Origin: an uncultured bacterium
GTDB taxonomy: Bacteria; Armatimonadota; HRBIN16
Direction: 5' to 3'
Assembly (NCBI GenBank): GCA_964650005.1
Contig: CAZYPZ010000002.1
Coordinates: 138,286-202,285, forward strand
DNA length: 64,000 nucleotides
Shown: one piece after another, positions 1-64,000 of the stretch
How the letters are laid out: each line of letters starts with the position of its first letter
How positions within the stretch are numbered: the stretch's first letter is position 1
Program-made: the position numbers and the translations under genes
The notes under the pieces: model-generated
Seen by the model: the letters and a program-made list of their open reading frames with translations, nothing else
Databases searched by the model: none
What the model was told of the DNA's origin: nothing

Positions 1-2703
1 CACACCGCTGCCGATCCCATAATCTGGATCGAGGGCGAACGCCCGACAGAACAGGCGCACATCGTGACCAACGACGGATTCAACGCGGTATCTCCATGGG
101 CGTTATCCGGCGGAAGCTGGTTGCACAGCTTCTCAGAGGAGTTTCATCCGGAAACCGGTGAGGCGGCTTATCGGATCAACATTCCGCAGGCAGGCACATA
201 CCGATTGTGGGCCCGACTCGCCGGTTCGGCCGCGGATTACCGGCTGGATGCGGGCGAGTGGATCTCTATCGACATGTCACGTGGTGTGGACCCGCGCCGT
301 ACCGCTGCGGATGGGGGATGGGGATGGCCTCCGTTGATCCACTGGTATGAATTGGGCGCGCACTCCTTCGCTTCAGGCAAACATGTCATCCGGTTCCGGC
401 TTGGCGGCCCCGCCGGAGGGAAGCGCTTTGCGGGACTGGACTGCCTGGTGCTGACAACCGGGTCGTTCACCCCGAACGGAAAGTATAAACCTGAGGACAA
501 AGCGCCGCAACCTGTTGAGGACGTTCCGGCCAGCAAAGGGTGGGTGTTCGATCCGAAACCCGACACACTGGATCCCGGCGCCCTTCTGGATCTGCGCCGC
601 CTCAACGAACGCACCGCGGGTGAGCACGGGTTCATCGGTCGCAGCCGTGACGGGAACAGTTTCGTGACGCTGGGCAACGGCAAACCCATCCGGTTTTGGG
701 GCGGAGCAGAGTACAACCAGCGGGATATGAACTTCGACGAACTCAAGCGGTATGCTCAGTTTCTGGCCAAACGAGGTATCAACATCGTGCGCGCACACAC
801 CCACCTGGAGCCGAAGGGCGCGGACTCACAGGTGACGGATGTGGATGAAGAAGAGCTGGACCGCATCTTCAAACTGGTGGCGGCGATGAAGACCGCCGGC
901 ATCTACACCGTGATTTCCCCCTTCTGGGGTACGTCTGCACGCGTTCAACCCAATTGGGGGGTGATGGCCACACCGGGCTCCAGCTGTGAACCGCTGCTGT
1001 TCATCGATCCCGTGTTGCAGCGGGGATACAAGGCATGGTTGAAAGCGCTGTATACCCGCCCAAATCCCTATTCGGGTGTCAAACTGGCGGATGAACCCGC
1101 TGTGGCTATCATCCAGATCCAAAACGAAAACAGCCTGTTGTTCTGGACGTTCGCCAACATGAGTCCGGAGGCGATGACGCATTTCCGACGGCTGTTCGCG
1201 TCCTGGCTGATCAAGAAGTACGGATCGCTGGAGCAGGCGCAGAAGGCCTGGAAAGACTACAACCCACCGGGGGGTGAGATGTGGATCCATGCGGACTGGG
1301 CAAACGGGCTGCCGCCCGTGTCCCATCCCTGGGATTTCACGCGTGAGGGCCTGACCAAAAAGGCGGCATGGCCGGGGTTCATCGAGTATACGTCCGATTT
1401 GCTGGAGTTCATGGCGCGCACCATGTACTCGTTCAACGCGGAGATCGCCACATACCTCCGCAAGGAGCTGGGTTGCCGGCAACTGATCAACGCCGGCAAC
1501 TGGCGAGGAGTGGACCCGGTAACCCAACAGGACGTGGAGTATTGGTCCTATACGGCGAACGAGGTGATAGGCCGCAATATGTACTTCACCGGGGTTCATA
1601 TCGGTCCGAATGACGGCTGGCAAATCCTCGCGAATGACTTTTATACGGACATATCGGCGCTTACCAATCCAACCTCCATTCCCATCAGCCTCAAACAACC
1701 CGCGGGACACCCATTCATACTGTCCGAAACACTGTGGGTGCCTCCGTCGCTCTATCAGTCGGAGTCGGCTCCGCTGGTCGCCGCACAGACCGCTCTGACA
1801 GGTCTCGATGTGGTGTTCTGGTTCGCTGACGGTGATGGTTATTGGGGCGGACTGCGTCCGCAGACAAAATGGAGCTTCGCCCATCCCATGAACTTGGGAC
1901 AGTTCCCTGCCGCGGCGTTGATATTCCGGCAGGGACTGGTGCGGGAAGGCGAGCCGGCGCTGGTGGAAAACCGTCCGTTGAGCGCGTTGTGGGCGCGCCG
2001 GACACCGCTGATCGCCGAAGAGGCAGGCTGGGATCCCAACCGGGACACCACGAATGTGCCCGGTCAGACGTCGGCACAAACCTTGATGGATCCGCTCGCC
2101 TTTTGGGTGGGTCCCGTACGTATCTCTTACGACGGTAAGCCGGAGCAGTCCGTCAAACGGGATATGTCACCCTACATTGACCGCACCCGTAAACAGGTAC
2201 GCTCCATCACCGGTGAGACTTCTCTGGATTATGGGAAAGGGATCTACCGGATCGACTCACCGCGCGCACAAGGGGCGCTGGGGTTCCTGCGGGAAGCCGG
2301 AGTGCAACGGTTGAAGGATGTCACCATCACCTGCCGTAACCGCTACGCCTCGATCGTCGCTGTACCGTTGGATGGACGGCCGATCCGCCAATCCGGGCAG
2401 GTGCTGATTCAAGTGGGCACGCTGGCCCGGCCCAGCGGCTGGAAGTCGGCGCCTGACCGCTTTGGAACGGCGGACAAACCGGTGGATTGTCGCCGGCTGA
2501 TCTCGTTTGGCTCTGCACCGTACCTGATCGAACGCACAGACGCGACGGTCACCATCATGAATCGCAATCTCAAGCGTGCGGTCGCACTGGATGCCAACGG
2601 TTTGGCCAAAGGCGCTCCTTTGACCCTGCAGCGAAATGCTGCCGGCGTGACGTTACGCCTGCCTGCAGACGCGCTTTATGTGGTGCTGACGGCAGCGCAC
2701 TAG
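1..2703 (+). CDS. Clan GH-A (GH5-like) glycoside hydrolase with N-terminal beta-sandwich; 5'-truncated by the window edge
   Basis: The frame is open from base 1 (HTAADPIIWIEGE...) through the 64..2703 ORF. TIM-barrel motifs INIVRAHTH, IQIQNENSL (NE acid/base-like) and PFILSETLW (nucleophile-like). Confidence 0.65.
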   Translation, partial: HTAADPIIWIEGERPTEQAHIVTNDGFNAVSPWALSGGSWLHSFSEEFHPETGEAAYRINIPQAGTYRLWARLAGSAADYRLDAGEWISIDMSRGVDPRRTAADGGWGWPPLIHWYELGAHSFASGKHVIRFRLGGPAGGKRFAGLDCLVLTTGSFTPNGKYKPEDKAPQPVEDVPASKGWVFDPKPDTLDPGALLDLRRLNERTAGEHGFIGRSRDGNSFVTLGNGKPIRFWGGAEYNQRDMNFDELKRYAQFLAKRGINIVRAHTHLEPKGADSQVTDVDEEELDRIFKLVAAMKTAGIYTVISPFWGTSARVQPNWGVMATPGSSCEPLLFIDPVLQRGYKAWLKALYTRPNPYSGVKLADEPAVAIIQIQNENSLLFWTFANMSPEAMTHFRRLFASWLIKKYGSLEQAQKAWKDYNPPGGEMWIHADWANGLPPVSHPWDFTREGLTKKAAWPGFIEYTSDLLEFMARTMYSFNAEIATYLRKELGCRQLINAGNWRGVDPVTQQDVEYWSYTANEVIGRNMYFTGVHIGPNDGWQILANDFYTDISALTNPTSIPISLKQPAGHPFILSETLWVPPSLYQSESAPLVAAQTALTGLDVVFWFADGDGYWGGLRPQTKWSFAHPMNLGQFPAAALIFRQGLVREGEPALVENRPLSALWARRTPLIAEEAGWDPNRDTTNVPGQTSAQTLMDPLAFWVGPVRISYDGKPEQSVKRDMSPYIDRTRKQVRSITGETSLDYGKGIYRIDSPRAQGALGFLREAGVQRLKDVTITCRNRYASIVAVPLDGRPIRQSGQVLIQVGTLARPSGWKSAPDRFGTADKPVDCRRLISFGSAPYLIERTDATVTIMNRNLKRAVALDANGLAKGAPLTLQRNAAGVTLRLPADALYVVLTAAH

Positions 2704-2713
2704 GCGGTATCGA

Positions 2714-3643
2714 CTACCACTGCAGCTCAACGCGGCGACCGCGCCAGATCGGCTGAAGCCAGGCCATGGTGCGGTCGCTGCCCACGATACGCACGCGCGA
2801 CCATTCCACACCGGTCGGTATCTCGAGCCGTATACGATCCCCCTCCGCCTTCCGTCTGTGCTCTGGAAGAGGGGTGATCAGCTCAGCCACGTGCGTCACA
2901 CCACGCCGAGGCTGTACACGCAGCTCTATCTGGCTGCCCCGTACCCGGAACGACTGCACGGTAACACCCGTTGAACTGTAAAACCGCCCCTCGCGCAAAG
3001 CGGCCAACACCTCTCCTGCCGTCAGTTGACGTATATACGCCATCACCCATCCGCCGCCGGGCGGGTTGGCGCCTTTGCCCTTACGGGTGTAATGATGCGC
3101 ATCATCGGAGGCGACGCCCCATAACGTCAATCCGGCCGACAGTCCGGCATTCCAGGCGCCTTCGAACAGGGACTGGGCCATTGCGCCCAGCCCTTCCGAG
3201 GCGACACCGTGGTTGTACACCTCGATGAGTGAAGGGCTGCCAAGTAACAGAACGGTATCCGGGTCGGCCAGAACGCACGACGGATGGTTCAGCTGAGGGA
3301 CACCGCCTGCATCGCGCACCTGTTGTGCATTCCGTTGCGCCGTCAATCCCGATTTGGCCTCTTTGACCGCTGCCAACGCCCGCTCCACCCCGAGGGCGTT
3401 GACATGCACTGCAAAGTCGCCCGACTCCGGTGTCAACTCCTCACCCGGCAGGAACAGAAAGCGATTGTCCGACAGCTTCTGAAACACCTCGATAGGCGCC
3501 TGTTTGTCGTGATCGGTCAGATAGCAGAACTGATAACCCAATCCCCGATAGATTTCCGCCACCCGCTCAGGCGGTGCATCGCCATCACTGATGGTGCTGT
3601 GTGTATGTGTGTTTCCTCTCGCCCAGCGCCCGGATGACAACAT
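2714..3643 (-). CDS. PHP-domain metallohydrolase (CehA/McbA family)
   Basis: RGNTHTHSTISDGD, YLTDHD, HVNALG, NHP and ASDDAH metal-binding motifs. Start moved to ATG 3643 (MLSSGRW), which has an AGAGG RBS. Confidence 0.8.
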   Translation of the reverse strand: MLSSGRWARGNTHTHSTISDGDAPPERVAEIYRGLGYQFCYLTDHDKQAPIEVFQKLSDNRFLFLPGEELTPESGDFAVHVNALGVERALAAVKEAKSGLTAQRNAQQVRDAGGVPQLNHPSCVLADPDTVLLLGSPSLIEVYNHGVASEGLGAMAQSLFEGAWNAGLSAGLTLWGVASDDAHHYTRKGKGANPPGGGWVMAYIRQLTAGEVLAALREGRFYSSTGVTVQSFRVRGSQIELRVQPRRGVTHVAELITPLPEHRRKAEGDRIRLEIPTGVEWSRVRIVGSDRTMAWLQPIWRGRRVELQW

Positions 3644-3766
3644 ATCGGCCTCTCTTTCATTAGGTGCATTTTTTGACATTGTACTCGACTGGCAGGCAGG
3701 CAGCTCGATACAGAACGGAGAACTATGGCCGGAGAGCACCACACCAGCTGGTAATCAGGAGGCCGT

Positions 3767-5785
3767 ATGTATTCGCCCTGGATCGGGATCACACTGTGCA
3801 CAGCACTCGGTCTGATCATCACCTCGGGAGCAGATGCCGCGACGTATTACGTGAGCAGCTCCGTTGGAGATGATGCAAACAACGGACTGGCGGCCACACG
3901 GCGCGGGGCCAATGGCCCGTGGAAAACCCTCGCCCGCGCGTCACAAGCCAACTATAAACCGGGAGACAGACTGCTGCTACGTTGCGGCGATGTCTGGACC
4001 GATGCGCTGACGCTGCGGGATATGGGACGGCCCGAGGCGCCGATCACCATCAGCGCCTATGGCACGGGAGCCAGACCGGCCATTCATGGAAACGGAATGG
4101 CAGGCAGCGCCTGTATCACACTCGATCGGTGTGCGGGTTGGGCTATAAGGGGGCTGGAACTGGCCAATGCGCAGTTCGCTATACGCCTTGTTCTGGACTC
4201 CCGAACACGCACCGAATACACCGGGCTGTCCGTAATCGATTGCTTCATGAAGGACATCGCCAATCCTGCCTTTCCGAACGTGTTGGAACGCGAAGGCTCA
4301 AGACACGAACACCTGAGAAACATGGGTTGGGCAATCTACGCAGAGGGAGGGGGTTCACCTCAGGAGGTCAGGCTACGTCAGGTTACCATCCGAAACAACA
4401 CGGCGTTGTGGTGTCAGGGGTTTTACTTTCACGCCACCGGCCCGATCATGGGCGAAGATATTCACATCGATGGCAACACACTCGCACACAACAGCTACAA
4501 CGCCATCTACCATACAGGCGCTCGCCGATTTCATATCACGCGCAACGCGTTGCTGTATGGGTATCCCTGGGCAGCTCACCCCAACGGCGCCACTCAAGTG
4601 CTGGCGGGTGGACTGGAGGGTACGGCCGCCGAGCCCAACAGGGTAACACACAACGAGTTCGGATGGGGCGGCGACACGCCGGGAGCTCCAGACGGTTGCG
4701 CCTATGACTTCGAAGGAACCACGCATGGGGTTGTGTTCCAGCATAACTTCGTCCATAACAGCTCCGGTGAACCCATTCTCTTCATGGGCGGGTTTACCCA
4801 TACCGATCTTTTGTTCGATAACAACATATTTCGGGACTGCATCCGGTTCAGCACCCGTTGGCATCACTACGTGACGGTTTCGATGAGCAACACCGGCAAC
4901 GGTGTCTTCAGCAACAACCGGTTCTTCCTGGAGCCCCAACACGAAGCGTTCATGGCCAAACCGCCTTCGTTCACATTCACCAATAACGACGAGCGTGCGA
5001 CCGGTGCGTTCGTGGCGATGCCACAGGTCATCAGTCTGTCGCGTGATACACGAGAGCGCGTGTATACGCTGGCGTGCGCCACACCGAACGCTATCATGCG
5101 GTACACCACTGACGGCAGCCTGCCGGATGCATCCAGTCCAAAGGTCACCGGTCCCATCCGCATCACACGCTCGTGTGCGTTGAATGTGAAAGCCTTCCGA
5201 GACGGTATGCTGCCCAGTTACACCAACACGCTGGTGGTGGATTTACGCGATGGTGAAGCGAAGGGCCCCCGAGCAGTCGTCTCGACAACGGCTAATGCGG
5301 CTGCGCAGGACCGCGCACGCGCCACCCTGCAGGCTGTAACGGGCACCTTCAGCCTGGCGTTCTGGATTGCACCCGAGCGCGAACGACCCGTGACCCCTGA
5401 GACCTATACCGGCGTAACGGATACAGCCGGACAGGTGTTCGCACTGGAGCCGTTCGATACATCTGCACCAGGCAACACAGGGATCGCTGTATCAGTGGGA
5501 ACGAACGGCGTCAGCGTCTTCGAGACCGGCGCCGGCGACCGCCCCAGCCTTCTGGTATGCCCTGCCAAGATGCCTGGGTGGCATCATGTCGTAATCCTGG
5601 TCCGACAGGGTCAGCCGAGTGTTTACGTGGATGGGATATTCCAGAAGGCCGGTCACAAAAGTTTGAAACAGATGCATCCGTTGTTCCGATTGGGCGCATA
5701 TCCCGGACAGATGCGGGATGTGGCGGTATACGACAGACTGCTGACCGACGCAGAGATTCAGACATTGGCCGCCAAGCGTCGGTGA
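3767..5785 (+). CDS. Secreted right-handed beta-helix protein with chitobiase/Fn3-associated domain and C-terminal LamG-like domain
   Basis: AGGAGG RBS; signal peptide followed by ATYYVSSSVGDDANNG; beta-helix repeats; YTTDGSLP motif; WHHVVI...VYVDG...VAVYDRLLTDAEI (LamG-like). Confidence 0.7.
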   Translation: MYSPWIGITLCTALGLIITSGADAATYYVSSSVGDDANNGLAATRRGANGPWKTLARASQANYKPGDRLLLRCGDVWTDALTLRDMGRPEAPITISAYGTGARPAIHGNGMAGSACITLDRCAGWAIRGLELANAQFAIRLVLDSRTRTEYTGLSVIDCFMKDIANPAFPNVLEREGSRHEHLRNMGWAIYAEGGGSPQEVRLRQVTIRNNTALWCQGFYFHATGPIMGEDIHIDGNTLAHNSYNAIYHTGARRFHITRNALLYGYPWAAHPNGATQVLAGGLEGTAAEPNRVTHNEFGWGGDTPGAPDGCAYDFEGTTHGVVFQHNFVHNSSGEPILFMGGFTHTDLLFDNNIFRDCIRFSTRWHHYVTVSMSNTGNGVFSNNRFFLEPQHEAFMAKPPSFTFTNNDERATGAFVAMPQVISLSRDTRERVYTLACATPNAIMRYTTDGSLPDASSPKVTGPIRITRSCALNVKAFRDGMLPSYTNTLVVDLRDGEAKGPRAVVSTTANAAAQDRARATLQAVTGTFSLAFWIAPERERPVTPETYTGVTDTAGQVFALEPFDTSAPGNTGIAVSVGTNGVSVFETGAGDRPSLLVCPAKMPGWHHVVILVRQGQPSVYVDGIFQKAGHKSLKQMHPLFRLGAYPGQMRDVAVYDRLLTDAEIQTLAAKRR

Positions 5786-5829
5786 CACCTACTGAACGTC
5801 AGCGATTCCGTATGGACTGAGAAAAGCAG

Positions 5830-5863
5830 ACACGCACCGGACCCCTGAGGGTCCGGTGCGTGT
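5830..5863. terminator. Perfect 15-bp hairpin between convergent genes; probable (bidirectional) intrinsic terminator
   Basis: ACACGCACCGGACCC-ctga-GGGTCCGGTGCGTGT; on the minus strand it is followed by CTGCTTTTC, downstream of rpmB. Confidence 0.8.
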
Positions 5864-5884
5864 TCAGCACGGTGCTGGATGGGG

Positions 5885-6100
5885 TTATACGGCGCGGGTT
5901 ACCTTGCCTGCTTTGATACAGCTGGTACACACGCGTATACGGCTAGGTTTTCCGTTCACCAGAGCCCGCACGTTTTGCAGATTGGGCTTCCACACCCGCT
6001 TGGTGCGCTGAGCGCGCAGCGCCCAGGCTCCCGAGTGCCGGTGGCGGATATTCTGGCCGTGCTGCACCCCTTTACCGCAGATGGCGCATACATTGGCCAT
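5885..6100 (-). CDS. rpmB: 50S ribosomal protein L28 (Zn-ribbon C+ form)
   Basis: [11 protein letters not shown]...[14 protein letters not shown]...[14 protein letters not shown]; GGAGGT RBS before ATG 6100. Confidence 0.95.
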
Positions 6101-6214
6101 GATCACTGTACCTCCAACCGGTTTCGCCGCAGACGGCGTACGGTATCGCCGTCTGACGTGCGTCTGGACGATTCTCCGAGATGAATCGGACCGTCCGTGT
6201 GTTCAGGCGTCCGG

Positions 6215-6598
6215 TCAGGCGATCTTGACGGTGGCGCCTTCGGCTTCGAACTTGCTCTTGATCTCTTCGGCTTCGGCCTTGGAAACACCCTCTTTGACCG
6301 GCTTGGGAGCGGACTCGACGAGTTCCTTGGCTTCCTTCAGGCCCAGCGATGTGAGTTCGCGCACGACCTTGATCACGTTGATCTTTTTCTCGCCGGCGGA
6401 CTCGAGGATCACGTCGAACGTGGTCTTCTCTTCGACGGGAGCGGCTTCGGCAGCCGCGGCGACGGGCATCGCACCCATCATCATGGGAGCGGCGGCGCTG
6501 ACGCCAAACTCTTCCTGGAGCGCCTTGACGAGCTCGTTCAGCTCCAGCACGGACATGTTCTTGATCTCTTCGATCAGTTGTTCTTTGGTGAGAGCCAT
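6215..6598 (-). CDS. rplL: 50S ribosomal protein L7/L12
   Basis: [23 protein letters not shown]...[10 protein letters not shown]...[25 protein letters not shown]. Confidence 0.98.
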
Positions 6599-6618
6599 CG
6601 GTTTACTCCTTAGCGTAG

Positions 6619-7152
6619 TTACGCGGCCTCGGCCTTCTTATCGGCCACGGCCTGAACGGTGTACACGAAGTCGCGCAGGATGCCCTGCAGTGTGTTGACA
6701 AAGCCGGAGATCGGCGCCTGAATACCGCCAACGACCTGGGCGACCAGGACATCGCGGCTGGGCAGCTTGGCCAGTTCGGCCACAGCCGCCGCGTCATACA
6801 GGCGGCCAGAGATCACTGCTCCTTTGATGACCAGCGCTTTGTTTGTCTTGGCGAAATCGGTCAGCGCTTTCGCGCCGGCCGCTTCATCGCCGTGCAGAAA
6901 GGCGTACGCTGTCGGTCCTTCCAGGATATTCCCGAAATCGATATCCATGTGCGGCTTGGCAGCCCGCTTGTACAGGGTGTTTTTGACCACCTTGTACTCG
7001 GTGTTGACGGCAGCCAACTGACGGCGCAGCGCGGTCAGATCCTTCATGTTCAGGCCACGGTATTCGGTGAACACGACACCTTTGGACTGACTGATCAGAG
7101 CGCTGACTTCCTCGACGACCTCGGCTTTCGCCGGATGCGGCGTGGTGCGCAT
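6619..7152 (-). CDS. rplJ: 50S ribosomal protein L10
   Basis: [17 protein letters not shown]...YKVVKNTL...LEGPTA...[10 protein letters not shown]; lies directly upstream of rplL. Confidence 0.97.
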
Positions 7153-7202
7153 AGAGGTATCTGCCTCCTTGTCGGTTTACCCCGCGTATCTCGGTTCCCA
7201 GC

Positions 7203-7238
7203 AAAAAGAGAGGCTTCCGCCCGAAGCGGAAGCCTCTC
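7203..7238 (-). terminator. Intrinsic terminator (attenuator) in the rplJ leader
   Basis: Minus strand GAGAGGCTTCCGC-ttcgg-GCGGAAGCCTCTC-TTTTT: 13-bp stem plus U-tract, about 50 nt before the rplJ start. Confidence 0.85.
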
Positions 7239-7289
7239 CTGTATGCGTCACGGCAACAAACCGTGGTACATTGGCATCGGATGGCTCCG

Positions 7290-7350
7290 TTCGCCTCGGC
7301 AGGTGATCTCATCATTCAGCGCCCAGAGGCGCACCTGCTGTCTGCGGAGA
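7290..7350 (-). promoter_or_regulatory. L10 leader (ribosomal protein autoregulatory RNA)
   Basis: Minus strand ccgcAGACAGCAGGTG...gAAT...CCTGCCGAGG matches the L10-leader core as I recall it; it sits upstream of rplJ and is followed by a terminator. Confidence 0.85.
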
Positions 7351-7368
7351 ACGTGACACGCAAGGCTT

Positions 7369-7420
7369 AGTATATCACATTCCGCGCGTCGCACGCACCG
7401 CCCCTTCCATCTGTTACAAT
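7369..7420. promoter_or_regulatory. Back-to-back extended -10 promoters for rplJ (minus) and dnaA (plus)
   Basis: Minus strand TGaTATACT (7377-7369); plus strand TGtTACAAT (7412-7420). Confidence 0.6.
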
Positions 7421-7481
7421 GCATTCCGCCGGCCGGCATTGTCTGCAGGCATCAGTTCGTCCTTCGGGGAGATCGACAGCG

Positions 7482-8906
7482 TTGAACCATAACCAGGGCG
7501 GCTCCGGGTTTTCGAAGTCGCGCGATGAACTGAAAACCTACTGGGAACGCGCTCTCGAGCGCCTGGAAAAGGCGTTGCCCAACTCCTCGCATCACAACAT
7601 GGTCAAACAGTGCCGTCTGCTGGGCTGGAGCAATGACAGCGACCAGACACTGGTATTGGGGGCGCCCAGTCCGTTTGCCCGGCAATGGCTGGAGGCGAAA
7701 CTTTCCCAATTCATCAGTGAAGCGCTTTCCGAGGTCATCGGTTCGCCCGTCGGATTGCGTTTTGTTTTGGATAAACCCAAAGACAAGGCTCCGGAAGAGG
7801 CCCCCCAGCTGCCGGTCATACCGCCTGATCATTCTGCCCCTTCGAGAAGACCGCGCCATATCCCGGCAACGGTGGCGCCTGAACCGCTGGAGATTTGCGC
7901 GGAACACACGTTTCAGTCGTTCATGGTGGGAAGCAGCAACCAACTGGCTTATGCCGCAGCAAGGGCGGTGGCCGATCATCCCGGCGAGCAGTACAATCCG
8001 TACTTTCTGTATGCACCCACCGGTTTGGGAAAGACCCATTTGCTGGAAGCTATCGCCAACCATCTGATCGAAACCCGGCCGGATTTGCGAATCAGCTATA
8101 CCACGGGGCAGGATTTCACCAATGCGTTCATTACCGCGCTTCGTGAACACCAGATGGACGCATTTCGGGAGCGCATCAGCAACATCGATGTCTGGCTGGT
8201 GGATGATGTGCAATTCATCGCCGGAAAGGACGCCACACAGCAGGAGTTTTTTCACCTGTTCAATATCCTGGACCAGAACAGCAAACAGATCGTTCTGACC
8301 TGCGACGTGCAGCCACGGGCCATAAAAGACCTGCCTCCGCGACTGCAGTCGCGCTTCGAATCGGGGCTGATTGTCGACATCAGTCCTCCGGAGCTGGAAA
8401 CCCGGATCGCTATACTGGATCACAACGCCCGTCGTCATCAGATCGAGATCCCGGATGATGTGATGCACCGGGTGGCCAGTATTATCGAAGGCAATGTCCG
8501 TACGCTATTGGGTGTTCTGACGGCCATTGCCGCCCGGGCGTCGTTGTTGAAGCAACAGATCTCTCACGAAGTGCTGGATCTTGTACTGCCCAATTACTTT
8601 GTAAATGTACGCAACAACGAACCGATCGAGAACAGAACCTGTGCAGCCGTAGCGCAGTGGTTCGAGGTGGACCAGAGCACGCTCGTCAGCAACCGCAGAG
8701 ACCAAAGGACATTGACCGCCCGGTACATGGCGATGTTGATCCTGCATGAACATGCCAAGATGTCGCTGTCAGCCATCGCAAGGCTGTTCAATAAGGACCA
8801 TACCACGGTGATGAACGCCATCAAGCGGTCTCGCGCCATCCTGGAGTCAAACCCGAAACTGCAGGCCGAACTGATCGCCGTTCTACAGGAACTTCGACTG
8901 GCATGA
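7482..8906 (+). CDS. dnaA: Chromosomal replication initiator DnaA
   Basis: TFQSFMVGSSNQLAYAAA, YNPYFLYAPTGLGKTHLL, VDDVQF, PRLQSRF, NVR, DHTTV. Start set to TTG 7482 (GGGAG RBS); the track ATG at 7419 overlaps the -10 box. Confidence 0.95.
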   Translation: MNHNQGGSGFSKSRDELKTYWERALERLEKALPNSSHHNMVKQCRLLGWSNDSDQTLVLGAPSPFARQWLEAKLSQFISEALSEVIGSPVGLRFVLDKPKDKAPEEAPQLPVIPPDHSAPSRRPRHIPATVAPEPLEICAEHTFQSFMVGSSNQLAYAAARAVADHPGEQYNPYFLYAPTGLGKTHLLEAIANHLIETRPDLRISYTTGQDFTNAFITALREHQMDAFRERISNIDVWLVDDVQFIAGKDATQQEFFHLFNILDQNSKQIVLTCDVQPRAIKDLPPRLQSRFESGLIVDISPPELETRIAILDHNARRHQIEIPDDVMHRVASIIEGNVRTLLGVLTAIAARASLLKQQISHEVLDLVLPNYFVNVRNNEPIENRTCAAVAQWFEVDQSTLVSNRRDQRTLTARYMAMLILHEHAKMSLSAIARLFNKDHTTVMNAIKRSRAILESNPKLQAELIAVLQELRLA

Positions 8907-9216
8907 ATCCACAGACCCCTGTGGATACGCGGCGGACACCGTTGTGGATTTGGATGTGTATTACACCGCCGTTACACACCACTTGCACAGGCCTATCCTG
9001 CAGCCCTAGGTTTCCACATGTAAATCCACACATAGTACGCCGCAATGTCCACGGATGCCGGTGCCTCATGAATGTAGATTTGATGACTTTATGCAACTCT
9101 CCGCATGCGTCGGGCGTCTGAAAAGTGTGTGAGGGCTGACATGACTCAACCGGTATCCACAGAATCCACAGTTGCGTATACCAAGAAGAGTTTTATTTTA
9201 TATATTCACATTGATA
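8905..9216. other. oriC: Putative replication origin oriC (DnaA-box cluster plus AT-rich unwinding tract)
   Basis: Box-like 9-mers: GAATCCACA 8905-8913(+), GTATCCACA 8920-8928(-), AAATCCACA 8943-8951(-), AAATCCACA 9022-9030(+), GTATCCACA 9153-9161(+), GAATCCACA 9162-9170(+), ATATTCACA 9202-9210(+). AT-rich TTTTATTTTATATATTCACATTGATA at 9191-9216. Confidence 0.8.
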
Positions 9217-9244
9217 CGTGCAGGAGCGCTCTGAAAAACCCCGC

Positions 9245-10393
9245 ATGAAGATCACCCGCTTACGCCTGGTCAGTTTTCGTAATTACCGAGAACTGGACGT
9301 CCATCCATCCGATGGTTTGAATGTATTGGTCGGTCCCAATGGTCATGGTAAGACCAATCTGTTGGAGTCCCTTTATGTGCTGGCGTCTGCTCGTGGCCTG
9401 CGAACTTCACGCGATCAGGAGATGATCGCGCACGGAGAGCCCGAAACGCGAATAACCGCGCATGTCCAAGATGCGTCCGATCTCACGCAGGAATTGAGTG
9501 TGGCGATTTACCGCGGAAGTCGCCGAAAGCAATTGAACGTGGATGGCAAAGACAGGCCCACGGCGGAGTTTCTCGGGCGCCTGCGTGTGGTCAGCTTCAC
9601 CGTTCACGATCTGGAAACGGTGCGTGGTGAACCGGGGTACCGGCGTCGTTTCATGGACACCTCCATCTGCATGTTCAGTCCCCGGTATGCAAGACACCTT
9701 TCCGCTTATCGGCATGCGTTGGAACAACGCAACCATCTGCTTCGGCAGATCCGGGAGTCGGGCGGGCGAGCCACCGAGGCGCAACTGTCGCTGCTGGATG
9801 TCATGGACGATCAACTCGCGACATCCGGGGCCGAGGTCTGTCGGGGAAGAGCCTGGTTCATCGAGCATCTCAGTGCGCCGGCCTGCCAGGCGATGCATGA
9901 CTTGACAGATGGTCAGGAGACGTTGCAATTGCGCTACCAGCCGGCTTTGGATGGCGAATTGCACAACGACCTGAACGCCATTCGCGCCACGCTGTTGAAA
10001 GGTTGGCAGGAACGGCGCGCGCAGGAGTGTCAGCGTGGAGCGACGCTAACCGGTCCCCATCTGGATGACATCGTGCTGGAACTGGACGGCATGAACAGCC
10101 GGCTGTACGCCAGCCAGGGACAGCAGCGCAGTATCAGCCTCAGCCTGAAGCGAGGCGAGTATGAACTGCTTCGACACGCAAATGACGAGCCGCCTGTGGT
10201 GCTTCTGGATGATGTGCTCTCGGACCTGGACAGTGTGCGGAGAACCCGGCTGCTGGAGATGAACCTGAGCGGTGTGCAGGCTTTTTTGACCTGTACCGCC
10301 GCGGAGGCGCTGCCTGAACAGATGATGCGCCAGGCGGCCGTGTGGCGTGTTCATAACGGTGCGATGGAGCTGGAGAGCCATGCCAGATTTTGA
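9245..10393 (+). CDS. recF: DNA replication/repair protein RecF
   Basis: MKITRLRLVSFRNY, GPNGHGKTNLLE (Walker A), GPHLDD, ASQGQQR, LLDDVLSDLD. Alternative GTG start at 9218. Confidence 0.95.
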   Translation: MKITRLRLVSFRNYRELDVHPSDGLNVLVGPNGHGKTNLLESLYVLASARGLRTSRDQEMIAHGEPETRITAHVQDASDLTQELSVAIYRGSRRKQLNVDGKDRPTAEFLGRLRVVSFTVHDLETVRGEPGYRRRFMDTSICMFSPRYARHLSAYRHALEQRNHLLRQIRESGGRATEAQLSLLDVMDDQLATSGAEVCRGRAWFIEHLSAPACQAMHDLTDGQETLQLRYQPALDGELHNDLNAIRATLLKGWQERRAQECQRGATLTGPHLDDIVLELDGMNSRLYASQGQQRSISLSLKRGEYELLRHANDEPPVVLLDDVLSDLDSVRRTRLLEMNLSGVQAFLTCTAAEALPEQMMRQAAVWRVHNGAMELESHARF

Positions 10394-10982
10394 AGCTCCG
10401 CTGCATGCGGATCTGGATAACCTGATGGATCAGTTGTCGGGTGGAAAAAACCGCTACATGCGGGTACTACGGCGTTGGAAGGAGTTGGTGGGACCTGCCA
10501 TCCACGAGGCTGCCTATCCGGAGCGGTACGAAAACGGGAAGCTGACGATCTGTGTGTGCAACAGCATCTGGATGCAGGAACTGATGTTGATGCGCACCCA
10601 GTTGCTGGACGTGCTGAACAGTGCAGCGGGCGATGATGTGTTCTGGGAGCTGGTATTTCGTGTCCGTTCCAAACGACGATCGCATCCGGAGAGTCCATCC
10701 ACTGTCAAACGGACGCACGCATTAAGGCTCCCACCGGCTACCGTCAGCGCTCAGCGTGCCGTGGCCAAACGGTGCGCCGAGATCAAGGACGAGGGACTGC
10801 GGGAGCTGATGCAGCGTGTGATGCTGACCCACACTCGTTTGGAAGCGGCGCGGCGGAAAGCTGGATGGAAACCCTGTCCCCGTTGCGGCGTGAGTTACCC
10901 CGGATATGGAACCTGTTGCACATTCTGCGAAGCTGATGCATCAGTCTGTGACCCGGCCGAACGCGGCGGCCCCGGAAGCTGA
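10380..10982 (+). CDS. DUF721/DciA-family protein with C-terminal Zn ribbon
   Basis: RWKELVGPAIHEAAYP...GKLTICVCNSIWMQEL and C-terminal CPRCG..CTFC; overlaps the recF stop, the usual position for this family. Confidence 0.75.
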   Translation: MPDFEAPLHADLDNLMDQLSGGKNRYMRVLRRWKELVGPAIHEAAYPERYENGKLTICVCNSIWMQELMLMRTQLLDVLNSAAGDDVFWELVFRVRSKRRSHPESPSTVKRTHALRLPPATVSAQRAVAKRCAEIKDEGLRELMQRVMLTHTRLEAARRKAGWKPCPRCGVSYPGYGTCCTFCEADASVCDPAERGGPGS

Positions 10983-12013
10983 GGCTCCAGCCAGCTCCAG
11001 AACCGGTCTTCTATCTCCATCTCGATTTCCAGCGCATACACCGGCAACCGCAGACTCTTGATCGTGCTTTCATCAAGCTTGACAGCGTCTTTGACGGTGA
11101 TCACCAACGCTTCGGCATGACGCGCGTCATGGTCGTTACAGATCTCCTGCAGCTGCTCCTGGCGCATGGGAGTGTGATCGGGAAGCCGTAAAGACAGGTT
11201 CATCTGCGCACCGCACTCGGACAGGGTGCGCTCAAACTGGCGGGGACGCGCCACCGCGCAGGCGGTCACGATATTCCGCTGGCGCAGCCAGGTGACCGGC
11301 AGACGCTCTCCGGATAGGATGTTGAGCAGCGCAGTCGGCATACGCTTGCTGACAAACAGCGGCCTGTCGGGTATGTGATGAGAGACCAGACCTTCCGTGA
11401 TATTGTCATCCAGCAGCAACGCCGAGGCCCGAAACAGACTTGAGACCGGTTCACGTAAATGACCCGATGGCGCCGGCCAGCCGTTACCGAACGGACGCCT
11501 GGCGTTCAGCATCACCAGATCGACATCGCGCGCCAGTTGCCAGTACTGAAATCCATCATCCAACAACAGCACATCGCAGTCGAAATGCTCGATGGCATAT
11601 CGGGCTGTACGCCGGCGGTCTTTCCCGACCAGTACGGGAACGCCTGGCAGCGACTGGGCCATCAGGTACGGTTCGTCACCGGCCTGAGCCACAGTGGCCA
11701 GCAGACGCTGACCATCGGATACGACGCCGCCTCGTCTGCTCATCTGTCCCCGGTATCCCCTGCTGAGTATCGCAACTCTGTGACCGCGCTGTTGCAGGTA
11801 CTTGGCGAGGGTGATCGTGGTGGGGGTCTTGGCCGCTCCGCCAAAGGCGATATTACCCACCGAGATCACAAACGCGTCACAATGATACTGTCTGGGAAGA
11901 CGCCATTTGAGGTATATGTTCAGCGCGGCCGAATAGAGCAGGCTAAGCGGCTTCATCGCCCGCTGGGCGGGCGTCATCACGTCCAGTTGATGAATTCGGT
12001 ATAGCATGCACAA
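10895..12013 (-). CDS. lpxK: Tetraacyldisaccharide 4'-kinase
   Basis: VISVGNIAFGGAAKTP, AILSRGYRG, GDEPYLMA, LLDDGFQ, PDH, VITVKDAVKL. Confidence 0.9.
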   Translation of the reverse strand: MCMLYRIHQLDVMTPAQRAMKPLSLLYSAALNIYLKWRLPRQYHCDAFVISVGNIAFGGAAKTPTTITLAKYLQQRGHRVAILSRGYRGQMSRRGGVVSDGQRLLATVAQAGDEPYLMAQSLPGVPVLVGKDRRRTARYAIEHFDCDVLLLDDGFQYWQLARDVDLVMLNARRPFGNGWPAPSGHLREPVSSLFRASALLLDDNITEGLVSHHIPDRPLFVSKRMPTALLNILSGERLPVTWLRQRNIVTACAVARPRQFERTLSECGAQMNLSLRLPDHTPMRQEQLQEICNDHDARHAEALVITVKDAVKLDESTIKSLRLPVYALEIEMEIEDRFWSWLEPQLPGPPRSAGSQTDASASQNVQQVPYPG

Positions 12014-12079
12014 TTGCGCCTTTCATGGTTTACTGGATGGTACAGGGCTGCGCCCGTACCTCCCGGGAGGAATCTGCCG

Positions 12080-12358
12080 ATGAGCGAACAGACATATCCG
12101 CTGACACCAGAGGAGATGGCCGAGAAACTGGCCCGTTGGAACCGGTTCCGATGCACCACACTCTCTCGCCTGAACCATGATGCCCGTTCGCCGTTGACCA
12201 CGATCATGGGCTTTGCCGAACTGCTGTTGGAAGAACCGCTGACCGAAGACCAGCTGCTCTACGCCCAACGCATCCTGGATTCATGTGATCAGATGATCGC
12301 CATCCTGGATGAGTTCCGAACGGCATTGAAGGATTATCCGCCCGAGCCGATGGAGTGA
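12080..12358 (+). CDS. Standalone histidine-kinase dimerisation/phosphoacceptor (HisKA/DHp) domain protein, 92 aa
   Basis: H-box LNHDARSPLTTIMGFAELL followed by a second helix (EDQLLYAQRILDSCDQMIAILDE); GGGAGG RBS; no ATPase domain. Confidence 0.75.
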   Translation: MSEQTYPLTPEEMAEKLARWNRFRCTTLSRLNHDARSPLTTIMGFAELLLEEPLTEDQLLYAQRILDSCDQMIAILDEFRTALKDYPPEPME

Positions 12359-12361
12359 TCG

Positions 12362-12811
12362 TTATGTACCCTCCGCAAGTCGTTTGACGCCGTCCAGGAT
12401 CATCTGGACGTTTTGTTCCAGTTTTTTGTGTATCAGGTTTTTTACCAGAGCGCCCAGCATCGGCACGTTGTATTCATAGTCCATGGTCGAACTGAAACGG
12501 GTCCCTCCGTTCTCGGCAGTGAACTGCCACAGACCGGTCATGCTTTGCATGTCCCCTTTGATCATGGTGAACCGGCAGGTCATCGCGGTCGGATCCCAAA
12601 TATCCTCTTCGGTCCAGACCACTTTCATGTTAAACTCGCGCACCAGTCCGACCCATTCGGTGATGGTGCGGAGTCCGTCTTCGCTGCGCTCCAATATGCG
12701 CACCGACTGCAGATCGGCCATGATGGACGGGAACTGCTCCACGTTCCGTACAACATTCCAGACGATATCCGGGGCCTTATCGATCCATACTGATTGCTCG
12801 ATTCGCGCCAT
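12362..12811 (-). CDS. SRPBCC/START-fold (polyketide cyclase/dehydrase-like) protein
   Basis: IEQSVWIDKAPDIVWNVVRNVEQFPSIM...CRFTMIKGDMQSMTGLWQF pattern; 149 aa. Confidence 0.8.
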   Translation of the reverse strand: MARIEQSVWIDKAPDIVWNVVRNVEQFPSIMADLQSVRILERSEDGLRTITEWVGLVREFNMKVVWTEEDIWDPTAMTCRFTMIKGDMQSMTGLWQFTAENGGTRFSSTMDYEYNVPMLGALVKNLIHKKLEQNVQMILDGVKRLAEGT

Positions 12812-12838
12812 ATTTTTAGTCTCCTGATAAAAATAGCA

Positions 12839-14278
12839 TCAGTAACTGCGGGCAAACACGACCTGCGTACTGGTGGGGCGGCCGGTCAGCACGCAAGATC
12901 CTGAACCTCCCGGCTGGTCAAACGGGATCACCCGGATCGTGGCTTTGGTTTCATTTTGGATCCGCTGTTCATCCTGTGCGTCTCCATCCCACCAGGCCAA
13001 CGCAAAGCCGGTTTGTACGGCCTCCCGCAGTTCTTCGTAGTTCGTCACGGTCTGTGTATGCTCCAGTCGGAACCGCAACGCTTTCTCATACAGCGCTGTC
13101 TGGATCTCCTGCAGCAGGTCACACACTGTTTGGGTCAATCCTTCCTGAGGGACAAACCGTTTCCCGTCGCGGCCGGGTACGTCACGGCGGGCCACCGCGG
13201 CGGAGCGCTTCTGCACATCTTTGGGGCCGATCTCGACGCGCACCGGCACACCCTTCATCTCCCATTCGTTGAACTTGAAACCCGGAGTCAGTTGATCGCG
13301 GTCATCCACGTGATAACGGATGATTCCTTTCCAAGGAGCGGTAATGCAGGCGATGGCCTGCTGAACAGCTGCGCGCTCTTCGGGTGTCTTGTAGATGGGC
13401 ACAACGACCACCTGAGTGGGCGCCACCGCAGGCGGAAGCACCAATCCCTCATCATCGGAGTGCGCCATGATCAATGCGCCGATCAGCCGCGTGGACACGC
13501 CCCACGATGCGGTGGATGCATACTCGATGGTGTTATCCGGTGTGGTGAACTTGATATCGAACGCCTTGGCGAAGTTCTGGCCCATGTTGTGGGTGGTTCC
13601 CGCCTGGAGGGCGCGGCCGTCCTGCATCATCGCTTCGATCGCATAGGTGGCCAAAGCACCTGCGAACTTTTCGTTATCGGTTTTGCGCCCTTTGATCACC
13701 GGGATGGCCAACACTTTTTCCACGAAATCGGCATAGACTTCATGCAGGATGAGCAACGCTTCCTTTTCGGCCTCTTCGGTGGTCGCGTGCGCGGTGTGGC
13801 CTTCCTGCCACAGGAACTCGGTGGTGCGCAGGAACGGACGCGTACGCATCTCCCAGCGGACGACATTGGCCCACTGGTTGATCAGGATCGGCAAGTCGCG
13901 CCAGGATTTGACCCATTTCGAAAAGCTGTGTCCGATAATCGCTTCGGATGTCGGGCGAACCACCAGCGGTTCGGCAAGCTCTTCGCCTCCACCTCGTGTG
14001 ACCACTGCGACTTCCGGAGCAAAGCCTTCCACATGCTCCGCTTCCTTGGTGAGAAAGCTCATCGGGATAAACAGCGGGAAGTAGGCATTCTGATGGCCGG
14101 TCGCCTTGATCCGGGCATCCAGTTCACGCTGGATCGCTTCCCAGATGGCATAACCGGTGGGTCGGATCACCATGCAGCCGCGGACGGCGCTATAGTCAGC
14201 CAGTTCGGCCTGACTGACGATATCGAGATACCACTGTGAATAGTCGGTGGCGCGAGGTGTGATTTCAGTTTTTGGCAT
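12839..14278 (-). CDS. proS: Proline--tRNA ligase, archaeal/eukaryote-like type
   Basis: DYSQWY, VRPTSE, NQWANVVRWE, FLRTTEFLWQEGHT, QAGTTHNMGQNFAKAF, SWGVSTR, C-terminal VFARSY. GGAGG RBS before ATG 14278. Confidence 0.95.
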   Translation of the reverse strand: MPKTEITPRATDYSQWYLDIVSQAELADYSAVRGCMVIRPTGYAIWEAIQRELDARIKATGHQNAYFPLFIPMSFLTKEAEHVEGFAPEVAVVTRGGGEELAEPLVVRPTSEAIIGHSFSKWVKSWRDLPILINQWANVVRWEMRTRPFLRTTEFLWQEGHTAHATTEEAEKEALLILHEVYADFVEKVLAIPVIKGRKTDNEKFAGALATYAIEAMMQDGRALQAGTTHNMGQNFAKAFDIKFTTPDNTIEYASTASWGVSTRLIGALIMAHSDDEGLVLPPAVAPTQVVVVPIYKTPEERAAVQQAIACITAPWKGIIRYHVDDRDQLTPGFKFNEWEMKGVPVRVEIGPKDVQKRSAAVARRDVPGRDGKRFVPQEGLTQTVCDLLQEIQTALYEKALRFRLEHTQTVTNYEELREAVQTGFALAWWDGDAQDEQRIQNETKATIRVIPFDQPGGSGSCVLTGRPTSTQVVFARSY

Positions 14279-14365
14279 GCAATCCCTCCAGGGACAAAGC
14301 GACGGGCTGAGACGCGTGGGTCCATTCCATTGTAACCCACCACCTACACGGCGTGTCACCACAGC

Positions 14366-14411
14366 AACAGGCCTGTCTGATACGCTCGCTGTATCAGACA
14401 GGCCTGTTTTT
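14366..14411. terminator. Perfect 18-bp hairpin downstream of the efflux operon
   Basis: AACAGGCCTGTCTGATAC-gctcgct-GTATCAGACAGGCCTGTT followed by TTT on the plus strand; lies between the RND gene end and a TACAAT -10 (minus, 14329-14334) for proS. Confidence 0.7.
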
Positions 14412-14467
14412 CCGGAGATCGGAATACCGATCAGCGCAGCTTCAGACCGAATCGATCGGTCGATATG

Positions 14468-17400
14468 TCAGACCGTGCGGGACTGGCGTTTCCGTTTGCC
14501 GAGTCCCCCCAGCCAGTTGGTCAGGTCATCGAAGATGGTGTATACGCAGGGAACCACCAGCAGGGTCAGCAATGTGGACAGAAGCAGTCCACCGATGACC
14601 GCGATGCCCAGCGGAGCGCGGAACTCCGATCCGCGTCCCAGCGCCAGTGCTGTGGGCAGTGTACCCATCACCATAGCGAACGTGGTCATCAGGATCGGTC
14701 GGAGACGAGTCGGGCCCGCCTCCAGGATGGCCGCCGTCCGATCGTGTCCGCGTCCGCGCAGCGTGTTCGTATAGTCCACCATCAGGATGGCGTTCTTGGT
14801 GACCAGTCCCATCAGCATGATGATACCGATCATCGCCACAATGTTGAGCGCGCTGCCGCCGACGATCAGGGCGATCAACGCGCCCACCATGGCCATCGGT
14901 AGCGACAGCATGATGGTCAGCGGCATGAGCAGCGACTCGAACAGGGCCGCCATCAGGATGTAGACCAGCACGATGGCCAGCATCAGCGCTTGCCCCATGT
15001 AACGGCCCTCTTCGGCCATCAACTGGTTTTCGCCTTCCCAGTTCATGCGGATGCCTGGAGGTGGGATCTGGGCTTTGGCGAGCGCTTCTTCGATGGGCCG
15101 CTGCATGTTACCGGTGGAATACCCATCCAGCAGATAGGCGGTGACGGTGACCATGCGTTCGCGGTTTTTCCGGTCGATTTTTGTCGGTCCGGCGGTCATA
15201 CGCACCGTCGCGACATCGCGGAGAAGCACCGGACGCGTCGCCACATATCCGACCACCAGGTTTTCCACCTGCTGCAGGTTGTCGCGTTGCGCTTCGGTCA
15301 GTTGGACGCGGATGTCGTACTCCTTACCGGCATCGCGGTACTTGGTATCCGTATTGCCCTGCACCTGTGTGCGCAGCGCGCTGGCAACCTGGGCCACAGA
15401 CAGACCCACCAAGGCGGCTTTTTCCGGATCGACGCTTACCTGCAGTTCCGGTTTTCCCAATTTCCATGAGAGGTCCGGGTCGACAATACCGGGTATACCG
15501 GCCAGAATGGTTTTCACCCGGGCGGTCACTTTAGAGAGCTGAGCCGAGTTGGGTCCGCTGAATTCCAGCTGGATGGGGGCTCCGCCACCGCCCGCACCGC
15601 TTGACTCGGCGTTGACGATAATCTTGGCTCCTGGTATTTGACCGATACGCGATCGCATCTCCGATACGATCTCCACATCGCGTCTTGTACGCAGGTGTTC
15701 CTTGTGCTTGCCGAATTTGAACCAGCCGGTGATGCCGTCGATCAGCGCCTGCTTTTCCACCAGCGTGATAGCGATTTCACCGTACTGCGATCCGGAGCCA
15801 CCCACATAGCTGCTGCCGGTCTGGCTTCCGACGCTGGTGGTGACATATTCGATTTCGTCGCGTACGGTGGGCGTGGTCTCGATGATCTTTTCGATACGCC
15901 GCATGACGCGGTCGGTGGCGGCTAAAGAGGTGCCGGCAGGCATCTCGACGGAGATCTTGACGCTGCCCTGGTCCTGCACAGGGAAGAAGCCAAACGGCAG
16001 CAGCTCCGGCATAAAAGACCCCGCCGCTCCAACGGCAGCCAGCACCGCACCGACGCCAATGGTGGAGAAACCGGCGCGGATCAGTGGAACACGGTGCCGC
16101 TTCCACAAGGCGCTGATCAGGAAGAACAGCACCGAGAACGCGGCCACTGTGGCCCCGAAACTCAGCGCAGCGGTGACAAACGATGGCCCGGCCAGTGAGC
16201 CGAAGATCAGCAGGAAGATGGCGATCAGCAGCGTGTTACCGATGGTCACCACCATCCAGCGGCGCTCCAAAGCATGGCGCAGGACGCCCCGGTACCACCG
16301 ATCCAAGGCTAGGTATGCGCGTTCGAATCCGCGGCTGAACCGGTCATTTCCGGCATCGGCATGCTCACCCGCCCGGAACCAGCGGGAGGCGAGCATTGGG
16401 GTAAGCGTAAAGGACACCAGCAGTGAGAACAGTGTGGCGGTGGCGACGGTGATACCGAACGCCCGGAAAAACTGCCCCACAATACCGCCCATAAACGCGA
16501 TGGGCACAAACACCACCACATCCACCATGGTGATCGCGATAGCTGCCAGTCCGATCTCCGATCGTCCGTTCAGCGCCGCCTCCGCAGGCTGTTCGCCCAG
16601 TGACAGATGCCGGAAGATGTTCTCCAGCACCACGATCGAGTCATCGACCAGAATGCCGACCGCCAGTGACAGGCCCAGCATGGTCATGGTGTTCAGGGTG
16701 AACCCCATGGCGTTGATGATGATGAACGTGGATACGAACGACGTGGGAATAGCCAGCGAGACGATCAACGTACCGCGGATGTTGTGCAGGAATATGTAAA
16801 CGACCAGCACCGCCAGAATGATCGCCAATGTCAGCGCCATCTGCAGGTCTGCGAGGTTTTCCAGAATGAACTTCGACTGGTCGAATGTGGTAACAAACTC
16901 GATGTCGCGCGGCAGCTCTTTGTCGAGCTTTTCAATTTCGGCTCGCGCAGCGGAGCATACATCCGCTGTATTTGAGTCGGATGTCTTTTGCACCACGACG
17001 GTCAGGCTGTTCTTTCCGTTGATACGTGCAAACTGGGTGCTTTCCTGCACGTTGTCGCTCACGGTGGCGACATCGCTCAACCGATAGGTGCGCGCCACGC
17101 CGTGCTGGTCAATCGCGGTGAGTCGGACGTTGCGGATTTCGTCCAGATTTTGGAACTCCCCGAATACACGCAGAGCGAACTCACGCCGGGGTTCGCGGAT
17201 GCGTCCGGCAGGTATGTTGAGGTTGGCCGCCTGCAGCGCGCCGATGATCTGCTGCACAGTGAGCCCGTAAGCATCCAGACGTCCCTTATCGATCTGAACC
17301 TGGATCTCGCGAACATCCCCGCCCACTACGCTGACCGATGCCGCTCCGGGCACGCGCGCCAAGCGGTTTGCCACCGTCTCTTCGGCGATGAACCTCAGTT

Positions 17401-17851
17401 GCCTGGACGGGCGTTTCCCGAACATACCGAAGTAGATGACAGGACGAGCGTTGATATCGAACTTGCTGATGGTGGGCGCCAAGGCTTCACGGGGGATCCG
17501 GGTGCGTACGCCATCGACTTTTTCGCGCACGTCCGCGGCCGCAACATCGCTGTTGGTGCCCAGCTTGAACTCGATCATGACGATCGAGACGCCTTCCTGA
17601 CTGACAGATGAAACGCTTTTGACGCCGTTGATGCCGTTTACAGCGTCTTCCAGCGGTTTGGTTACCAGGGTTTCGATTTCGCGAGGTCCGGCGCCCGCAT
17701 ATACGGTCGTGATGGTGACGTACGGGAAGTCAACCTTCGGGTTAAGCTCCACCTTCATTTTGGAAATGGAGACCAGACCCATCACGGCCAGTGCGATGAA
17801 CACCATCAGGATGAACACCGGACGGCGAATGGCTGTATTGGTCAACCACAT
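14468..17851 (-). CDS. RND efflux permease (AcrB/HAE1-like)
   Basis: AIRRPVF, ILVDDSIVVLENI, GLVTKNAILMVDY, RLRPILMTT; 1127 aa. Confidence 0.93.
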   Translation of the reverse strand: MWLTNTAIRRPVFILMVFIALAVMGLVSISKMKVELNPKVDFPYVTITTVYAGAGPREIETLVTKPLEDAVNGINGVKSVSSVSQEGVSIVMIEFKLGTNSDVAAADVREKVDGVRTRIPREALAPTISKFDINARPVIYFGMFGKRPSRQLRFIAEETVANRLARVPGAASVSVVGGDVREIQVQIDKGRLDAYGLTVQQIIGALQAANLNIPAGRIREPRREFALRVFGEFQNLDEIRNVRLTAIDQHGVARTYRLSDVATVSDNVQESTQFARINGKNSLTVVVQKTSDSNTADVCSAARAEIEKLDKELPRDIEFVTTFDQSKFILENLADLQMALTLAIILAVLVVYIFLHNIRGTLIVSLAIPTSFVSTFIIINAMGFTLNTMTMLGLSLAVGILVDDSIVVLENIFRHLSLGEQPAEAALNGRSEIGLAAIAITMVDVVVFVPIAFMGGIVGQFFRAFGITVATATLFSLLVSFTLTPMLASRWFRAGEHADAGNDRFSRGFERAYLALDRWYRGVLRHALERRWMVVTIGNTLLIAIFLLIFGSLAGPSFVTAALSFGATVAAFSVLFFLISALWKRHRVPLIRAGFSTIGVGAVLAAVGAAGSFMPELLPFGFFPVQDQGSVKISVEMPAGTSLAATDRVMRRIEKIIETTPTVRDEIEYVTTSVGSQTGSSYVGGSGSQYGEIAITLVEKQALIDGITGWFKFGKHKEHLRTRRDVEIVSEMRSRIGQIPGAKIIVNAESSGAGGGGAPIQLEFSGPNSAQLSKVTARVKTILAGIPGIVDPDLSWKLGKPELQVSVDPEKAALVGLSVAQVASALRTQVQGNTDTKYRDAGKEYDIRVQLTEAQRDNLQQVENLVVGYVATRPVLLRDVATVRMTAGPTKIDRKNRERMVTVTAYLLDGYSTGNMQRPIEEALAKAQIPPPGIRMNWEGENQLMAEEGRYMGQALMLAIVLVYILMAALFESLLMPLTIMLSLPMAMVGALIALIVGGSALNIVAMIGIIMLMGLVTKNAILMVDYTNTLRGRGHDRTAAILEAGPTRLRPILMTTFAMVMGTLPTALALGRGSEFRAPLGIAVIGGLLLSTLLTLLVVPCVYTIFDDLTNWLGGLGKRKRQSRTV

Positions 17852-17882
17852 GGTTGCGTATCCTCTCCTTCGCCTCCGGCGT

Positions 17883-19319
17883 TCACTCGGTTGCTACCTG
17901 TTCGACCTTCACCCGGTCTCCGTCTGTGATGTTTTCCTGACCCTGCACCACCACCTGATCACCCGGTTTCACGCCGGTGACTTCGGCGGTCGTTCCGGCC
18001 ATGTAACCTACCGTGACCGGGATCTCTTTGGCGATTTTATTGCGGACGACGAACAGCGCTTGACCGGTGTCACGCGTCACCAACGCGTCTTTGGGCACGA
18101 TGGTCACGTTGCGGTGCACGTCCACCAGGATACGTCCTCTGGCGAACATCTCAGGTTTCAGCCTGCCGTGTCCGTTCTGCATGTTGATACGTACGGTGAA
18201 GTCACGGGATGCCTGATTTCCCACCGGATAGATCCGGCTGACGGTGCCTGTGAAGTGGGCATCCGGGTAGGCGTCCACGGTGATCTCCGCCTGTTGGCCG
18301 GGCTTGATCAAACGCACGTTCATCTCAGACACGCGGGCCTCCAGGTAGATGCGGTTCAGGTCTACGATCCGCATCACCGGTGCGCCGTCGCCCACGTTCT
18401 GCCCCGGCTCCGTCATGCGGGCTGCAACCACGCCGCTGACAGGCGCCTTTATGGTGGTATATTCCAGGTTCAGCTTGGCCAGATTCAGCTCGGTTTCCGC
18501 TGCAGCCAAGGCCGCTCGGGCCTCGTTCACATCCTGCTGACGCACGGCGCGCTGAACCCGGTTGGCTTCCGCCAGCTTGAGTCCCTCTTCCGCTTGCCGC
18601 AAAGTGGCTCGGGCGGAGTCGATCTCCTCGCTTCGCGGGCCTTCTTTGACCAGGCTGAGGTTCTGTCTGGCCTGTGACAGTTGTGCTTGCGCCACTTCAA
18701 ACGCGGTTTCGGCGGCTTCCAACGCCTGCTTGCCGACGGCGTCACGAGCGTACAGACTGCGTGTACGGTCCAGATTGGCCTTCGCGTTCTTCAGGTTTGC
18801 CTCCGCCGTGACCACGGACTCTTGGGCTAGTTGGCGCTCTTGCGGGCGGGCTCCCGTTTCCAGGGCCCGGAGACGCGCTCGGGCTGCATCCAGGGTTGCG
18901 GTCGCGGTACGGATATTCACGTTGGTCGTGGTGGGTTCCAGCTCCAGGCTGGTCAAGGCTTTCTGGTAGCGGGCGCGCGCCATGGCGACCGAGCTGACGG
19001 CCTGTTGGTACCGCAACTGGGCATCATTGGATTCTTGGCGCACCAGCACTTGTCCGGCAACGACCCGGTCACCTTCGCGAACGGTAACCTGCTCGACGCG
19101 TCCTCCGCGCTTGGCCGGAACCAACACATCCACTTCGGATTGCAACGGACCGGTGATGGTGATGGCCAGTGGCATGTCACCCCGTTCAGCCGTGGCGACC
19201 GCTACCGCGATGTCGGATCCGCCCTTTGCTTCTTCCTTCTTTTTGGCCGCGCAGCCACTCAGCACCAAAACCGTGCCGGCCAGCAGGGCAAGACCATATA
19301 TGGGAAACAACCGCTTCAA
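17883..19319 (-). CDS. RND membrane-fusion (periplasmic adaptor) lipoprotein
   Basis: Lipobox VLSGC; VREGDRVVAGQVL; long coiled coil; TIKAPVSGVV; LKPEMF. Confidence 0.9.
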   Translation of the reverse strand: MKRLFPIYGLALLAGTVLVLSGCAAKKKEEAKGGSDIAVAVATAERGDMPLAITITGPLQSEVDVLVPAKRGGRVEQVTVREGDRVVAGQVLVRQESNDAQLRYQQAVSSVAMARARYQKALTSLELEPTTTNVNIRTATATLDAARARLRALETGARPQERQLAQESVVTAEANLKNAKANLDRTRSLYARDAVGKQALEAAETAFEVAQAQLSQARQNLSLVKEGPRSEEIDSARATLRQAEEGLKLAEANRVQRAVRQQDVNEARAALAAAETELNLAKLNLEYTTIKAPVSGVVAARMTEPGQNVGDGAPVMRIVDLNRIYLEARVSEMNVRLIKPGQQAEITVDAYPDAHFTGTVSRIYPVGNQASRDFTVRINMQNGHGRLKPEMFARGRILVDVHRNVTIVPKDALVTRDTGQALFVVRNKIAKEIPVTVGYMAGTTAEVTGVKPGDQVVVQGQENITDGDRVKVEQVATE

Positions 19320-19354
19320 GGTCTGTTCTCCTTCATAATCCAGTTACGGGTCGA

Positions 19355-20671
19355 TCACTTCGGGTCGGCGAATTCGCCGATCGCCTTCAAAATCCGGGCA
19401 TTGGCAACACGCAGGTCGAATCGGGCGTTCACCAGGTTCTGTTGAGCTTGCGTATACGCCAGTTCGGCGTCACTGAGTTCGATCTGGTTGGTCACGCCCT
19501 CTTCATATCGCACCCGGGAGACACGCAACGCTTCGGTGGCCTGCTCCAATCCCTTGGTGGCAGCCTTTACCTTTTGTTGTGCCTCTTCGGCCATCAACGT
19601 GGCCTGCTTGAGTTCCAGCGCAACGCCTTGTCGGGCGTCTTCCTGCGAGATCAACGAGGACTCACGATCATGCCGCGCCTGTTCGATTCTTGCCTGTGTC
19701 TGCCCGCTGTCCCAAATAGGCACATTGACCACGGCAGTGGCAGACAGCACGACCGACTCGCTGTTGAACATGGTCTTTTTCAGGTTGAACTGTGAATTCA
19801 ACGTGACGCCCAATGTGGGCATCAGCGCCCTTCGGGCGGCAAACAACCCGCGGTCCGACAGCTCGATGCCCAACGCAGCCATCCGGATCTCCGGACGCCG
19901 CGTCACGGCGGTGCTCAGCCAGCTTTCATAGTTGCCATCCAGAGCGGTGGCTTCGGCGTCCGGCACAATCTCGACCGGTTCGTTGATGTCACGTCCCAGC
20001 ACCAGATTGAACGCCGATTTGGCCAGCTGGACGCCATTTTCCGCAGAGATGCGCATCTGTTCTGCCGCGGCGACCGCCGCTTCGGCGCGCGAGATGTCCA
20101 GTTTTGGCGACGATCCGGCGTCAACCAGCGCGCGGGCGGTTTTCAACCGTTGTTCGGCATTTGCCACCGCTTCGGTGGCCACCTTCAACCCTTCCTGAGC
20201 GCGCAGGATGTTGTAGAACGCCTCCCGGACCTGCAGGTTGACGTCATTGCGGATCATGCGCACTTTCTGTCGGGTGACTTCAGACCCCAGCTTGGCCATC
20301 TGTACGCCGTTACGGATCAAACCGGTGATGTCGATCGGTTGGGTCAGAGTGGCATTGGCCCCGTAGTCATCCGCGTCCCCCAGCTTGATGGTTTGGCCGC
20401 CAATAGACGTGGTGGGCTCTTTGGCCAGACGGGTGTACTTGGCTTGTGCTCCCACGGTGGGCAGCAGGCTGCTCTGCGCCTCTTTCACCGCAGCGCGCGA
20501 CTTCAGGTCCTCCTGAAGCACCGCGCGCAGTTCGCGGTTATGCTGCAGAGCGGTTTCAATGGATTGGTCAAGTGTCAGTCGCTGAGTTTCGGCGGCAGTC
20601 TGCTGTGACAGCGCGGCCATACCCACTAGACATGTTGCCGATGCAACCAGGCACGTTAGCCTGTTCCTCAA
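19355..20671 (-). CDS. TolC-family outer-membrane efflux protein
   Basis: Signal peptide; LTLDQSIETALQHN, VREAFYNIL, RVRYEEGVTNQIEL. TTG start overlaps the TetR stop. Confidence 0.9.
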   Translation of the reverse strand: MRNRLTCLVASATCLVGMAALSQQTAAETQRLTLDQSIETALQHNRELRAVLQEDLKSRAAVKEAQSSLLPTVGAQAKYTRLAKEPTTSIGGQTIKLGDADDYGANATLTQPIDITGLIRNGVQMAKLGSEVTRQKVRMIRNDVNLQVREAFYNILRAQEGLKVATEAVANAEQRLKTARALVDAGSSPKLDISRAEAAVAAAEQMRISAENGVQLAKSAFNLVLGRDINEPVEIVPDAEATALDGNYESWLSTAVTRRPEIRMAALGIELSDRGLFAARRALMPTLGVTLNSQFNLKKTMFNSESVVLSATAVVNVPIWDSGQTQARIEQARHDRESSLISQEDARQGVALELKQATLMAEEAQQKVKAATKGLEQATEALRVSRVRYEEGVTNQIELSDAELAYTQAQQNLVNARFDLRVANARILKAIGEFADPK

Positions 20672-21438
20672 AGCCCTTTTCCTCCTTCTTTTGGGTCAAC
20701 CATTTCAGCACCGCTCCGCATAAACGGGTGCTGGGTCATTATCAACTCATGAGCCGGCCCGTGCGTTTCTTCCAGCTCGGTTCGCAGTCGGGTAATTTCA
20801 GCCAGGATGGGTGCGGAGTGCTCCGGTGCAACCACACCCAACAGTAAGATACGCACACCGATCTCAAGGTAGTGCGTACGCCAGACTCGCCACTCATCGG
20901 AAGGCGCCGTGCCCCAGATGTATATGAGTGAGAACGTCAATCCCAGCAGCGCTCCGGCGAACCAGAAGCAATCCACCTCTTCGCGGATCTGTCCATCCTT
21001 ACGGTACCGTTCCAGGAACTCGGCGAATGACCGCGTGTTGGTATGCACTGTTTGCCGGAAGATCCGTGCGCAGGCGGGGTTCCGGTGAAAATCGTGCATC
21101 AGCATCGGTCCGGCTTTGACGCTGGTCTCATGCAGCTCCAGAAACGCCTTCAACACGGCGTAGACCGCTTCCTGCAAAGTAGGCGGCGCGTTTTCTTGCA
21201 TGATGCGCTGGATCGTCAACGAGAAGCTGTACTCTTTGAGCACATCCTCAAAAAGCGCCTCTTTGTTGTCGAAGTAGTGATAGACCAGACCTTCAGTAAC
21301 ACCCGCTTCGCGGGCGATAGCCCGAATAGAGGCGCCCGAAAAGCCTTCTCGGCTGAACACTGTGCGCGCCGCCGACAGCAGCTGCTGACGGCGATGTTCC
21401 GCACGTGTCTTCCGTTTAGGGGTGAGCATTTTGTCCAT
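20668..21438 (-). CDS. TetR/AcrR-family transcriptional regulator
   Basis: RRQQLLSAARTVFSREGFSGASIRAIAREAGVTEGLVYHYFDNKEALF helix-turn-helix. Confidence 0.92.
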   Translation of the reverse strand: MDKMLTPKRKTRAEHRRQQLLSAARTVFSREGFSGASIRAIAREAGVTEGLVYHYFDNKEALFEDVLKEYSFSLTIQRIMQENAPPTLQEAVYAVLKAFLELHETSVKAGPMLMHDFHRNPACARIFRQTVHTNTRSFAEFLERYRKDGQIREEVDCFWFAGALLGLTFSLIYIWGTAPSDEWRVWRTHYLEIGVRILLLGVVAPEHSAPILAEITRLRTELEETHGPAHELIMTQHPFMRSGAEMVDPKEGGKGL

Positions 21439-21442
21439 TGTT

Positions 21443-21471
21443 TAAACGAGCGTTTACTAAACGCTCGTTCA
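21443..21471. promoter_or_regulatory. Putative TetR operator (tandem palindromes) overlapping the efflux-operon transcription start
   Basis: AACGAGCGTTTA-c-TAAACGCTCGTT is a perfect 12-bp inverted repeat (21445-21469), a few bases upstream of the tetR ATG. A minus-strand TTGAGA-17-TACGGT promoter lies just upstream. Confidence 0.75.
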
Positions 21472-21564
21472 ATACCGTACCACATTTTGGAGGACGTCTC
21501 AAGGCACGGAAGGTTCACCATCGAGGGCCGTCGTAATACAAAGGCAGTACAGGAGGTGCCGGTC

Positions 21565-22341
21565 ATGCGGTTTGGAGTGTGCGCCCCATTGGATTGGGCC
21601 CATGAGATACAGTCCGCCGGATTTCACTACATCGAACTCGCGGCCAATGCCCTGCTGATCCCTGAGTCACCGGAAACCGATTGGCTGCCTTTGGCGACGG
21701 CGATGGAATCCTGTCCGCTTCCGGTGGAGGCGATGAACTGCTTTGTCTCGGGCCCCCAGATCACCGGACCGGATGCAGATCCGGAACGACTGTTACGTTA
21801 TGTGGACACGGCCCTGACACGCGCGGCCCGAGTGGGGGTACAGGTGATGGTGTTTGGCAGCGGCGGCGCGCGCCGCATTCCGGACGGCTTTCCTCAGTCG
21901 GACGCGGAGCGCCAGCTGATCGATTTTCTGCATATGTGCGCCGATGCCTGTGACCGAACGGGTGTGGTGACAGCGATAGAACCATTGCGGCGCGCCGAGA
22001 GCAACGTGCTGAACTCCGTTGTCGAAGCCGCCGCGATGGCGCGTGCGGTCGGACGCACGGGAGTACGTCTCCTGGCGGATACTTTCCATATGGAAGCCGA
22101 AGACGAGCCGCTGTCCGTTTTGGACGGCGTGGGTGACCTGTTGATGCATGTACACACGGCGGACACCGGTCGGAACTCCCCCGGGACAGGATCGTATGAT
22201 CATGTCGCGCTGTTCAGGGCACTGAGAGGGGCCGGGTACAATGCGCGCGTATCGGCGGAATGCGGATGGGGCGACCGCTCGGTAACGCTGCCGCTGGCTT
22301 TGCGGCATATGACTGAAGCATATGAGAGGAGTGCATCATGA
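21565..22341 (+). CDS. Sugar phosphate isomerase/epimerase (xylose-isomerase-like TIM barrel)
   Basis: AGGAGG RBS; GFHYIEL, VFGSGGAR, AIEPL, LADTFHM, HVHTAD. The N-terminal extension in the ORF track overlaps tetR and was discarded. Confidence 0.85.
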   Translation: MRFGVCAPLDWAHEIQSAGFHYIELAANALLIPESPETDWLPLATAMESCPLPVEAMNCFVSGPQITGPDADPERLLRYVDTALTRAARVGVQVMVFGSGGARRIPDGFPQSDAERQLIDFLHMCADACDRTGVVTAIEPLRRAESNVLNSVVEAAAMARAVGRTGVRLLADTFHMEAEDEPLSVLDGVGDLLMHVHTADTGRNSPGTGSYDHVALFRALRGAGYNARVSAECGWGDRSVTLPLALRHMTEAYERSAS

Positions 22342-23573
22342 CACATACCGAACTGGGAGCTATCGTGAGTCGTGCGGTGCGGGAGACGCCTATCACGGAT
22401 ATCCATACGCATCTTTATGACCCTGCGCTGGGTGGACTGCTGCTGTGGGGCATCGATGAAGCGTTGACTTATCACTATCTGGTAGCAGAAACGATGCGCT
22501 GGAGTCCCATCCCGGCGGCATCCTGGAATACGATGCCCCGGGAAGAGCGGGCCGATCATGTCTGGCGTACGCTGTTCTTGGAGCACTCGCCGGTGAGCGA
22601 GTCGACACGTGGGCTGCTGGAAACCCTCCAGCAGCTGGGGCTGGATGTCAGCAGCCGCGACTTGGCGGCATGGCGGCGATGGTTTGACGAACAGACCACC
22701 GAAGGGTTCGTGGACCGGGTCCTGGAGATTGCCAACGTACGCGACGTGGTGATGACCAACGATCCGTTCGATGCGCAGGAACGTTCGTACTGGATGGAAG
22801 GTTTCACGCGCGATCCCCGATTTCATGCGGCGCTGCGGCTGGATGGACTGCTTAACCAATGGCCTCATGCCGCTCCGCAGCTGGCCGCCTGGGGGTACGC
22901 CGTACAACCCGACTTCAGCGGAGAGACCGCGGCGGAAGTGCGCCGGTTTTTGAATGACTGGATCGAGCGGCTCGACGCGCTGTATATGGCCGTGTCGCTG
23001 CCGCCGTCGTTTGTGTTGCCTGAGGACTCTCCGCGCGGGCGGCTGTTTGCCGAGTGCGTGTTCCCGGTCGCAGCTCAGCGGCGCATCCCGATGGCGCTGA
23101 TGATCGGGGTGAAGAAGCTTACCAATCCGGACTTGGGGCTGGCGGGCGACTCGGTGGGGCACGCCAATATCGACGTGCTGGAATGGATCTGCCGGGATTA
23201 CCCGGATGTGAAGCTGCTGGTGACAATGCTTTCACGCGAGAACCAACATGAGCTGTGTGTGTGCGCTCGCAAGTTCAGCAATCTGCATGTGTTCGGATGC
23301 TGGTGGTTCCTGAACAGCGGACTGCTGGTCAGCGAGATCACCCGAATGCGTCTGGAGTGGTTAGGGCTCAGCATGACTCCTCAACACTCGGATGCGCGGG
23401 TACTCGATCAGGTGATCTACAAATGGCGCCGCTCACTGAAGGCGATCACCGAGCAGCTCACACTGGCCTATCAAGATCTGGCGGACACCGGTTGGCAACC
23501 CAGCGAAGCGGAGATTCGGCGCGACGTGGCCGGATTGCTGGGCGGCCAGTTCTGGGATTTTGTGAAACGCTGA
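22338..23573 (+). CDS. uxaC: Glucuronate isomerase (uronate isomerase, divergent Bacillus halodurans-like type)
   Basis: ITDIHTHLY, LTYHYLVAE, VVMTNDPFD, FGCWWF, PQHSDARVLDQ; ATGA overlap with the upstream gene. Confidence 0.85.
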   Translation: MTHTELGAIVSRAVRETPITDIHTHLYDPALGGLLLWGIDEALTYHYLVAETMRWSPIPAASWNTMPREERADHVWRTLFLEHSPVSESTRGLLETLQQLGLDVSSRDLAAWRRWFDEQTTEGFVDRVLEIANVRDVVMTNDPFDAQERSYWMEGFTRDPRFHAALRLDGLLNQWPHAAPQLAAWGYAVQPDFSGETAAEVRRFLNDWIERLDALYMAVSLPPSFVLPEDSPRGRLFAECVFPVAAQRRIPMALMIGVKKLTNPDLGLAGDSVGHANIDVLEWICRDYPDVKLLVTMLSRENQHELCVCARKFSNLHVFGCWWFLNSGLLVSEITRMRLEWLGLSMTPQHSDARVLDQVIYKWRRSLKAITEQLTLAYQDLADTGWQPSEAEIRRDVAGLLGGQFWDFVKR

Positions 23574-23579
23574 AGCGAC

Positions 23580-23617
23580 GTCCCGGGTCCGTGCATGCTG
23601 GACCCGGGACAGGTTTT
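23580..23617 (+). terminator. Probable intrinsic terminator after uxaC
   Basis: GTCCCGGGTCC-gtgcatgct-GGACCCGGGAC, 11-bp stem followed by AGGTTTT. Confidence 0.65.
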
Positions 23618-23628
23618 GAGTTGCTCGA

Positions 23629-24528
23629 TCAGACTTTCCGGAACACGGGCTGCGTCCATCCACGGGAACCGTCAGGCAGGGTGATCCGAGCACGCATGTA
23701 CCGCGCGTTACGCGGGCAGCGCGCTTTAGCCGAGTGCCCTCGTGTTTCCTGGACGATCTGACCGTCGGAAATGAACTGGATCAGTGCATCGTGTGCCTGC
23801 GGTCCTCCGACTGTCAGCGACATGGTGAGTCCACTGGCTCGAAATTGCGACAGAGTGACCCCGGTACTGGCGTAAAAACGACCGGCTTGAAGCGCCCGCA
23901 AGATAGCCGATGGGGTTCGTGCAGAAGCATCGACCACCACCCATCCCTGGCCGGGGGCGTCCGGTGTTCCCCGCTTGTCGGGATCATAGTTATGCGTATC
24001 ATCGACCGCGGTGGCGTACCAGCGCTGTCCGGCCATCAGCAGTCGGTCCCAGGTGGTCTCCACGGAGACATGATGCTCGTCGCCCTCATCCTGGCAGCCG
24101 GAGGATGTGTTGATGATCTCCAGGAAGTGACAGTCACGCAGAGGCATCAGGTCGTCAGCACTTAACGCCCAGTGCCAGTTCGGATGGTTGACCTGCGCCA
24201 CGCCGCCTTCCTGAACGATGGTGTCGATGACCGCCTGCAGTGTTTCGGTGACACCGGCCAGCGCCTGCATACTCAGCTGCTTTTCGACGCCCCAGGCGCA
24301 TACATGCAGCGGGCGTCCCTGGGCGTTCAGCGCGTGAGTGCCCAGTTCGATGCCGGGGATCATGACCAGCCCATGTGACCGTGCCGGGCTCACAGAAGTG
24401 TAGGTTTTGTGATCGGTTATCGCCAGGAATTCATATCCCAGCGACCTGTAGATCGCACATGCCTCCTCAGGCGGCCGGTTGCCGTCGCTTCCGGTTGTAT
24501 GGGTATGCAGATTGCCGCGCAGCCACAT
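23629..24528 (-). CDS. PHP-domain metallohydrolase (CehA/McbA family), second paralog
   Basis: MWLRGNLHTHTTGSDG, LAITDH, QVNHPNW, AVDDTH; GGAGGTG RBS. Confidence 0.82.
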   Translation of the reverse strand: MWLRGNLHTHTTGSDGNRPPEEACAIYRSLGYEFLAITDHKTYTSVSPARSHGLVMIPGIELGTHALNAQGRPLHVCAWGVEKQLSMQALAGVTETLQAVIDTIVQEGGVAQVNHPNWHWALSADDLMPLRDCHFLEIINTSSGCQDEGDEHHVSVETTWDRLLMAGQRWYATAVDDTHNYDPDKRGTPDAPGQGWVVVDASARTPSAILRALQAGRFYASTGVTLSQFRASGLTMSLTVGGPQAHDALIQFISDGQIVQETRGHSAKARCPRNARYMRARITLPDGSRGWTQPVFRKV

Positions 24529-24736
24529 AAAGACACCTCCCGACGTCGGCACTTTACACACATGATACACCGTCGTTCGAAAGTGCCGGCATTGTTATCC
24601 GATGTCCGAGGTGCTGGATTGCTCTCCGCGCAAGGGGCAATTCAACCGGTGGCATCGACTGCGCAACCGCAGCATATGGATAATCGAAGATGGATGCCCG
24701 TCTTCGGGGGCGCCGGATCAAAGGAGAGAGCGGTAC

Positions 24737-25375
24737 GTGAATACACCACACGAAGCGATCTGCGGGTTTAGCGAGGATAAGAACCTGCAGCGACTGCTGA
24801 CGTTTACCCTGGAACTGGACCAGTTGAAAGGCGTGCTGAGGCGCAGTCTGGTGCTGGAAGGGGCGCGGCGTGAGAACAGCGCGGAGCATTCCTGGCATCT
24901 GGCGTTGATGGCGCTGCTGTTCGCCGATCTGGCCCCCGCCGGTGTGGATGTGCTGCATTCAATGCAGATGGCGCTGGTTCACGACATCGTGGAGATCGAC
25001 GCCGGAGACACGCTGGTGTATGACGCCGTGGGCAACCGGGACAAGCTCGACCGGGAACGCGCCGCTGCGGATCGGCTGTATGGCCTGCTGCCCGAACCGG
25101 TCGGAACGCGTCTGAGGGCGCTGTGGGAAGAGTTCGAGGCGGGAGACACCGCCGAGGCGCGTTATGTCAGAGCGCTGGATCGATTGCAGCCGATGTTGTT
25201 GAACTGGGCGTCGCAGGGCGACTCATGGCGCACCCATGCGATCACCGCCGATCGCGTACGCGCCTTGAACCTTCCGGTGTTTGACGCAGGCGCGCCTGCC
25301 CTGCGCGCAGTCGCCGAACGCCTCATCGATGACGCGGTATCGCGAGGATATCTGAAAGAACCGGAAGAAACCTGA
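24737..25375 (+). CDS. HD-domain protein (5'-deoxynucleotidase YfbR/YGK1-like)
   Basis: RRENSAEHSWHLA, LVHDIVEIDAGD, LWEEFEAG, ALDRLQP; GTG start after AAGGAG. Confidence 0.85.
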   Translation: MNTPHEAICGFSEDKNLQRLLTFTLELDQLKGVLRRSLVLEGARRENSAEHSWHLALMALLFADLAPAGVDVLHSMQMALVHDIVEIDAGDTLVYDAVGNRDKLDRERAAADRLYGLLPEPVGTRLRALWEEFEAGDTAEARYVRALDRLQPMLLNWASQGDSWRTHAITADRVRALNLPVFDAGAPALRAVAERLIDDAVSRGYLKEPEET

Positions 25376-25414
25376 ACGGCCAGCCCGCCGGTCGCGTTTG
25401 GATGCCCCTCCGGT

Positions 25415-26146
25415 TTATATCCGAGTGGTTCGGTTATAGCCGGTGTAACTGTGGAACACCGCGCTCAGCAGGGCGTGCACGGCGGGTAATTCCAGCGCCA
25501 GCACATGGTCCAGCCAGGCGCTTGCCTGATCGGTCAGGCGCATCAGTTCGTACTCATGCAGAAGCGCCCGACGGTGTGGTTCCGAATTCCAGGTCAACCT
25601 GCGCGCATATTCCAGGTACCCGGCCACCGCGAGCAGTTCGCTGGGAGGGATCTCTTCCAATGAGCGCGGACCTCGCAGACGAACAATGATCTCCGGTTGG
25701 GTCGGAAGTCGGACGATGTGCTGCAGCAGATCGGATGTACCCCATTCATCGACCACGAGGCACCGGCGGGTGTTGAGCGCATGCTGCAATCCTTCTGTCA
25801 GCAACGCCTGCAGCCGGCTGCCCAGTTTATGCAGCCCGCATCCGCGCAGATACACATCGAACAGATGGCGCACCGTCATCGGCGCTTCGTCTTCCATGAT
25901 GCTGAGCAGACCGTGCGCCAATCGACAAGGCCCCGCGTGGGATTTCAGCGGAGAGGGGCCGGCACACGCGGCATACTCGCGATAGACCCGCATGCGCCAC
26001 TCCTGTGCAAACTCTGCAGGCCCCGGAATGGGTCCGACGACCATGTCCGGATCGATCAATTCATCCGTATCGAATATACTCAGCTGATGAATATTGGATT
26101 GTGACGAGTTGTTACGCTTGGGCGCCATTGCAGATGTCTCGGGCAC
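25415..26146 (-). CDS. Hypothetical protein resembling the C-terminal winged-helix (DUF3320-like) region of DUF4011/SF1 helicase fusions
   Basis: EAPMT..LF..YLRGCGLHKLGSRLQALL...RSLEEIPPSEL...RLT motif pattern; N-terminal QLSIF. Confidence 0.5.
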   Translation of the reverse strand: MPETSAMAPKRNNSSQSNIHQLSIFDTDELIDPDMVVGPIPGPAEFAQEWRMRVYREYAACAGPSPLKSHAGPCRLAHGLLSIMEDEAPMTVRHLFDVYLRGCGLHKLGSRLQALLTEGLQHALNTRRCLVVDEWGTSDLLQHIVRLPTQPEIIVRLRGPRSLEEIPPSELLAVAGYLEYARRLTWNSEPHRRALLHEYELMRLTDQASAWLDHVLALELPAVHALLSAVFHSYTGYNRTTRI

Positions 26147-26236
26147 GGTGTATTGTCTCTATTGTGACAGACAGGTTCGCATGCGTCCAGAACGACTGAC
26201 GGTGTCCCGTGAACAGGGCGAACAGGAGGCGGCACT

Positions 26237-27160
26237 ATGCGCAGACCCACCATGCCACACGACCAGAGTGGCAGACCCATGCCCGTCAAGCCGGTGATTC
26301 AACGCAGCGTATCGGCCCGTGTAGCCGTTGCCCAGATCTGGCAACCCGGTCCCGGCGATTCACGCAGTGCTGTCGACCTGATGCAACCGGCGCTGGATGA
26401 GCTGAAAACGCTTCAGCCCGATTTGGTGGTGTTCCCCGAATATCACCTGGGCTGGGTGCGTTTGGGCGATGGCGCCTTCGCGCAAGCCCAGGAACTCGCC
26501 CGTCGGTATGACACCAATCTGGCGGTTGGTGCATTGGAGATGTTGCCGGGGTACGATCCTGCGCGGCCCTGTTTTGACCAGCCGGGCAAATATGCCAACA
26601 GCACGTTTCTTTTTGACCGCCGCGGACATCTTGTGTGCAACTATCACAAGGTGCATCCCGCTGTGGGCGCTTCATCCCCGTACAACTGGCCGCCTGATGC
26701 ACAAGATCTGGAGTATACCATGCGGTGTGGCGCCGTGTTTCCGGTAGTCGACCTGGATGTTGCCAGGGTGGGCCTGATGACCTGTTATGACGGCTATTTT
26801 CTGCCTGTGTTCGACATACTGAGTCTGAAGGGCGCCGAGATCATCATCTGGTGCAATGGCCGGGGGGATATCGAAGATTATATCGTCCGAACTGCCAGCC
26901 ACCTCACCTGTACAGCGATTGTGGCTTCCAATCACAGCCACGGTGTCGGAGCGGCCATCTGTGACTTCCCGGGGCGGATGCTGGCGCGTTCTACGGAAGC
27001 CAGAGACCAGGTGCTGTGCGCCGAGATCGATCTGAAACAGTTGCGCCGTCATCGCAGGCATCTGCGTATGTTCCACCAGCGACGGCCGGAGCTGTACCGC
27101 GACGTCTCCCGGCCCTGGCGCCCGCAACTGAACTATCCGCAGATACCCATGGATGAGTGA
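26237..27160 (+). CDS. Carbon-nitrogen hydrolase (nitrilase superfamily)
   Basis: Catalytic triad contexts VVFPEY, YHKVHP, MTCYDG; AGGAGG RBS. Confidence 0.88.
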   Translation: MRRPTMPHDQSGRPMPVKPVIQRSVSARVAVAQIWQPGPGDSRSAVDLMQPALDELKTLQPDLVVFPEYHLGWVRLGDGAFAQAQELARRYDTNLAVGALEMLPGYDPARPCFDQPGKYANSTFLFDRRGHLVCNYHKVHPAVGASSPYNWPPDAQDLEYTMRCGAVFPVVDLDVARVGLMTCYDGYFLPVFDILSLKGAEIIIWCNGRGDIEDYIVRTASHLTCTAIVASNHSHGVGAAICDFPGRMLARSTEARDQVLCAEIDLKQLRRHRRHLRMFHQRRPELYRDVSRPWRPQLNYPQIPMDE

Positions 27161-27181
27161 TCCGCCTGCAAACGGGCGGAT

Positions 27182-28216
27182 TCAGGGATTCACGATGATC
27201 TTGTTCCGATCGGGTGTTCCCATGACCCGGATCGCCTCGTGGATATCCTTTAACGGGAAACGATGCGAGATGATCGCCTCGGTGTCGACCAGATCGGTCT
27301 CCATCAGGCGGATGGCGCGTGTCATGGCTGTGGGTGTGGTGCCGAAACTGGCATCCATCCGACCTTCCAGAAAGTGTGTCAGGCCGCCGTCCAGTGAGAA
27401 TGATTCGTGGGTGGTGATGCCGAACACGTTCCAGCGGGTACCTCTTCGGCGCAGATCCACCATCAGCTGGACGGCCTCGATCGGGCCGGCGGCTTCCACG
27501 ATCAGGTCTGGCCCGTCGGGCATAATGGCATAAAGAGCCTCTCGGATGTCGCTTTGTGACGGATCGAGGGCAGCGGTCGCGCCTAGGCGCATCGCCTGTG
27601 CGCGCGCATATGGGCTGCTGTCGATCGCCACCAGCCGGGCCGCTCCCGCAGTGCGGGCAACCATCAGACACAGCAGTCCGATACTGCCCACGCCGATGAT
27701 CACCACATCGTCGCCCACCTGCATCTGGCTGTATTGGATGACCCCCTTCCAGGCGCCGGACAGCGGTTCGGTCAGCGCGGCGGCATCGAACGAGATGCCG
27801 GCGGGTTTATGAAACAGGCACTCGTCTTTGGTGAGCATATATTCGGCGAAAGCTCCTGGGCGCACATCGGCCGGTCCGTCTCCGCCGGTCACAAACGAGT
27901 GGGCGCAGTAGTGTGTATTGCCGACCCGGCAGTGCGCACAGCGTCCACAGTAGCCGGAGGGCTGTACGATCACCGGGTCGCCCTCCTTGACGTGGCTCAC
28001 CGCCGGCCCCACCTCATGCACGATCCCGCTGGGTTCATGGCCAACGATGCATGGAAACGTCACGTTCGTCCGGATCCCGCGGATCGCCTTGTAATCGGTG
28101 GCGCAGATACCGCAGGACACAATCCGGACCACCACATCGCCCGGCTCCGTGGCGCGGGGGATCGGCACATCCTCCAGTTCCAATCGGTCAACCGCGTGTA
28201 ACACCGCCGCCAGCAT
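27182..28216 (-). CDS. Zn-dependent (MDR) alcohol/polyol dehydrogenase
   Basis: CGICATD, GHEPSG, CGRCAHCRVGNTHYC, IGVGSIG; AGGAGG RBS before ATG 28216. Confidence 0.9.
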   Translation of the reverse strand: MLAAVLHAVDRLELEDVPIPRATEPGDVVVRIVSCGICATDYKAIRGIRTNVTFPCIVGHEPSGIVHEVGPAVSHVKEGDPVIVQPSGYCGRCAHCRVGNTHYCAHSFVTGGDGPADVRPGAFAEYMLTKDECLFHKPAGISFDAAALTEPLSGAWKGVIQYSQMQVGDDVVIIGVGSIGLLCLMVARTAGAARLVAIDSSPYARAQAMRLGATAALDPSQSDIREALYAIMPDGPDLIVEAAGPIEAVQLMVDLRRRGTRWNVFGITTHESFSLDGGLTHFLEGRMDASFGTTPTAMTRAIRLMETDLVDTEAIISHRFPLKDIHEAIRVMGTPDRNKIIVNP

Positions 28217-28337
28217 CGTGCGCCTCCTGATGGGTTTATTGATAAACATTTCGATACAGCGTGTTACCAGTCCTGCTCCGATACGCCGTCATGGTTACAA
28301 TGAAGTGCGGAACCACATCACAACACACTAGAGGCGT

Positions 28338-29612
28338 ATGAACACACGACGTACGGCGGTGGTGATCGGCTCGGGACCGGGAGGGCTACTGGTCGCCTGT
28401 CTGCTGGCGCAGTCCGGTTATGCGGTCACGGTGCTGGAACGGCTGGACATCCCGGGCGGCCGGTTCACCCATATCGATTTCGAGGGATACGCGGTGCCCA
28501 CGGGCGCGTTTCATATGCTGCCTGGCGGACCGGTGGGGCCTATCGGCCGCTGTCTGCGGCATTTGGGAATCGATCTGCCGATGCGGGTACTGGAACCGTC
28601 GATGATGGTTCACCGAGACGGCGCCTGTTGGCCGTTGAATGTCGACCGACCGGGACGCACCGGTTTCCGTGCTGCGGCCGGCTTGACAGATGGACGGGCG
28701 CTGAAGTGGCGGTTTCTGAAAAACTCGATGCTGGCGATGCTGGGCAGCCCGGTGCGCGTGGGCGCACTGGTGGACGGGCTGGACGCCGACGGGACCGCAT
28801 TGAGACTGTATAACCATCTGACGGAATTCAGCCTGGGCGCCACGGTATGGCAGGTTCCGTTAGGGTATAAATTGCGGTCGTTGCGGGTGCAGCGGTTCGG
28901 ACGTGAAGCGATGCTGTTGGGCGGGAACAAGTCGTTGATCGATGCGCTTTGCGCCCGGCTGCGGGAGATGGGCGGGGTGCTGCAGCTGGGCTGCGGCGCC
29001 AGCCGGATCGCGGTGGAACGGTCCCGAGCCGTGGGCGTGGTTGATGAGAGCGGCGCCCTTCATGTTGCCGATGTGGTGATCTGTACGGCGGGCAGTCAAC
29101 GGGCGGTCCAGCTGCTCGGTGCGCACTGTCCGCAGTGGATGCGCGACATGACCAACCGGCTGACTCCCTTCTGGGGGGCGGCCTGGTCCATCCGATCCGA
29201 CCGGCCGCTGCAGCGGTACGCCACGGTGGATATTCCGTTACGCTTGAACCGGATTTCGGGCATCACGGCGGTATCGCTGCTGGCGCCCGATCTCTGTCCC
29301 AAGAACCACCATTATTCGCTGGCTTATCAGCGACTTGACCCCGAAGAGCCGTTGCAGCGTCAGCTGGATGAGGCACGCGAGGAGCTGCTGGATTGGCTGC
29401 CGACGGGTGCGGATCCGTTCCACCTGGCTACGTATGTCGGCGAGCATCCGGGTGGTCTGGCCGATTTGTCACCCCGACTGGTGAACCGGCTGCCATTGCG
29501 TATGCCGGATATTTCGGGGCTGTACTTCGGCGGCTACGAAGGTCGTGTATACGGTGTGGCCGCCGAAGTGACCGGTGAAGCGGCGCTTCGAATATGGAGA
29601 ATGCTGCGATGA
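28338..29612 (+). CDS. FAD-dependent oxidoreductase, phytoene-desaturase-like
   Basis: Rossmann motif VVIGSGPGG; VLER...GGRFT...TGAFHMLPGGPVGP; GGNKSLIDAL. Confidence 0.75.
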   Translation: MNTRRTAVVIGSGPGGLLVACLLAQSGYAVTVLERLDIPGGRFTHIDFEGYAVPTGAFHMLPGGPVGPIGRCLRHLGIDLPMRVLEPSMMVHRDGACWPLNVDRPGRTGFRAAAGLTDGRALKWRFLKNSMLAMLGSPVRVGALVDGLDADGTALRLYNHLTEFSLGATVWQVPLGYKLRSLRVQRFGREAMLLGGNKSLIDALCARLREMGGVLQLGCGASRIAVERSRAVGVVDESGALHVADVVICTAGSQRAVQLLGAHCPQWMRDMTNRLTPFWGAAWSIRSDRPLQRYATVDIPLRLNRISGITAVSLLAPDLCPKNHHYSLAYQRLDPEEPLQRQLDEAREELLDWLPTGADPFHLATYVGEHPGGLADLSPRLVNRLPLRMPDISGLYFGGYEGRVYGVAAEVTGEAALRIWRMLR

Positions 29613-29824
29613 GCGCACAGATCGACCGCGAGCGCTGTGCCGGCTGCGGAGCCTGCCGGCTTATCTGTCCGACCCGGGCGATCTTTCGGTTGGAATTGGC
29701 CTATACGGTCGCGCCGGAGCGTTGTGTACGCTGCCGGAAGTGCATCGGCGTGTGTCCCGTGGGCTGCATCGGGCTTGCGGACGAGAATGCGGCCGCCACA
29801 CCGGGGCAAGCTTCAGAGCAATGA
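29609..29824 (+). CDS. 2x[4Fe-4S] ferredoxin
   Basis: CAGCGACRLICP and CVRCRKCIGVCP; ATGA overlap with the oxidoreductase stop. Confidence 0.88.
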   Translation: MSAQIDRERCAGCGACRLICPTRAIFRLELAYTVAPERCVRCRKCIGVCPVGCIGLADENAAATPGQASEQ

Positions 29825-29834
29825 ACCGCATGGT

Positions 29835-31781
29835 TCACTTTGCGGTCAGCGTTCGGCGCACGCATTCCCTCAGGTCGCTCATCGAGAACGGTTTTTGCAA
29901 ATATCCATAAGGCGTCAGGCTGTGTATATGACGCATTACGTCGGTGAGGGGATATCCACTGATGATGATGACGGGCAGTTGCGGGGCCAGATCCTGCAGC
30001 CGTTGCAGGGTGACGTCGCCTGACATACCCGGCATACGCATATCCAGCAGCACCAGTCCGATTTCGTCGAGGTGTTCACCGGCAAGGCGCAGCCCTTCAT
30101 TACCCGAGTCAGCTGTCAATACCCGGTATCCGAACGTTTCCAGCATTCGCCGGGTTGTTTTCAGCACTTGAGGTTCATCGTCAATTACCAGAATGGCCTG
30201 CGAGGTGTCTGTCACATCGGCTGATCTCACCGGTTCCGGGCGATACAGCGGCAGCATCAGGCGCACGGTAACCCCTTGTCCGAGTGTACTTCGCAGACAA
30301 ATCGCGCCATGGTGGCTGCGCATAATCCCCAAAGTGGCGGAGAGGCCCAGTCCGCGTCCTTGGAACCGCGTGCTGAAAAACGGTTCGAATACACGGGTTG
30401 CCGTTTCCGGGCTGATGCCGGGACCGGTATCTGCAACTTCAATCAGCGCATATTCACCCGGTGTGGCGCCCTCGGCATAGGTGCATTGGCTCAGTTGTTC
30501 GGCGGTTAAGTGATGGCTGCAAAGTTTTACGGTGACCGTTCCGCCGCACTCGGAACACGCCTCAAACGCATTGGCAACCACATTGATCAACGCCTGTTTG
30601 ATATGGTTCGGGTCACCGGTGACCGTCAGCTCTTCGAGCAGATATTCGGCCTGCAGGACCACGCCCGGAGGCGCAGCGCGTGTCAACAGATCGAGCGTCT
30701 GTTCGATCAGGGGGCGCAGGGCGACACGTGCTTCCGTCATCCTGCCGGCTCCGGCATATGCCAGCAGCTGTTTACACAATTCTGCGGCTCGTTCTCCGGC
30801 CTGGTGGATCTCCTGAACATGTGACTGCAGGGCGTGGTGTTCCGGCAGGGCGCAGCGGATCAACGCGTTGTTTCCCAGGATTATCGTCAGCAGGTTGTTG
30901 AAGTCATGCGCGACTCCACCTGCCAGCACGCCCAGGCTCTCCAGTCGCTGGGTCTGCTCCAGGCGCTGTTCCGCCGCTTTCTGCATCGCCAGGGCTTCAT
31001 GCAGCGCGCTGATATCGGATATCAACGCCAGCGCGCCGGCATACCGACCGTCTTCGGTGAATACGGGCGCGGTGTTGATCAATGTATACACCGGGTGTCC
31101 GTCATTATGCTGAAACACGAACTCATGCTGTTCGGCAATACCGGATTGCCGACGCTGCACATTCGCAGCTGCCTGAGCGCGTTCCGACTCGGACATGAAC
31201 GTGAACAGGTGTTGGCCCATCATCTGCTCCGGCGTGTATCCCAACATCTCCGCCATGCGCCGGTTGACATATGTGGTGCAAGAGTGTTCGTCAATCTCCC
31301 ACACGCCCTCCCCGCATGTTTCTACCAGTCGGCGGTATCGGGCTTCACTCTGCCGCAGCTGATTCTCCGCCTCGGCGCGCTGGATCACCTCCCGTTCCAG
31401 CTTCGCCACTGTCTGGCGCAACGAGGCGGTGCGCTCCGCCACAACCTGTTCCAACCGTTCGTTCTGCCGTTCCAGCAGCCTGCGATGCTGGCGTTCCTCC
31501 AGGATCAGCGCCAGCATCTGGACCGCGTTGATCACAACCGCCTGCTCATCCGAAGGGCGCTGCCCGAATGACGGAGCCACGCACACGGCACCGAAGCAGG
31601 TCCGGTTCGTTCGCACGGGAATGACACCTGGTCCCGAAACGGGATCGGTGACATAACGATAGTCGTATCCGGGATCTCCCGCGTTCAGGGAGTCCACGAA
31701 AAGACGTATGACGGCGTCCGAGTCATCGATCTGACTCAACGACACCATCAACAGAAACAGATCATGGGTCAGGCGTTGCAC
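29835..31781 (-). CDS. Hybrid sensor histidine kinase (N-terminal GAF-like region, PAS, HisKA, HATPase, receiver)
   Basis: PAS (YVNRRMAEMLGY), GVAHDFNNLL, VADTGPGI, FFSTRFQGRGLGL, receiver ILVIDDE...VLLDMRMPGMSG. GTG start at 31781 after an AAAGGGG RBS. Confidence 0.9.
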   Translation of the reverse strand: MQRLTHDLFLLMVSLSQIDDSDAVIRLFVDSLNAGDPGYDYRYVTDPVSGPGVIPVRTNRTCFGAVCVAPSFGQRPSDEQAVVINAVQMLALILEERQHRRLLERQNERLEQVVAERTASLRQTVAKLEREVIQRAEAENQLRQSEARYRRLVETCGEGVWEIDEHSCTTYVNRRMAEMLGYTPEQMMGQHLFTFMSESERAQAAANVQRRQSGIAEQHEFVFQHNDGHPVYTLINTAPVFTEDGRYAGALALISDISALHEALAMQKAAEQRLEQTQRLESLGVLAGGVAHDFNNLLTIILGNNALIRCALPEHHALQSHVQEIHQAGERAAELCKQLLAYAGAGRMTEARVALRPLIEQTLDLLTRAAPPGVVLQAEYLLEELTVTGDPNHIKQALINVVANAFEACSECGGTVTVKLCSHHLTAEQLSQCTYAEGATPGEYALIEVADTGPGISPETATRVFEPFFSTRFQGRGLGLSATLGIMRSHHGAICLRSTLGQGVTVRLMLPLYRPEPVRSADVTDTSQAILVIDDEPQVLKTTRRMLETFGYRVLTADSGNEGLRLAGEHLDEIGLVLLDMRMPGMSGDVTLQRLQDLAPQLPVIIISGYPLTDVMRHIHSLTPYGYLQKPFSMSDLRECVRRTLTAK

Positions 31782-32437
31782 GTGTCCCCTTTCGGCAGAA
31801 ACTGCGGCGCATGCTCTTTCAGCCAGACATCCGGTTCGCGGTAGAGCGGATTCTGCAGGATCACGCCGCCATGGATCAGCCACGGATGGGTCTGTAACAC
31901 TCCCATAATCATCTCACCGGAGAACCGGCGTACGTCATACAGACAGATGCTGATCCAAGGCTTTCCGGGAATGAAGTAGTTGAGTCGGGATTCGTAGACC
32001 ATCAAGTGTTCCACACCGGGTATCCGCTCCAGCGCCCAGCTCATCTCCGCGGTGGCGCGGATGTTGCGCGGACCGTTCTGTTGACTGGCTGAAAAGAAGC
32101 CCTGAAGGTTGGTGTCCATGTCGGTCGGTGAGAACACGCCGCTTGGATAGTAGACCTCTCGGGCGGTTGACACATGGAACAAGTGAGGATCGTGCGTATC
32201 GTTGGCGTGGTCCGGATACAGTCGGGCGTACGTGGCCTGGAACTGGTCGATATCCTGTTCTACCGGCACATACAGTTGCAGATCGCCGTCTCTGGCTCCG
32301 CGATGCAGGTAGGGGAACAGGATATCGTTCCACTCTTGATCGGATTGGTAGAGACCGCACAGGTGTAATCCCCAGTTACACACCCAACCGCCAAATCCCA
32401 GATCGACTTCGGGCTGATCGGACGTCTTGAGATGCAT
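31769..32437 (-). CDS. Standalone MEDS (DcmR-like sensory) domain protein
   Basis: GLHLCGLY...FPYLHRGARDG, RATAEMSWAL, YESRLNYF, ICLYDVRRF...VLQTHP; AGGAGG RBS. Confidence 0.85.
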   Translation of the reverse strand: MHLKTSDQPEVDLGFGGWVCNWGLHLCGLYQSDQEWNDILFPYLHRGARDGDLQLYVPVEQDIDQFQATYARLYPDHANDTHDPHLFHVSTAREVYYPSGVFSPTDMDTNLQGFFSASQQNGPRNIRATAEMSWALERIPGVEHLMVYESRLNYFIPGKPWISICLYDVRRFSGEMIMGVLQTHPWLIHGGVILQNPLYREPDVWLKEHAPQFLPKGDTCNA

Positions 32438-32636
32438 CGTAACACCTCCTCGAGGGGCCCTGCGACGGGGGACGGCCGTTAACCGCCCGATACAGATACC
32501 GTATATGGTGTGTATGCATGATACACCTTTCTGCCAGTGATGTGTACTGGGTTCGCACATCTAATTCGTGTAATTTGCGATATGGTGTAGCCGGAAGACC
32601 CGTCGTATGCGGCGGTATAAAGGAGTGACGAAGTCC

Positions 32637-33274
32637 ATGTGGCCGTTTCAACCCAACGAACTGGTGCTGTTTCAGGGCGACAGCATCACCGATGCCGGAC
32701 GGTCCCGCGAGGATGACAGCCAGCTGGGCGCCGGATATGCCGCGTTGCTGGCTGCCTGGCTGCCTGGCTGTCGGCTCAATGGCCGCAGGGCCGCCTCCGG
32801 TTCCTGAACCGCGGAGTCAGTGGAGACCGCGTCTGTGACCTGGAAGCGCGCTGGAGCCGCGACTGTATAGAACTGCAACCGTCCTGGTTATCGATATTGA
32901 TCGGCATCAACGACACCTGGCGACGGTATGATTCGGGGGTTTCGTCGGATATCGATGCTTTCGAACGGACATATGAGCGACTGCTGCAGCGGGTGCGTCA
33001 GGAGACCTCTGCGCGGGTGATTCTGATGGAGCCGTTCGTGGCGCCGGTTACAGCCGATCAGTTGAATTGGCGGGAGGATCTGGACCCGCGTATCCAAGCC
33101 GTCCGGCGGGTCGCGCGGGCGTTCGGGGCGTATTATGTGCCGCTGGACGGTATGTTTGCCGCAGCCAGTGCGCATCGTGAGCCGGCATTCTGGGCCAGCG
33201 ACGGCGTGCACCCCACAGCGGCGGGGCATGCCCTCATCGCCCAACAATGGCTGCGTACCCTGCAGTCAGGCTGA
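32637..33274 (+). pseudogene. SGNH/GDSL hydrolase split by a frameshift
   Basis: Block I (FQGDSITD) lies in one frame; blocks II-V (LNRGVSG, IGINDTW, DGVHP) lie in another. The shift coincides with the duplicated 8-mer GCTGCCTG at 32751-32766. Confidence 0.9.
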
Positions 33275-33345
33275 GCGGTTCCTGCGCATTCCCCGCGAGG
33301 AGCCAGTGGCACGCGAATTGCTTGCAAGTGCCCTGAAGTTCAATC

Positions 33346-35016
33346 GTGGGGATCACGCGCATGCAGGGTACAGCCATACACACAGGCCCGGACCGCGGCC
33401 AAGCGCCGCCGATCCCGCCGTTTACGCAACTGGTGGACATGCACCGGCTGCAGGCTCATCTGAACCTGCTGCATGCGGCAACGGGCCTGTCGACCGCACT
33501 GCTCGACGCGAATGGACAGATCCTCGCCACGGTGGGCCTGCAGCCGGTCTGCACCGGGTTTCACCGCTGCAACGAGCGCGCTGCACCCTATTGTGCAGAG
33601 AGCGACCTGTTCCTGGCCGGATACCTGTATGCCGGGCGGACCGCGGGGTACCGCTGCCGCAACGGGATGTGGGATTACGCATGTCCCGTGATGGTGGCGG
33701 GACAGCATCTGGCCACTCTGTATATCGGCCAGTTTCACACAGACCCGCCCGATCGCGTAGAGGCGGATAAGCGGGCGGCCGAATATGGGTTTGATCCGGA
33801 AGCGTACTGGGACGCGTTGACTCATGCACCCGTGGTTGCGCCGGAGCGGGTTCAGCGTGTGGTGGATCTCGCGCGTGATACCGCCGAGCTGCTGGCGGAA
33901 ATCGGTTTGGAACGGCACATTCAGATGGAGGCGCAGCAGCGTCGGCTGGAGGAGAGCGAGACGTTGTATCGGGCGGTCTTTGAGCAATCGCCTGACTCCA
34001 TTGTGGTGCTGGACAAGCGCACCGGGCGCCCGGTACGGTACAACGCCGCGGCCTGTCAGCAGTTTGGTTGCACGCCGGAGCAGATGAGCGCACTCCGTAT
34101 CCCGCCGTTGGCGGTTGAAACCGCGATGCAGGCCTCCGCACAAGAGACGGATGGGCATGTCGAGTTGGAGACGCGGCATCATACGGTCACAGGGGAGCCG
34201 CGGGATGTCCACCTGGTCATGACCGACGTGCGTGTGGATGACACCGAATGCCTGTTATGCATCTTCCGCGACGTAACCGAGCGCAAACAGGCGGAACGAC
34301 GCCTGGTCAGCCTGGCCAACGAGCTGGCCCGATCCAATAACGAACTGCAGCAATTCGCCTATACCGCTTCACATGATTTGCAGGAACCGCTGCGGATGGT
34401 GAGTAGCTTCCTGAAGCTGATCGAGGAGCGGTATCGCGGGCAGCTGGATGAGGACGCCGACACGTTCATCGGGTTCGCCGTGGAAGGCGCCACGCGCATG
34501 CAGCACATGGTGCGCGATCTGCTGGAGTATGCCCGAGTTCAGACACAGGGGGCGCCGATGCATCCGGTTTCGAGCAGGGAGATGCTGGACCGTGCGCTCT
34601 TTGCACTTCAGGACGCCATCCGGGAGGCGGGAGTGGATATCTCTGTCGGCGAACTGCCTGTCGTGCAGGCGGATGGTGCGCAATTGAGCCGCCTGTTCCA
34701 AAACCTGTTGAGCAACGCGATCAAATTCCGCCATCCGGAGCGCGCGTCGCGCGTACGCGTGGACGCCGAGCGGATCGCTGACGGCTGGGTGTTTCGGGTT
34801 GAAGATAATGGCATCGGCATTCCGCCCGAACAGCGTGAACGGGTGTTCGCGTTGTTCCAGCGCCTGCATGCGCACTCGGCATATCCGGGGACCGGCATCG
34901 GATTGGCGGTCTGCAAACGGATTGTGGAGCGGCATGGCGGGTGGATCACAGTGGACGCCTCTGCAGACGGAGGCGCCTGTTTCCGGTTCTGCCTGCCGGA
35001 TGCAATGGGCGCATGA
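33346..35016 (+). CDS. PocR-domain plus PAS sensor histidine kinase
   Basis: PocR pattern (ATGLSTALLDANG...VCTGFHR...YC..SD...YRCRNG...PVMVAGQHLATLYIGQF), ASHDLQEPLR, VEDNGIGI, GTGIGLA. Start codon uncertain (33346 or 33361). Confidence 0.88.
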   Translation: MGITRMQGTAIHTGPDRGQAPPIPPFTQLVDMHRLQAHLNLLHAATGLSTALLDANGQILATVGLQPVCTGFHRCNERAAPYCAESDLFLAGYLYAGRTAGYRCRNGMWDYACPVMVAGQHLATLYIGQFHTDPPDRVEADKRAAEYGFDPEAYWDALTHAPVVAPERVQRVVDLARDTAELLAEIGLERHIQMEAQQRRLEESETLYRAVFEQSPDSIVVLDKRTGRPVRYNAAACQQFGCTPEQMSALRIPPLAVETAMQASAQETDGHVELETRHHTVTGEPRDVHLVMTDVRVDDTECLLCIFRDVTERKQAERRLVSLANELARSNNELQQFAYTASHDLQEPLRMVSSFLKLIEERYRGQLDEDADTFIGFAVEGATRMQHMVRDLLEYARVQTQGAPMHPVSSREMLDRALFALQDAIREAGVDISVGELPVVQADGAQLSRLFQNLLSNAIKFRHPERASRVRVDAERIADGWVFRVEDNGIGIPPEQRERVFALFQRLHAHSAYPGTGIGLAVCKRIVERHGGWITVDASADGGACFRFCLPDAMGA

Positions 35017-35438
35017 GAACGAGACGGCTGCTATTGGTGGAGGACTGCAAGGCGGAACAGCGCCTGATGACCGAAGCGTGGAATACCGTATGTCCGGATG
35101 TGTGTATTCAGACCGCTGATACAGCCGAGGAGGCGTTACGCCAACTGATGCACCGCCAATGCTTCGGCGGGAGTCTGCCGCAGCTGGTGCTGCTCGATGT
35201 GAATCTTCCCGGCCGCTCGGGCTTTGACGTACTGGCTTACGTGAAAACTCATGCGGAGCTGCGGGTCATTCCTGTAATGATCGTCAGCACGCTGCAGTCG
35301 CCGGACATGGTGAACCATGCGTATCGACTGCAGGCCAACGGTTACATCCCAAAACCCGACAGCTGGGAGCGATACCTGCAGATGGTGAGCTGTATGGATC
35401 GGTTCTGGTTCCAGACTGTGAGGCTGCCCTATGACTGA
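35013..35438 (+). CDS. Single-domain response regulator (Rcp1-like)
   Basis: LLVED, LVLLDVNLPGRSG, ANGYIPKP; ATGA overlap with the kinase stop. Confidence 0.88.
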   Translation: MRTRRLLLVEDCKAEQRLMTEAWNTVCPDVCIQTADTAEEALRQLMHRQCFGGSLPQLVLLDVNLPGRSGFDVLAYVKTHAELRVIPVMIVSTLQSPDMVNHAYRLQANGYIPKPDSWERYLQMVSCMDRFWFQTVRLPYD

Positions 35439-36555
35439 TACGCTGCTGGTTCTGGTGATCGATGACAACGACGGAGACTGCAGGCTGATCCAGGAGTTGC
35501 TGCGCCGAGTGCGCAGTCCGGAATGCCAGGTTGTGCATGAGCATACCCTGGCGGACGGATTGAAGCGTTCCGCTGCTCAGCCGCCGGATGTCGTGCTGCT
35601 GGACTTGGGATTACGGGAAACCGATGGTCTGGAGACCCTTTCGGCCTGGCTGCAGGGCGGCAGCCCTGCGCCGGTAGTGGTGCTCACCGGCCTGGATGAT
35701 GACGAAACGGCGCGCCAGGCGGTGCGTATGGGCGCACAAGACTATCTGATCAAGCATGACATGAGCGCACAGGAGCTGCTGCGCGCCATCCGGTACGCGT
35801 TGGAGCGTCATCAATTCACCAACCGGATGGTCGACCTGGAGCGATTGGAGAGCCTGGGGAGGCTGGCCGGAGCGGTGGCTCATGACTACAACAACCTGCT
35901 GACGGCCATCCTGTGCAATACCGACATGGCGATGGCTGAAGCGGCTTCTAACTCCACTCTGATGCACTATCTGAAGGAGATCGACAAAGCGGGACAGCAC
36001 GCAGCGCGCATCGCGGCCTCGATGCTGACATTTTCCGGACGCGGTTTTCACCTGTTTACGGAGCTGGACCTGGCCGGTCTGCTGCGCGAGATCCGGCCGG
36101 CGATACAGACACTGGCGGTTGACCGCATCGAGATGGTCTGGAACATTGACTGTCTGGGGCTGATCGTCCGCGTTGACCCAGCCCAGATCCAGCAGGCGCT
36201 GGTCAATCTGGTGGCAAACGCCGTGGAAGCGTCTCCGGAAGAGGGCGGACGGCTGGTGGTATCGCTCCGCAAGGAGAGGCCTGATGAGTCCAAACGTCGG
36301 CAGGTGTTTCCGCAGGCGCTGCCGGATGCGGAATATGCGGTGATCGCTGTACAGGACAACGGGCATGGCATGGATGCCGCGACGCTGGCCAAAGTGTTTG
36401 ATCCGTTCTTTACTACCCGGTTTACCGGCAGAGGGCTGGGGCTGGCCGCGGTGCTGGGAATTGTACGCGCGCACCGGGGCGGTATCTATGCCGAGAGCCA
36501 GCCCCATGACGGGGCGTTGTTTGAACTGTTGCTGCCGGTGGTGAACACCGCCTGA
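35431..36555 (+). CDS. Receiver-HisKA-HATPase hybrid kinase
   Basis: VIDDND...VLLDLGL...AQDYLIK; AVAHDYNNLL; VQDNGHGM; PFFTTRFTGRGLGL. Confidence 0.9.
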   Translation: MTDTLLVLVIDDNDGDCRLIQELLRRVRSPECQVVHEHTLADGLKRSAAQPPDVVLLDLGLRETDGLETLSAWLQGGSPAPVVVLTGLDDDETARQAVRMGAQDYLIKHDMSAQELLRAIRYALERHQFTNRMVDLERLESLGRLAGAVAHDYNNLLTAILCNTDMAMAEAASNSTLMHYLKEIDKAGQHAARIAASMLTFSGRGFHLFTELDLAGLLREIRPAIQTLAVDRIEMVWNIDCLGLIVRVDPAQIQQALVNLVANAVEASPEEGGRLVVSLRKERPDESKRRQVFPQALPDAEYAVIAVQDNGHGMDAATLAKVFDPFFTTRFTGRGLGLAAVLGIVRAHRGGIYAESQPHDGALFELLLPVVNTA

Positions 36556-36637
36556 TCTTCCAAACCGGCAGGAAACAACCGCCCCGCTCGGGAAACTGAG
36601 TGCGCTGAAGTTCAGACCACGTCGGTTGGGAGGCCAG

Positions 36638-38761
36638 ATGAACCCGAACTCTGTCACGTTACCGTTTTCGCATGTGCCCGTTGGCTGTTCACTGGGTAAC
36701 CGCGCCTGTTTCATACGTACGAGCCCGGCCGGCGGGATCGATCATCTGTGGCAGGCGCGTACCGGCCGATGGTTTTTCGGCGAAGCCCTGTGTTGGGTGG
36801 AATCCGAAGGTGTCGCTTTACAGCCGATGTCTGTCAGTATGTTGCCCTATGCTCAGGAGACAACGTACCGGGGCGCTCAGTGCGAAGCGTTGTTGCGTGT
36901 GTTCGTCCCCGCGGAGGAAGTCTGTGCTGTCTGCCTGACGCTGATCGTGTCAAACAGCGGCCCCACACCATGCGCTGTCATGGTACGCGCCGCAGGCAAG
37001 TTGAGCGCGCGCCCCTCCCTCATGCACCGTCGGCAGCCGCAGCCACAGGACATCGACCGCACGTTTCCCGATTGGAACATCACAACGCAGTGGCGATGCG
37101 GGTATCCGGTGCAGACACTGACCGCTCGCTCGGACAGCAACGACGCACTGCTGGTTTCGTTCACGGGAGCGTCGGTGTTGACGATGGATGATCAGTGCCG
37201 ATGGACGGCGGAGAGCCCGTTGACGGTGTCCGGATGGGAAAGCGTGCGTATCGACATGACGCTGCAGGTTGGCGACTTGGAGCCTCTGGATCCGGCGGTC
37301 GAATGGTTGAAATTGGACGCGCGGACCGAGGCGGAACCGCGCCTGATAACACCATCCCGGCTGCTGGACGACGGCTTCCGGTGGGCCGTTCGCAACAGCG
37401 CCCGAATCAGCCATCGCTTTGCGCAAGGAGTCGGATTCACGAACGACCCACCCGGTACGCTGGTGGTGTCCCGTGACGCAGGTTGGTTCGGTTTTGGCCT
37501 GGATGCTGTAGATCCCGAGCATACCCATGAGATGTGGAATACCCTGACACGGCTGAGCATCCTTCCGGATGGCAAGGTGGCTGAATACATCGACCTGAAT
37601 ACCGATCCGGTCTTTCGGGATGACTATGGGTTGAACATCGCCGACCCCACCCCGTTGTATCTGCTGGGGATGGCGCATCATGCCCGTTTCCGCGGTGACA
37701 AGCAATGGCTGCTGCAGGTATGGCCGGCGCTGCAGCGGGTGTATACGTATCTGCTGTCGCAGATGCGGGATGGACAGGTCGTTTGCACCTCGCAGTCACG
37801 GGATCCCGGGCGTGGCGTGTGCGGCTGGCGTAACGTGATGAGTGATGAGAATATCAGCGGCGTCGTAACGGAGCTGCAGGCGCTGTGCGCCGCCGCGCTG
37901 CACGCCGTCAGCGAATTGGCCGAGTGGCTGGAACGTCATGACGAAGCGCAGACACTGCGGCGGGCTGCGGAAGACGCCACGGCGGCCCTGGAGACCCTGC
38001 GCCATCCGGAAACAGGCGGGTATGTGCTGTGCCGGCGCCTGGATGGAACGCTGGATCTGCGCCGTACGGTGGATCAGGTGTTCCCGCTGGTATGGGGGCT
38101 GGCGTCGGTGGATGCCGAAGCGGCCGTCTGGACCCAGCTGACTACGCCCACATTCCTGACGGACTGGGGGGTACGCACGGCGCCGGCTGATGTTCCGGAG
38201 TATCATCCGGACGCTCAATGGGGGTTGACCGGCGGGGTGTGGCCCAATGCGGCTGCCTGGCTGGCGTTTGTCGCGATGCGGCTGGATCCCGAACGGGCTG
38301 TGGCGCTGGCTGAACAGCAGGCTGCGCCGCTCCGTCTGGATGACTACAGGGATCGCGGTGCGCTGGCGCCGGGACAGTTCCCCGAGTGGTACCACGGCGA
38401 TGTGCTGTTGAGCCGAGGGATGTCCATGAGTCCGTGGATGCCGCCTACCTTCCTGTGGCTGATGGTCGAAGGACTGCTGGGACTGCATGTCGAGCCGGAT
38501 CGACTGTCCATCACACCGCATTTGCCATCTGCCTGGGAGGCGGCGGGCGTCGGCGGACTGCAGATCCACGGTCGACGGTTCAGTGTGATTGTCACCCCTG
38601 ATGCGATCTATGCGACGCAGCCGTTGACCGCAGACCGGCCGGTGGTCGTGGGTTGTGAGCCATTATCCGGTTTACCGGACCAAACGATCGAGATCACCTG
38701 TGAGGGCGTGACTGTACGGTTGGACACATCCGGCCTGCACCTTCTGCCCCAAAGCAGATGA
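36638..38761 (+). CDS. (alpha/alpha)6 glycoside hydrolase, amylo-alpha-1,6-glucosidase/glycogen-debranching-like
   Basis: VSRDAGW, DPTPLYL, FLTDWGVRT, YHP...GGVWP, FPEWY; GGAGG RBS. Confidence 0.65.
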   Translation: MNPNSVTLPFSHVPVGCSLGNRACFIRTSPAGGIDHLWQARTGRWFFGEALCWVESEGVALQPMSVSMLPYAQETTYRGAQCEALLRVFVPAEEVCAVCLTLIVSNSGPTPCAVMVRAAGKLSARPSLMHRRQPQPQDIDRTFPDWNITTQWRCGYPVQTLTARSDSNDALLVSFTGASVLTMDDQCRWTAESPLTVSGWESVRIDMTLQVGDLEPLDPAVEWLKLDARTEAEPRLITPSRLLDDGFRWAVRNSARISHRFAQGVGFTNDPPGTLVVSRDAGWFGFGLDAVDPEHTHEMWNTLTRLSILPDGKVAEYIDLNTDPVFRDDYGLNIADPTPLYLLGMAHHARFRGDKQWLLQVWPALQRVYTYLLSQMRDGQVVCTSQSRDPGRGVCGWRNVMSDENISGVVTELQALCAAALHAVSELAEWLERHDEAQTLRRAAEDATAALETLRHPETGGYVLCRRLDGTLDLRRTVDQVFPLVWGLASVDAEAAVWTQLTTPTFLTDWGVRTAPADVPEYHPDAQWGLTGGVWPNAAAWLAFVAMRLDPERAVALAEQQAAPLRLDDYRDRGALAPGQFPEWYHGDVLLSRGMSMSPWMPPTFLWLMVEGLLGLHVEPDRLSITPHLPSAWEAAGVGGLQIHGRRFSVIVTPDAIYATQPLTADRPVVVGCEPLSGLPDQTIEITCEGVTVRLDTSGLHLLPQSR

Positions 38762-40383
38762 ACTGCCGGTGCGGTCAGGGCACGCCAACCGCTTCGCCCG
38801 GTGTGGCGGCCCATCTATGGTGCATGGATAACCGGTTGTGGCCTGTTCAGAGTACGCTGTGGTACTGGTGGCCGCAACATTGGCAAAGCGTGCTGCCGCA
38901 CCCGGTGGCCGCGCGGTATCCCGCGCGGTTGGTGTGCGGGGCGTATGCGGGGAAAGTGACCGCGGGTCAAACCTGTGTGACCGATGCGCAGGGGACCAGA
39001 CAACCCTCTCGATGGCGCAGTCCAAGCGGCGCTCTGGTCGGCCCGGGCCAGCCGGTAAGTCCGGGGGACACACTGGAGGTGGTGTTTCCGGCTGGCCCGC
39101 GTGAAGGCGCTGTCGTTGCCACACTCTACCTGCTGATCAACCCTGAGGGGCCGCCTGTGTCTCCCTTGACGGAGAATGCTCGGCCAGTGGATTGGGTCGA
39201 GTGGACCACTGCAGATACCGATCGGGGACTGCTTGACTGTTCGGGGCCGTTTCGCGTGGATCAGCCGGCGTCGCTGGCTCAGCTGCAGGCCATCCATTCG
39301 GCCCGCTGGGGGCTTTGGTATGAGTTTGCCCGATGGGAGCGTGACCCTCAGGTCTCACTGCAGGGGTTTACGGCCGCTCCGGTGAACCCGCTGTGGTTGG
39401 CCGCGCAGCCCGGCAGCCGATCCACGGGATTCAACCTGGACGATGTGCCCCGATTTCCGTTGCTGACCGCCGAAGCGATGCGCCTGTATCCCGTATCGTG
39501 GGGGCGTGCGGCCATACGGACAGGAGTGAGCAGTCTGCTGTCGTATCTTCGCCCGGACGGTTCCATGCCTTACCTGCTGGCGCCCTGGAGCGGTGCGCAT
39601 GTGGAGGAAGAGGCGCCTTTCCATACCTACCATAGCCTTCGGATGCTGGGCGAGGCGCTGTTGTGGGATTGGGATGACAGGCTCACCGGCGCGATGCTGC
39701 AGGTGTTCGACCGGTTATTCGACCACGCGATGCGGCACACCGTACGCGGGCTGTTCCACGGCCGGGCGTCGGCCTCGGGAGCGCTGCTGGATGCGCTGTG
39801 GCGCCGTCACCGGCGCGGCGATGCGCGCGCCCAATGGCGACAGGCCATGCGACCGCTGGCCGATGCGCTCTGCACGGCGGAAGCGCGCGCCCAGACGGAC
39901 GACTTTGCCGAGTATCTGCCTTGGGCCCCCATCGGACTGATCCGTGCTGCACAGGTCTTTGGTGGCGTGGCCTACACGCGGGAGGCGCAGTACTGGCTGG
40001 ACCGCTCGTGGATGGCGCTACAGCGTGACCGGAGGTTCTACCTGCCGGAGCCGAGGTTCACACCCTCCAACCCGTCCGGCGCGCCGGGCGCCAATCCGCT
40101 TTCGGTGTGGTATCACACGGATGCGATGATGCTTTACGCCGAGCTTACGGGTGATATACGCTGGGAGCGTCGGGCCGAGTGGGTTTGGAACGATTATTAT
40201 GACAGCGCTCGCTACGCGGATCATCCGGCCTGGCGCATTGTGGATACGGGTGATGCGGATACGGAGCGTTGGGGAAGCGCCAGCGCCGAAGATGCGCTGC
40301 GGATGTTGGCCAAATGGATGTGGCAGCGACGGCGTCCGGGGTTGTATCAGCGGATACGGGTTTCCCGGAGAGCGCCTTCGTAG
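38758..40383 (+). CDS. Hypothetical Trp-rich protein, possibly with an alpha/alpha-toroid C-terminal part
   Basis: 541-aa ORF coupled by ATGA overlap to the upstream glycoside hydrolase and filling the gap to guaA; no family motif recognised. Confidence 0.6.
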   Translation: MNCRCGQGTPTASPGVAAHLWCMDNRLWPVQSTLWYWWPQHWQSVLPHPVAARYPARLVCGAYAGKVTAGQTCVTDAQGTRQPSRWRSPSGALVGPGQPVSPGDTLEVVFPAGPREGAVVATLYLLINPEGPPVSPLTENARPVDWVEWTTADTDRGLLDCSGPFRVDQPASLAQLQAIHSARWGLWYEFARWERDPQVSLQGFTAAPVNPLWLAAQPGSRSTGFNLDDVPRFPLLTAEAMRLYPVSWGRAAIRTGVSSLLSYLRPDGSMPYLLAPWSGAHVEEEAPFHTYHSLRMLGEALLWDWDDRLTGAMLQVFDRLFDHAMRHTVRGLFHGRASASGALLDALWRRHRRGDARAQWRQAMRPLADALCTAEARAQTDDFAEYLPWAPIGLIRAAQVFGGVAYTREAQYWLDRSWMALQRDRRFYLPEPRFTPSNPSGAPGANPLSVWYHTDAMMLYAELTGDIRWERRAEWVWNDYYDSARYADHPAWRIVDTGDADTERWGSASAEDALRMLAKWMWQRRRPGLYQRIRVSRRAPS

Positions 40384-40395
40384 GTACCGGTTCCC

Positions 40396-40425
40396 TTGAC
40401 AGCGCGGAAATTCAGCAGGTATATT
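40396..40425 (+). promoter_or_regulatory. sigma70-type promoter of guaA-hpt
   Basis: TTGACA (40396-40401), 18 nt spacer, TATATT (40420-40425). Confidence 0.65.
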
Positions 40426-40504
40426 GGCGATGTTGCCGGCGAACCGCACCGCCCTGGCCTCCACGCGGACACTCAGCAAACTCACGAACCACAAAGGCGA
40501 TCCC

Positions 40505-42058
40505 ATGGTTTACACATCACCTGACAGAGAACTCATCCTGGTTGTCGATTTTGGCGCGCAATACACCCAGCTGATTGCACGGCGTATCCGTGAATGCTCG
40601 GTCTATTGTGAGATCATCGGTTCCGACACGCCGGTCGACGTGATCCGCGCTCGTGCTCCCAAGGGACTGGTGCTTTCGGGAGGACCGAGCAGCGTGTATG
40701 AACCCGGCGCGCCCCGGATCGATGCGGGCATCTTTGATCTGGGTGTGCCGGTGCTGGGCATCTGTTACGGCCATCAGTTGATGACCCATCTGCTGGGTGG
40801 AACCGTGGAACCGAGCAGCCGGCGTGAATACGGACGCACATCGGTAACGGTATCCGATGGTGCTCCATTGTTCAAAGGCGTGTCCGGCGAGCAGACCTGC
40901 TGGATGAGCCACGGAGATCTGGTGCTGGCGCCTCCGCCCGGATTTTCGGTGACGGCAACCACACCGTCCACTCCGGTTGCGGCCATGGCCGATACCACGC
41001 GCCGGCTGTACGGCGTACAGTTCCACCCCGAAGTCAAGCATACGCCGTTCGGGTTGGAGCTGTTGCGTCAATTTGTGATCGATGTTTGCGGATGTTCGGG
41101 TACTTGGACCATGGGTTCGTTCATCGAACAGAGTGTTGCGAGTTTACGCGAACAGATCGGGACGGCGCGCGTGTTGTGTGCGGTCAGTGGTGGCGTCGAT
41201 TCGATGACGCTTGCAGCGCTGCTGTATCAGGCTGTCGGCGCCGATCAGTTGACCTGCGTGTTTGTGGATCACGGGCTGTTGAGGCAAGGTGAATCCGAGC
41301 AGGTGCGTCAGACGTTCCGAGACCATTACAAAGTGCACTTGGTGGCGGTGGATGCCCGGCAACGCTTTTTGGAGCGGTTGCGCGGTGTAGAAGAACCCGA
41401 GCGCAAGCGCAAGATCATCGGCGAGGAGTTCGTGAGGGTCTTCGAGGAGCATGCGGATGAGCTGCGCGACTGTTCGTTTCTGGCTCAAGGCACGCTGTAC
41501 CCCGATGTGATCGAAAGCGGCGGCAGCAGTAATGCCGCCACCATCAAGACCCACCACAATGTGGGCGGGCTTCCTGAGGATATGAGGCTGAAGCTGGTGG
41601 AGCCGTTCCGGTGGCTGTTCAAGGACGAAGTCCGACGGGTGGCCGAAGGGCTGGGACTACCGGAGTCGATCGTCTGGCGGCAGCCGTTCCCGGGGCCGGG
41701 ACTGGCTGTTCGGATCGCCGGAGAGGTTACCGAGGAGCGTCTGGAGATGCTCCGTGCCGCTGACCGCATCGTGCTGGACGAAATCTGGGCGGCCGGGCTG
41801 TACCGGGATATCTGGCAATCCTTCGCGGTGCTGCCTGCGGTGCGCAGCGTGGGCGTGATGGGCGATCAACGCACATACGGACACCCGATCGTGGTGCGGG
41901 CTGTGGTCAGCGACGACGCCATGACTGCGGACTGGGCCAGGCTGCCCGATGTTGTGCTGGAACGGATATCCAACCGAATTGTGGGCGAAGTACCCGGTAT
42001 CAACCGGGTGTTGTATGACATTACCTCCAAACCGCCGGCCACCATCGAATGGGAGTGA
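40505..42058 (+). CDS. guaA: GMP synthase (glutamine-hydrolysing)
   Basis: [73 protein letters not shown]. Confidence 0.98.
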
Positions 42059-42101
42059 GCGGAAGACCGCGTTCTTGCAGGATGTGCAGCGGGAGGATCG
42101 A

Positions 42102-42674
42102 ATGACCAGCGAGACACCATCTATCACCCCATGGATTACGCCCGAGCAGATCGCCCAACGAGTGCGTGAACTGGGTGAACAGATCTGGGCGGACAGCGAT
42201 CCCGACCGGCCGACGCTTTTGGTCGGCGTGTTGAAGGGATCGGCGTTCTTTTTGGCCGACCTGGCCCGAGCTGTACCGGGGCCGGTGGACATCGGGTTCA
42301 TCACGCTGAGCAGTTGGCAGGGCATGCGCAGCACGGGAGTGGTGCGCATCATCAGTGAGCTGGAAGACAGTACGGTGGACCGCGACGTGGTGGTCGTGGA
42401 AGATATCGTGGACACGGGCCATACGCTGCGGTTTCTGCTGGACAACACCAGCGTGTACAAGGCGCGACGACTGCGTGTGTGCGCATTTCTTGACAAGCCA
42501 TCGCAACGCGCGGTCGATGTACCGATCGACTATGTGGGGTTTACCATCCCCAACCTGTTTGTGGTGGGATATGGAATGGATTATAACGAGCAGTACCGCA
42601 GTCTGCCCTATGTGGGCCTGATGGATGAGACAGACTGTCCGCCTCCTCCGGTGGTTGGCCGGGGTCTGTCATAA
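42102..42674 (+). CDS. hpt: Hypoxanthine phosphoribosyltransferase
   Basis: VGVLKGS, VVVEDIVDTGHTL, FVVGYGMDYNEQYRSLP; GGGAGG RBS. Confidence 0.93.
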   Translation: MTSETPSITPWITPEQIAQRVRELGEQIWADSDPDRPTLLVGVLKGSAFFLADLARAVPGPVDIGFITLSSWQGMRSTGVVRIISELEDSTVDRDVVVVEDIVDTGHTLRFLLDNTSVYKARRLRVCAFLDKPSQRAVDVPIDYVGFTIPNLFVVGYGMDYNEQYRSLPYVGLMDETDCPPPPVVGRGLS

Positions 42675-42849
42675 ACGTGTATAATAGGGATGACTCGACT
42701 TGGAGTCGGCGTCCACGGCACGCTGCTGCCGGATCGCCCTTTTTCCCAACGACCTGTCAGCCCCGGGCCCTGTGCATGATATAGGGTCGGCCGGCATCGC
42801 CCATCGCGTCATCACGCGATACAATCTCCTCACCAACCAGGTGGAATGT

Positions 42850-44124
42850 ATGGAACAACTGGACCTCTCGTTCTTTGACGGACGCAGCCTCGAAGACCTG
42901 CATCAGCTCGCCCGAGCGCGGGGCGTCAATGTGGATGACAGCGCACGCCGCCATGACGTCATCAAAAAGATACTGCAGGCTCACGCGGACAGCGGGGGCA
43001 TGATACGCGCCACGGGCGTACTGGAACTGATGCCGGATGGCTTCGGGTTTATTCGGCGCGATGTGAACTTCGCCGTGGGCGGAAACGACGATGTGTATGT
43101 GTCGATGACGCAGATCAAGCGTTTCGATCTGAAGACCGGCGACAGTATTGTGGGCATGATCCGACCGCCCAAAGACAACGAGAAGTATTACGGTATGCTG
43201 CGCGTCGAATCGGTGAACGGCCGGGACCCGGAGTCGACACGGCATCGGTTTTCCTTTGACGATCTGGTGCCCGTCTATCCACAGGAGAGATTGCGCCTGG
43301 AAACGGGACCGACCAAGGATGTGTCGGCTCGCATGATCGACATTGTCGCGCCGATCGGCAAGGGGCAACGCGGATTGATCGTCGCGCCGCCCAAGGCAGG
43401 CAAGACCATGCTGCTCAAGACCATCGCCAACAGCATTGCCATCAACCATCCTGAAGTGCTTCTGATGGTGTTGCTGGTAGATGAAAGGCCGGAAGAAGTT
43501 ACCGATATTAGACGTTCGGTTAAAGGCCGCGTGGTCAGTTCCACTTTCGATGAGATGCCCGAAAACCATATGCGTGTCAGTGAAATGACGTTGGAGATGG
43601 CCAAGCGGCTGGTGGAGGCCGGAAACGATGTGGTAATCCTTCTGGACAGCCTGACGCGTATGAGCCGGGCCTCCAACCTGACCGTAAACCCCAGCGGGCG
43701 TACGCTGTCGGGTGGTTTGGACCCGTCGGCGCTGTACCGGCCGAAGCGGTTCTTCGGCGCAGCGCGGGCCATCGAGAAGGGTGGAAGCCTGACGGTGCTG
43801 GCTACCGCGTTGGTGGAGACCGGCAGCCGCATGGACGAAGTGATCTTTGAAGAGTTCAAAGGGACGGGTAATATGGAGTTGGTGCTGGACCGCGCGTTGA
43901 GCGACCGGCGGATCTTCCCGGCGATCGACGTGAACCGGTCGGGCACGCGTCATGAAGAGTTGCTGTTTACGGAATTCGAACGCAAGCAGGTATGGAAACT
44001 GCGCCGCATCTTCCAGAAGTACGAAACGATTCAGGGAATCGAGCAGCTGAAGAACATGCTGGCGCACACGTCGTCCAATGAGGAGTTCCTGCGTACGGTC
44101 GAGAAGATCGCGGACGACGCCTGA
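42850..44124 (+). CDS. rho: Transcription termination factor Rho
   Basis: GVLELMPDGFGFIR, DVYVS..QIKRF, PIGKGQRGLIVAPPKAGKT, LLVDERPEEVTD, FKGTGNMEL. Start set at ATG 42850; a TATAAT lies at 42680-42685. Confidence 0.98.
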   Translation: MEQLDLSFFDGRSLEDLHQLARARGVNVDDSARRHDVIKKILQAHADSGGMIRATGVLELMPDGFGFIRRDVNFAVGGNDDVYVSMTQIKRFDLKTGDSIVGMIRPPKDNEKYYGMLRVESVNGRDPESTRHRFSFDDLVPVYPQERLRLETGPTKDVSARMIDIVAPIGKGQRGLIVAPPKAGKTMLLKTIANSIAINHPEVLLMVLLVDERPEEVTDIRRSVKGRVVSSTFDEMPENHMRVSEMTLEMAKRLVEAGNDVVILLDSLTRMSRASNLTVNPSGRTLSGGLDPSALYRPKRFFGAARAIEKGGSLTVLATALVETGSRMDEVIFEEFKGTGNMELVLDRALSDRRIFPAIDVNRSGTRHEELLFTEFERKQVWKLRRIFQKYETIQGIEQLKNMLAHTSSNEEFLRTVEKIADDA

Positions 44125-44138
44125 ACAGGAGGAGACCC

Positions 44139-44624
44139 GTGTCGCCGGAGTGGCCCGAGGGATTCGGGCCGATTGACGATTGGCAAGAACCGGATCCGGA
44201 GCTCGATGAAGAGCATCCGGTCGAGTTGGTGGGTGTGTTCCAGCGCCAGACGTTGCTGGAAGAGATCGAGGTGGCGCATTTCGTGATCCTGGAGGACGAG
44301 AACCACCGGTCCATCGATATCTTCATCGGGCGTACGGAGGCGTTGGCGATCCACTTCGGGATGGAGGGCGAGTTGCCCGATCGGCCGTCCACGCATGATC
44401 TCATTCGAAACCTGATCGAACGCCTGGGATACACCGTGGATCGGGTGATTATCGACGATCTTTGGGGAAACACCTTCTACGCACGGTTGGTTTTGCAGGC
44501 GTCGGATGGCCGTGAGGTGGTGGTGGATGCCCGTCCCAGCGACGCATTGGCGGTGGCGGTACGCGCCAAGTGCCGCATTACCGCCACCGAGCGGGTCTTA
44601 CGCAAAGCCAACGCGGAGCCCTGA
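44139..44624 (+). CDS. Bifunctional nuclease (DUF151) family protein
   Basis: IFIGRTEALAI, RPSTHDL, DDLWGNTFYARL, DARPSDALAVA. Confidence 0.88.
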   Translation: MSPEWPEGFGPIDDWQEPDPELDEEHPVELVGVFQRQTLLEEIEVAHFVILEDENHRSIDIFIGRTEALAIHFGMEGELPDRPSTHDLIRNLIERLGYTVDRVIIDDLWGNTFYARLVLQASDGREVVVDARPSDALAVAVRAKCRITATERVLRKANAEP

Positions 44625-44646
44625 GCGATACGCCCTGTGCGAAGTG

Positions 44647-45822
44647 TTAGCGCACCCGGTGTGCGCCGCGCGAAAAGCGGCAGACAAACGCGTCTCCCTG
44701 GATCTGTGTCGCCTCGGCGTAGTCACGCAGTACGGCGGCCTGGAAGCGACCGGTCAACTCCGCCGGCACCAGGGCCAGGATTGCACCGCCCCATCCCCCG
44801 CCCGTCAGGCGGGCGCCCAGTGCGCCGTGACGGTGCGCCAGATGAACCAGCAGGTCCAGCTCGGGCAGCGAGTTTTCGAACAGATCGCGTGAACTGGCGT
44901 GTGACAGCAGCATCAGTTCACCCATGGCGCGCACATCACCGCTTTGAAGCGCGGTATAGGCGCGCTGCACCCGGTCGGTTTCATACACCACATGAACGGC
45001 GCGGCGTCTGAGGATGTCGGGCATAGCGGAAAGGCACGGAAGAAGCTCGGCAGGGTCGGCATCGCGCAGAGAGTTCATCGGTTTGTTCAGGTGCTGGCTC
45101 AGCCAGTTGCAGGCCTGGCGGCACTCGTCGACGCGTTGGGCATAGGGGGCGTTGGTCAAGGAATGCGGCGAGCGGGAGTGGATCAACACGATTCGCAGAT
45201 CCGGAACGGCGGGCAGCGGTGCGGCATGTTGCTCCTCCGAACGCACATCCAGGTACAGCACCGAGTCATCCTGTCCAAACACCGATGAGAACTGGTCCAG
45301 AATGCCGCATGGCATGCCCACAAATTGGTTTTCCGCTCGGCGCGCCAGCTTTGCGATCTCCCATGGATCCAAATCGGTGTCGCATAGCGCAAGCAAGGCG
45401 ATTGCCGTACTGACCTCCAGCGCGGCGCTGGAGCTGAGGCCGGCGCCCCGGGGGATGTCGCTGTGGATCAGCGCCCGAAAAGGCGGCACCGGGATGCCCA
45501 ACGCGTTCAGCTCATGCACTACGCCCTGCACGTAGTCGGCCCAGCGGCAATGAGGTAGCGACCGAGGCGAAGCGGGGTGGAAAACAGCCTCGCCGTCCGT
45601 CTGAAGGGAGCGCACATGCGCATGGGCGTCAGGTGACGGGCCGGCCAGCACCAGCGTGTGGCGATCGATGGCGCCGCTCATCACGCATCCCAGATTGTAG
45701 TCGGTGTGATTTCCCAGCACCTCCACGCGGCCGGGGGCGGCGGCGATGACGGCGGGGTCGGCGGCGTAGAGGTCGCGGAACGCGGCGGTGGCTGTTTGAA
45801 GCAGGGAGGATGAAACGCTCAT
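44647..45822 (-). CDS. galK: Galactokinase
   Basis: APGRVEVLGNHTDYN, GAGLSSSAA, CGILDQ, GARLTGGGWGG. Confidence 0.92.
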   Translation of the reverse strand: MSVSSSLLQTATAAFRDLYAADPAVIAAAPGRVEVLGNHTDYNLGCVMSGAIDRHTLVLAGPSPDAHAHVRSLQTDGEAVFHPASPRSLPHCRWADYVQGVVHELNALGIPVPPFRALIHSDIPRGAGLSSSAALEVSTAIALLALCDTDLDPWEIAKLARRAENQFVGMPCGILDQFSSVFGQDDSVLYLDVRSEEQHAAPLPAVPDLRIVLIHSRSPHSLTNAPYAQRVDECRQACNWLSQHLNKPMNSLRDADPAELLPCLSAMPDILRRRAVHVVYETDRVQRAYTALQSGDVRAMGELMLLSHASSRDLFENSLPELDLLVHLAHRHGALGARLTGGGWGGAILALVPAELTGRFQAAVLRDYAEATQIQGDAFVCRFSRGAHRVR

Positions 45823-45831
45823 GCAGGCTCC

Positions 45832-46677
45832 TCAATCCAATGACTCGCCGGCGATCAGCAGCAGCAGGCGGTCGAGGTCGTCGTTGTCATAGAAACTGAT
45901 GTGCAGAGTGCCTCCGCGACCCTGCGTGGTGAGTGCGACACGTGTCGCGAGGCGTTCCCGCAGGATGTCGCAGACGCGCTGAAGGTCCGGGTCCAGCGGG
46001 GGTGTTTCACGTGAAACATCCGGCGCAGCCTGCGGGTTGGCGGCCTTCGCCGCGCGCTCCAGCTCGCGAACGCTCATCTGAGGTGCCCGTCTGGCCAGCG
46101 CTTCGCGTTGGTGCTCTGGCGCCATCAGCAGCGTTCGGGCGTGTCCTTCACTTAGTTCCCCCCGTTCGACCATCTGCAGCACGCTTTCGGGCAGTTGCAG
46201 CAGCCGCAAGGCATTGGCTACCGCGGCGCGGCTGCGTCCGACCTGCCTGGCCACCTCGTCCTGGGTGAGGCCGAACCGGTCGATCAGTTGCCGATAGGCG
46301 CGCGCCTGTTCGATGGGCGAGATGTCCGAGCGTTGCAGGTTTTCGATGAGCGCCAATACCAGCCGCTGGTCCCCCGTGGCCTTCCGTACCACGGCCGGCA
46401 CCGTAGTGAGTCCGGCGATGCGAGCCGCCCGGGTGCGTCGCTCGCCGGCGATCAGCTGATACCGTCCGTCGGGCATGGGCTGCAGAACCACCGGCTGCAG
46501 CACACCGTGATGCCGGATCGACTCCGCGAGCTCCAGCAGCTCTGCCTCATCGAATCGGGTGCGGGGCTGATCCGGGTTGGAGACGATCGAATCCAACGGG
46601 ACCTGCATGAGCGTCTCGCCGGCCGGTGCGTCAGGCAGCAGCGCGTGCAGTCCTTTACCGAGTCCGCGTTTCGTCAT
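45832..46677 (-). CDS. parB: ParB/Spo0J partitioning protein
   Basis: KRGLGKGL, NPDQPRTRF, GVLQPVV, IAGERRTRAA, LIENLQRSD, GRSRAAVANALRLL. Confidence 0.96.
   Translation of the reverse strand: MTKRGLGKGLHALLPDAPAGETLMQVPLDSIVSNPDQPRTRFDEAELLELAESIRHHGVLQPVVLQPMPDGRYQLIAGERRTRAARIAGLTTVPAVVRKATGDQRLVLALIENLQRSDISPIEQARAYRQLIDRFGLTQDEVARQVGRSRAAVANALRLLQLPESVLQMVERGELSEGHARTLLMAPEHQREALARRAPQMSVRELERAAKAANPQAAPDVSRETPPLDPDLQRVCDILRERLATRVALTTQGRGGTLHISFYDNDDLDRLLLLIAGESLD
46003..46018. promoter_or_regulatory. parS: parS centromere-like site inside parB
   Basis: Perfect palindrome TGTTTCACGTGAAACA; encodes (D)VSRET in ParB. Confidence 0.9.
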
Positions 46678-47431
46678 CGTGTATGATCTCCTGGGCAAAT
46701 TCCCTGTAGGCCTCGGCGCCCCGCGACCGCGGGTCATACAGCAGAACCGGCTGGCCGTAGCTGGGAGCTTCACTCAATCGGATATTGCGGGGGATAACCA
46801 CCGAGGAGACCACATCGGGAAAGAACCGACGGACCTCCTCTTCGACCTGAGCGGACAGTCGTACGCGGGGGTCACGCATGGTCAGCAGTACGCGCGCGAT
46901 GGTGATCGACGGGTTGATGCTGCGCCGCACCAGGTCAAGCGTCTGCACGAGCTGACTGATGCCCTCCAGCGCGTAGTACTCGCACTGGATTGGCACGATC
47001 ACCTGATCGCATGCGGCCAGCGTGTTGATGGTCAACAGTCCCAACGATGGCGGGCTATCGATAAAAATGTATTGATAGCGATCCCGAACCGGGGAGAGCG
47101 CGCGTTGCAGCGCATATTCACGGCTGAGGCGCGCCATCAGCTCCAACTCGGCTCCGGCCAAGTCTATCGATGCGGGTGACAGTGACAGTCCGCCGATCTC
47201 CGAGCGTACGATAATCTCATCCAATGGCCGTTCGTCCACCAGGGCGTCATATGTGCTTCCTGCCAGCCGCTGCTTGTCGATGCCCAACCCGCTGGTGGCG
47301 TTTCCTTGGGGATCCATGTCCACCAGCAGCACACTTCGACCTTCCAGCGCCAACGCCGCGGCCAGATTCACCGCGGTGGTGGTTTTCCCCACGCCGCCTT
47401 TCTGGTTGACAATCCCCAGAACCCGTCCCAT
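46655..47431 (-). CDS. parA: ParA/Soj ATPase
   Basis: NQKGGVGKTTT, DMDPQGNAT, IDSPPSLGLLT, PIQCEYYALEG, IPRNIRLSEAPSYG; GAGGAG RBS before ATG 47431. Confidence 0.96.
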   Translation of the reverse strand: MGRVLGIVNQKGGVGKTTTAVNLAAALALEGRSVLLVDMDPQGNATSGLGIDKQRLAGSTYDALVDERPLDEIIVRSEIGGLSLSPASIDLAGAELELMARLSREYALQRALSPVRDRYQYIFIDSPPSLGLLTINTLAACDQVIVPIQCEYYALEGISQLVQTLDLVRRSINPSITIARVLLTMRDPRVRLSAQVEEEVRRFFPDVVSSVVIPRNIRLSEAPSYGQPVLLYDPRSRGAEAYREFAQEIIHDDETRTR

Positions 47432-47545
47432 GGCTGCTCCTCGTCGCGCGAAATCCGCTGCTTTCAGTGTGACGCATGCGTCAAAGGGATGCAACCGGCC
47501 ATCGAACTGTTCATAACAGAAGAGAAGCCTGTTTGTTGTCAATGC

Positions 47546-47593
47546 TTGATAACAGGATCGTATGTGGTGTACTGTACCAACTGGTAATACCAG
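47546..47593 (+). promoter_or_regulatory. Promoter and GntR-type operator palindromes in front of the GntR gene
   Basis: TTGATA (47546)-18-TACTGT (47570); TACCA-ac-TGGTA (47575-47586); CTGGTA-a-TACCAG (47581-47593), abutting the ATG. Confidence 0.65.
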
Positions 47594-48762
47594 ATGAAGA
47601 CACTGTCGTCCTTGCATCGGGTCGCACGGGCGATCCTCCAACAGGTGATTCGGGCGGACGGGCTTGCCCCGGGCGCGCGGTTGCCGTCGGTACGTGTGTT
47701 GGAGCAGCAGCTGGGGACGTCCCGCACGACAATCGTGCATGCGCTCAGCCTGTTGGAGGCGCAAGGAGTGATCGTGCGCCGTCAACGCTCCGGGTGTTAT
47801 GTCGTCGATCCGTACAGCGCCGGTGATGCGACGGTCGCCGGCACGGGATTGGCGGTGGGGTTTGCCGCCTGTGATCTGGGGCATCGAACCGAACTGGTAT
47901 GGCGTTGCCTTCAGGGGGCGGCGCATGCAGCCGAACAGCTGGGAGCGCATCTAGTGGCGGTCGATACCGGTGGAACCCCCGTCGGTGAGCGGCAGGCGTT
48001 GCTCCGACTGGAAGACGCCGGCGTCGACGGCATCGTGCTGTTCCCCTCTCCACGTCCCCCGGATGCACCAGTCGATCCGGCGTGGACCGCCGTGTCGCAA
48101 CGGCTGCCGCTGGTGTTGCTGGCTCAACCGGTGCCGGCTTACGCGGGGCCGCAGGTGGTGATGGACCACACGCGGGCGGGAATGGATCTGGCGGAACACC
48201 TGTTGGCGTCCGGACACCGGCGTATCGCCTGCCTGACGCTGGATCTGCCGGGCATCGGACCGGTTCAGCCCGTCGAGCGACGGCTTACAGGCGTTCAGCG
48301 TGTGCTGGCGGCAGCCGGATGCGCTATCCGTAAAGGGGACTTTTGCGCGTTGCGCTCGCTCGACCCGGCAGAAGCCATGCCTCGCATCACCGAAGCATTG
48401 CAGTTTGGATGCAGCAGCGCACCCCGCCTTCGGCGCTGATCGCCGTCGAAGACGTGACAGCGGTCTGCGCGGTGCAGGCGGCGCGCGCCCTGGGCCTCGA
48501 TGTGCCCGATCAGCTGCTGGTGTGCGGGTTCGACGGTTCATCCGCTGCGGACCTGATCGATCCTCCCATTCCGTCCACCCGTCCTGACTTTGCGGCCGCT
48601 GGCGCCCTCGCGGTGCGGATCGCCCTGTCCGCGTCGCCGTCCGATCGCGCGGCCATCACCCACACGCTTCCCGAGCCTCTCTACTGGCCCGAAGGCGCGG
48701 GCAGACATCTCGACATCTCTCCCCGAACAGGAGACCGACAGACACAAAGGAGCACGCCATGA
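47594..48762 (+). pseudogene. GntR-HTH plus LacI-type sugar-binding-domain regulator (AraR-like), frameshifted
   Basis: GARLPSVRVL...SRTTIVHAL...GCYV helix-turn-helix, then a periplasmic-binding-protein-like domain that continues in another frame (WMQQRTPPSALIAVED...LLVCGFDG...IPST) from about 48405. Confidence 0.85.
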
Positions 48763-49898
48763 TCACGCCGCTGGAGCGGTTTCGCGCCTGTATGGAGTAC
48801 GAATCATCCGATCGACGGCCGAACCATGAGTTGGGTGTTTGGCCGCAGACCTACAGCCGATGGCAGATTGAAGCGCCCGATGCGGTGCGGTGTTTCACGT
48901 GGAACTGGTTCCATAACGAACCGGGCATCGATCTCGACCCCCGGGAGTATATTCCGGTTCATTATGGTTTCATTCCCCCCTTCCCCTTCGAGATGCTCGA
49001 GGAAACCGATGCCTATGAGATCTTTCGCGACGGACTGGGCATCGTACACAAGGCGTTGAAAGCGGGTACGGTCGCCGGCGGGCGCATGTGTATGGACCAA
49101 TACCTGGACCACCCGGTGACGGACCGGGCGAGCTTCGAGGCGATCAAGACCCGACTGGTGGCCGCCTTGCCTGAGCGCTACCCGGCCGACCTGGATCAGC
49201 GCATGGCGCGATGGGCAGAGCGCGACTGCCCGCTGGTGTTGGGAGAGAACTGCGCAGCCAATGGTTTCTACTGGCGTGCGCGCGAATTTATGGGCACCGA
49301 AAATCTTTCGATGGCCTGGTATGACGAGCCGGAGATGATGCATGACATGATGGAGTTCATCGCGGACTTTCTGATCGAGACCAGTCGGCCGGTATTGGAC
49401 CGTGTGCCCATCGACTATTTCACCTTCAACGAGGATCTTGCCGCCAAGGGCGGTCCGCTTCTGGGACCGCATACCTTCCGCGAGTTCATCCTGCCTCAGA
49501 TGAGCCGTGTCGTTCGGTTCCTGAAAGAACACGGTGTACGCTGGGTTGCGTTGGATTCGGACGGCGACCCCACAGTGTTGGTGCCGCTCTTTCTGGAGGC
49601 CGGTATCGATATCATCTGGCCCATCGAGCGCGCCTCCGGTGTGAGTCCCATGGAATGGCGCCGTCAATTCGGCCGCGACCTCCGGTTATGGGGTGGCGTC
49701 GACAAACGTGAGATCGCCAAAGGTCCGCAGGCCATCCGTGCGCATCTGCTGGAGATGGCGCCGTTGATCGAGGAGGGCGGTTTCATTCCGACCGTCGACC
49801 ACACGGTGTCGCCCGAGATCTCCTGGGATAATTTCCGGTATTACATGGACGCCAAGATGGACCTTCTGAGTGGAAGGTTCAATCGGCTCGAGTCGTAG
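48759..49898 (+). CDS. Uroporphyrinogen-decarboxylase-like (URO-D/MtaA superfamily) protein of unknown function
   Basis: LERFRACM, DSDG, PIERASG, LWGGVDK, GGFIPTVDH; ATGA overlap with the regulator. Confidence 0.8.
   Translation: MITPLERFRACMEYESSDRRPNHELGVWPQTYSRWQIEAPDAVRCFTWNWFHNEPGIDLDPREYIPVHYGFIPPFPFEMLEETDAYEIFRDGLGIVHKALKAGTVAGGRMCMDQYLDHPVTDRASFEAIKTRLVAALPERYPADLDQRMARWAERDCPLVLGENCAANGFYWRAREFMGTENLSMAWYDEPEMMHDMMEFIADFLIETSRPVLDRVPIDYFTFNEDLAAKGGPLLGPHTFREFILPQMSRVVRFLKEHGVRWVALDSDGDPTVLVPLFLEAGIDIIWPIERASGVSPMEWRRQFGRDLRLWGGVDKREIAKGPQAIRAHLLEMAPLIEEGGFIPTVDHTVSPEISWDNFRYYMDAKMDLLSGRFNRLES
48891..48906. promoter_or_regulatory. parS: Second parS-like site
   Basis: TGTTTCACGTGGAACT; the core matches the TGTT(T/C)CACGTG(A/G)AACA consensus except at the last base; inside the URO-D-like gene. 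Confidence 0.65.
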
Positions 49899-50004
49899 TA
49901 CGGCGTTTGGGCAGGTGTGCAGGAAACCGTATCGCGATGATGAAACTAAGCGATGGGTGCATGTGTCACCATGTATTGGTATCTTCGCGGGGAGGGTCTG
50001 ATCG

Positions 50005-51681
50005 ATGGCGCGACCGGCGCGTAAACGGTTCTGGCGGATAGGATGCCTCATCCTGGCAGTGATTGTGCTCGCTGGCGGTGGTGCGGGGTGGTGGTTCTTC
50101 ATGCGTCCCAAACCCAAACCCGAGAAAACCTACACGGTGAAGAAAGGCTCCATTGCGGTTAGTGTGCGCGAGTCGGGCTTTTTGGAGCCCTACAGTAAGG
50201 TGGAGATCAAGAGCAAGGCGGCCGGTCGGATCTTGAAACTCACACTGGAGGCGGGCGATCGGGTGAAAACCGGACAGCTGATCGCCCAAGTGGATAGTGT
50301 CGAGACAGAGAGCTCGGTGGGTATGGTGCGCAACCAGGTGCGCGCGGCGGAATCCCGTGCCCGGGTTGGCAATATGACCGCCAATCTTCAGCGTGTCGAG
50401 TCCCCGGTGACGCGGGAGCAGGCGCACCTCGCGTACCGACAGAGTCTGTTACGGGTTCAGCAGTTGCGCCGCGATATCGAGACGCAACCCGCTTTGACGG
50501 CGGCCAGCCTGGCGCAGGCCGAGTCGGCCGCGGTCAATGCCCGGACTCAACTGGAGACGCTGACCGAAGTGACGCATCCGGCGGCGCGGATCGAGGCGGA
50601 GGGGGCCGTACGGGATGCACAAACCGCCCGAACGGAGGCCGCCAACCAAGCTGCACGCGCAGCGTCTCTATTTCAGAAGGGTTTTTATTCACAACGTGAC
50701 GTGGACGCTGCGCAGACGGCCCTGAGCGCCGCGGACAACCGGCTGAAACAGGCTCAACAGCGGCTGAATACACTGAATACCCAGCAAGCCGCCGAGCGAC
50801 GCACGGCTGAGACGCGTCTGCGGGAGGCCGAGGCCACACTGGCCCAGGCGAAGGCGCTGGCCGAACGCGACGCGCTCAAGAGGCTCGAGCTGGACCGCGA
50901 GCTGGCGGTGCTGCGTGACGCCGAACTACGGGTCAAATTGGCGCAGAACAACATGGCGCAGATACCGATCCGTCAGGAACAGGCGCTGCAGTTTCAGGCG
51001 GATGCCGCGGCGTCCCGCAGTCAGTTGAAAGAGGCTTTGAACCGGCTGTCGGAGACCACGATCCGCGCACCCATGGATGGTGTGATCACGCAACGTTACA
51101 TCGAGTCGGGCGAGTTGGTGACATCCGCGACGGCCGGTGTGACGGGAGGCACCCCGCTGGTGCAGATTGCAGATCTGTCCCGGATGAAGATCCGCCTGCA
51201 GTTGAACGAGGTGGATACCGCGCGCATCTTGCCCGGTCTGCCGGTAGAGGTACGGTTGGATGCCGTGCCAAACGCGCTGTTCCGCGGCGTCATTCGCAAG
51301 GTGGCTCCGGCTTCGCTGCCAGTCGACCAGACCGGCGGCGTGGTGAAGTTTACCATCGAAGTGGTAATCGACCATCCGGACAAGCGCATGAAACCGGGCA
51401 TGAGCGCCAAGTGTCGCATCCTGGTGGATGAGCGCAAGAACACGCTGGTGCTTCCGCTGGAGGCGGTGACACTGAAAGGTGCCGACAAGGCGGAGGTGCT
51501 GCTGGTCACCCGTCCCGCGCAAGGCAAGACACCGGCGCAGGTCGACAAGAAGACCGTGCGCATCGGTTTGCGTAATGACACCGAGGTGGAGATCCTCAGC
51601 GGGCTGAAGGCAGGCCAGATGGTGCAGCGCCCGAAATTCACCGGACCGGCGATGCGCCAGTTCGATATCGGACCCGAATGA
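50005..51681 (+). CDS. MacA/HlyD-like membrane-fusion protein with extended coiled coil
   Basis: N-terminal TM helix; VEIKSKAAGRI..LEAGDRVKTGQL; TIRAPMDGV; MKPGMSA; 558 aa. Confidence 0.85.
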   Translation: MARPARKRFWRIGCLILAVIVLAGGGAGWWFFMRPKPKPEKTYTVKKGSIAVSVRESGFLEPYSKVEIKSKAAGRILKLTLEAGDRVKTGQLIAQVDSVETESSVGMVRNQVRAAESRARVGNMTANLQRVESPVTREQAHLAYRQSLLRVQQLRRDIETQPALTAASLAQAESAAVNARTQLETLTEVTHPAARIEAEGAVRDAQTARTEAANQAARAASLFQKGFYSQRDVDAAQTALSAADNRLKQAQQRLNTLNTQQAAERRTAETRLREAEATLAQAKALAERDALKRLELDRELAVLRDAELRVKLAQNNMAQIPIRQEQALQFQADAAASRSQLKEALNRLSETTIRAPMDGVITQRYIESGELVTSATAGVTGGTPLVQIADLSRMKIRLQLNEVDTARILPGLPVEVRLDAVPNALFRGVIRKVAPASLPVDQTGGVVKFTIEVVIDHPDKRMKPGMSAKCRILVDERKNTLVLPLEAVTLKGADKAEVLLVTRPAQGKTPAQVDKKTVRIGLRNDTEVEILSGLKAGQMVQRPKFTGPAMRQFDIGPE

Positions 51682-51682
51682 G

Positions 51683-52912
51683 ATGAGCTGGCTCGATTCC
51701 GTACTGACCGCGCTGGACAATCTGCATCGGCATAAGCTGCGGTCGTTGCTGACCATGCTGGGCGTGATAATCGGGGTTGCCGCGGTGATCCTGATGGTCT
51801 CGTTGGTGGAGGGCGCGCGCGCGAATGTCGTGGCGGAGTTTCAGCGATTGGGAAGCAGTCTGATCCTGGTGGCGTTCGATCCGGGGAAGCTGGAACAGGG
51901 ACAGACCCGAGGATCGGTGGAAGGGCTTACGATGGACGACGCCCGCGCGATCGAGACGTATTGCCCCTCTGTAAAACGCGTGGGGGCGCAACTGGATGCC
52001 GGGACGATGAAGGCATCCAGAGGCAAGAAGAGTCTGGACATCACCTTGAAGGGCGTGCAGCCTATGGCGCTGCATCTGCACAACCTGGTGGTGGAGCGCG
52101 GACGCTATATCGAGGACGCCGACGTGGACGTCTGGGCCAAAGTCGCCGTGGTTGGCCCGGAGGTGGTGGACCGGCTGTTCGGCAAAACCAACCCGATTGG
52201 TCAGCAGCTGACGATCGCCAATGTGGAGATCACGATCATCGGCGTGATGGAGCGCAAAGGGCGCGGCATGGGAGGCAATGCGGATATCGAGGTGCATGTG
52301 CCGATCACCTCGCTGCATAAGCGGTTCATTGGTCGGGAGCTGGTATCGGTGATCTTCGCCCAGCCAGTGTCGAACGACAAGACCGATGCGGCCATGAATG
52401 AGATCTGGCAGCTGCTGATGCGCCGCAGCAACAATGTGCCGTTGTATCGGGTGGACAGTCAGGAGCGTATCTTGGGATCGATCGGGCGCGTGCTGAGCAT
52501 CTTCGGGCTGGTGGTGGGCGCGGTGGCCGGATTGTCGCTGCTGGTGGGCGGCATCGGCATCATGAACATCATGCTGGTCACGGTAACCGAACGCACGCGG
52601 GAGATCGGGTTGCGGAAAGCGGTGGGGGCGCGCAACCGCGATGTGCTGTGGCAGTTCCTGATCGAGTCCATGACCATATCCGGATTGGGCGGGTTGATCG
52701 GTGTCGGGATAGGATGGGCAGGCAGCCTGCTGATTGGCGCGGTCACCAAAGCCGCCGGACTGTTCGGGGGCAATGGCTTGCCCACGCACCTGCCTGTCTG
52801 GGCCGCGGTGGGAGGCTTCGTGTTCGCCGCCGTGGTGGGCATCGGTTTCGGTCTGTACCCGGCATTATCGGCCTCTCGGCTCAACCCGATCCAGGCGTTG
52901 CGCAGCGAGTAG
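51683..52912 (+). CDS. MacB/FtsX-like ABC transporter permease
   Basis: KLRSLLTMLGVIIGVAAV, LLVGGIGIMNIMLVTVTERTREIGLRKAVGA, GLYPA..ASRLNPIQALRSE. Confidence 0.92.
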   Translation: MSWLDSVLTALDNLHRHKLRSLLTMLGVIIGVAAVILMVSLVEGARANVVAEFQRLGSSLILVAFDPGKLEQGQTRGSVEGLTMDDARAIETYCPSVKRVGAQLDAGTMKASRGKKSLDITLKGVQPMALHLHNLVVERGRYIEDADVDVWAKVAVVGPEVVDRLFGKTNPIGQQLTIANVEITIIGVMERKGRGMGGNADIEVHVPITSLHKRFIGRELVSVIFAQPVSNDKTDAAMNEIWQLLMRRSNNVPLYRVDSQERILGSIGRVLSIFGLVVGAVAGLSLLVGGIGIMNIMLVTVTERTREIGLRKAVGARNRDVLWQFLIESMTISGLGGLIGVGIGWAGSLLIGAVTKAAGLFGGNGLPTHLPVWAAVGGFVFAAVVGIGFGLYPALSASRLNPIQALRSE

Positions 52913-53202
52913 ATCAAGCGGTGGTTCCGGGACGCATCGCGAAGATGCGCCCCGGCGTCCCGGCTGTCGGTTAGTCTCCTTGCACGCCGAAAACGGTGTC
53001 AATCACCTGAAGGTTGCCGCCAGTGTGGCAACCGAGGGCGCCATCAGATGAGCATACATTCACATCTCTTTATGGGGTGCGTGTCGTTTTCAGAGGTGAC
53101 GGCGACCTGCGGATTGGCCTGGTCCGGAAGGTGGCGAATATGTTGCAGGGATAAATGATCGAGTGTGTTCTATCAACCCATCACCGGCAGGAGCGCTACA
53201 GT

Positions 53203-55308
53203 ATGAAATCTCACAACGCAACGAACCAGCCGCTGTCCTCAACCTGTTTCAGGTACCCACCCGCCGAGCATCGGGTGATCCAATACAGTGGCCATGACGG
53301 GTCGGTATTGCCGGTCGATCGGATGCGGGAATGGGGCATCGGCGGAGTGATGCTTTTTCACAGCAGCGCCGATTACCTGAACAACGAGCAGTCGTGGACA
53401 CATATGCGCCAGACCATGGAGTTGGCGCGCTCCGCCGGAATGCAGGTGTGGGTGGCGGATGACAACGGCTATCCCAGCGGACAGGCCGGCGGGCGCGTCG
53501 TGGAGATTGACCCTGCGTTCGAACTGCGCGGATTACGGCAGATCTGCCGGATGGGTGAAGGTCGCTCACCGGTACAGATCGATCTGCCGCATGGTGCGGA
53601 CCGGTTTGTCGCGGCGTGTCTGTACCCTATGCCGGGTGATGCGCCCGATGTGGCCCGTGGACGTGTACTGGCCGTGTCTCCTAAGGCGGTGAGCACACAA
53701 GGACTGCAGGGTCGCTGGATGGTGTGTGCCTGGGTCACGGAGATCATCCGCGAGGGCACACAGTCCGAATCGACCATGCAGCAGTTTCGGACGAACGGCC
53801 GGTACCCCAACCTGTTGAACGCGCAGGCCATGGAGACGTTCGTGCGTCTGACGCATGAAGCGTTCGCTCGGCGCTTCGGGCGGCTGAGCGATCTGATGGA
53901 CCTGTTCTATACCAATGAACCCAACCTGATGACCCTATGGTTCCATCACCGACCGGGAGAGCGCCCGAACGGCTTGGTGTACGTTCCATGGGATGTCTCG
54001 CTGCCATCACGCTTTCGTCGGATTCACGGATATGACCTGATACCCAGACTGCCCCATCTTTATACGGGCGCAAGCGATGAAGCCCGCCTGACACGGCGGC
54101 ACTTCTATGAGACCATAGGCGCCCTATTTGCCGAGAACTACACGCGCCGCATCGCCCGATGGTGTGAGCGGCACGGCATCCGGTCGGGGGGACATCTGTT
54201 GCTGGAGGAACGCATGTCGGCGCATGTCATCTGTAGCGGGAACTTTCTGCGGGTGATCTCCGAGCAGCATGTTCCCGGATGCGATGTGCCGATGCCCGAC
54301 GAAGGCGCGTATTGGAATGTGTGGATGCCGAAATACCTGAGCGCTGCGGCACAGTTGCGAGATCGCTCGTGCGTGTCGGCGCTGCTCGATCCCATTATCG
54401 ACCGCCAGACCCCCACCTTGAAGCCCTCGTTACGTGATCTGCAGCGTATCTGCAACATGGCCGCATGGGCAGGCGCCACGCAATTCTGTACCTATATCCA
54501 TTGGCACGCCTACACGCCCGAGGAATACCGGCAGTTCAATGCGCACATCGGCCGCCTTTCGCTTCTGTTGCGTGGTGCGCACAACGCGGCTCCTGTAGCG
54601 ATGTATTATCCGATAGAAAGTTTTCAGGCCGGATATATGCCTTCGGCCAAGATGTGGTCTGACTCCGCCTGGAACCATCTCGAGGCGGTGCTGATGCGCT
54701 CACAGCACGCGGTGGCCGATGCGTTGACCCAAGCAGGCCATGATTTTTGCATTCTGGATGGCGAGGGGGTCTGTGAAGGCGTGGTGCGCGATGGACTGCT
54801 GCAGGTGCGTCAACAGCGTTACGCCGTGGTGATCATGCCGCGTGTGGAGCTGTTGCCGTTGCGCGTGTTGCGCCAGCTGCAGCGGTTCCAACGCGCGGGC
54901 GGGCGGGTGTTTTGGGTAGACGGTCTGCCAGTAATGGGTGACTCGGTCAGAGAGCATGCTCAGATCCGCCGTGAACTGGCGAGGGAACAGGTGCTTACAG
55001 CTGACGAGGTGGTGCGGCAGCTGGACGAGCTGACACCGACCGACTTCGATGTACGGGTATCCCCTGTTGGCCACGGCGTGTTCATGGGGCGGTATCGCCG
55101 ACCAGATGGGCGGCTCACTTTTTTGGTAAACAACACGCCGGAAGCGGCTGAGCTGACGCTCACCGCTTCCGACGCGTCCGACGCGTCGATCCCCGTGCGG
55201 CTGTACGATCCTCAGAGTGGGAGCGTACACAGTTTTCCGTTGCCGCATCGATTTTCATTGGGCGCCTGGTGTGCAGTCGGCGTGCTGGAAGACGGGCCGG
55301 CGCGGTGA
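53203..55308 (+). CDS. Putative glycoside hydrolase (GH106 alpha-L-rhamnosidase-like architecture)
   Basis: VWVADDNGYPSGQAGG, FYTNEP, GGHLLLEE, PGCD, C-terminal glutamine-amidotransferase-like domain (YAVVIMP); no signal peptide. Confidence 0.55.
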   Translation: MKSHNATNQPLSSTCFRYPPAEHRVIQYSGHDGSVLPVDRMREWGIGGVMLFHSSADYLNNEQSWTHMRQTMELARSAGMQVWVADDNGYPSGQAGGRVVEIDPAFELRGLRQICRMGEGRSPVQIDLPHGADRFVAACLYPMPGDAPDVARGRVLAVSPKAVSTQGLQGRWMVCAWVTEIIREGTQSESTMQQFRTNGRYPNLLNAQAMETFVRLTHEAFARRFGRLSDLMDLFYTNEPNLMTLWFHHRPGERPNGLVYVPWDVSLPSRFRRIHGYDLIPRLPHLYTGASDEARLTRRHFYETIGALFAENYTRRIARWCERHGIRSGGHLLLEERMSAHVICSGNFLRVISEQHVPGCDVPMPDEGAYWNVWMPKYLSAAAQLRDRSCVSALLDPIIDRQTPTLKPSLRDLQRICNMAAWAGATQFCTYIHWHAYTPEEYRQFNAHIGRLSLLLRGAHNAAPVAMYYPIESFQAGYMPSAKMWSDSAWNHLEAVLMRSQHAVADALTQAGHDFCILDGEGVCEGVVRDGLLQVRQQRYAVVIMPRVELLPLRVLRQLQRFQRAGGRVFWVDGLPVMGDSVREHAQIRRELAREQVLTADEVVRQLDELTPTDFDVRVSPVGHGVFMGRYRRPDGRLTFLVNNTPEAAELTLTASDASDASIPVRLYDPQSGSVHSFPLPHRFSLGAWCAVGVLEDGPAR

Positions 55309-55724
55309 GAATGCGGAGGGGCTACCGAGCTAAAGCACGTTGCGTTTCCGGGATCGGGGGAGTAGAGGCGCCCGATGCTCTCGAATGCCTTATAGGCTAC
55401 GACCGCCTGCACCTCCCCTCCCGTCCTCTGGTGACGTGATCGATCTCAACACGTTACCTAAGGTGCGGGGATCGCTGTCCGAAGTCGACAGCATCTCCCC
55501 CTGGTGGTTCTTGAATACGTGCGCCCCTTCCCGCCAGTAGATGGCAGTTGCAAGATGCTCAATCGGATCGGATCTTGTGGCGGCAAAGCGCTCGACAGCA
55601 GCATGTCTGTAAGGAGACAGTCCGCATGCCGTGTGTCCATGACGCGGCATGAATATGCCGTGCCGGCGTCGAAATACAGCGGGATCATCGGCAAGTCACG
55701 GATGCCGGAACTAGGGAGGTAGCG

Positions 55725-56786
55725 ATGAGTCGTCATCTGGATCTGTCGCACCAGCCACGGCTGCGCGGGTTCGCCAGCGACAACGCCGCCGGTATCTGCC
55801 CGGAGGCGTGGGCGATGCTGGCCGAGGCAAACAGCGGCCACGCCCCATCGTATGGAGACGACCAATGGACGGCCCGACTGAAAGCCCGAATATGTGAATT
55901 GTTCGCTACCGAGTGTGAGATCCAGTTGGTGTTCAATGGTACCGCTGCCAACGCGTTGGCTCTGGCGCATCTGTGTCGACCGTATCACGCGGTGCTGTGC
56001 GCCTCGCACGCGCATATACAATCCGATGAATGCGCGGCGCCTCAGTTTTTCATTGGAGGCGGCCAGTTGATCCACGTGGCCGCTCCTCTCGGGAAGTTGG
56101 ATGCTGCATCCGTGGAGGCCTCAGTGCTGGCCCGCGATGATGTGCATGCCCCCAAGCCGCGCGTGATCAGTGTGACGCAGACCACCGAGTTCGGTACGGT
56201 TTATACGCCCGATGAGCTGATGGCCCTGCGTACTGTGGCCAAGCGGTACGGCCTGCGTATTCATATGGACGGCGCACGGTTCGCGAACGCGGTCGCCGCA
56301 CTGGGCTGTCAGCCTGCCGAACTCTCGTGGCAGGCGGGAGTGGATGTGCTTTGCCTGGGATGTACAAAAAACGGTGTGCATGCCGGTGAGCTTGTGGTAT
56401 GGTTTGACCGCGCGCTCGCGGAGGAGTTCGCATGGCGCGCCAAACAGGCCGGACATCTGGCCAGCAAACAGCGCTTTCTGGCGGCGCCTGCTCTGGGGTT
56501 GTTCGCCGATGGAGCATGGCTGCGCAATGCTGAACATGCCAATTCTATGGCGCGCGTATTGGCCGATAGTCTGATGCAGCTGCCGGGTGTTACGTTGGGC
56601 TTTCCCCGTGAGGCCAACGGGGTGTTTGTGATCTTTCCCTCCGGAGTGGCTGAACGGCTGCAGGCGCGTGGATGGCATTTCTACGAATTGACGCCGGGCG
56701 TCCACCGCTTGATGTGTGCCTGGGATACCACGCGAGATGATGTGGAGGCCTTTGTAAGTGATGTTGCCATGGAGATCGGTCGATAA
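55725..56786 (+). CDS. ltaE: Low-specificity L-threonine aldolase (PLP-dependent)
   Basis: FASDNAAG, SYGDD, FNGTAANAL, HMDGARFANA, CTKNG (PLP lysine), RLMCAWDT; GGGAGG RBS. Confidence 0.9.
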   Translation: MSRHLDLSHQPRLRGFASDNAAGICPEAWAMLAEANSGHAPSYGDDQWTARLKARICELFATECEIQLVFNGTAANALALAHLCRPYHAVLCASHAHIQSDECAAPQFFIGGGQLIHVAAPLGKLDAASVEASVLARDDVHAPKPRVISVTQTTEFGTVYTPDELMALRTVAKRYGLRIHMDGARFANAVAALGCQPAELSWQAGVDVLCLGCTKNGVHAGELVVWFDRALAEEFAWRAKQAGHLASKQRFLAAPALGLFADGAWLRNAEHANSMARVLADSLMQLPGVTLGFPREANGVFVIFPSGVAERLQARGWHFYELTPGVHRLMCAWDTTRDDVEAFVSDVAMEIGR

Positions 56787-56820
56787 ACCTTTAGTCGACC
56801 AGGCGTGACAAATCGATGCA

Positions 56821-56842
56821 GGGGCACGTCGTGACGTGCCCC
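56821..56842. repeat. GC-rich palindrome (REP-like) between convergent genes
   Basis: GGGGCACGTC-gt-GACGTGCCCC, perfect 10-bp arms, preceded by GCA. Confidence 0.5.
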
Positions 56843-57016
56843 AAACATGCCAACCAATCGCCCGTGTTACGACGCCGCGGCCATCATGGATCTGTTGACC
56901 AACTCAGACCCCACCTCGCGTTGATGCCTTTGCCGTCGCTTACCTGTTACGCCTAACTGCATCGCATTAAGCCGGCCTATCCAGGAAAGTGCGTGTGTTC
57001 AGCGTACAGGAGCGGG

Positions 57017-58948
57017 TTAGCCTGACGGCGTGAGACGATAGATCACCGGTTGAGCCGGATGGAGAGGCGCCTGTACCGCGCCGTCCCGCCAGTCAACCGG
57101 CTGCCAATCGCCTTCAGCACTCAGCCATTCCGCTCCCGACACCGCGAAAGCGACATCAAAAGGGACCGTATCCAGCAGGTCGTGGCCCAGGTTGAACAGG
57201 GCTGTCAGATACCGGCCGTCCGAATATCGCCGAAGCTTGAGGTACACTTCCGCATCACCGGGATAGTACACCGGCACCGGAGCGCCGCACACGTAACCCA
57301 GCAGATCCAGCAGTTGGCGCTTTCGGTCTTCGTCATAGAAGCCAAAGGATGAGAGAGCCGTATTCGGACCGAAGCTTGCAGCATACACCGCAATCCGGCC
57401 GCCATGCGCGTTGATGTACCGTGTAACCGCTGGACCGATGACCGTGTAGTCGGTGCTCACACCGGACGCGCTGTGAAGCAGGTTGGAGTACACCGACGTA
57501 CTCGTGTCAATTGGTGTCAGGCGCGTGTACCGGGCGTCCGCCCCCAGCAATCGTCCCTGCCAGATTTCGGCAGACACATGCGGGCCGGTCCACGGTTCGG
57601 CCATCACGCCGATGTCATCCGCAAATCCCCGCTGGCAGAGCGCCTCGGCGGCGGCGCCTTCCAAGATGGCCCCCTGGCTCAACAGATGGTGCAGGTCCGC
57701 ATCGGGAAAAAGCTCTACATCGTCGCCAGTGAGAAGCGATGGCAGATCCGGCAGTCGGGCATAGTTGCACGGTAATCCCATTACGCCCAGCAGCGCAGCC
57801 CATGTCTTGGCCGAGCCGCAACGATCCCCTTGATCCAGTGCCCGGTTGAAGAACGGCTCAGCGGGCAGCGCAGCGGCGATATAGGCGGCCGGGCTTGTCT
57901 CCCGAACCGCTCGATACAGCGCCTCGTAGAAGCCCTGGTGTCTCATCAGTGTGGCGCGATAAGCGGCGCCGCTGGCTGGCTGCCACTGGCCCAACCTCGT
58001 CAGCCAATGTTTAGCACCGTCGCATCCCTCCAATATCGAGCCCGTATAATGCGCGTGCAACAGTGCGGCGGAGGTGCTGTACCGGTTGTGCGGACAGGTG
58101 TCGGTTTCCGCCAGCACAGTGACGTCATCGCTCAACCCCGCGATCTGGGCGGCGCCGTGGTACATCCTGACCGGGAACGAGCGCATCTCGGCCGTCAGGT
58201 ACCGTGCGTTGTTGATCCGAATGACGGGACGCTGACCGGCGGCTGCCAGTCGACGGGCGATCGGAACGGCATGACGGATGTCTCCGTAACAGGCGCAGAA
58301 CGAGACCGGTATGGAGGGATCGACCGAATCGATCGCCCCGCGGATTACGCCCGCCAGCTGCATCAATGTATCGAGCAGCAGATCATCATACAGCCGTGCG
58401 GCTGAAATATCGGATTGCAACAGCGCACAGAGGGATTCACGGGTGACGGCCTGACCGAGTCGCCGGGCGCATTCGGCCAGGTGCAGCGGGCAATAACATC
58501 CGTTCCGTCCGGTCAGCAATCGAAAGTCATCATCGATCATGATGAACGCGGGATTCAATGCGGTCACGCCGCGCAACGCGTTGTCTATGTACCGTTGAAA
58601 GGCACGGTCCAGCGGGCACTTCTGATAGGCAGGCATTCCGTCAGGCCGTATGATTTTTTGAAATGGCGCCGGTTCATCGGGTGTCCAGCCGTGACCAATG
58701 GTTGCCTGCACCAGAACGCCCACGTGAGCCGGATCACCCTCGAAAGCCCTCATAAATGACCGGTACCGTTCAGCCAGTACGGCCACTTTGTCCACCGGGG
58801 GATCCGCTTCGGGAACCAGCGTAAACATGCAGGCGACAGCCGTACACACACCGGATTCCAGCAGATGACGGGCGTCTGCGGCCAGTTCCTGCTCATGGCC
58901 GGGAAGCAACGGTATCACATGCAGCGCAGTCAAGTCAGACATCGACAT
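57017..58948 (-). CDS. Hypothetical protein, possibly a TIM-barrel glycoside hydrolase with trimerisation-like domain
   Basis: 643-aa ORF downstream of the GH36 gene (17-nt gap); IMIDDDFRL, CYCPLH, LAETDT. Confidence 0.6.
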   Translation of the reverse strand: MSMSDLTALHVIPLLPGHEQELAADARHLLESGVCTAVACMFTLVPEADPPVDKVAVLAERYRSFMRAFEGDPAHVGVLVQATIGHGWTPDEPAPFQKIIRPDGMPAYQKCPLDRAFQRYIDNALRGVTALNPAFIMIDDDFRLLTGRNGCYCPLHLAECARRLGQAVTRESLCALLQSDISAARLYDDLLLDTLMQLAGVIRGAIDSVDPSIPVSFCACYGDIRHAVPIARRLAAAGQRPVIRINNARYLTAEMRSFPVRMYHGAAQIAGLSDDVTVLAETDTCPHNRYSTSAALLHAHYTGSILEGCDGAKHWLTRLGQWQPASGAAYRATLMRHQGFYEALYRAVRETSPAAYIAAALPAEPFFNRALDQGDRCGSAKTWAALLGVMGLPCNYARLPDLPSLLTGDDVELFPDADLHHLLSQGAILEGAAAEALCQRGFADDIGVMAEPWTGPHVSAEIWQGRLLGADARYTRLTPIDTSTSVYSNLLHSASGVSTDYTVIGPAVTRYINAHGGRIAVYAASFGPNTALSSFGFYDEDRKRQLLDLLGYVCGAPVPVYYPGDAEVYLKLRRYSDGRYLTALFNLGHDLLDTVPFDVAFAVSGAEWLSAEGDWQPVDWRDGAVQAPLHPAQPVIYRLTPSG

Positions 58949-58968
58949 TTTCTCCTTCTCGCCTTTGG

Positions 58969-60951
58969 TCAGGGTGCTGGCTCGCTACGGTAGATCAACA
59001 GTGCGCTTTGCGGTGAGCCGGTCAATGTGATCGATAACCGCCCCTCTCTGACCTGCGCTCCCGTGAAGCGGCTGATCGCCCGGGAGTCCATGTCTTCGAA
59101 CCGGTAGACAGTTTGTGACTCCAGGCCCCGCAGCCGCAACTCCATCGTGGGATACGGACTGTGCGACCGACGAAACACGAGCACTGCACCGCTGTTCAGA
59201 TCCCGGCGGTGCCACTGCCACCCCATCCAAACATCGTCGGTCACGTTGTATGCAGTCAGCGGATAGAAGTCACCCAAGCTGTACGGAGCGACTTGACGCC
59301 ACTCGTGCAGCAACGTGGCCAGCCAATGTGGATCGAAGGCCTCGGCCGGCGTGTAAAAGCCTTCCGGATCATTCGTCGGGTTGACCTGTGTGCACAGCGT
59401 AAGGCCCGGGCTGTACGCACTGCGGATTGCATAGGTATCCTGGTGATCGCACGCACCTGCAGACAGCGGCAGCCAGGGGGCCAGCCCGTAGGTCTGGGCC
59501 TGCATTCCCGCCAGATCGAACCCCGGGAAGCATTGATAGTCGCTGCGCCATAACGGGATGCTGCGTGATGCGGTCTCCAGGTCCAGCCGGCGGCCCCCGC
59601 TTGCGCAGTTGTCGATCAACAAATCGGGATGGCGCTCCCTCAGCGTGTCCCATAAGGCATAGAGCCCTTCGATATGCCGGATTTCGCTGATACCCACCCG
59701 GTCGGCCGAATCCGCTTCCTGCCAGAACGGCGCCGGATCCATATTGAAATCCTGTCGGTATATGGTGACGCCTGCCTCGGTGATTATCGACGAGATTAGG
59801 TCCGTAAGTGCGTTTCGGGCAGCGGGATCGCCCAGCCGGTATAAGTAGTTGTCCCCGATCGGGCCGAGCAGCCACTCGGGATGATCGCGGGTCACGTACG
59901 TGCCAGGAAACACGCGTTCCGGCTCCATCCAGAGCGTGAAGTCCATATCGGCCGAGCGGGCCGCTTCGCCGATCGGTTTCAGCCCGTCCGGGTAGATCCG
60001 GCTGTTCGGCCACCAGTTACCGACTTGAGCTCCCCAGCCGCTGTTGAACACGTTCGCTCCGGGTTGGTAATCGGCGTCCCCGTGCCAGCCGGCGTCTATC
60101 CAGAAGTTGTCCACCGGTATCCGGTGTTTCTGGAGCCAGGCAATCTTGGCCAACTGACGCTCGATAGGATTCTGGCCCCATACGGCCAGTGATACCGGCG
60201 CCGGTGCATGGCGGCCGGTCCGTTTGGGCGAGTAATGCGCCAGCATGAGTCTGCGCCACATGTTGTGTGCTTCAACGCGGTCGCCTTCCCACCACATCAG
60301 CAGGATCCGAGGCGAACGGACCGACTCTCCCGGCAGCAGTGTGAATGCGGTGCGCTGCATTCCGGCGTGCAGATGAACAGCGCCTGTGTCGTCGCGCCAG
60401 ACGGATGCCCGCCAATCTCCTGTCCAACCGATCGCGACGATGACACCACGTCCCCCCAGATCCAGGTTGAGAAACGGAAGCGCGCCACAAGATGAGCGCC
60501 CGCCACGTGACTGCAGCACCACCGGCGCGTCTGCGGTTACATAAGGAGCCTGCGGTTCTTCGCGCGACGGACTCAGCGGGAGCCTGATCGGAGCGAAATC
60601 ATCGCGCTGGCACAGGCTGCCGTTTGCCGTATAGACACAGCAGTCCGCGTCACGGGGCGTCGATACGGTGATCGCACACGCCTGAATGTTCGACAGAATC
60701 GGAGAGCCCGTGCGGGCGTTGTTGGTGAAGCGGACCATCCATTCCTCGGCTGGAATATCCCGATAAGCGGTCCACTCGCAGTCGATGCCCAACATGCCGT
60801 TGGACTCTGTCCACACATCATGTCCCGATACCGTGTGCTCATCGGTGACGGGTTCACTGGTTGAGGCGAGCCACTGATCGAGCCATGCCTCCGATGGCGC
60901 GCCACCGTAATCCAGACGGAACCGTCCGATGACGGGAATATCAGCTCTCAT
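58969..60951 (-). CDS. Alpha-galactosidase (GH36)
   Basis: FWIDAGW, LWMEPERV, YRQDFN (nucleophile), IDNCASGGRRLDLE, WRSD. Confidence 0.85.
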   Translation of the reverse strand: MRADIPVIGRFRLDYGGAPSEAWLDQWLASTSEPVTDEHTVSGHDVWTESNGMLGIDCEWTAYRDIPAEEWMVRFTNNARTGSPILSNIQACAITVSTPRDADCCVYTANGSLCQRDDFAPIRLPLSPSREEPQAPYVTADAPVVLQSRGGRSSCGALPFLNLDLGGRGVIVAIGWTGDWRASVWRDDTGAVHLHAGMQRTAFTLLPGESVRSPRILLMWWEGDRVEAHNMWRRLMLAHYSPKRTGRHAPAPVSLAVWGQNPIERQLAKIAWLQKHRIPVDNFWIDAGWHGDADYQPGANVFNSGWGAQVGNWWPNSRIYPDGLKPIGEAARSADMDFTLWMEPERVFPGTYVTRDHPEWLLGPIGDNYLYRLGDPAARNALTDLISSIITEAGVTIYRQDFNMDPAPFWQEADSADRVGISEIRHIEGLYALWDTLRERHPDLLIDNCASGGRRLDLETASRSIPLWRSDYQCFPGFDLAGMQAQTYGLAPWLPLSAGACDHQDTYAIRSAYSPGLTLCTQVNPTNDPEGFYTPAEAFDPHWLATLLHEWRQVAPYSLGDFYPLTAYNVTDDVWMGWQWHRRDLNSGAVLVFRRSHSPYPTMELRLRGLESQTVYRFEDMDSRAISRFTGAQVREGRLSITLTGSPQSALLIYRSEPAP

Positions 60952-61104
60952 CAGCGCTAACGCTCCTTACTCCTGTCGGGGAATGTTGCCTGCAGTATAC
61001 ATCAGTTCCGGTTATCGCAGGAGAACGCCAGTGCGGTTTCCCGCAGGAACCGGATATCGGCATGGCCAACGTGTATGTCCAGGATATGATGGAGGACAGC
61101 ACAC

Positions 61105-62979
61105 ATGCCCGACGGGATATTACGCACACGATCCAACCGGATCACAATGGGATCGCGTGGTGAACTGCAGGTGACAACAGCCGACGGGCGTACATGGCTT
61201 CAGACGGTCACAGGCGACTCCCAGGTGGAACGGGTGAGTCAACCGCAGTGCACCCGTGACGCGGAAGGACGCGAGGTTCTGATCTGTGACGTGCGGTTAC
61301 CGGCATTCGGCCCTCCGCCGCGTTACCAGACCGATGCGTTGCGCTGCCGGCTGGAGGTGAGCGCCGGTCCGGAAGATGACAGTGTAACCGTGCGTCTGAC
61401 GGCTCCCGCCCATCGTCCCCTGCACGCCGTCCATTATCCCTACAGCTTCGTGTGCGACGGCCCGGAGGCCAGTCTGTTATTCACCCACGCCGAAGGGGTG
61501 CTGCTGCCGTTGCGCCCCGGAGCGCCAGGCTATGAACCCCTGCCGTGGGCAGATATCTACGGCGGCACGAGTTGCTACTGTGCGTGTCTGGCGCTGCTGA
61601 ACCCGGATCGCGGCGACGGGGCTCTGTGTATATTCGAAACCCCCGAACTGGCGGCCTATGAGATGACGCCCACATCTTGGAACGGCGAGACGCTGATGCT
61701 GCCGCGCATCGTCTGGCGGGCCAGCCTGCAGCGCATGGATCGGCCGCGTGTGCTTACTTTTTCATTTTCATCGCATGGCGGTCACACCGCCCTGGCTCAG
61801 CAGTACGCCCGACATTGCGTCCGCTCGGGATGGGTACGCACGCTGCGTCAGAAGGCGCTTGCCGATGCCGAAGTACGCAAGCTGGAAGGCGCGCCGGTGT
61901 TCTGGGTGTTTGGCGATGACGCCGACGTACTGCATGTGGCTTCCGCACTGAAACAGGACGGGGTGACTCGCGCCGTCATCAATATCGGCGCGCCCTGGTG
62001 GAATCGGTCAGAGGGACTGGAAGAGCCGCTGCGGCGCATGATAGACGTGGTGAAATCGTTACGCCGGATGGGCTATATCGTGTCGCGATATGACCAGTAC
62101 CGCGACGCCTACCCGGTCGATCCCGGTCAGTCGCTGTATCACCAGATCAACTGGGAGGTCTATCCCGATGGCGGCGTACGTGACGCAGACGGACGCCATG
62201 TGACCGGTTGGATGCCTCCCGGTGTGATCATCAATCCTCAAGTGGGACTTGAGCTGGCGCAGAGACGGATTGGTCCGGAACTGCACACTTGGCCGTTCAA
62301 CGGACGGTTCATCGATCTGGTCGGCACCTGTGTGTTCTGGGAAGGGGAAGACTACACCCCCGGACGCAGAACCGATGCTTACCAGGCGCGCCTCGCGAGA
62401 GAGCGATTGCTACAGTATGCGGTGTCACGTCCACTGGTGCTGGGTACGGAAGGAGGCATCGATTGCCTGTTGCCGTACCTGCACTGGCTGGAAACGCCCA
62501 TGTCGCTTGTGCGCTGGACAGTGAACAGTCTGCCGTTGCCCGGTTGGCAACCCGCTGAGTTGAAGCCTGACTATGCGATCAACTTGGACCCGCGTCGGCG
62601 CATTCCTTTTTACTCGCTGGTCCATCACGCCGAGGTGGTCAGCACCTGGCGTTGGGAGGACGGCTTGAACCGGCTGCCACAACATTGGCATACCAAAGAG
62701 CTGTTCTGCATGCTGTATGGCGCACCGCCGATGTTTGTGGTGGATCGGGCGCATTTCGACGCGAACCGGCAGCGTATTGGGCAGTCATGCCGCGCGCTAT
62801 ACGGCTGGCTGCGTCAGGTGTCGTTCGAGCCCATGGTATCCCATGAGTTCATCACCCCAGATCGTATGGTGCAGCGTACCCGGTTTGCCAACGGCCGCTG
62901 GGCGATCGTCAATTTCGGCACAGACACGTATCGGTCGTCAGAGCGCACCGTACTTCCCGGCAGCTGCGTTACCGGCTGA
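61105..62979 (+). CDS. Putative glycoside hydrolase (DUF5696/GH101-like TIM barrel)
   Basis: GGAGG RBS; GYIVSRYDQYRD, FIDLVGT, GTEGG, IPFYSLVHH; divergent from the GH36 gene. Confidence 0.55.
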   Translation: MPDGILRTRSNRITMGSRGELQVTTADGRTWLQTVTGDSQVERVSQPQCTRDAEGREVLICDVRLPAFGPPPRYQTDALRCRLEVSAGPEDDSVTVRLTAPAHRPLHAVHYPYSFVCDGPEASLLFTHAEGVLLPLRPGAPGYEPLPWADIYGGTSCYCACLALLNPDRGDGALCIFETPELAAYEMTPTSWNGETLMLPRIVWRASLQRMDRPRVLTFSFSSHGGHTALAQQYARHCVRSGWVRTLRQKALADAEVRKLEGAPVFWVFGDDADVLHVASALKQDGVTRAVINIGAPWWNRSEGLEEPLRRMIDVVKSLRRMGYIVSRYDQYRDAYPVDPGQSLYHQINWEVYPDGGVRDADGRHVTGWMPPGVIINPQVGLELAQRRIGPELHTWPFNGRFIDLVGTCVFWEGEDYTPGRRTDAYQARLARERLLQYAVSRPLVLGTEGGIDCLLPYLHWLETPMSLVRWTVNSLPLPGWQPAELKPDYAINLDPRRRIPFYSLVHHAEVVSTWRWEDGLNRLPQHWHTKELFCMLYGAPPMFVVDRAHFDANRQRIGQSCRALYGWLRQVSFEPMVSHEFITPDRMVQRTRFANGRWAIVNFGTDTYRSSERTVLPGSCVTG

Positions 62980-63027
62980 ATCCCCGACTTTTTTCCCAAA
63001 TAGCCGGTTCGGTCACCCTGCAGCATC

Positions 63028-63090
63028 TTGACGGCGTCCCGGATGGTCTGTATACTTACACCAAGTTTCACGTGTGCAGTCACACGTTAA
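63028..63090 (+). promoter_or_regulatory. sigma70 promoter and candidate operator of the LacI gene
   Basis: TTGACG (63028-63033)-17-TATACT (63051-63056); downstream inverted repeat ACGTGTG-cagt-CACACGT (63070-63087). Confidence 0.7.
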
Positions 63091-63116
63091 TCTAACGGAA
63101 GGGTCAGAACGGACAG

Positions 63117-64000
63117 GTGGCGGTAACCATCCGGGACATCGCACAGGAACTGGGCGTCTCGCACACCACGGTGTCGCGGGCGTTGAACGGCCGCAGTGCT
63201 GAGTTCATCAGTGAAGCGACCCGTCAGCGTGTACTGGAGACAGCTCGGCGGCTGGGATATCGCCCGAATCGGGCCGCACGGGCGTTGGTCACCGGCCGCA
63301 CCCAGATGATCGGGTTACTGGTGCCGGCGATCTCCACAGCATATCCCATGCAGGTGATCCAAGCGGCGCACCGGGCAGTGGCTGCGGATGGTTATCTGTT
63401 GATCGTGGCCGGTATGGACACCGTCGCCGAAGCAGCCCGCCTCAAAGAGGGCGTCAACTGGTCGGTGGACGGGCTGATGGTACTGGGCGACATGCAGGAT
63501 ACGCTCGACCGTTTCGTTCCCGTGAATCGCGATCGGGCGGTTGTGCAACTGGAAGTGACCAGCGATCTGTACGACATGGTGGCGAGTGACAAATCGACGG
63601 GCGCGCGGGAATGTGCACAGCACCTGCATGCGTGCGGCGCGCGTCATGTGGCCCTGCTTGCAGACGCATACGTCATGGCGCGCCCCTCCGTTCGGTTCGA
63701 TGCATTCCAGGAGTGGTGGAGTCATGCAGGAGGCCGGATCAGCCGTCTGGTCGCCGATGTGCGAGACTCGGAAAGCGCCACCCGCGCGGTCTACCAGATG
63801 GCGTCCCGCGGAACGCTGGGTGACGCGATTTTCTGCTACAACGACGAAATGGCGGTTGGCGCGTTGCGCGGCGCGCGAGCCGCCGGTCTGCGTGTACCCG
63901 ACGATCTGCAGATCGTGGGCCACGATGACCTGACGATCGCCGCGCTCGTCGACCCGCCGCTCACCACCATCACGATGGATATCGATCGGATGGTTAGTGA
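63117..64000 (+). CDS. LacI-family transcriptional regulator, 3'-truncated by the window edge (absent from the ORF track)
   Basis: GTG start; VTIRDIAQELGVSHTTVSRALN...LGYRPNRAARAL...FCYNDEMAVG...VGHDD...PPLTTI; frame open to base 64000. Confidence 0.95.
   Translation, partial: MAVTIRDIAQELGVSHTTVSRALNGRSAEFISEATRQRVLETARRLGYRPNRAARALVTGRTQMIGLLVPAISTAYPMQVIQAAHRAVAADGYLLIVAGMDTVAEAARLKEGVNWSVDGLMVLGDMQDTLDRFVPVNRDRAVVQLEVTSDLYDMVASDKSTGARECAQHLHACGARHVALLADAYVMARPSVRFDAFQEWWSHAGGRISRLVADVRDSESATRAVYQMASRGTLGDAIFCYNDEMAVGALRGARAAGLRVPDDLQIVGHDDLTIAALVDPPLTTITMDIDRMVS

Follow-up and report, generated by a model that had tools for sequence, protein, structure and literature searches.

The closest described structures to the protein considered here come from two structural-genomics proteins without an assigned function: an oxidoreductase of Methanosarcina mazei (PDB entry 3KA7; NESG MaR208) and PF1083 of Pyrococcus furiosus (PDB entry 3NRN). 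In the literature that we searched, just two papers mention these structures: one on PDS modelling and one that regards 3NRN as having a GDI/REP-like fold.

The best model for the arrangement described below is geranylgeranyl reductase (GGR) with its dedicated ferredoxin, that is, a prenyl-chain flavoenzyme encoded beside its own small ferredoxin. According to reviews, the Methanosarcina acetivorans GGR (the MA1484/MA1485 pair) depends on its adjacent ferredoxin, and in Thermococcus kodakarensis the ferredoxin Fd-2 is co-transcribed with the GGR gene and co-purifies with GGR (TK1088/TK1087) (PMC6401487). GGR has the p-hydroxybenzoate-hydroxylase fold (TIGR02032), whereas the flavoprotein of this study has the CrtI/PDS fold, and the two are unrelated beyond the dinucleotide-binding motif; they are analogues, not homologues.

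A further point of reference is MA0127, reportedly identified by Mori et al. in 2015 as the hydroxyarchaeol-forming hydratase of M. acetivorans. It is likewise a CrtI-superfamily flavoprotein; its substrate is an isoprenoid chain, yet it is no carotenoid desaturase.

Here, we compare these systems with a gene pair in the window (the whole stretch of 64,000 nucleotides that was analysed), which lies in the genome of an Armatimonadota MAG. The features of the pair are:

28330..28334, + strand: possible Shine-Dalgarno sequence AGAGG, 3 nt before the flavoprotein ATG (sequence reading)
28338..29612, + strand: FAD-dependent flavoprotein, 424 aa, CrtI/amine-oxidase fold, 3KA7/PF1083-type family (Pfam, AF2, Foldseek, tree)
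29596..29599, + strand: Shine-Dalgarno sequence GGAG, 9 nt upstream of the ferredoxin ATG, within the end of the flavoprotein gene (sequence reading)
29609..29824, + strand: clostridial-type 2x[4Fe-4S] ferredoxin, 71 aa (motifs, Pfam Fer4 and Fer4_21)

The genes are coupled by an ATGA overlap, as a preliminary description of this DNA had reported: the ferredoxin ATG occupies 29609-29611 and the flavoprotein stop codon TGA 29610-29612. The AGAGG is weak evidence for a Shine-Dalgarno sequence because its spacing is short, and a scan for promoters and terminators found nothing useful. Both genes are under purifying selection (dN/dS against the same-genus orthologue of 0.067 for the flavoprotein and 0.125 for the ferredoxin, with dS near saturation), and the ferredoxin orthologue of that genus is called with an identical start. 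The ferredoxin carries two CxxCxxCxxxCP motifs, CAGCGACRLICP and CVRCRKCIGVCP; it matches Fer4 (51.4 bits) and Fer4_21 (41.7 bits) above cut-off, and all 8 of its Cys are kept in an alignment with the partner ferredoxins of bacteria and archaea.

The flavoprotein begins with MNTRRTAVVIGSGPGGLL..., which bears the GxGxxG dinucleotide-binding motif (GSGPGG at residues 11-16, plus E34), and its Pfam matches are NAD_binding_8 (47.1 bits) and Amino_oxidase. The GGRFT...TGAFHMLPGGPVGP motif noticed earlier is indeed present, at residues 40-68, although the distance from GGRFT to TGAFH is 10 residues and not the eight first given. Residues 40-59 fit the signature GG[RK][FY]T ... G[FY]x[VIL][PS][TS]GA[FL]H, a pattern that by itself returned 179 matches in 596 Gb, 163 of them confirmed relatives. 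This signature (GGRFT-x10-[TS]GA[FL]H), the fold, and the full-length sequence are all shared with 3KA7 and 3NRN. In sequence searches, 3KA7 aligns with residues 7-373 of the flavoprotein (E 2.7e-33), and a family profile retrieves 3KA7 at 5.8e-117 and 3NRN at 3.8e-85. An AF2 model of the flavoprotein (pLDDT 93.1) ranks the same two structures at the top in Foldseek, with TM scores of 0.87 for 3KA7 and 0.79 for 3NRN. Below them come plant PDS, gamma-carotenoid desaturase, and PPO; the next match is the PDS structure 5MOG, whose query-normalised TM is 0.81 but whose E-value is weaker by 14 orders of magnitude. The GGR family (TIGR02032) is absent from the flavoprotein's top NCBIfam matches, and the fold search gives CrtI/PDS/PPO-type structures. 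The differences from 3KA7 and 3NRN are an identity of only 25-31%, a bacterial host, and a ferredoxin that lies downstream rather than upstream.

Despite a common FAD-binding N-terminus and overall fold, the flavoprotein is not a member of the CrtI/CrtD/CrtN family: it scores 59.7 bits against TIGR02734, for which the curated cut-off is 238.1, and its best stretch covers residues 7-56 only. Where CrtI has the motif GF-x-FD-x-GP, the flavoprotein has G[FY]-x-[VIL]-[PS]-[TS]-GA. The source genome encodes a true CrtI (386 bits) in a CrtB cluster on another contig, C7, which holds the genome's only phytoene synthase and its only full CrtI. That cluster, comprising CrtB, a glycosyltransferase-like protein (presumably so, by sequence reading), a CrtI-like protein, and CrtI, lies wholly outside the window, so the pair does not belong to it, and the original remark that no other carotenoid gene is nearby was correct. 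Given this cluster elsewhere in the genome, the substrate in the source bacterium may nevertheless be a carotenoid. In the control panel, M. acetivorans gave no SQS_PSY (phytoene/squalene synthase) match; the archaeal orthologues therefore cannot act on C40/C30 head-to-head carotenoids.

The link to the hydroxyarchaeol gene that was drawn initially does not hold. A 462-aa M. acetivorans gene at 153 kb, which we take to be MA0127 from its genome position, aligns with the flavoprotein over only the N-terminal ~60 residues (18 bits), as against 131 bits for the true, 3KA7-like M. acetivorans relative at 1.765 Mb. The candidate MA0127 is thus a distant paralogue; it falls with a 484-aa sister paralogue in a separate clade, and neither gene has an adjacent ferredoxin. 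The superfamily in common, the archaeal affinity of the flavoprotein, and the existence of MA0127 as a real, characterised enzyme could suggest a bacterial MA0127 orthologue whose substrates are archaeal-type ether lipids of the bacterium's own making. Set against the bit scores and the separate clades, this is hardly credible, and the genome itself offers no such pathway: neither a GGGP-synthase/PcrB homologue nor a GGR scoring above cut-off occurs in it. With both GGGPS/PcrB and a bona fide GGR missing, an archaeal ether-lipid substrate is unlikely here, and we reject an archaeal ether-lipid pathway in this host.

The preliminary description was nearer the mark in calling the N-terminal signature methanogen-like rather than CrtI- or CrtD-like. 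In a phylogeny, the flavoprotein lies within the 3KA7/PF1083-type family, apart from CrtI and the MA0127-type paralogues; leaving aside its own small bacterial clade, its nearest relatives are archaeal, Methanosarcinales among them. The bacterial clade, made up of Armatimonadota and Thermodesulfobacteriota, is monophyletic (support 100/99) and nested in a group of 67 rows (98/93). When the tree is rooted with the outgroup, this clade sits inside an otherwise archaeal family, with the qualification that the root rests on long outgroup branches and that support for the family node is only 95/67. All named members outside the bacterial clade are archaeal (Methanosarcinales, Methermicoccaceae, Archaeoglobaceae, Halobacteria, Methanofastidiosia, Hydrothermarchaeota, and Helarchaeota), and 45 of 46 sampled Methanosarcina genomes have an orthologue. 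By comparison, the gene is present in 8 of 401 Armatimonadota genomes (6 of 207 genera) and in two Thermodesulfobacteriota, and just 18 of 1.84 billion cluster representatives match at E<1e-30. This patchy distribution and the tree position fit the suggested horizontal sharing with archaea, and we infer that the module reached bacteria from archaea by horizontal transfer.

The ferredoxin travels with the flavoprotein in both domains, in inverted gene order. It is directly downstream of the flavoprotein gene in 11 of 12 bacterial loci and directly upstream in 67 of 71 archaeal loci—in 49 of these with a 4-nt overlap—and it is also upstream in the Helarchaeota, Archaeoglobaceae, and P0030 loci. 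The Methanosarcina orthologues, like the flavoprotein gene in the window, adjoin a small 2x[4Fe-4S] ferredoxin. Exceptions are two of the three Hydrothermarchaeota loci and the PF1083-like representative, beside which no ferredoxin was found, and L012, a relative of the bacterial clade in which a 385-aa membrane protein takes the place of the adjacent ferredoxin. Ten loci of other CrtI-like paralogues have no 2x[4Fe-4S] motif within about 1.5 kb, and the source genome contains only 19 such motifs in 3.88 Mb; together with the recurrence of the pairing, these observations show that the adjacency is not due to chance. The conserved linkage marks flavoprotein and ferredoxin as a two-component unit, as had been proposed, and a single self-contained, translationally coupled module is the best explanation of the data. 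The literature that we searched yielded no description of this pairing. No conserved third gene emerged from a comparison of the bacterial neighbourhoods; the pair alone is common to them, so context gives no clue to the substrate. A search for catalytic residues singled out none; the conserved columns common to both clades are mostly glycines and FAD-binding positions.

What the module does must be argued from fold and partner. On that basis, the reading that we consider most likely, and to which we give about an even chance of being right, is that the flavoenzyme, driven by its ferredoxin, reduces a C=C bond in a polyprenyl chain. A monomeric FAD flavoprotein of the CrtI/PDS/protoporphyrinogen-oxidase fold would work with a low-potential 2x[4Fe-4S] ferredoxin dedicated to it; the ferredoxin would feed electrons to the flavin of its partner, and these electrons would saturate a double bond of a head-to-tail polyprenyl chain. 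The chain could be the side chain of a quinone, or belong to a polyprenol carrier or some other isoprenoid lipid. The module would then be a CrtI-fold functional analogue of the GGR and ferredoxin pairs of Methanosarcina and Thermococcus.

The ferredoxin is no proof of net reduction, because reduced FAD is also required in the redox-neutral reactions of some CrtI-family enzymes (CrtISO, CrtY, and probably the hydratase MA0127). The flavoprotein could accordingly be an isoprenoid isomerase, cyclase, or hydratase, with a ferredoxin that only keeps the FAD reduced and no net consumption of electrons. The CrtI superfamily includes such enzymes, their fold is identical, and MA0127 acts on DGGGP-type precursors. 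We nevertheless judge this alternative unlikely, if worth keeping in view: the candidate MA0127, as the one characterised hydratase paralogue, and its 484-aa sister do without an adjacent ferredoxin, and a dedicated, stoichiometric, translationally coupled ferredoxin retained in two domains is easier to reconcile with a steady demand for electrons than with occasional activation.

Electrons might also flow the other way: a desaturase or oxidase could add double bonds to an isoprenoid or other substrate, with the ferredoxin as the electron acceptor. Most characterised relatives by fold (PDS, CrtI, CrtN/CrtD-type enzymes, and PPO) are dehydrogenases. With their very low potentials, however, clostridial-type 2x[4Fe-4S] ferredoxins accept electrons poorly from C-C desaturation; the known CrtI/PDS enzymes use quinones or O2; and the family occurs mainly in strict anaerobes whose isoprenoids are saturated. 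We therefore regard a desaturase as very unlikely.

The archaeal gene neighbourhoods bear on the substrate. Within 5-8 kb of the pair in Methanosarcinaceae are the lipid GGR, the ferredoxin of that GGR, and a Tes-like radical-SAM gene, and the pair adjoins the fpo (methanophenazine-reducing) operon. The pair is also flanked by cofG/cofH/cofC in 55-60 of 74 loci of this family, which, with the fold shared by PPO and amine oxidases, raises the prospect of a non-isoprenoid substrate such as an F420-pathway intermediate (dehydro-F420-0), a tetrapyrrole, or an amine. The cof synteny is limited to Methanosarcinaceae, however, and is absent from the Methanoperedens, Hydrothermarchaeota, Helarchaeota, and Archaeoglobaceae loci. 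The source genome has no CofC homologue, and its two CofH-like matches are probably, and more simply, MqnC/MqnE of the futalosine pathway. Family members also occur in Thermococcales, for which F420 synthesis is not known. An F420-related role is thus unlikely, and a non-isoprenoid substrate as a whole seems distinctly improbable.

Reduction of a polyprenyl chain by the ferredoxin-driven flavoenzyme remains our preferred reading. We go further only tentatively, in a proposal somewhat more likely to be wrong than right: the module may represent an enzyme class not recognised before, a CrtI-fold, ferredoxin-dependent prenyl-chain reductase of Asgard archaea and Euryarchaeota, passed by transfer to a few bacteria and catalysing an isoprenoid saturation step hitherto without an assigned enzyme, with the methanophenazine or menaquinone side chain and the polyprenol/dolichol alpha-unit as candidate targets.

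The bacterial pair is a rare offshoot of a widespread archaeal two-gene module, the Methanosarcina orthologue of which adjoins lipid reductase, F420 biosynthesis, and fpo genes. Two crystal structures of the flavoprotein family, 3KA7 and 3NRN, were deposited in the PDB as early as 2009-2010 and still lack an assigned function. The near-constant presence of its own ferredoxin, the likely movement of the pair to bacteria as a unit, and its distinctness from the hydroxyarchaeol hydratase make a testable two-component enzyme out of what was an anonymous 'phytoene dehydrogenase-like' annotation. For several saturation steps of archaeal isoprenoids no enzyme is known. If the pair performs such a step, the small bacterial version would be handy for biochemistry and would also mark the transfer of lipid or quinone chemistry from archaea to bacteria.

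Two overlapping genes, for a flavoprotein and a ferredoxin, lie among the following features of the window.

26237–27160, + strand: nitrilase-family hydrolase, adjoining the MDR zinc dehydrogenase
27182–28249, − strand: MDR zinc dehydrogenase, divergent from the flavoprotein gene across an 88-nt spacer
28338–29612, + strand: flavoprotein, 424 aa, open frame
29609–29824, + strand: ferredoxin, 71 aa, with its ATG at 29609–29611
29835–31883, − strand: PAS/HATPase/receiver hybrid kinase, 682 aa, convergent with the ferredoxin gene

As the preliminary description had it, the ferredoxin is of the 2x[4Fe-4S] type and coupled by overlap: its ATG overlaps the flavoprotein stop codon (TGA, 29610–29612), a GGAG can be read 9 nt 5' of that ATG, and the product has two CxxCxxCxxxCP motifs and scores above the Pfam Fer4 and Fer4_21 cut-offs. 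The flavoprotein begins with a GxGxxG FAD/NAD fold (VVIGSGPGG) and matches Pfam NAD_binding_8 and Amino_oxidase; the GGRFT motif reported earlier is present (residues 40–68, GGRFTHIDFEGYAVPTGAFHMLPGGPVGP), but the spacer from GGRFT to TGAFH is 10 residues, not 8. A same-genus metagenome-assembled genome (MAG), the congener, has the same arrangement with an orthologue of 88% amino-acid identity. In this comparison, dN/dS amounts to 0.067 (flavoprotein) and 0.125 (ferredoxin), with dS near saturation; both genes are real and constrained. The MDR dehydrogenase, nitrilase-family gene, and convergent hybrid kinase are common to the window and the congener only, and the MDR/nitrilase arrangement, being kept in the same-genus MAG alone, is probably unrelated to the pair. 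The ferredoxin and kinase stops are just 10 nt apart (29824–29835), and no terminator-like hairpin was seen between these genes.

Only 18 of 1.84 billion cluster representatives, searched exhaustively with HMMER, matched the flavoprotein with E<1e-30. The best solved relatives are two archaeal structural-genomics proteins without assigned function: 3KA7, an ‘oxidoreductase’ of Methanosarcina mazei (E 2.7e-33 with the single sequence, 5.8e-117 with the family profile), and 3NRN, PF1083 of Pyrococcus furiosus (3.8e-85 with the family profile). The AlphaFold model (21-sequence alignment) is confident (pLDDT 93.1, pTM 0.92), and Foldseek places 3KA7 first (TM 0.87) and 3NRN next (TM 0.79) against this predicted structure, with rice phytoene desaturase (PDS), gamma-carotenoid desaturase, and protoporphyrinogen oxidases lower. 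Membership of CrtI/CrtD was rejected, as the curated CrtI model gives 59.7 bits against a threshold of 238.1 and aligns with residues 7–56 alone. The N-terminal signature is archaeal or methanogen-like rather than CrtI/CrtD-like, as previously suggested. The true CrtI of this genome (386 bits) is on another contig, C7, in a carotenoid cluster (71551–77252: phytoene synthase, a 392-aa membrane protein, a 504-aa CrtI-like protein, and CrtI), in agreement with the earlier remark that no other carotenoid gene is near the flavoprotein. Judged from its sequence, the 392-aa protein is a putative glycosyltransferase. A stand-alone 2x[4Fe-4S] motif lies ~1.6 kb from this cluster (roughly C7 69811–69942, − strand).

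The ferredoxin partnership is the strongest result of the analysis. In bacteria, a 2x[4Fe-4S] ferredoxin gene lies directly downstream of the flavoprotein gene in 11 of 12 assessable loci. The paired loci include those of the window and the congener, of six more MAGs from Armatimonadota and one from Thermodesulfobacteriota, and of metagenomic contigs; an ATGA-type overlap is present at four of the 11. In archaea, a ferredoxin of ~53 aa is encoded directly upstream in 67 of 71 loci, with a 4-nt overlap in 49 of the 67; a Cys-to-Ser variant occurs at one more locus, and the upstream arrangement is also found in Helarchaeota, Archaeoglobaceae, and the contig of P0030, a sequence at the base of the bacterial clade. 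The linkage is therefore conserved, with gene order inverted between bacteria (flavoprotein–ferredoxin) and archaea (ferredoxin–flavoprotein). Other CrtI-like paralogues served as a control: at ten of their loci, in M. acetivorans, in a Methanolobus genome, and in other Armatimonadota, there was no 2x[4Fe-4S] motif within ~1.5 kb, and only 19 such motifs occur in the 3.88 Mb of the window's genome. The wider family does not keep the pairing throughout: it is absent at two of three Hydrothermarchaeota loci and at a PF1083-like representative. The latter locus and the bacterial exception are as follows.

L119/L120, 2499–5366: P0093, PF1083-like, Thermococcales-like subclade, no adjacent ferredoxin
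L012, 7281–8438: polytopic membrane protein, 385 aa, no Pfam match, overlapping the flavoprotein stop by 4 nt

At L119/L120, a 155–165-aa CTP_transf_like gene ends 4 nt before the flavoprotein gene, and an AA_kinase gene follows it. At L012 (relative P0016, metagenomic contig), this membrane protein stands where the ferredoxin would be and could serve the flavoprotein as a different partner. On the P0030 contig (L111, 3823–6812), a ferredoxin, a 3KA7-like flavoprotein, and a second, 496-aa CrtI-like flavoprotein overlapping the first by 17 nt stand in a row, which could represent a two-step pathway. In the Armatimonadota MAG CAWGNL010000057 (L020, 4935–6449), a frameshift, either an assembly error or a pseudogene, splits the flavoprotein (4935–5900 and 5791–6276) upstream of an intact ferredoxin.

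Scanning one genome per GTDB species with the pattern G[FY][AQ][VIL][PS][TS]GA[FL]H yielded 163 confirmed relatives. Among the best 80 of these, nine are bacterial (seven Armatimonadota, two Thermodesulfobacteriota) and 71 archaeal (Methanosarcina, Methanolobus, Methanococcoides, Methanomethylovorans, Methanimicrococcus, Methanoperedens, and Hydrothermarchaeota). The window comes from an Armatimonadota MAG, and in that phylum the gene is rare (8/401 genomes, 6/207 genera) and, within the window's own family, confined to its genus. In an IQ-TREE phylogeny (LG+C20, 73 sequences), the flavoprotein falls in the archaeal 3KA7-type family, with CrtI and MA0127-type paralogues as outgroup. The 21 bacterial-type sequences form one clade (100/99), joined at its base by P0030 and P0038 (100/97). 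Its sister is a clade of 44 rows with all Methanosarcinales and Hydrothermarchaeota sequences, the two together comprising 67 rows (98/93), and a Helarchaeota-containing trio branches outside. All source-named sequences outside the bacterial clade are archaeal (Methanomethylovorans, Methermicoccaceae, Archaeoglobaceae, Halobacteria/Halorutilales, Methanofastidiosia, and Helarchaeota). The horizontal sharing with archaea proposed earlier is consistent with this distribution and nested position: rare in bacteria and broad in archaea, the gene fits a single archaea-to-bacteria transfer, but that direction is likely only, since the rooting relies on outgroups with long branches and support at the family node is no more than 95/67.

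The proposed bridge to hydroxyarchaeol fares differently. In M. acetivorans, as published papers confirm, hydroxyarchaeol is formed by the hydratase MA0127, a phytoene-desaturase homologue. We take a single-contig Methanosarcina genome of 5,751,492 bp, the size of M. acetivorans strain C2A, to be that strain, and its 462-aa CrtI-like gene at 153.0–154.4 kb, the position expected for gene number 127, to be the candidate MA0127. The flavoprotein scores 131 bits (E 4e-41) against a close relative at 1,764,676–1,765,947 of that genome and 18 bits, over the N-terminal FAD motif alone, against the candidate, and these two proteins fall in separate clades; the bridge thus fails at the family level, and orthology with the candidate MA0127 is rejected. 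Archaeal ether lipids are an unlikely substrate in this bacterium, because searches of its genome found no PcrB/GGGP-synthase homologue and no geranylgeranyl reductase (GGR) above cut-off.

What the data show is a CrtI/PDS-fold FAD protein tied by gene linkage to a low-potential ferredoxin. We give about an even chance to a scheme in which the ferredoxin would pass electrons to the flavin, which would then reduce a C=C bond of a polyprenyl chain. This is suggested by the long isoprenoids or similar hydrophobic substrates bound by characterised proteins of this fold, by the lack of a phytoene/squalene synthase match in M. acetivorans (control panel), which implies that head-to-tail prenyl compounds, not carotenoids, must be the substrates of the archaeal orthologues, and by the dedicated ferredoxin supply of prenyl reductases in M. 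acetivorans (GGR/ferredoxin) and T. kodakarensis (Fd-2/GGR; PMC6401487). In this bacterium, the candidate substrates are carotenoids, whose cluster is on C7, and the chains of menaquinone or polyprenol. A redox-neutral isomerase or hydratase merely needing reduced FAD is a rather unlikely reading of the same pair, and a desaturase with the ferredoxin as electron acceptor a very improbable one.

Nothing is conserved among the bacterial neighbourhoods compared beyond the pair itself. In Methanosarcinaceae, the pair lies between cofG/cofH/cofC, for F420 head-group synthesis, and the fpo operon. Within 5–8 kb of it are the lipid GGR with its own ferredoxin and a Tes-like radical-SAM gene; at locus L109 of the M. 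acetivorans-sized genome (G075:C1:1756000–1775000), the distance is ~7 kb. That cof synteny suggests an F420-related role, but cof/fpo synteny (47–60 of 74 archaeal loci) is limited to this family, the window's genome has no CofC, and a non-isoprenoid substrate of this or another kind seems improbable. The two CofH-like genes of the window's genome are probably MqnC/MqnE.

We found no description of the 3KA7-type family's function or its ferredoxin pairing in the literature covered; ‘MA1492’, our presumed number for the M. acetivorans orthologue (estimated by counting genes from GGR), had no match there, and 3KA7 and 3NRN are mentioned only as modelling templates or for a GDI/REP-like fold. 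The flavoprotein belongs to a structurally known, functionally blank family that keeps a ferredoxin partner in both domains and has a bacterial offshoot in which the order of the two genes is reversed.

Follow-up and report, generated by a model that had tools for sequence, protein, structure and literature searches.

The window, i.e. the whole stretch of 64,000 nucleotides that was analysed, contains a locus of six genes. A stand-alone MEDS protein and the hybrid histidine kinase HK1 are encoded on the minus strand, and an SGNH/GDSL hydrolase, a PocR kinase, a lone receiver and a receiver-kinase on the plus strand. All six genes lie at the coordinates given below, and every domain was verified by Pfam. 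The content initially described for the two arms, MEDS and a PAS hybrid kinase on one side, and a PocR-PAS-kinase, a lone receiver and a receiver-kinase on the other, was thus confirmed. Start and stop codons overlap by 13 nt between MEDS and HK1, by 4 nt between the PocR kinase and the lone receiver, and by 8 nt between the latter and the receiver-kinase. The three phospho-histidines (H292 in HK1, H338 in the PocR kinase, H151 in the receiver-kinase) are all complete, as are the three phospho-aspartates (D580 in HK1, D62 in the lone receiver, D58 in the receiver-kinase). With Pfam, no HTH, GGDEF or other effector domain is observed among these genes, which agrees with the original prediction that no DNA-binding output is encoded locally.

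The MEDS protein (31769–32437, minus strand; 222 aa) matches PF14417 with 115.4 bits, for a cut-off of 29.8, and covers positions 2–161 of the 161 positions of the profile. Its family is spread over about 15 phyla with 54–64% identity. HK1 (29835–31781, minus strand; 648 aa) comprises an N-terminal domain, a coiled coil, a PAS domain, a HisKA domain bearing H292, a HATPase domain and a receiver bearing D580. The orthologue in L001, a close relative, places its true start at the GTG at 31781 and not at 31883. Pfam assigns 64 bits to the PAS domain, detects HATPase_c and Response_reg, and gives a weak HisKA match of 21 bits, under the cut-off of 26.9. The N-terminal domain (31407–31781, minus strand) is about 110–125 residues long, exhibits the pattern HDLFLLM..LSQ...FG...NA.QMLA.ILE in alignments A1 and A4, and corresponds to no Pfam or NCBIfam family.

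MEDS and the protein bearing this N-terminal domain form a widespread conserved pair, of which we found no published description. We examined 80 species-level loci, which represent about 15 phyla; in 74 of them, MEDS is immediately followed by a co-oriented gene encoding the domain, after a median gap of about 4 nt, and contig ends account for three of the six exceptions. Clustering of the neighbouring ORFs recovered MEDS (79 loci) and its partner (76 loci) as the only conserved genes, and no third one around the pair. The outputs of the partners differ: among 64 of them, 51 contain a PAS domain, 45 a HATPase, 26 a receiver, five a HisKA_2/HWE domain and one a GGDEF-EAL module. One partner, from a Bacteroidales, has no kinase at all. 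The N-terminal domain is retained throughout, and in the alignments it is the sole part that every partner of this MEDS family shares. The distances within MEDS and within the N-terminal domain co-vary (r = 0.60, Mantel p = 0.001). The domain is found in 767 representative clusters and, for almost every one of the 150 clusters listed, stands at the N-terminus or no more than about 25 residues from it.

According to its AlphaFold model (pLDDT 81), MEDS is predicted to be an inactivated KaiC/RecA-like fold devoid of P-loop. Foldseek matched this model to sso2452, KaiC, FlaH and PH0186 (E-values of 6e-5 to 6e-4, TM-scores of 0.55–0.62), and the Walker A motif G-x4-GK[ST] is absent from the sequence. 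The model of the N-terminal domain (pLDDT 91) has GAF domains as its best structural matches, such as that of KdpD (4qpr; TM-score of 0.57, probability of 0.99), but with an E-value of 0.11; it comprises three strands only and has no Pfam GAF match. The model thus gives a weak indication that the domain may be GAF-like.

The nature of the signal perceived by MEDS can be considered in the light of these models. A small hydrocarbon derivative as the MEDS ligand is a prediction only, made in the founding paper (Anantharaman and Aravind 2005, PMID 15814558). Sensing of small alcohols or C1–C3 compounds, as proposed initially, is likewise conjectural for the MEDS subfamily of the window, which shares only 22% identity with another MEDS domain. 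Alternatively, MEDS could be a KaiC-like oligomeric scaffold or enzyme, concerned for instance with a nucleotide, a metal or the redox state, whose condition would be read out by the kinase, rather than a small-molecule sensor. This would explain why MEDS is much more conserved than its partner: over the same 72 loci, MEDS sequences share 65% identity on average in pairwise comparisons, versus 33% for the partner N-terminal domain, and the MEDS alignment has 75 columns without variation across phyla, including H25, E131, C165 and H184. The predicted fold, the label of inactivated KaiC (iKaiC) given to the family (PMC5847659) and the hosts, which belong mostly to lineages labelled anaerobes, point in the same direction. 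Nevertheless, the lack of a Walker A motif makes classical ATPase chemistry unlikely, and no cofactor motif was found in the sequence. We hold a scaffold or enzyme role to be conceivable but not the probable one.

The plus-strand arm starts with the PocR kinase (33361–35016; 551 aa), which consists of PocR, PAS, HisKA (H338) and HATPase domains. Its PocR domain matches PF10114 with 127.7 bits, for a gathering score of 23.9, and alignment A6 shows full conservation of the Cys/His motifs C64, F67-H68-R69, C78-E-S-D and C99. The H-box, SHDLQEPLR, is of the Cph1 type. No PAS-GAF-PHY photosensory module is detected by Pfam, PocR and one PAS being the sole domains N-terminal to the kinase core. The next gene (35013–35438, plus strand) encodes a single-domain receiver of 141 aa, with D62, of the Rcp1/RcpA type; its best PDB matches are RcpA (1k68, E-value of 2e-21) and Rcp1 (1i3c, E-value of 2e-19). 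The resemblance to Cph1/Rcp1 noted initially is therefore borne out by both the receiver and the H-box. About one third of the related kinase cores have an Rcp-type receiver directly downstream.

The third gene of this arm (35431–36555, plus strand) encodes an LvrB-type protein of 374 aa with a receiver (D58), a HisKA domain (H151) and a HATPase domain. It matches LvrB (8vc9) over its full length (residues 8–371, E-value of 5.5e-26). The NCBIfam LvrB model gives 118.4 bits, under its cut-off of 500, which indicates an architecture common to LvrB and not an orthologue. The triad of PocR kinase, receiver and receiver-kinase is observed in four of six independent PocR-kinase contexts (L091, L092, L093 and L174), with identities of 30–43% in the triads compared.

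The SGNH/GDSL hydrolase gene (32637–33274, plus strand), whose 3' fragment matches Lipase_GDSL_2 in Pfam, carries a frameshift caused by an 8-bp tandem duplication in which TGGCTGCC is present twice (32749–32764, plus strand). The gene is split over two frames, and the motifs GDSIT, GINDT and DGVHP are present but not in one intact frame; deletion of one TGGCTGCC copy restores a protein of 209 aa, the length of the intact L001 orthologue. The frameshift is polymorphic: the hot-spring runs X1 and X2 carry the duplication, and contigs from the sludge runs X3 and X4 lack 8 bases. The original prediction placed this esterase at the centre of the system, as a possible source of the signal. An esterase homologue is found within 10 kb of MEDS in none of the 79 other species, and no GDSL homologue is found near the PocR kinases of the four triads cited above. 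With the gene frameshifted here and an intact allele in other populations, these observations do not support a role as signal source. Nor does the gene occupy neutral ground between the arms: it is read on the plus strand like the PocR kinase, which starts 86 nt further downstream, and a sigma-54 promoter match lies in this gap. The esterase is probably an inactivated bystander without signalling role.

This sigma-54 match (33307–33322, plus strand) follows the consensus TGGCAC-N5-TTGCT and lies 39 nt before the ATG of the PocR kinase. It is unique in the 64-kb window, where 0.15 is expected, and it is kept at the orthologous position in L001 amid diverged flanks. Neither rpoN nor an enhancer-binding activator was found among the scanned ORFs of the window of at least 200 aa. 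Upstream of MEDS, a sigma-70-like match (32518–32546, minus strand) is not above chance as a consensus match alone, and its -10 element, TATCAT, lies inside a block conserved with the relative. The region probably consists of three separately promoted units, i.e. the MEDS-HK1 pair, the esterase gene and the PocR triad, instead of one dedicated island. It is best read as two distinct bacterial signalling modules adjoining an esterase gene that is unrelated to them and disrupted in this genome.

The original prediction also held that the two arms form one multi-input relay. The arrangement of the window was found in only one close relative, L001, with proteins 78–86% identical and full synteny around the locus, a result not far from the absence of co-occurrence elsewhere that had been named as refuting the prediction. 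A relay without the esterase, in which MEDS-HK1 and the PocR kinase would respond to distinct cues and act on common receivers, receives weak support from other genomes. PocR occurs within or beside the MEDS pair in five of 79 distant loci: in L046, L063 and L085 it is part of the MEDS partner itself, and in L066 and L043 it is encoded by the gene that immediately precedes MEDS. Six loci have a PocR match within 10 kb, and five of these six matches are in the same or an adjacent gene and not scattered. In L066 (Prolixibacteraceae), all five component types are present in a tight operon with gaps of 0–21 nt (PocR-PAS, MEDS, N-terminal-domain kinase, receiver, receiver-kinase), P0130 exhibits a MEDS-PocR-kinase fusion followed by receiver and receiver-kinase genes, and a genuine KaiC-KaiB pair directly precedes the PocR triad in L174. 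In addition, the kinase cores of HK1 and of the receiver-kinase are paralogue-like (37% identity), and the HK1 receiver has as its best match the C-terminal receiver of the third kinase of the L092 triad, where it is in cis. As the receiver-kinase of the window lacks the C-terminal receiver of its relatives, it may, for example, phosphorylate D580 of HK1 in trans. Nevertheless, no PocR is found up to 10 kb away from MEDS in 73 of the 79 distant loci, the PocR triads of L091 and L092 have no nearby MEDS gene, the arms of the window are divergent with different promoter types, and their juxtaposition recurs only in a fully syntenic relative. A link between the two arms is possible, but a single relay appears rather unlikely. 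At the other extreme, the region might contain only ordinary two-component parts brought together by the clustering of signalling genes in kinase-rich genomes. Unrelated kinases do stand side by side elsewhere, as in L009 and L041, and the neighbourhood common to the relative reaches into metabolic genes. However, the MEDS-partner pairing and the PocR triad are each far too conserved for chance adjacency, which could account only for the juxtaposition of the two units. We find this reading of the region improbable.

For the preferred reading of two modules, the following mechanism can be proposed. MEDS and the translationally coupled HK1 would form a conserved two-gene sensor, in which the private, putatively GAF-like N-terminal domain of HK1 would dock MEDS. 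The state of MEDS, set by a ligand or by redox, would determine the autophosphorylation of HK1 at H292, and the phosphate would pass to D580 in the receiver of HK1 itself. The PocR triad would represent a Cph1/Rcp1 layout with a PocR input, in which the PocR-PAS kinase (H338) may phosphorylate both the Rcp1-type receiver (D62) and the receiver of the LvrB-type kinase (D58). As in LvrB, phosphorylation of D58 would switch on autophosphorylation at H151, toward a response regulator encoded elsewhere. More tentatively, MEDS and its unnamed docking domain could constitute an undescribed, phylum-spanning two-protein sensor, in which an inactivated KaiC-like subunit controls kinases or other outputs, as KaiC does SasA, and which is wired, here and in a few lineages, to the relay of PocR kinase, Rcp-type receiver and LvrB-type kinase. 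If true, a KaiC-superfamily input would feed a receiver-controlled kinase cascade.

Among known systems, EtnR2/EtnR1 of Mycobacterium NBB4, a precedent for the MEDS-HK1 pair in which a stand-alone MEDS acts through a GAF-bearing partner in ethylene oxide sensing (PMC11197473), likewise has a MEDS-only protein encoded beside a second protein with a GAF-type domain, here putative. In contrast, the partner in the window combines a PAS hybrid kinase with a minimal, putatively GAF-like domain, whereas EtnR1 is a PucR-type DNA-binding activator; the MEDS subfamily of the window is distant (only 22% identity to another MEDS domain) and unusually conserved, and no hydrocarbon-metabolism genes are near the pair. 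As in clusters of KaiC with SasA/CikA and of KaiBC with kinases, a protein of predicted KaiC fold adjoins a histidine kinase, but MEDS is single-domain, lacks the Walker A motif and a KaiB partner, and HK1 has no KaiB-like docking domain.

With regard to the PocR triad, LvrB is a receiver-controlled kinase whose activation mechanism is published and whose output is encoded elsewhere (PMC13269768), within the LvrA/LvrB/LvrC relay of Leptospira (PMC5863495, PMC13269768). Both systems comprise, in one operon, an upstream kinase and, after it, a kinase of about 375 aa with receiver-DHp-CA architecture, both without DNA-binding domain. Unlike in Leptospira, the upstream kinase of the window bears PocR and is not hybrid, the two kinases are separated by an additional Rcp1-type receiver, and no LvrC-like target was identified for the receiver-kinase. 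The cyanobacterial Cph1/Rcp1 and RcpA/RcpB systems share the H-box and an Rcp-type receiver of about 145 aa, whose gene comes right after that of the kinase and overlaps its stop codon; the window differs from Cph1/Rcp1 by its PocR and PAS input, in place of PAS-GAF-PHY, and by the third gene that follows. Finally, DcmR and PocR, the founders of these domain families (Anantharaman and Aravind 2005, PMID 15814558), belong to the same families by Pfam, but they are one-component DNA-binding regulators, whereas the domains of the window feed histidine kinases.

The ORF listing and the Pfam scan of 27-40 kb of the window confirmed the genes described in the original prediction. On the minus strand, the MEDS protein (31769-32437, 222 aa; PF14417, 115 bits) is followed by HK1, a hybrid kinase of 648 aa whose GTG start at 31781 was set by its orthologue in L001, the syntenic locus of a close relative; the MEDS stop and the HK1 start overlap by 13 nt. 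According to Pfam, HK1 comprises a blank N-terminal stretch, a coiled coil, a PAS domain, a weak HisKA (H292), a HATPase_c and a receiver (D580). The plus-strand PocR arm comprises a PocR-PAS-HisKA-HATPase kinase (33361-35016; H338), a lone receiver of 141 aa (35013-35438; D62) and a receiver-HisKA-HATPase protein (35431-36555; D58 and H151), with overlaps of 4 nt between the first two genes and 8 nt between the last two. All three kinases of the two arms have complete N, G1 and G2 boxes. With regard to the output, Pfam identified no HTH, GGDEF or other effector domain in the proteins of either arm, which fits the predicted relay without local output, and the scanned window ORFs of 200 aa or more included neither a response regulator nor an Hpt protein. 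The DHp protein named in that prediction is a small ORF beside lpxK (12014-12358, plus strand), 18 kb from the kinase genes, which exhibits an H-box-like DHp segment (LSRLNHDARSPLTTIMGFAELL) and lacks an ATPase domain.

The most valuable result of the analysis concerns MEDS and its downstream partner. The MEDS family is tight (214-225 aa, 54-64% identity to the window MEDS) and extends over about 15 phyla, including Desulfobacterota, Bacteroidota, Chloroflexota, Planctomycetota, Spirochaetota, Omnitrophota and Acidobacteriota; a relative of the window MEDS is encoded in 179 species-level genomes. In all six contexts compared, from five phyla, the downstream gene starts with about 110 residues of the pattern HDLFLLMxNLSQ...FG...NAxQMLAxILE, hereafter the N-terminal domain, past which the partner proteins diverge in make-up. 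When a profile of this domain was run on the six-frame ORFs of 80 MEDS loci, 74 had a match directly 3' of MEDS in the same orientation, at a median distance of about 4 nt. Of the six loci without such a match, three break off at a contig end. L021 and L062 have plenty of sequence 3' of MEDS, yet no gene for the N-terminal domain there, and in L054 the domain is found 4 kb upstream of MEDS instead. Neighbour-ORF clustering across the MEDS loci showed that only MEDS and the partner are conserved, with no third conserved gene beside them; the other clusters that recur seem to be shadow ORFs antisense to these two genes. The pair is a conserved two-gene module, sharply defined, widespread and uncharacterised.

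No family covers the N-terminal domain, either in Pfam (64 partners) or in NCBIfam. The 64 complete partners exhibit, according to Pfam, PAS (51), HATPase (45), HisKA (38), receiver (26), HisKA_2/HWE (5), PocR (3) and GGDEF-EAL (1) domains. An exhaustive profile search with the N-terminal domain returned 767 representative clusters, 450 of them at E <= 1e-10. Among the 150 matches listed, the proteins span 88-1455 aa and the domain lies at the N-terminus, or no more than about 25 residues from it, in nearly all. Two short proteins, P0243 and P0244, carry the N-terminal domain and a coiled coil, then a Cys-rich tail (LPLCSFCKKIRDDKGYW...HSICPEC), which is a further output type for this domain. 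Over the same 72 loci, the mean pairwise identity is 65% for MEDS versus 33% for the N-terminal domain, and the distances of the two correlate (r = 0.60, Mantel p = 0.001). The MEDS family alignment contains 75 columns that do not vary between phyla, among them H25, E35, D52, E131, E143, E149, R151, K159, C165, H184 and the run YESRLNYFIP.KPW. A sensor domain is not usually conserved so strongly, and a cofactor, a metal or several surfaces of interaction may be involved.

As a relay, the PocR arm is of a known kind, but its input is unusual. True orthologues of the window PocR-kinase end at 86% identity, the next relatives being at most 43% identical. A triad of kinase, receiver of about 145 aa and receiver-X protein is kept in four of six independent PocR-kinase contexts, X being GAF-SpoIIE in L091, PAS-kinase-receiver in L092, PAS-GAF-kinase-receiver in L093 and, in L174, a 375-aa kinase with 30% full-length identity to the window receiver-kinase; the other two contexts contain orphan kinases. 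A metagenome scan with the PocR-kinase alignment matched the generic kinase core and yielded no PocR relatives, and its result was used as a control set only. About one third of these 80 related kinase cores have a similar small receiver directly 3', and none has MEDS or the N-terminal domain nearby. The closest solved relatives of the lone receiver are RcpA and Rcp1. LvrB is the prototype of receiver-controlled kinases, in which phosphorylation of the receiver releases the catalytic domains, and the gene for its target, LvrC, lies at another locus (PMC13269768, PMC5863495); its mechanism was solved in 2026 (PMC13269768). The window receiver-kinase aligns with LvrB (8vc9) over its whole length (E 5.5e-26), but its score of 118 bits against the NCBIfam LvrB model is under the cut-off. 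The PocR arm adds an example with PocR input to the receiver-controlled kinase class.

The original prediction is supported in part; its single integrated island is not the best reading. Both arms occur together as in the window only in L001, where synteny reaches the metabolic genes on both sides; conservation of the whole island was rejected beyond this close relative. The apparent island is a composite. That the two arms are nevertheless coupled as one system is possible, but it is not our default and we consider it rather unlikely. No PocR lies within 10 kb in 73 of 79 distant MEDS loci, and no MEDS gene lies close to the PocR triads of L091 and L092, whereas of the six PocR matches near MEDS three fall within the partner (L046, L063, L085) and two in the gene immediately before MEDS (L066, L043). 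In L066, from a member of the Prolixibacteraceae, an operon (8161-14638) combines on a single strand each of the window's five component types, namely PocR-PAS (606 aa), MEDS, an N-terminal-domain kinase (397 aa), a receiver (147 aa) and a receiver-receiver-PAS-kinase (773 aa), separated by 0-21 nt.

Coupling is also favoured by P0130, in which MEDS, PocR and a kinase are fused and followed by the same receiver genes, and by L174, where a genuine two-domain KaiC and KaiB precede the PocR triad. The co-directional cluster of L174 (2906-9996) comprises a receiver, the two-domain KaiC (two Walker A motifs), KaiB, a MASE3-PAS protein, the PocR-kinase, a receiver and the 375-aa receiver-kinase, so that a clock-type KaiBC pair stands before the same triad as in the window. 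Within the window, the cores of HK1 and the receiver-kinase share 37% identity, and the HK1 receiver best matches the cis receiver of the third kinase of L092, a receiver that the window receiver-kinase does not have. The signals, binding and phosphotransfer of both arms are inferred.

The SGNH/GDSL hydrolase gene between the arms (32637-33274, plus strand) is split over two frames because of an 8-bp tandem duplication of TGGCTGCC at 32749-32764 (plus strand). Removal of one copy restores a 209-aa esterase with GDSIT, GINDT and DGVHP blocks, and the L001 orthologue is intact (209 aa). The runs carrying window sequence are hot-spring and sludge metagenomes. The duplication is carried by contigs of the hot-spring runs X1 and X2, and exactly these 8 bases are missing from the otherwise near-identical contigs of the sludge runs X3 and X4, so that the frameshift is real, recent and polymorphic between populations. 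No GDSL homologue was found near MEDS in 79 other species or near the 80 control kinase cores. The esterase, frameshifted here, intact elsewhere and no neighbour in the other genomes compared, is ruled out as a system component; it is a broken passenger, and the predicted signal from its products, together with the ligand guess resting on it, should be dropped.

A full sigma-54 -24/-12 consensus, TGGCACGCGAATTGCT, is present at 33307-33322 (plus strand) within the 86 nt that separate the esterase from the PocR-kinase, 39 nt 5' of the start of the latter. This is the sole match within 64 kb (0.15 expected), and it is kept in L001 at 5981-5996 amid diverged flanks. It implies an enhancer-binding activator, which the scanned window ORFs (200 aa or longer) did not include. 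The conserved elements 5' of MEDS are a block with a -10-like TATCAT and a GGAGGTG ribosome-binding site, and a terminator scan between the genes gave nothing useful. From these promoter elements, the MEDS arm, the PocR arm and the esterase seem to be transcribed separately. In an RNA-labelled sludge run of very low depth, where DNA carry-over is possible, exact contigs matched both arms, one of them across the MEDS/HK1 junction, but not the esterase.

Elsewhere, the window encodes LpxK, AcrB and an outer-membrane efflux protein, which mark the bacterium as a diderm. The grouping of dnaA with genes for a RecF/SMC-type ATPase and DciA (7419-10982) suggests a replication-origin region, and the cumulative GC skew has its minimum near 18-22 kb. 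Three large ORFs, at 64-2703 (879 aa), 38758-40383 (541 aa) and 57017-58948 (643 aa), match no Pfam family at E <= 1e-5; the second overlaps the stop of an MGH1-like glycoside hydrolase gene (36626-38761).

MEDS has been called a hydrocarbon sensor for twenty years, almost wholly from a prediction, and its pairing with the N-terminal domain offers a concrete, testable means of learning what MEDS does and how it signals to a kinase. A PDB sequence search gave no match for the MEDS or the PocR domain. The MEDS model (pLDDT 81) matches KaiC, FlaH, sso2452 and archaeal KaiC-like proteins (E 6e-5 and weaker, TM 0.55-0.62), and the window MEDS sequence has no Walker A motif, in agreement with Galperin and colleagues (PMC5847659), who labelled MEDS an inactivated KaiC. 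The model of the N-terminal domain (pLDDT 91) exhibits two helices and three strands, then a long helix entering the coiled coil; GAF domains match it best in structure, but only weakly (KdpD GAF 4qpr, TM 0.57, E 0.11). The nearest functional precedent for the window MEDS and its partner is EtnR2, which consists of MEDS only and acts together with EtnR1, an activator that contains a GAF domain (PMC11197473).
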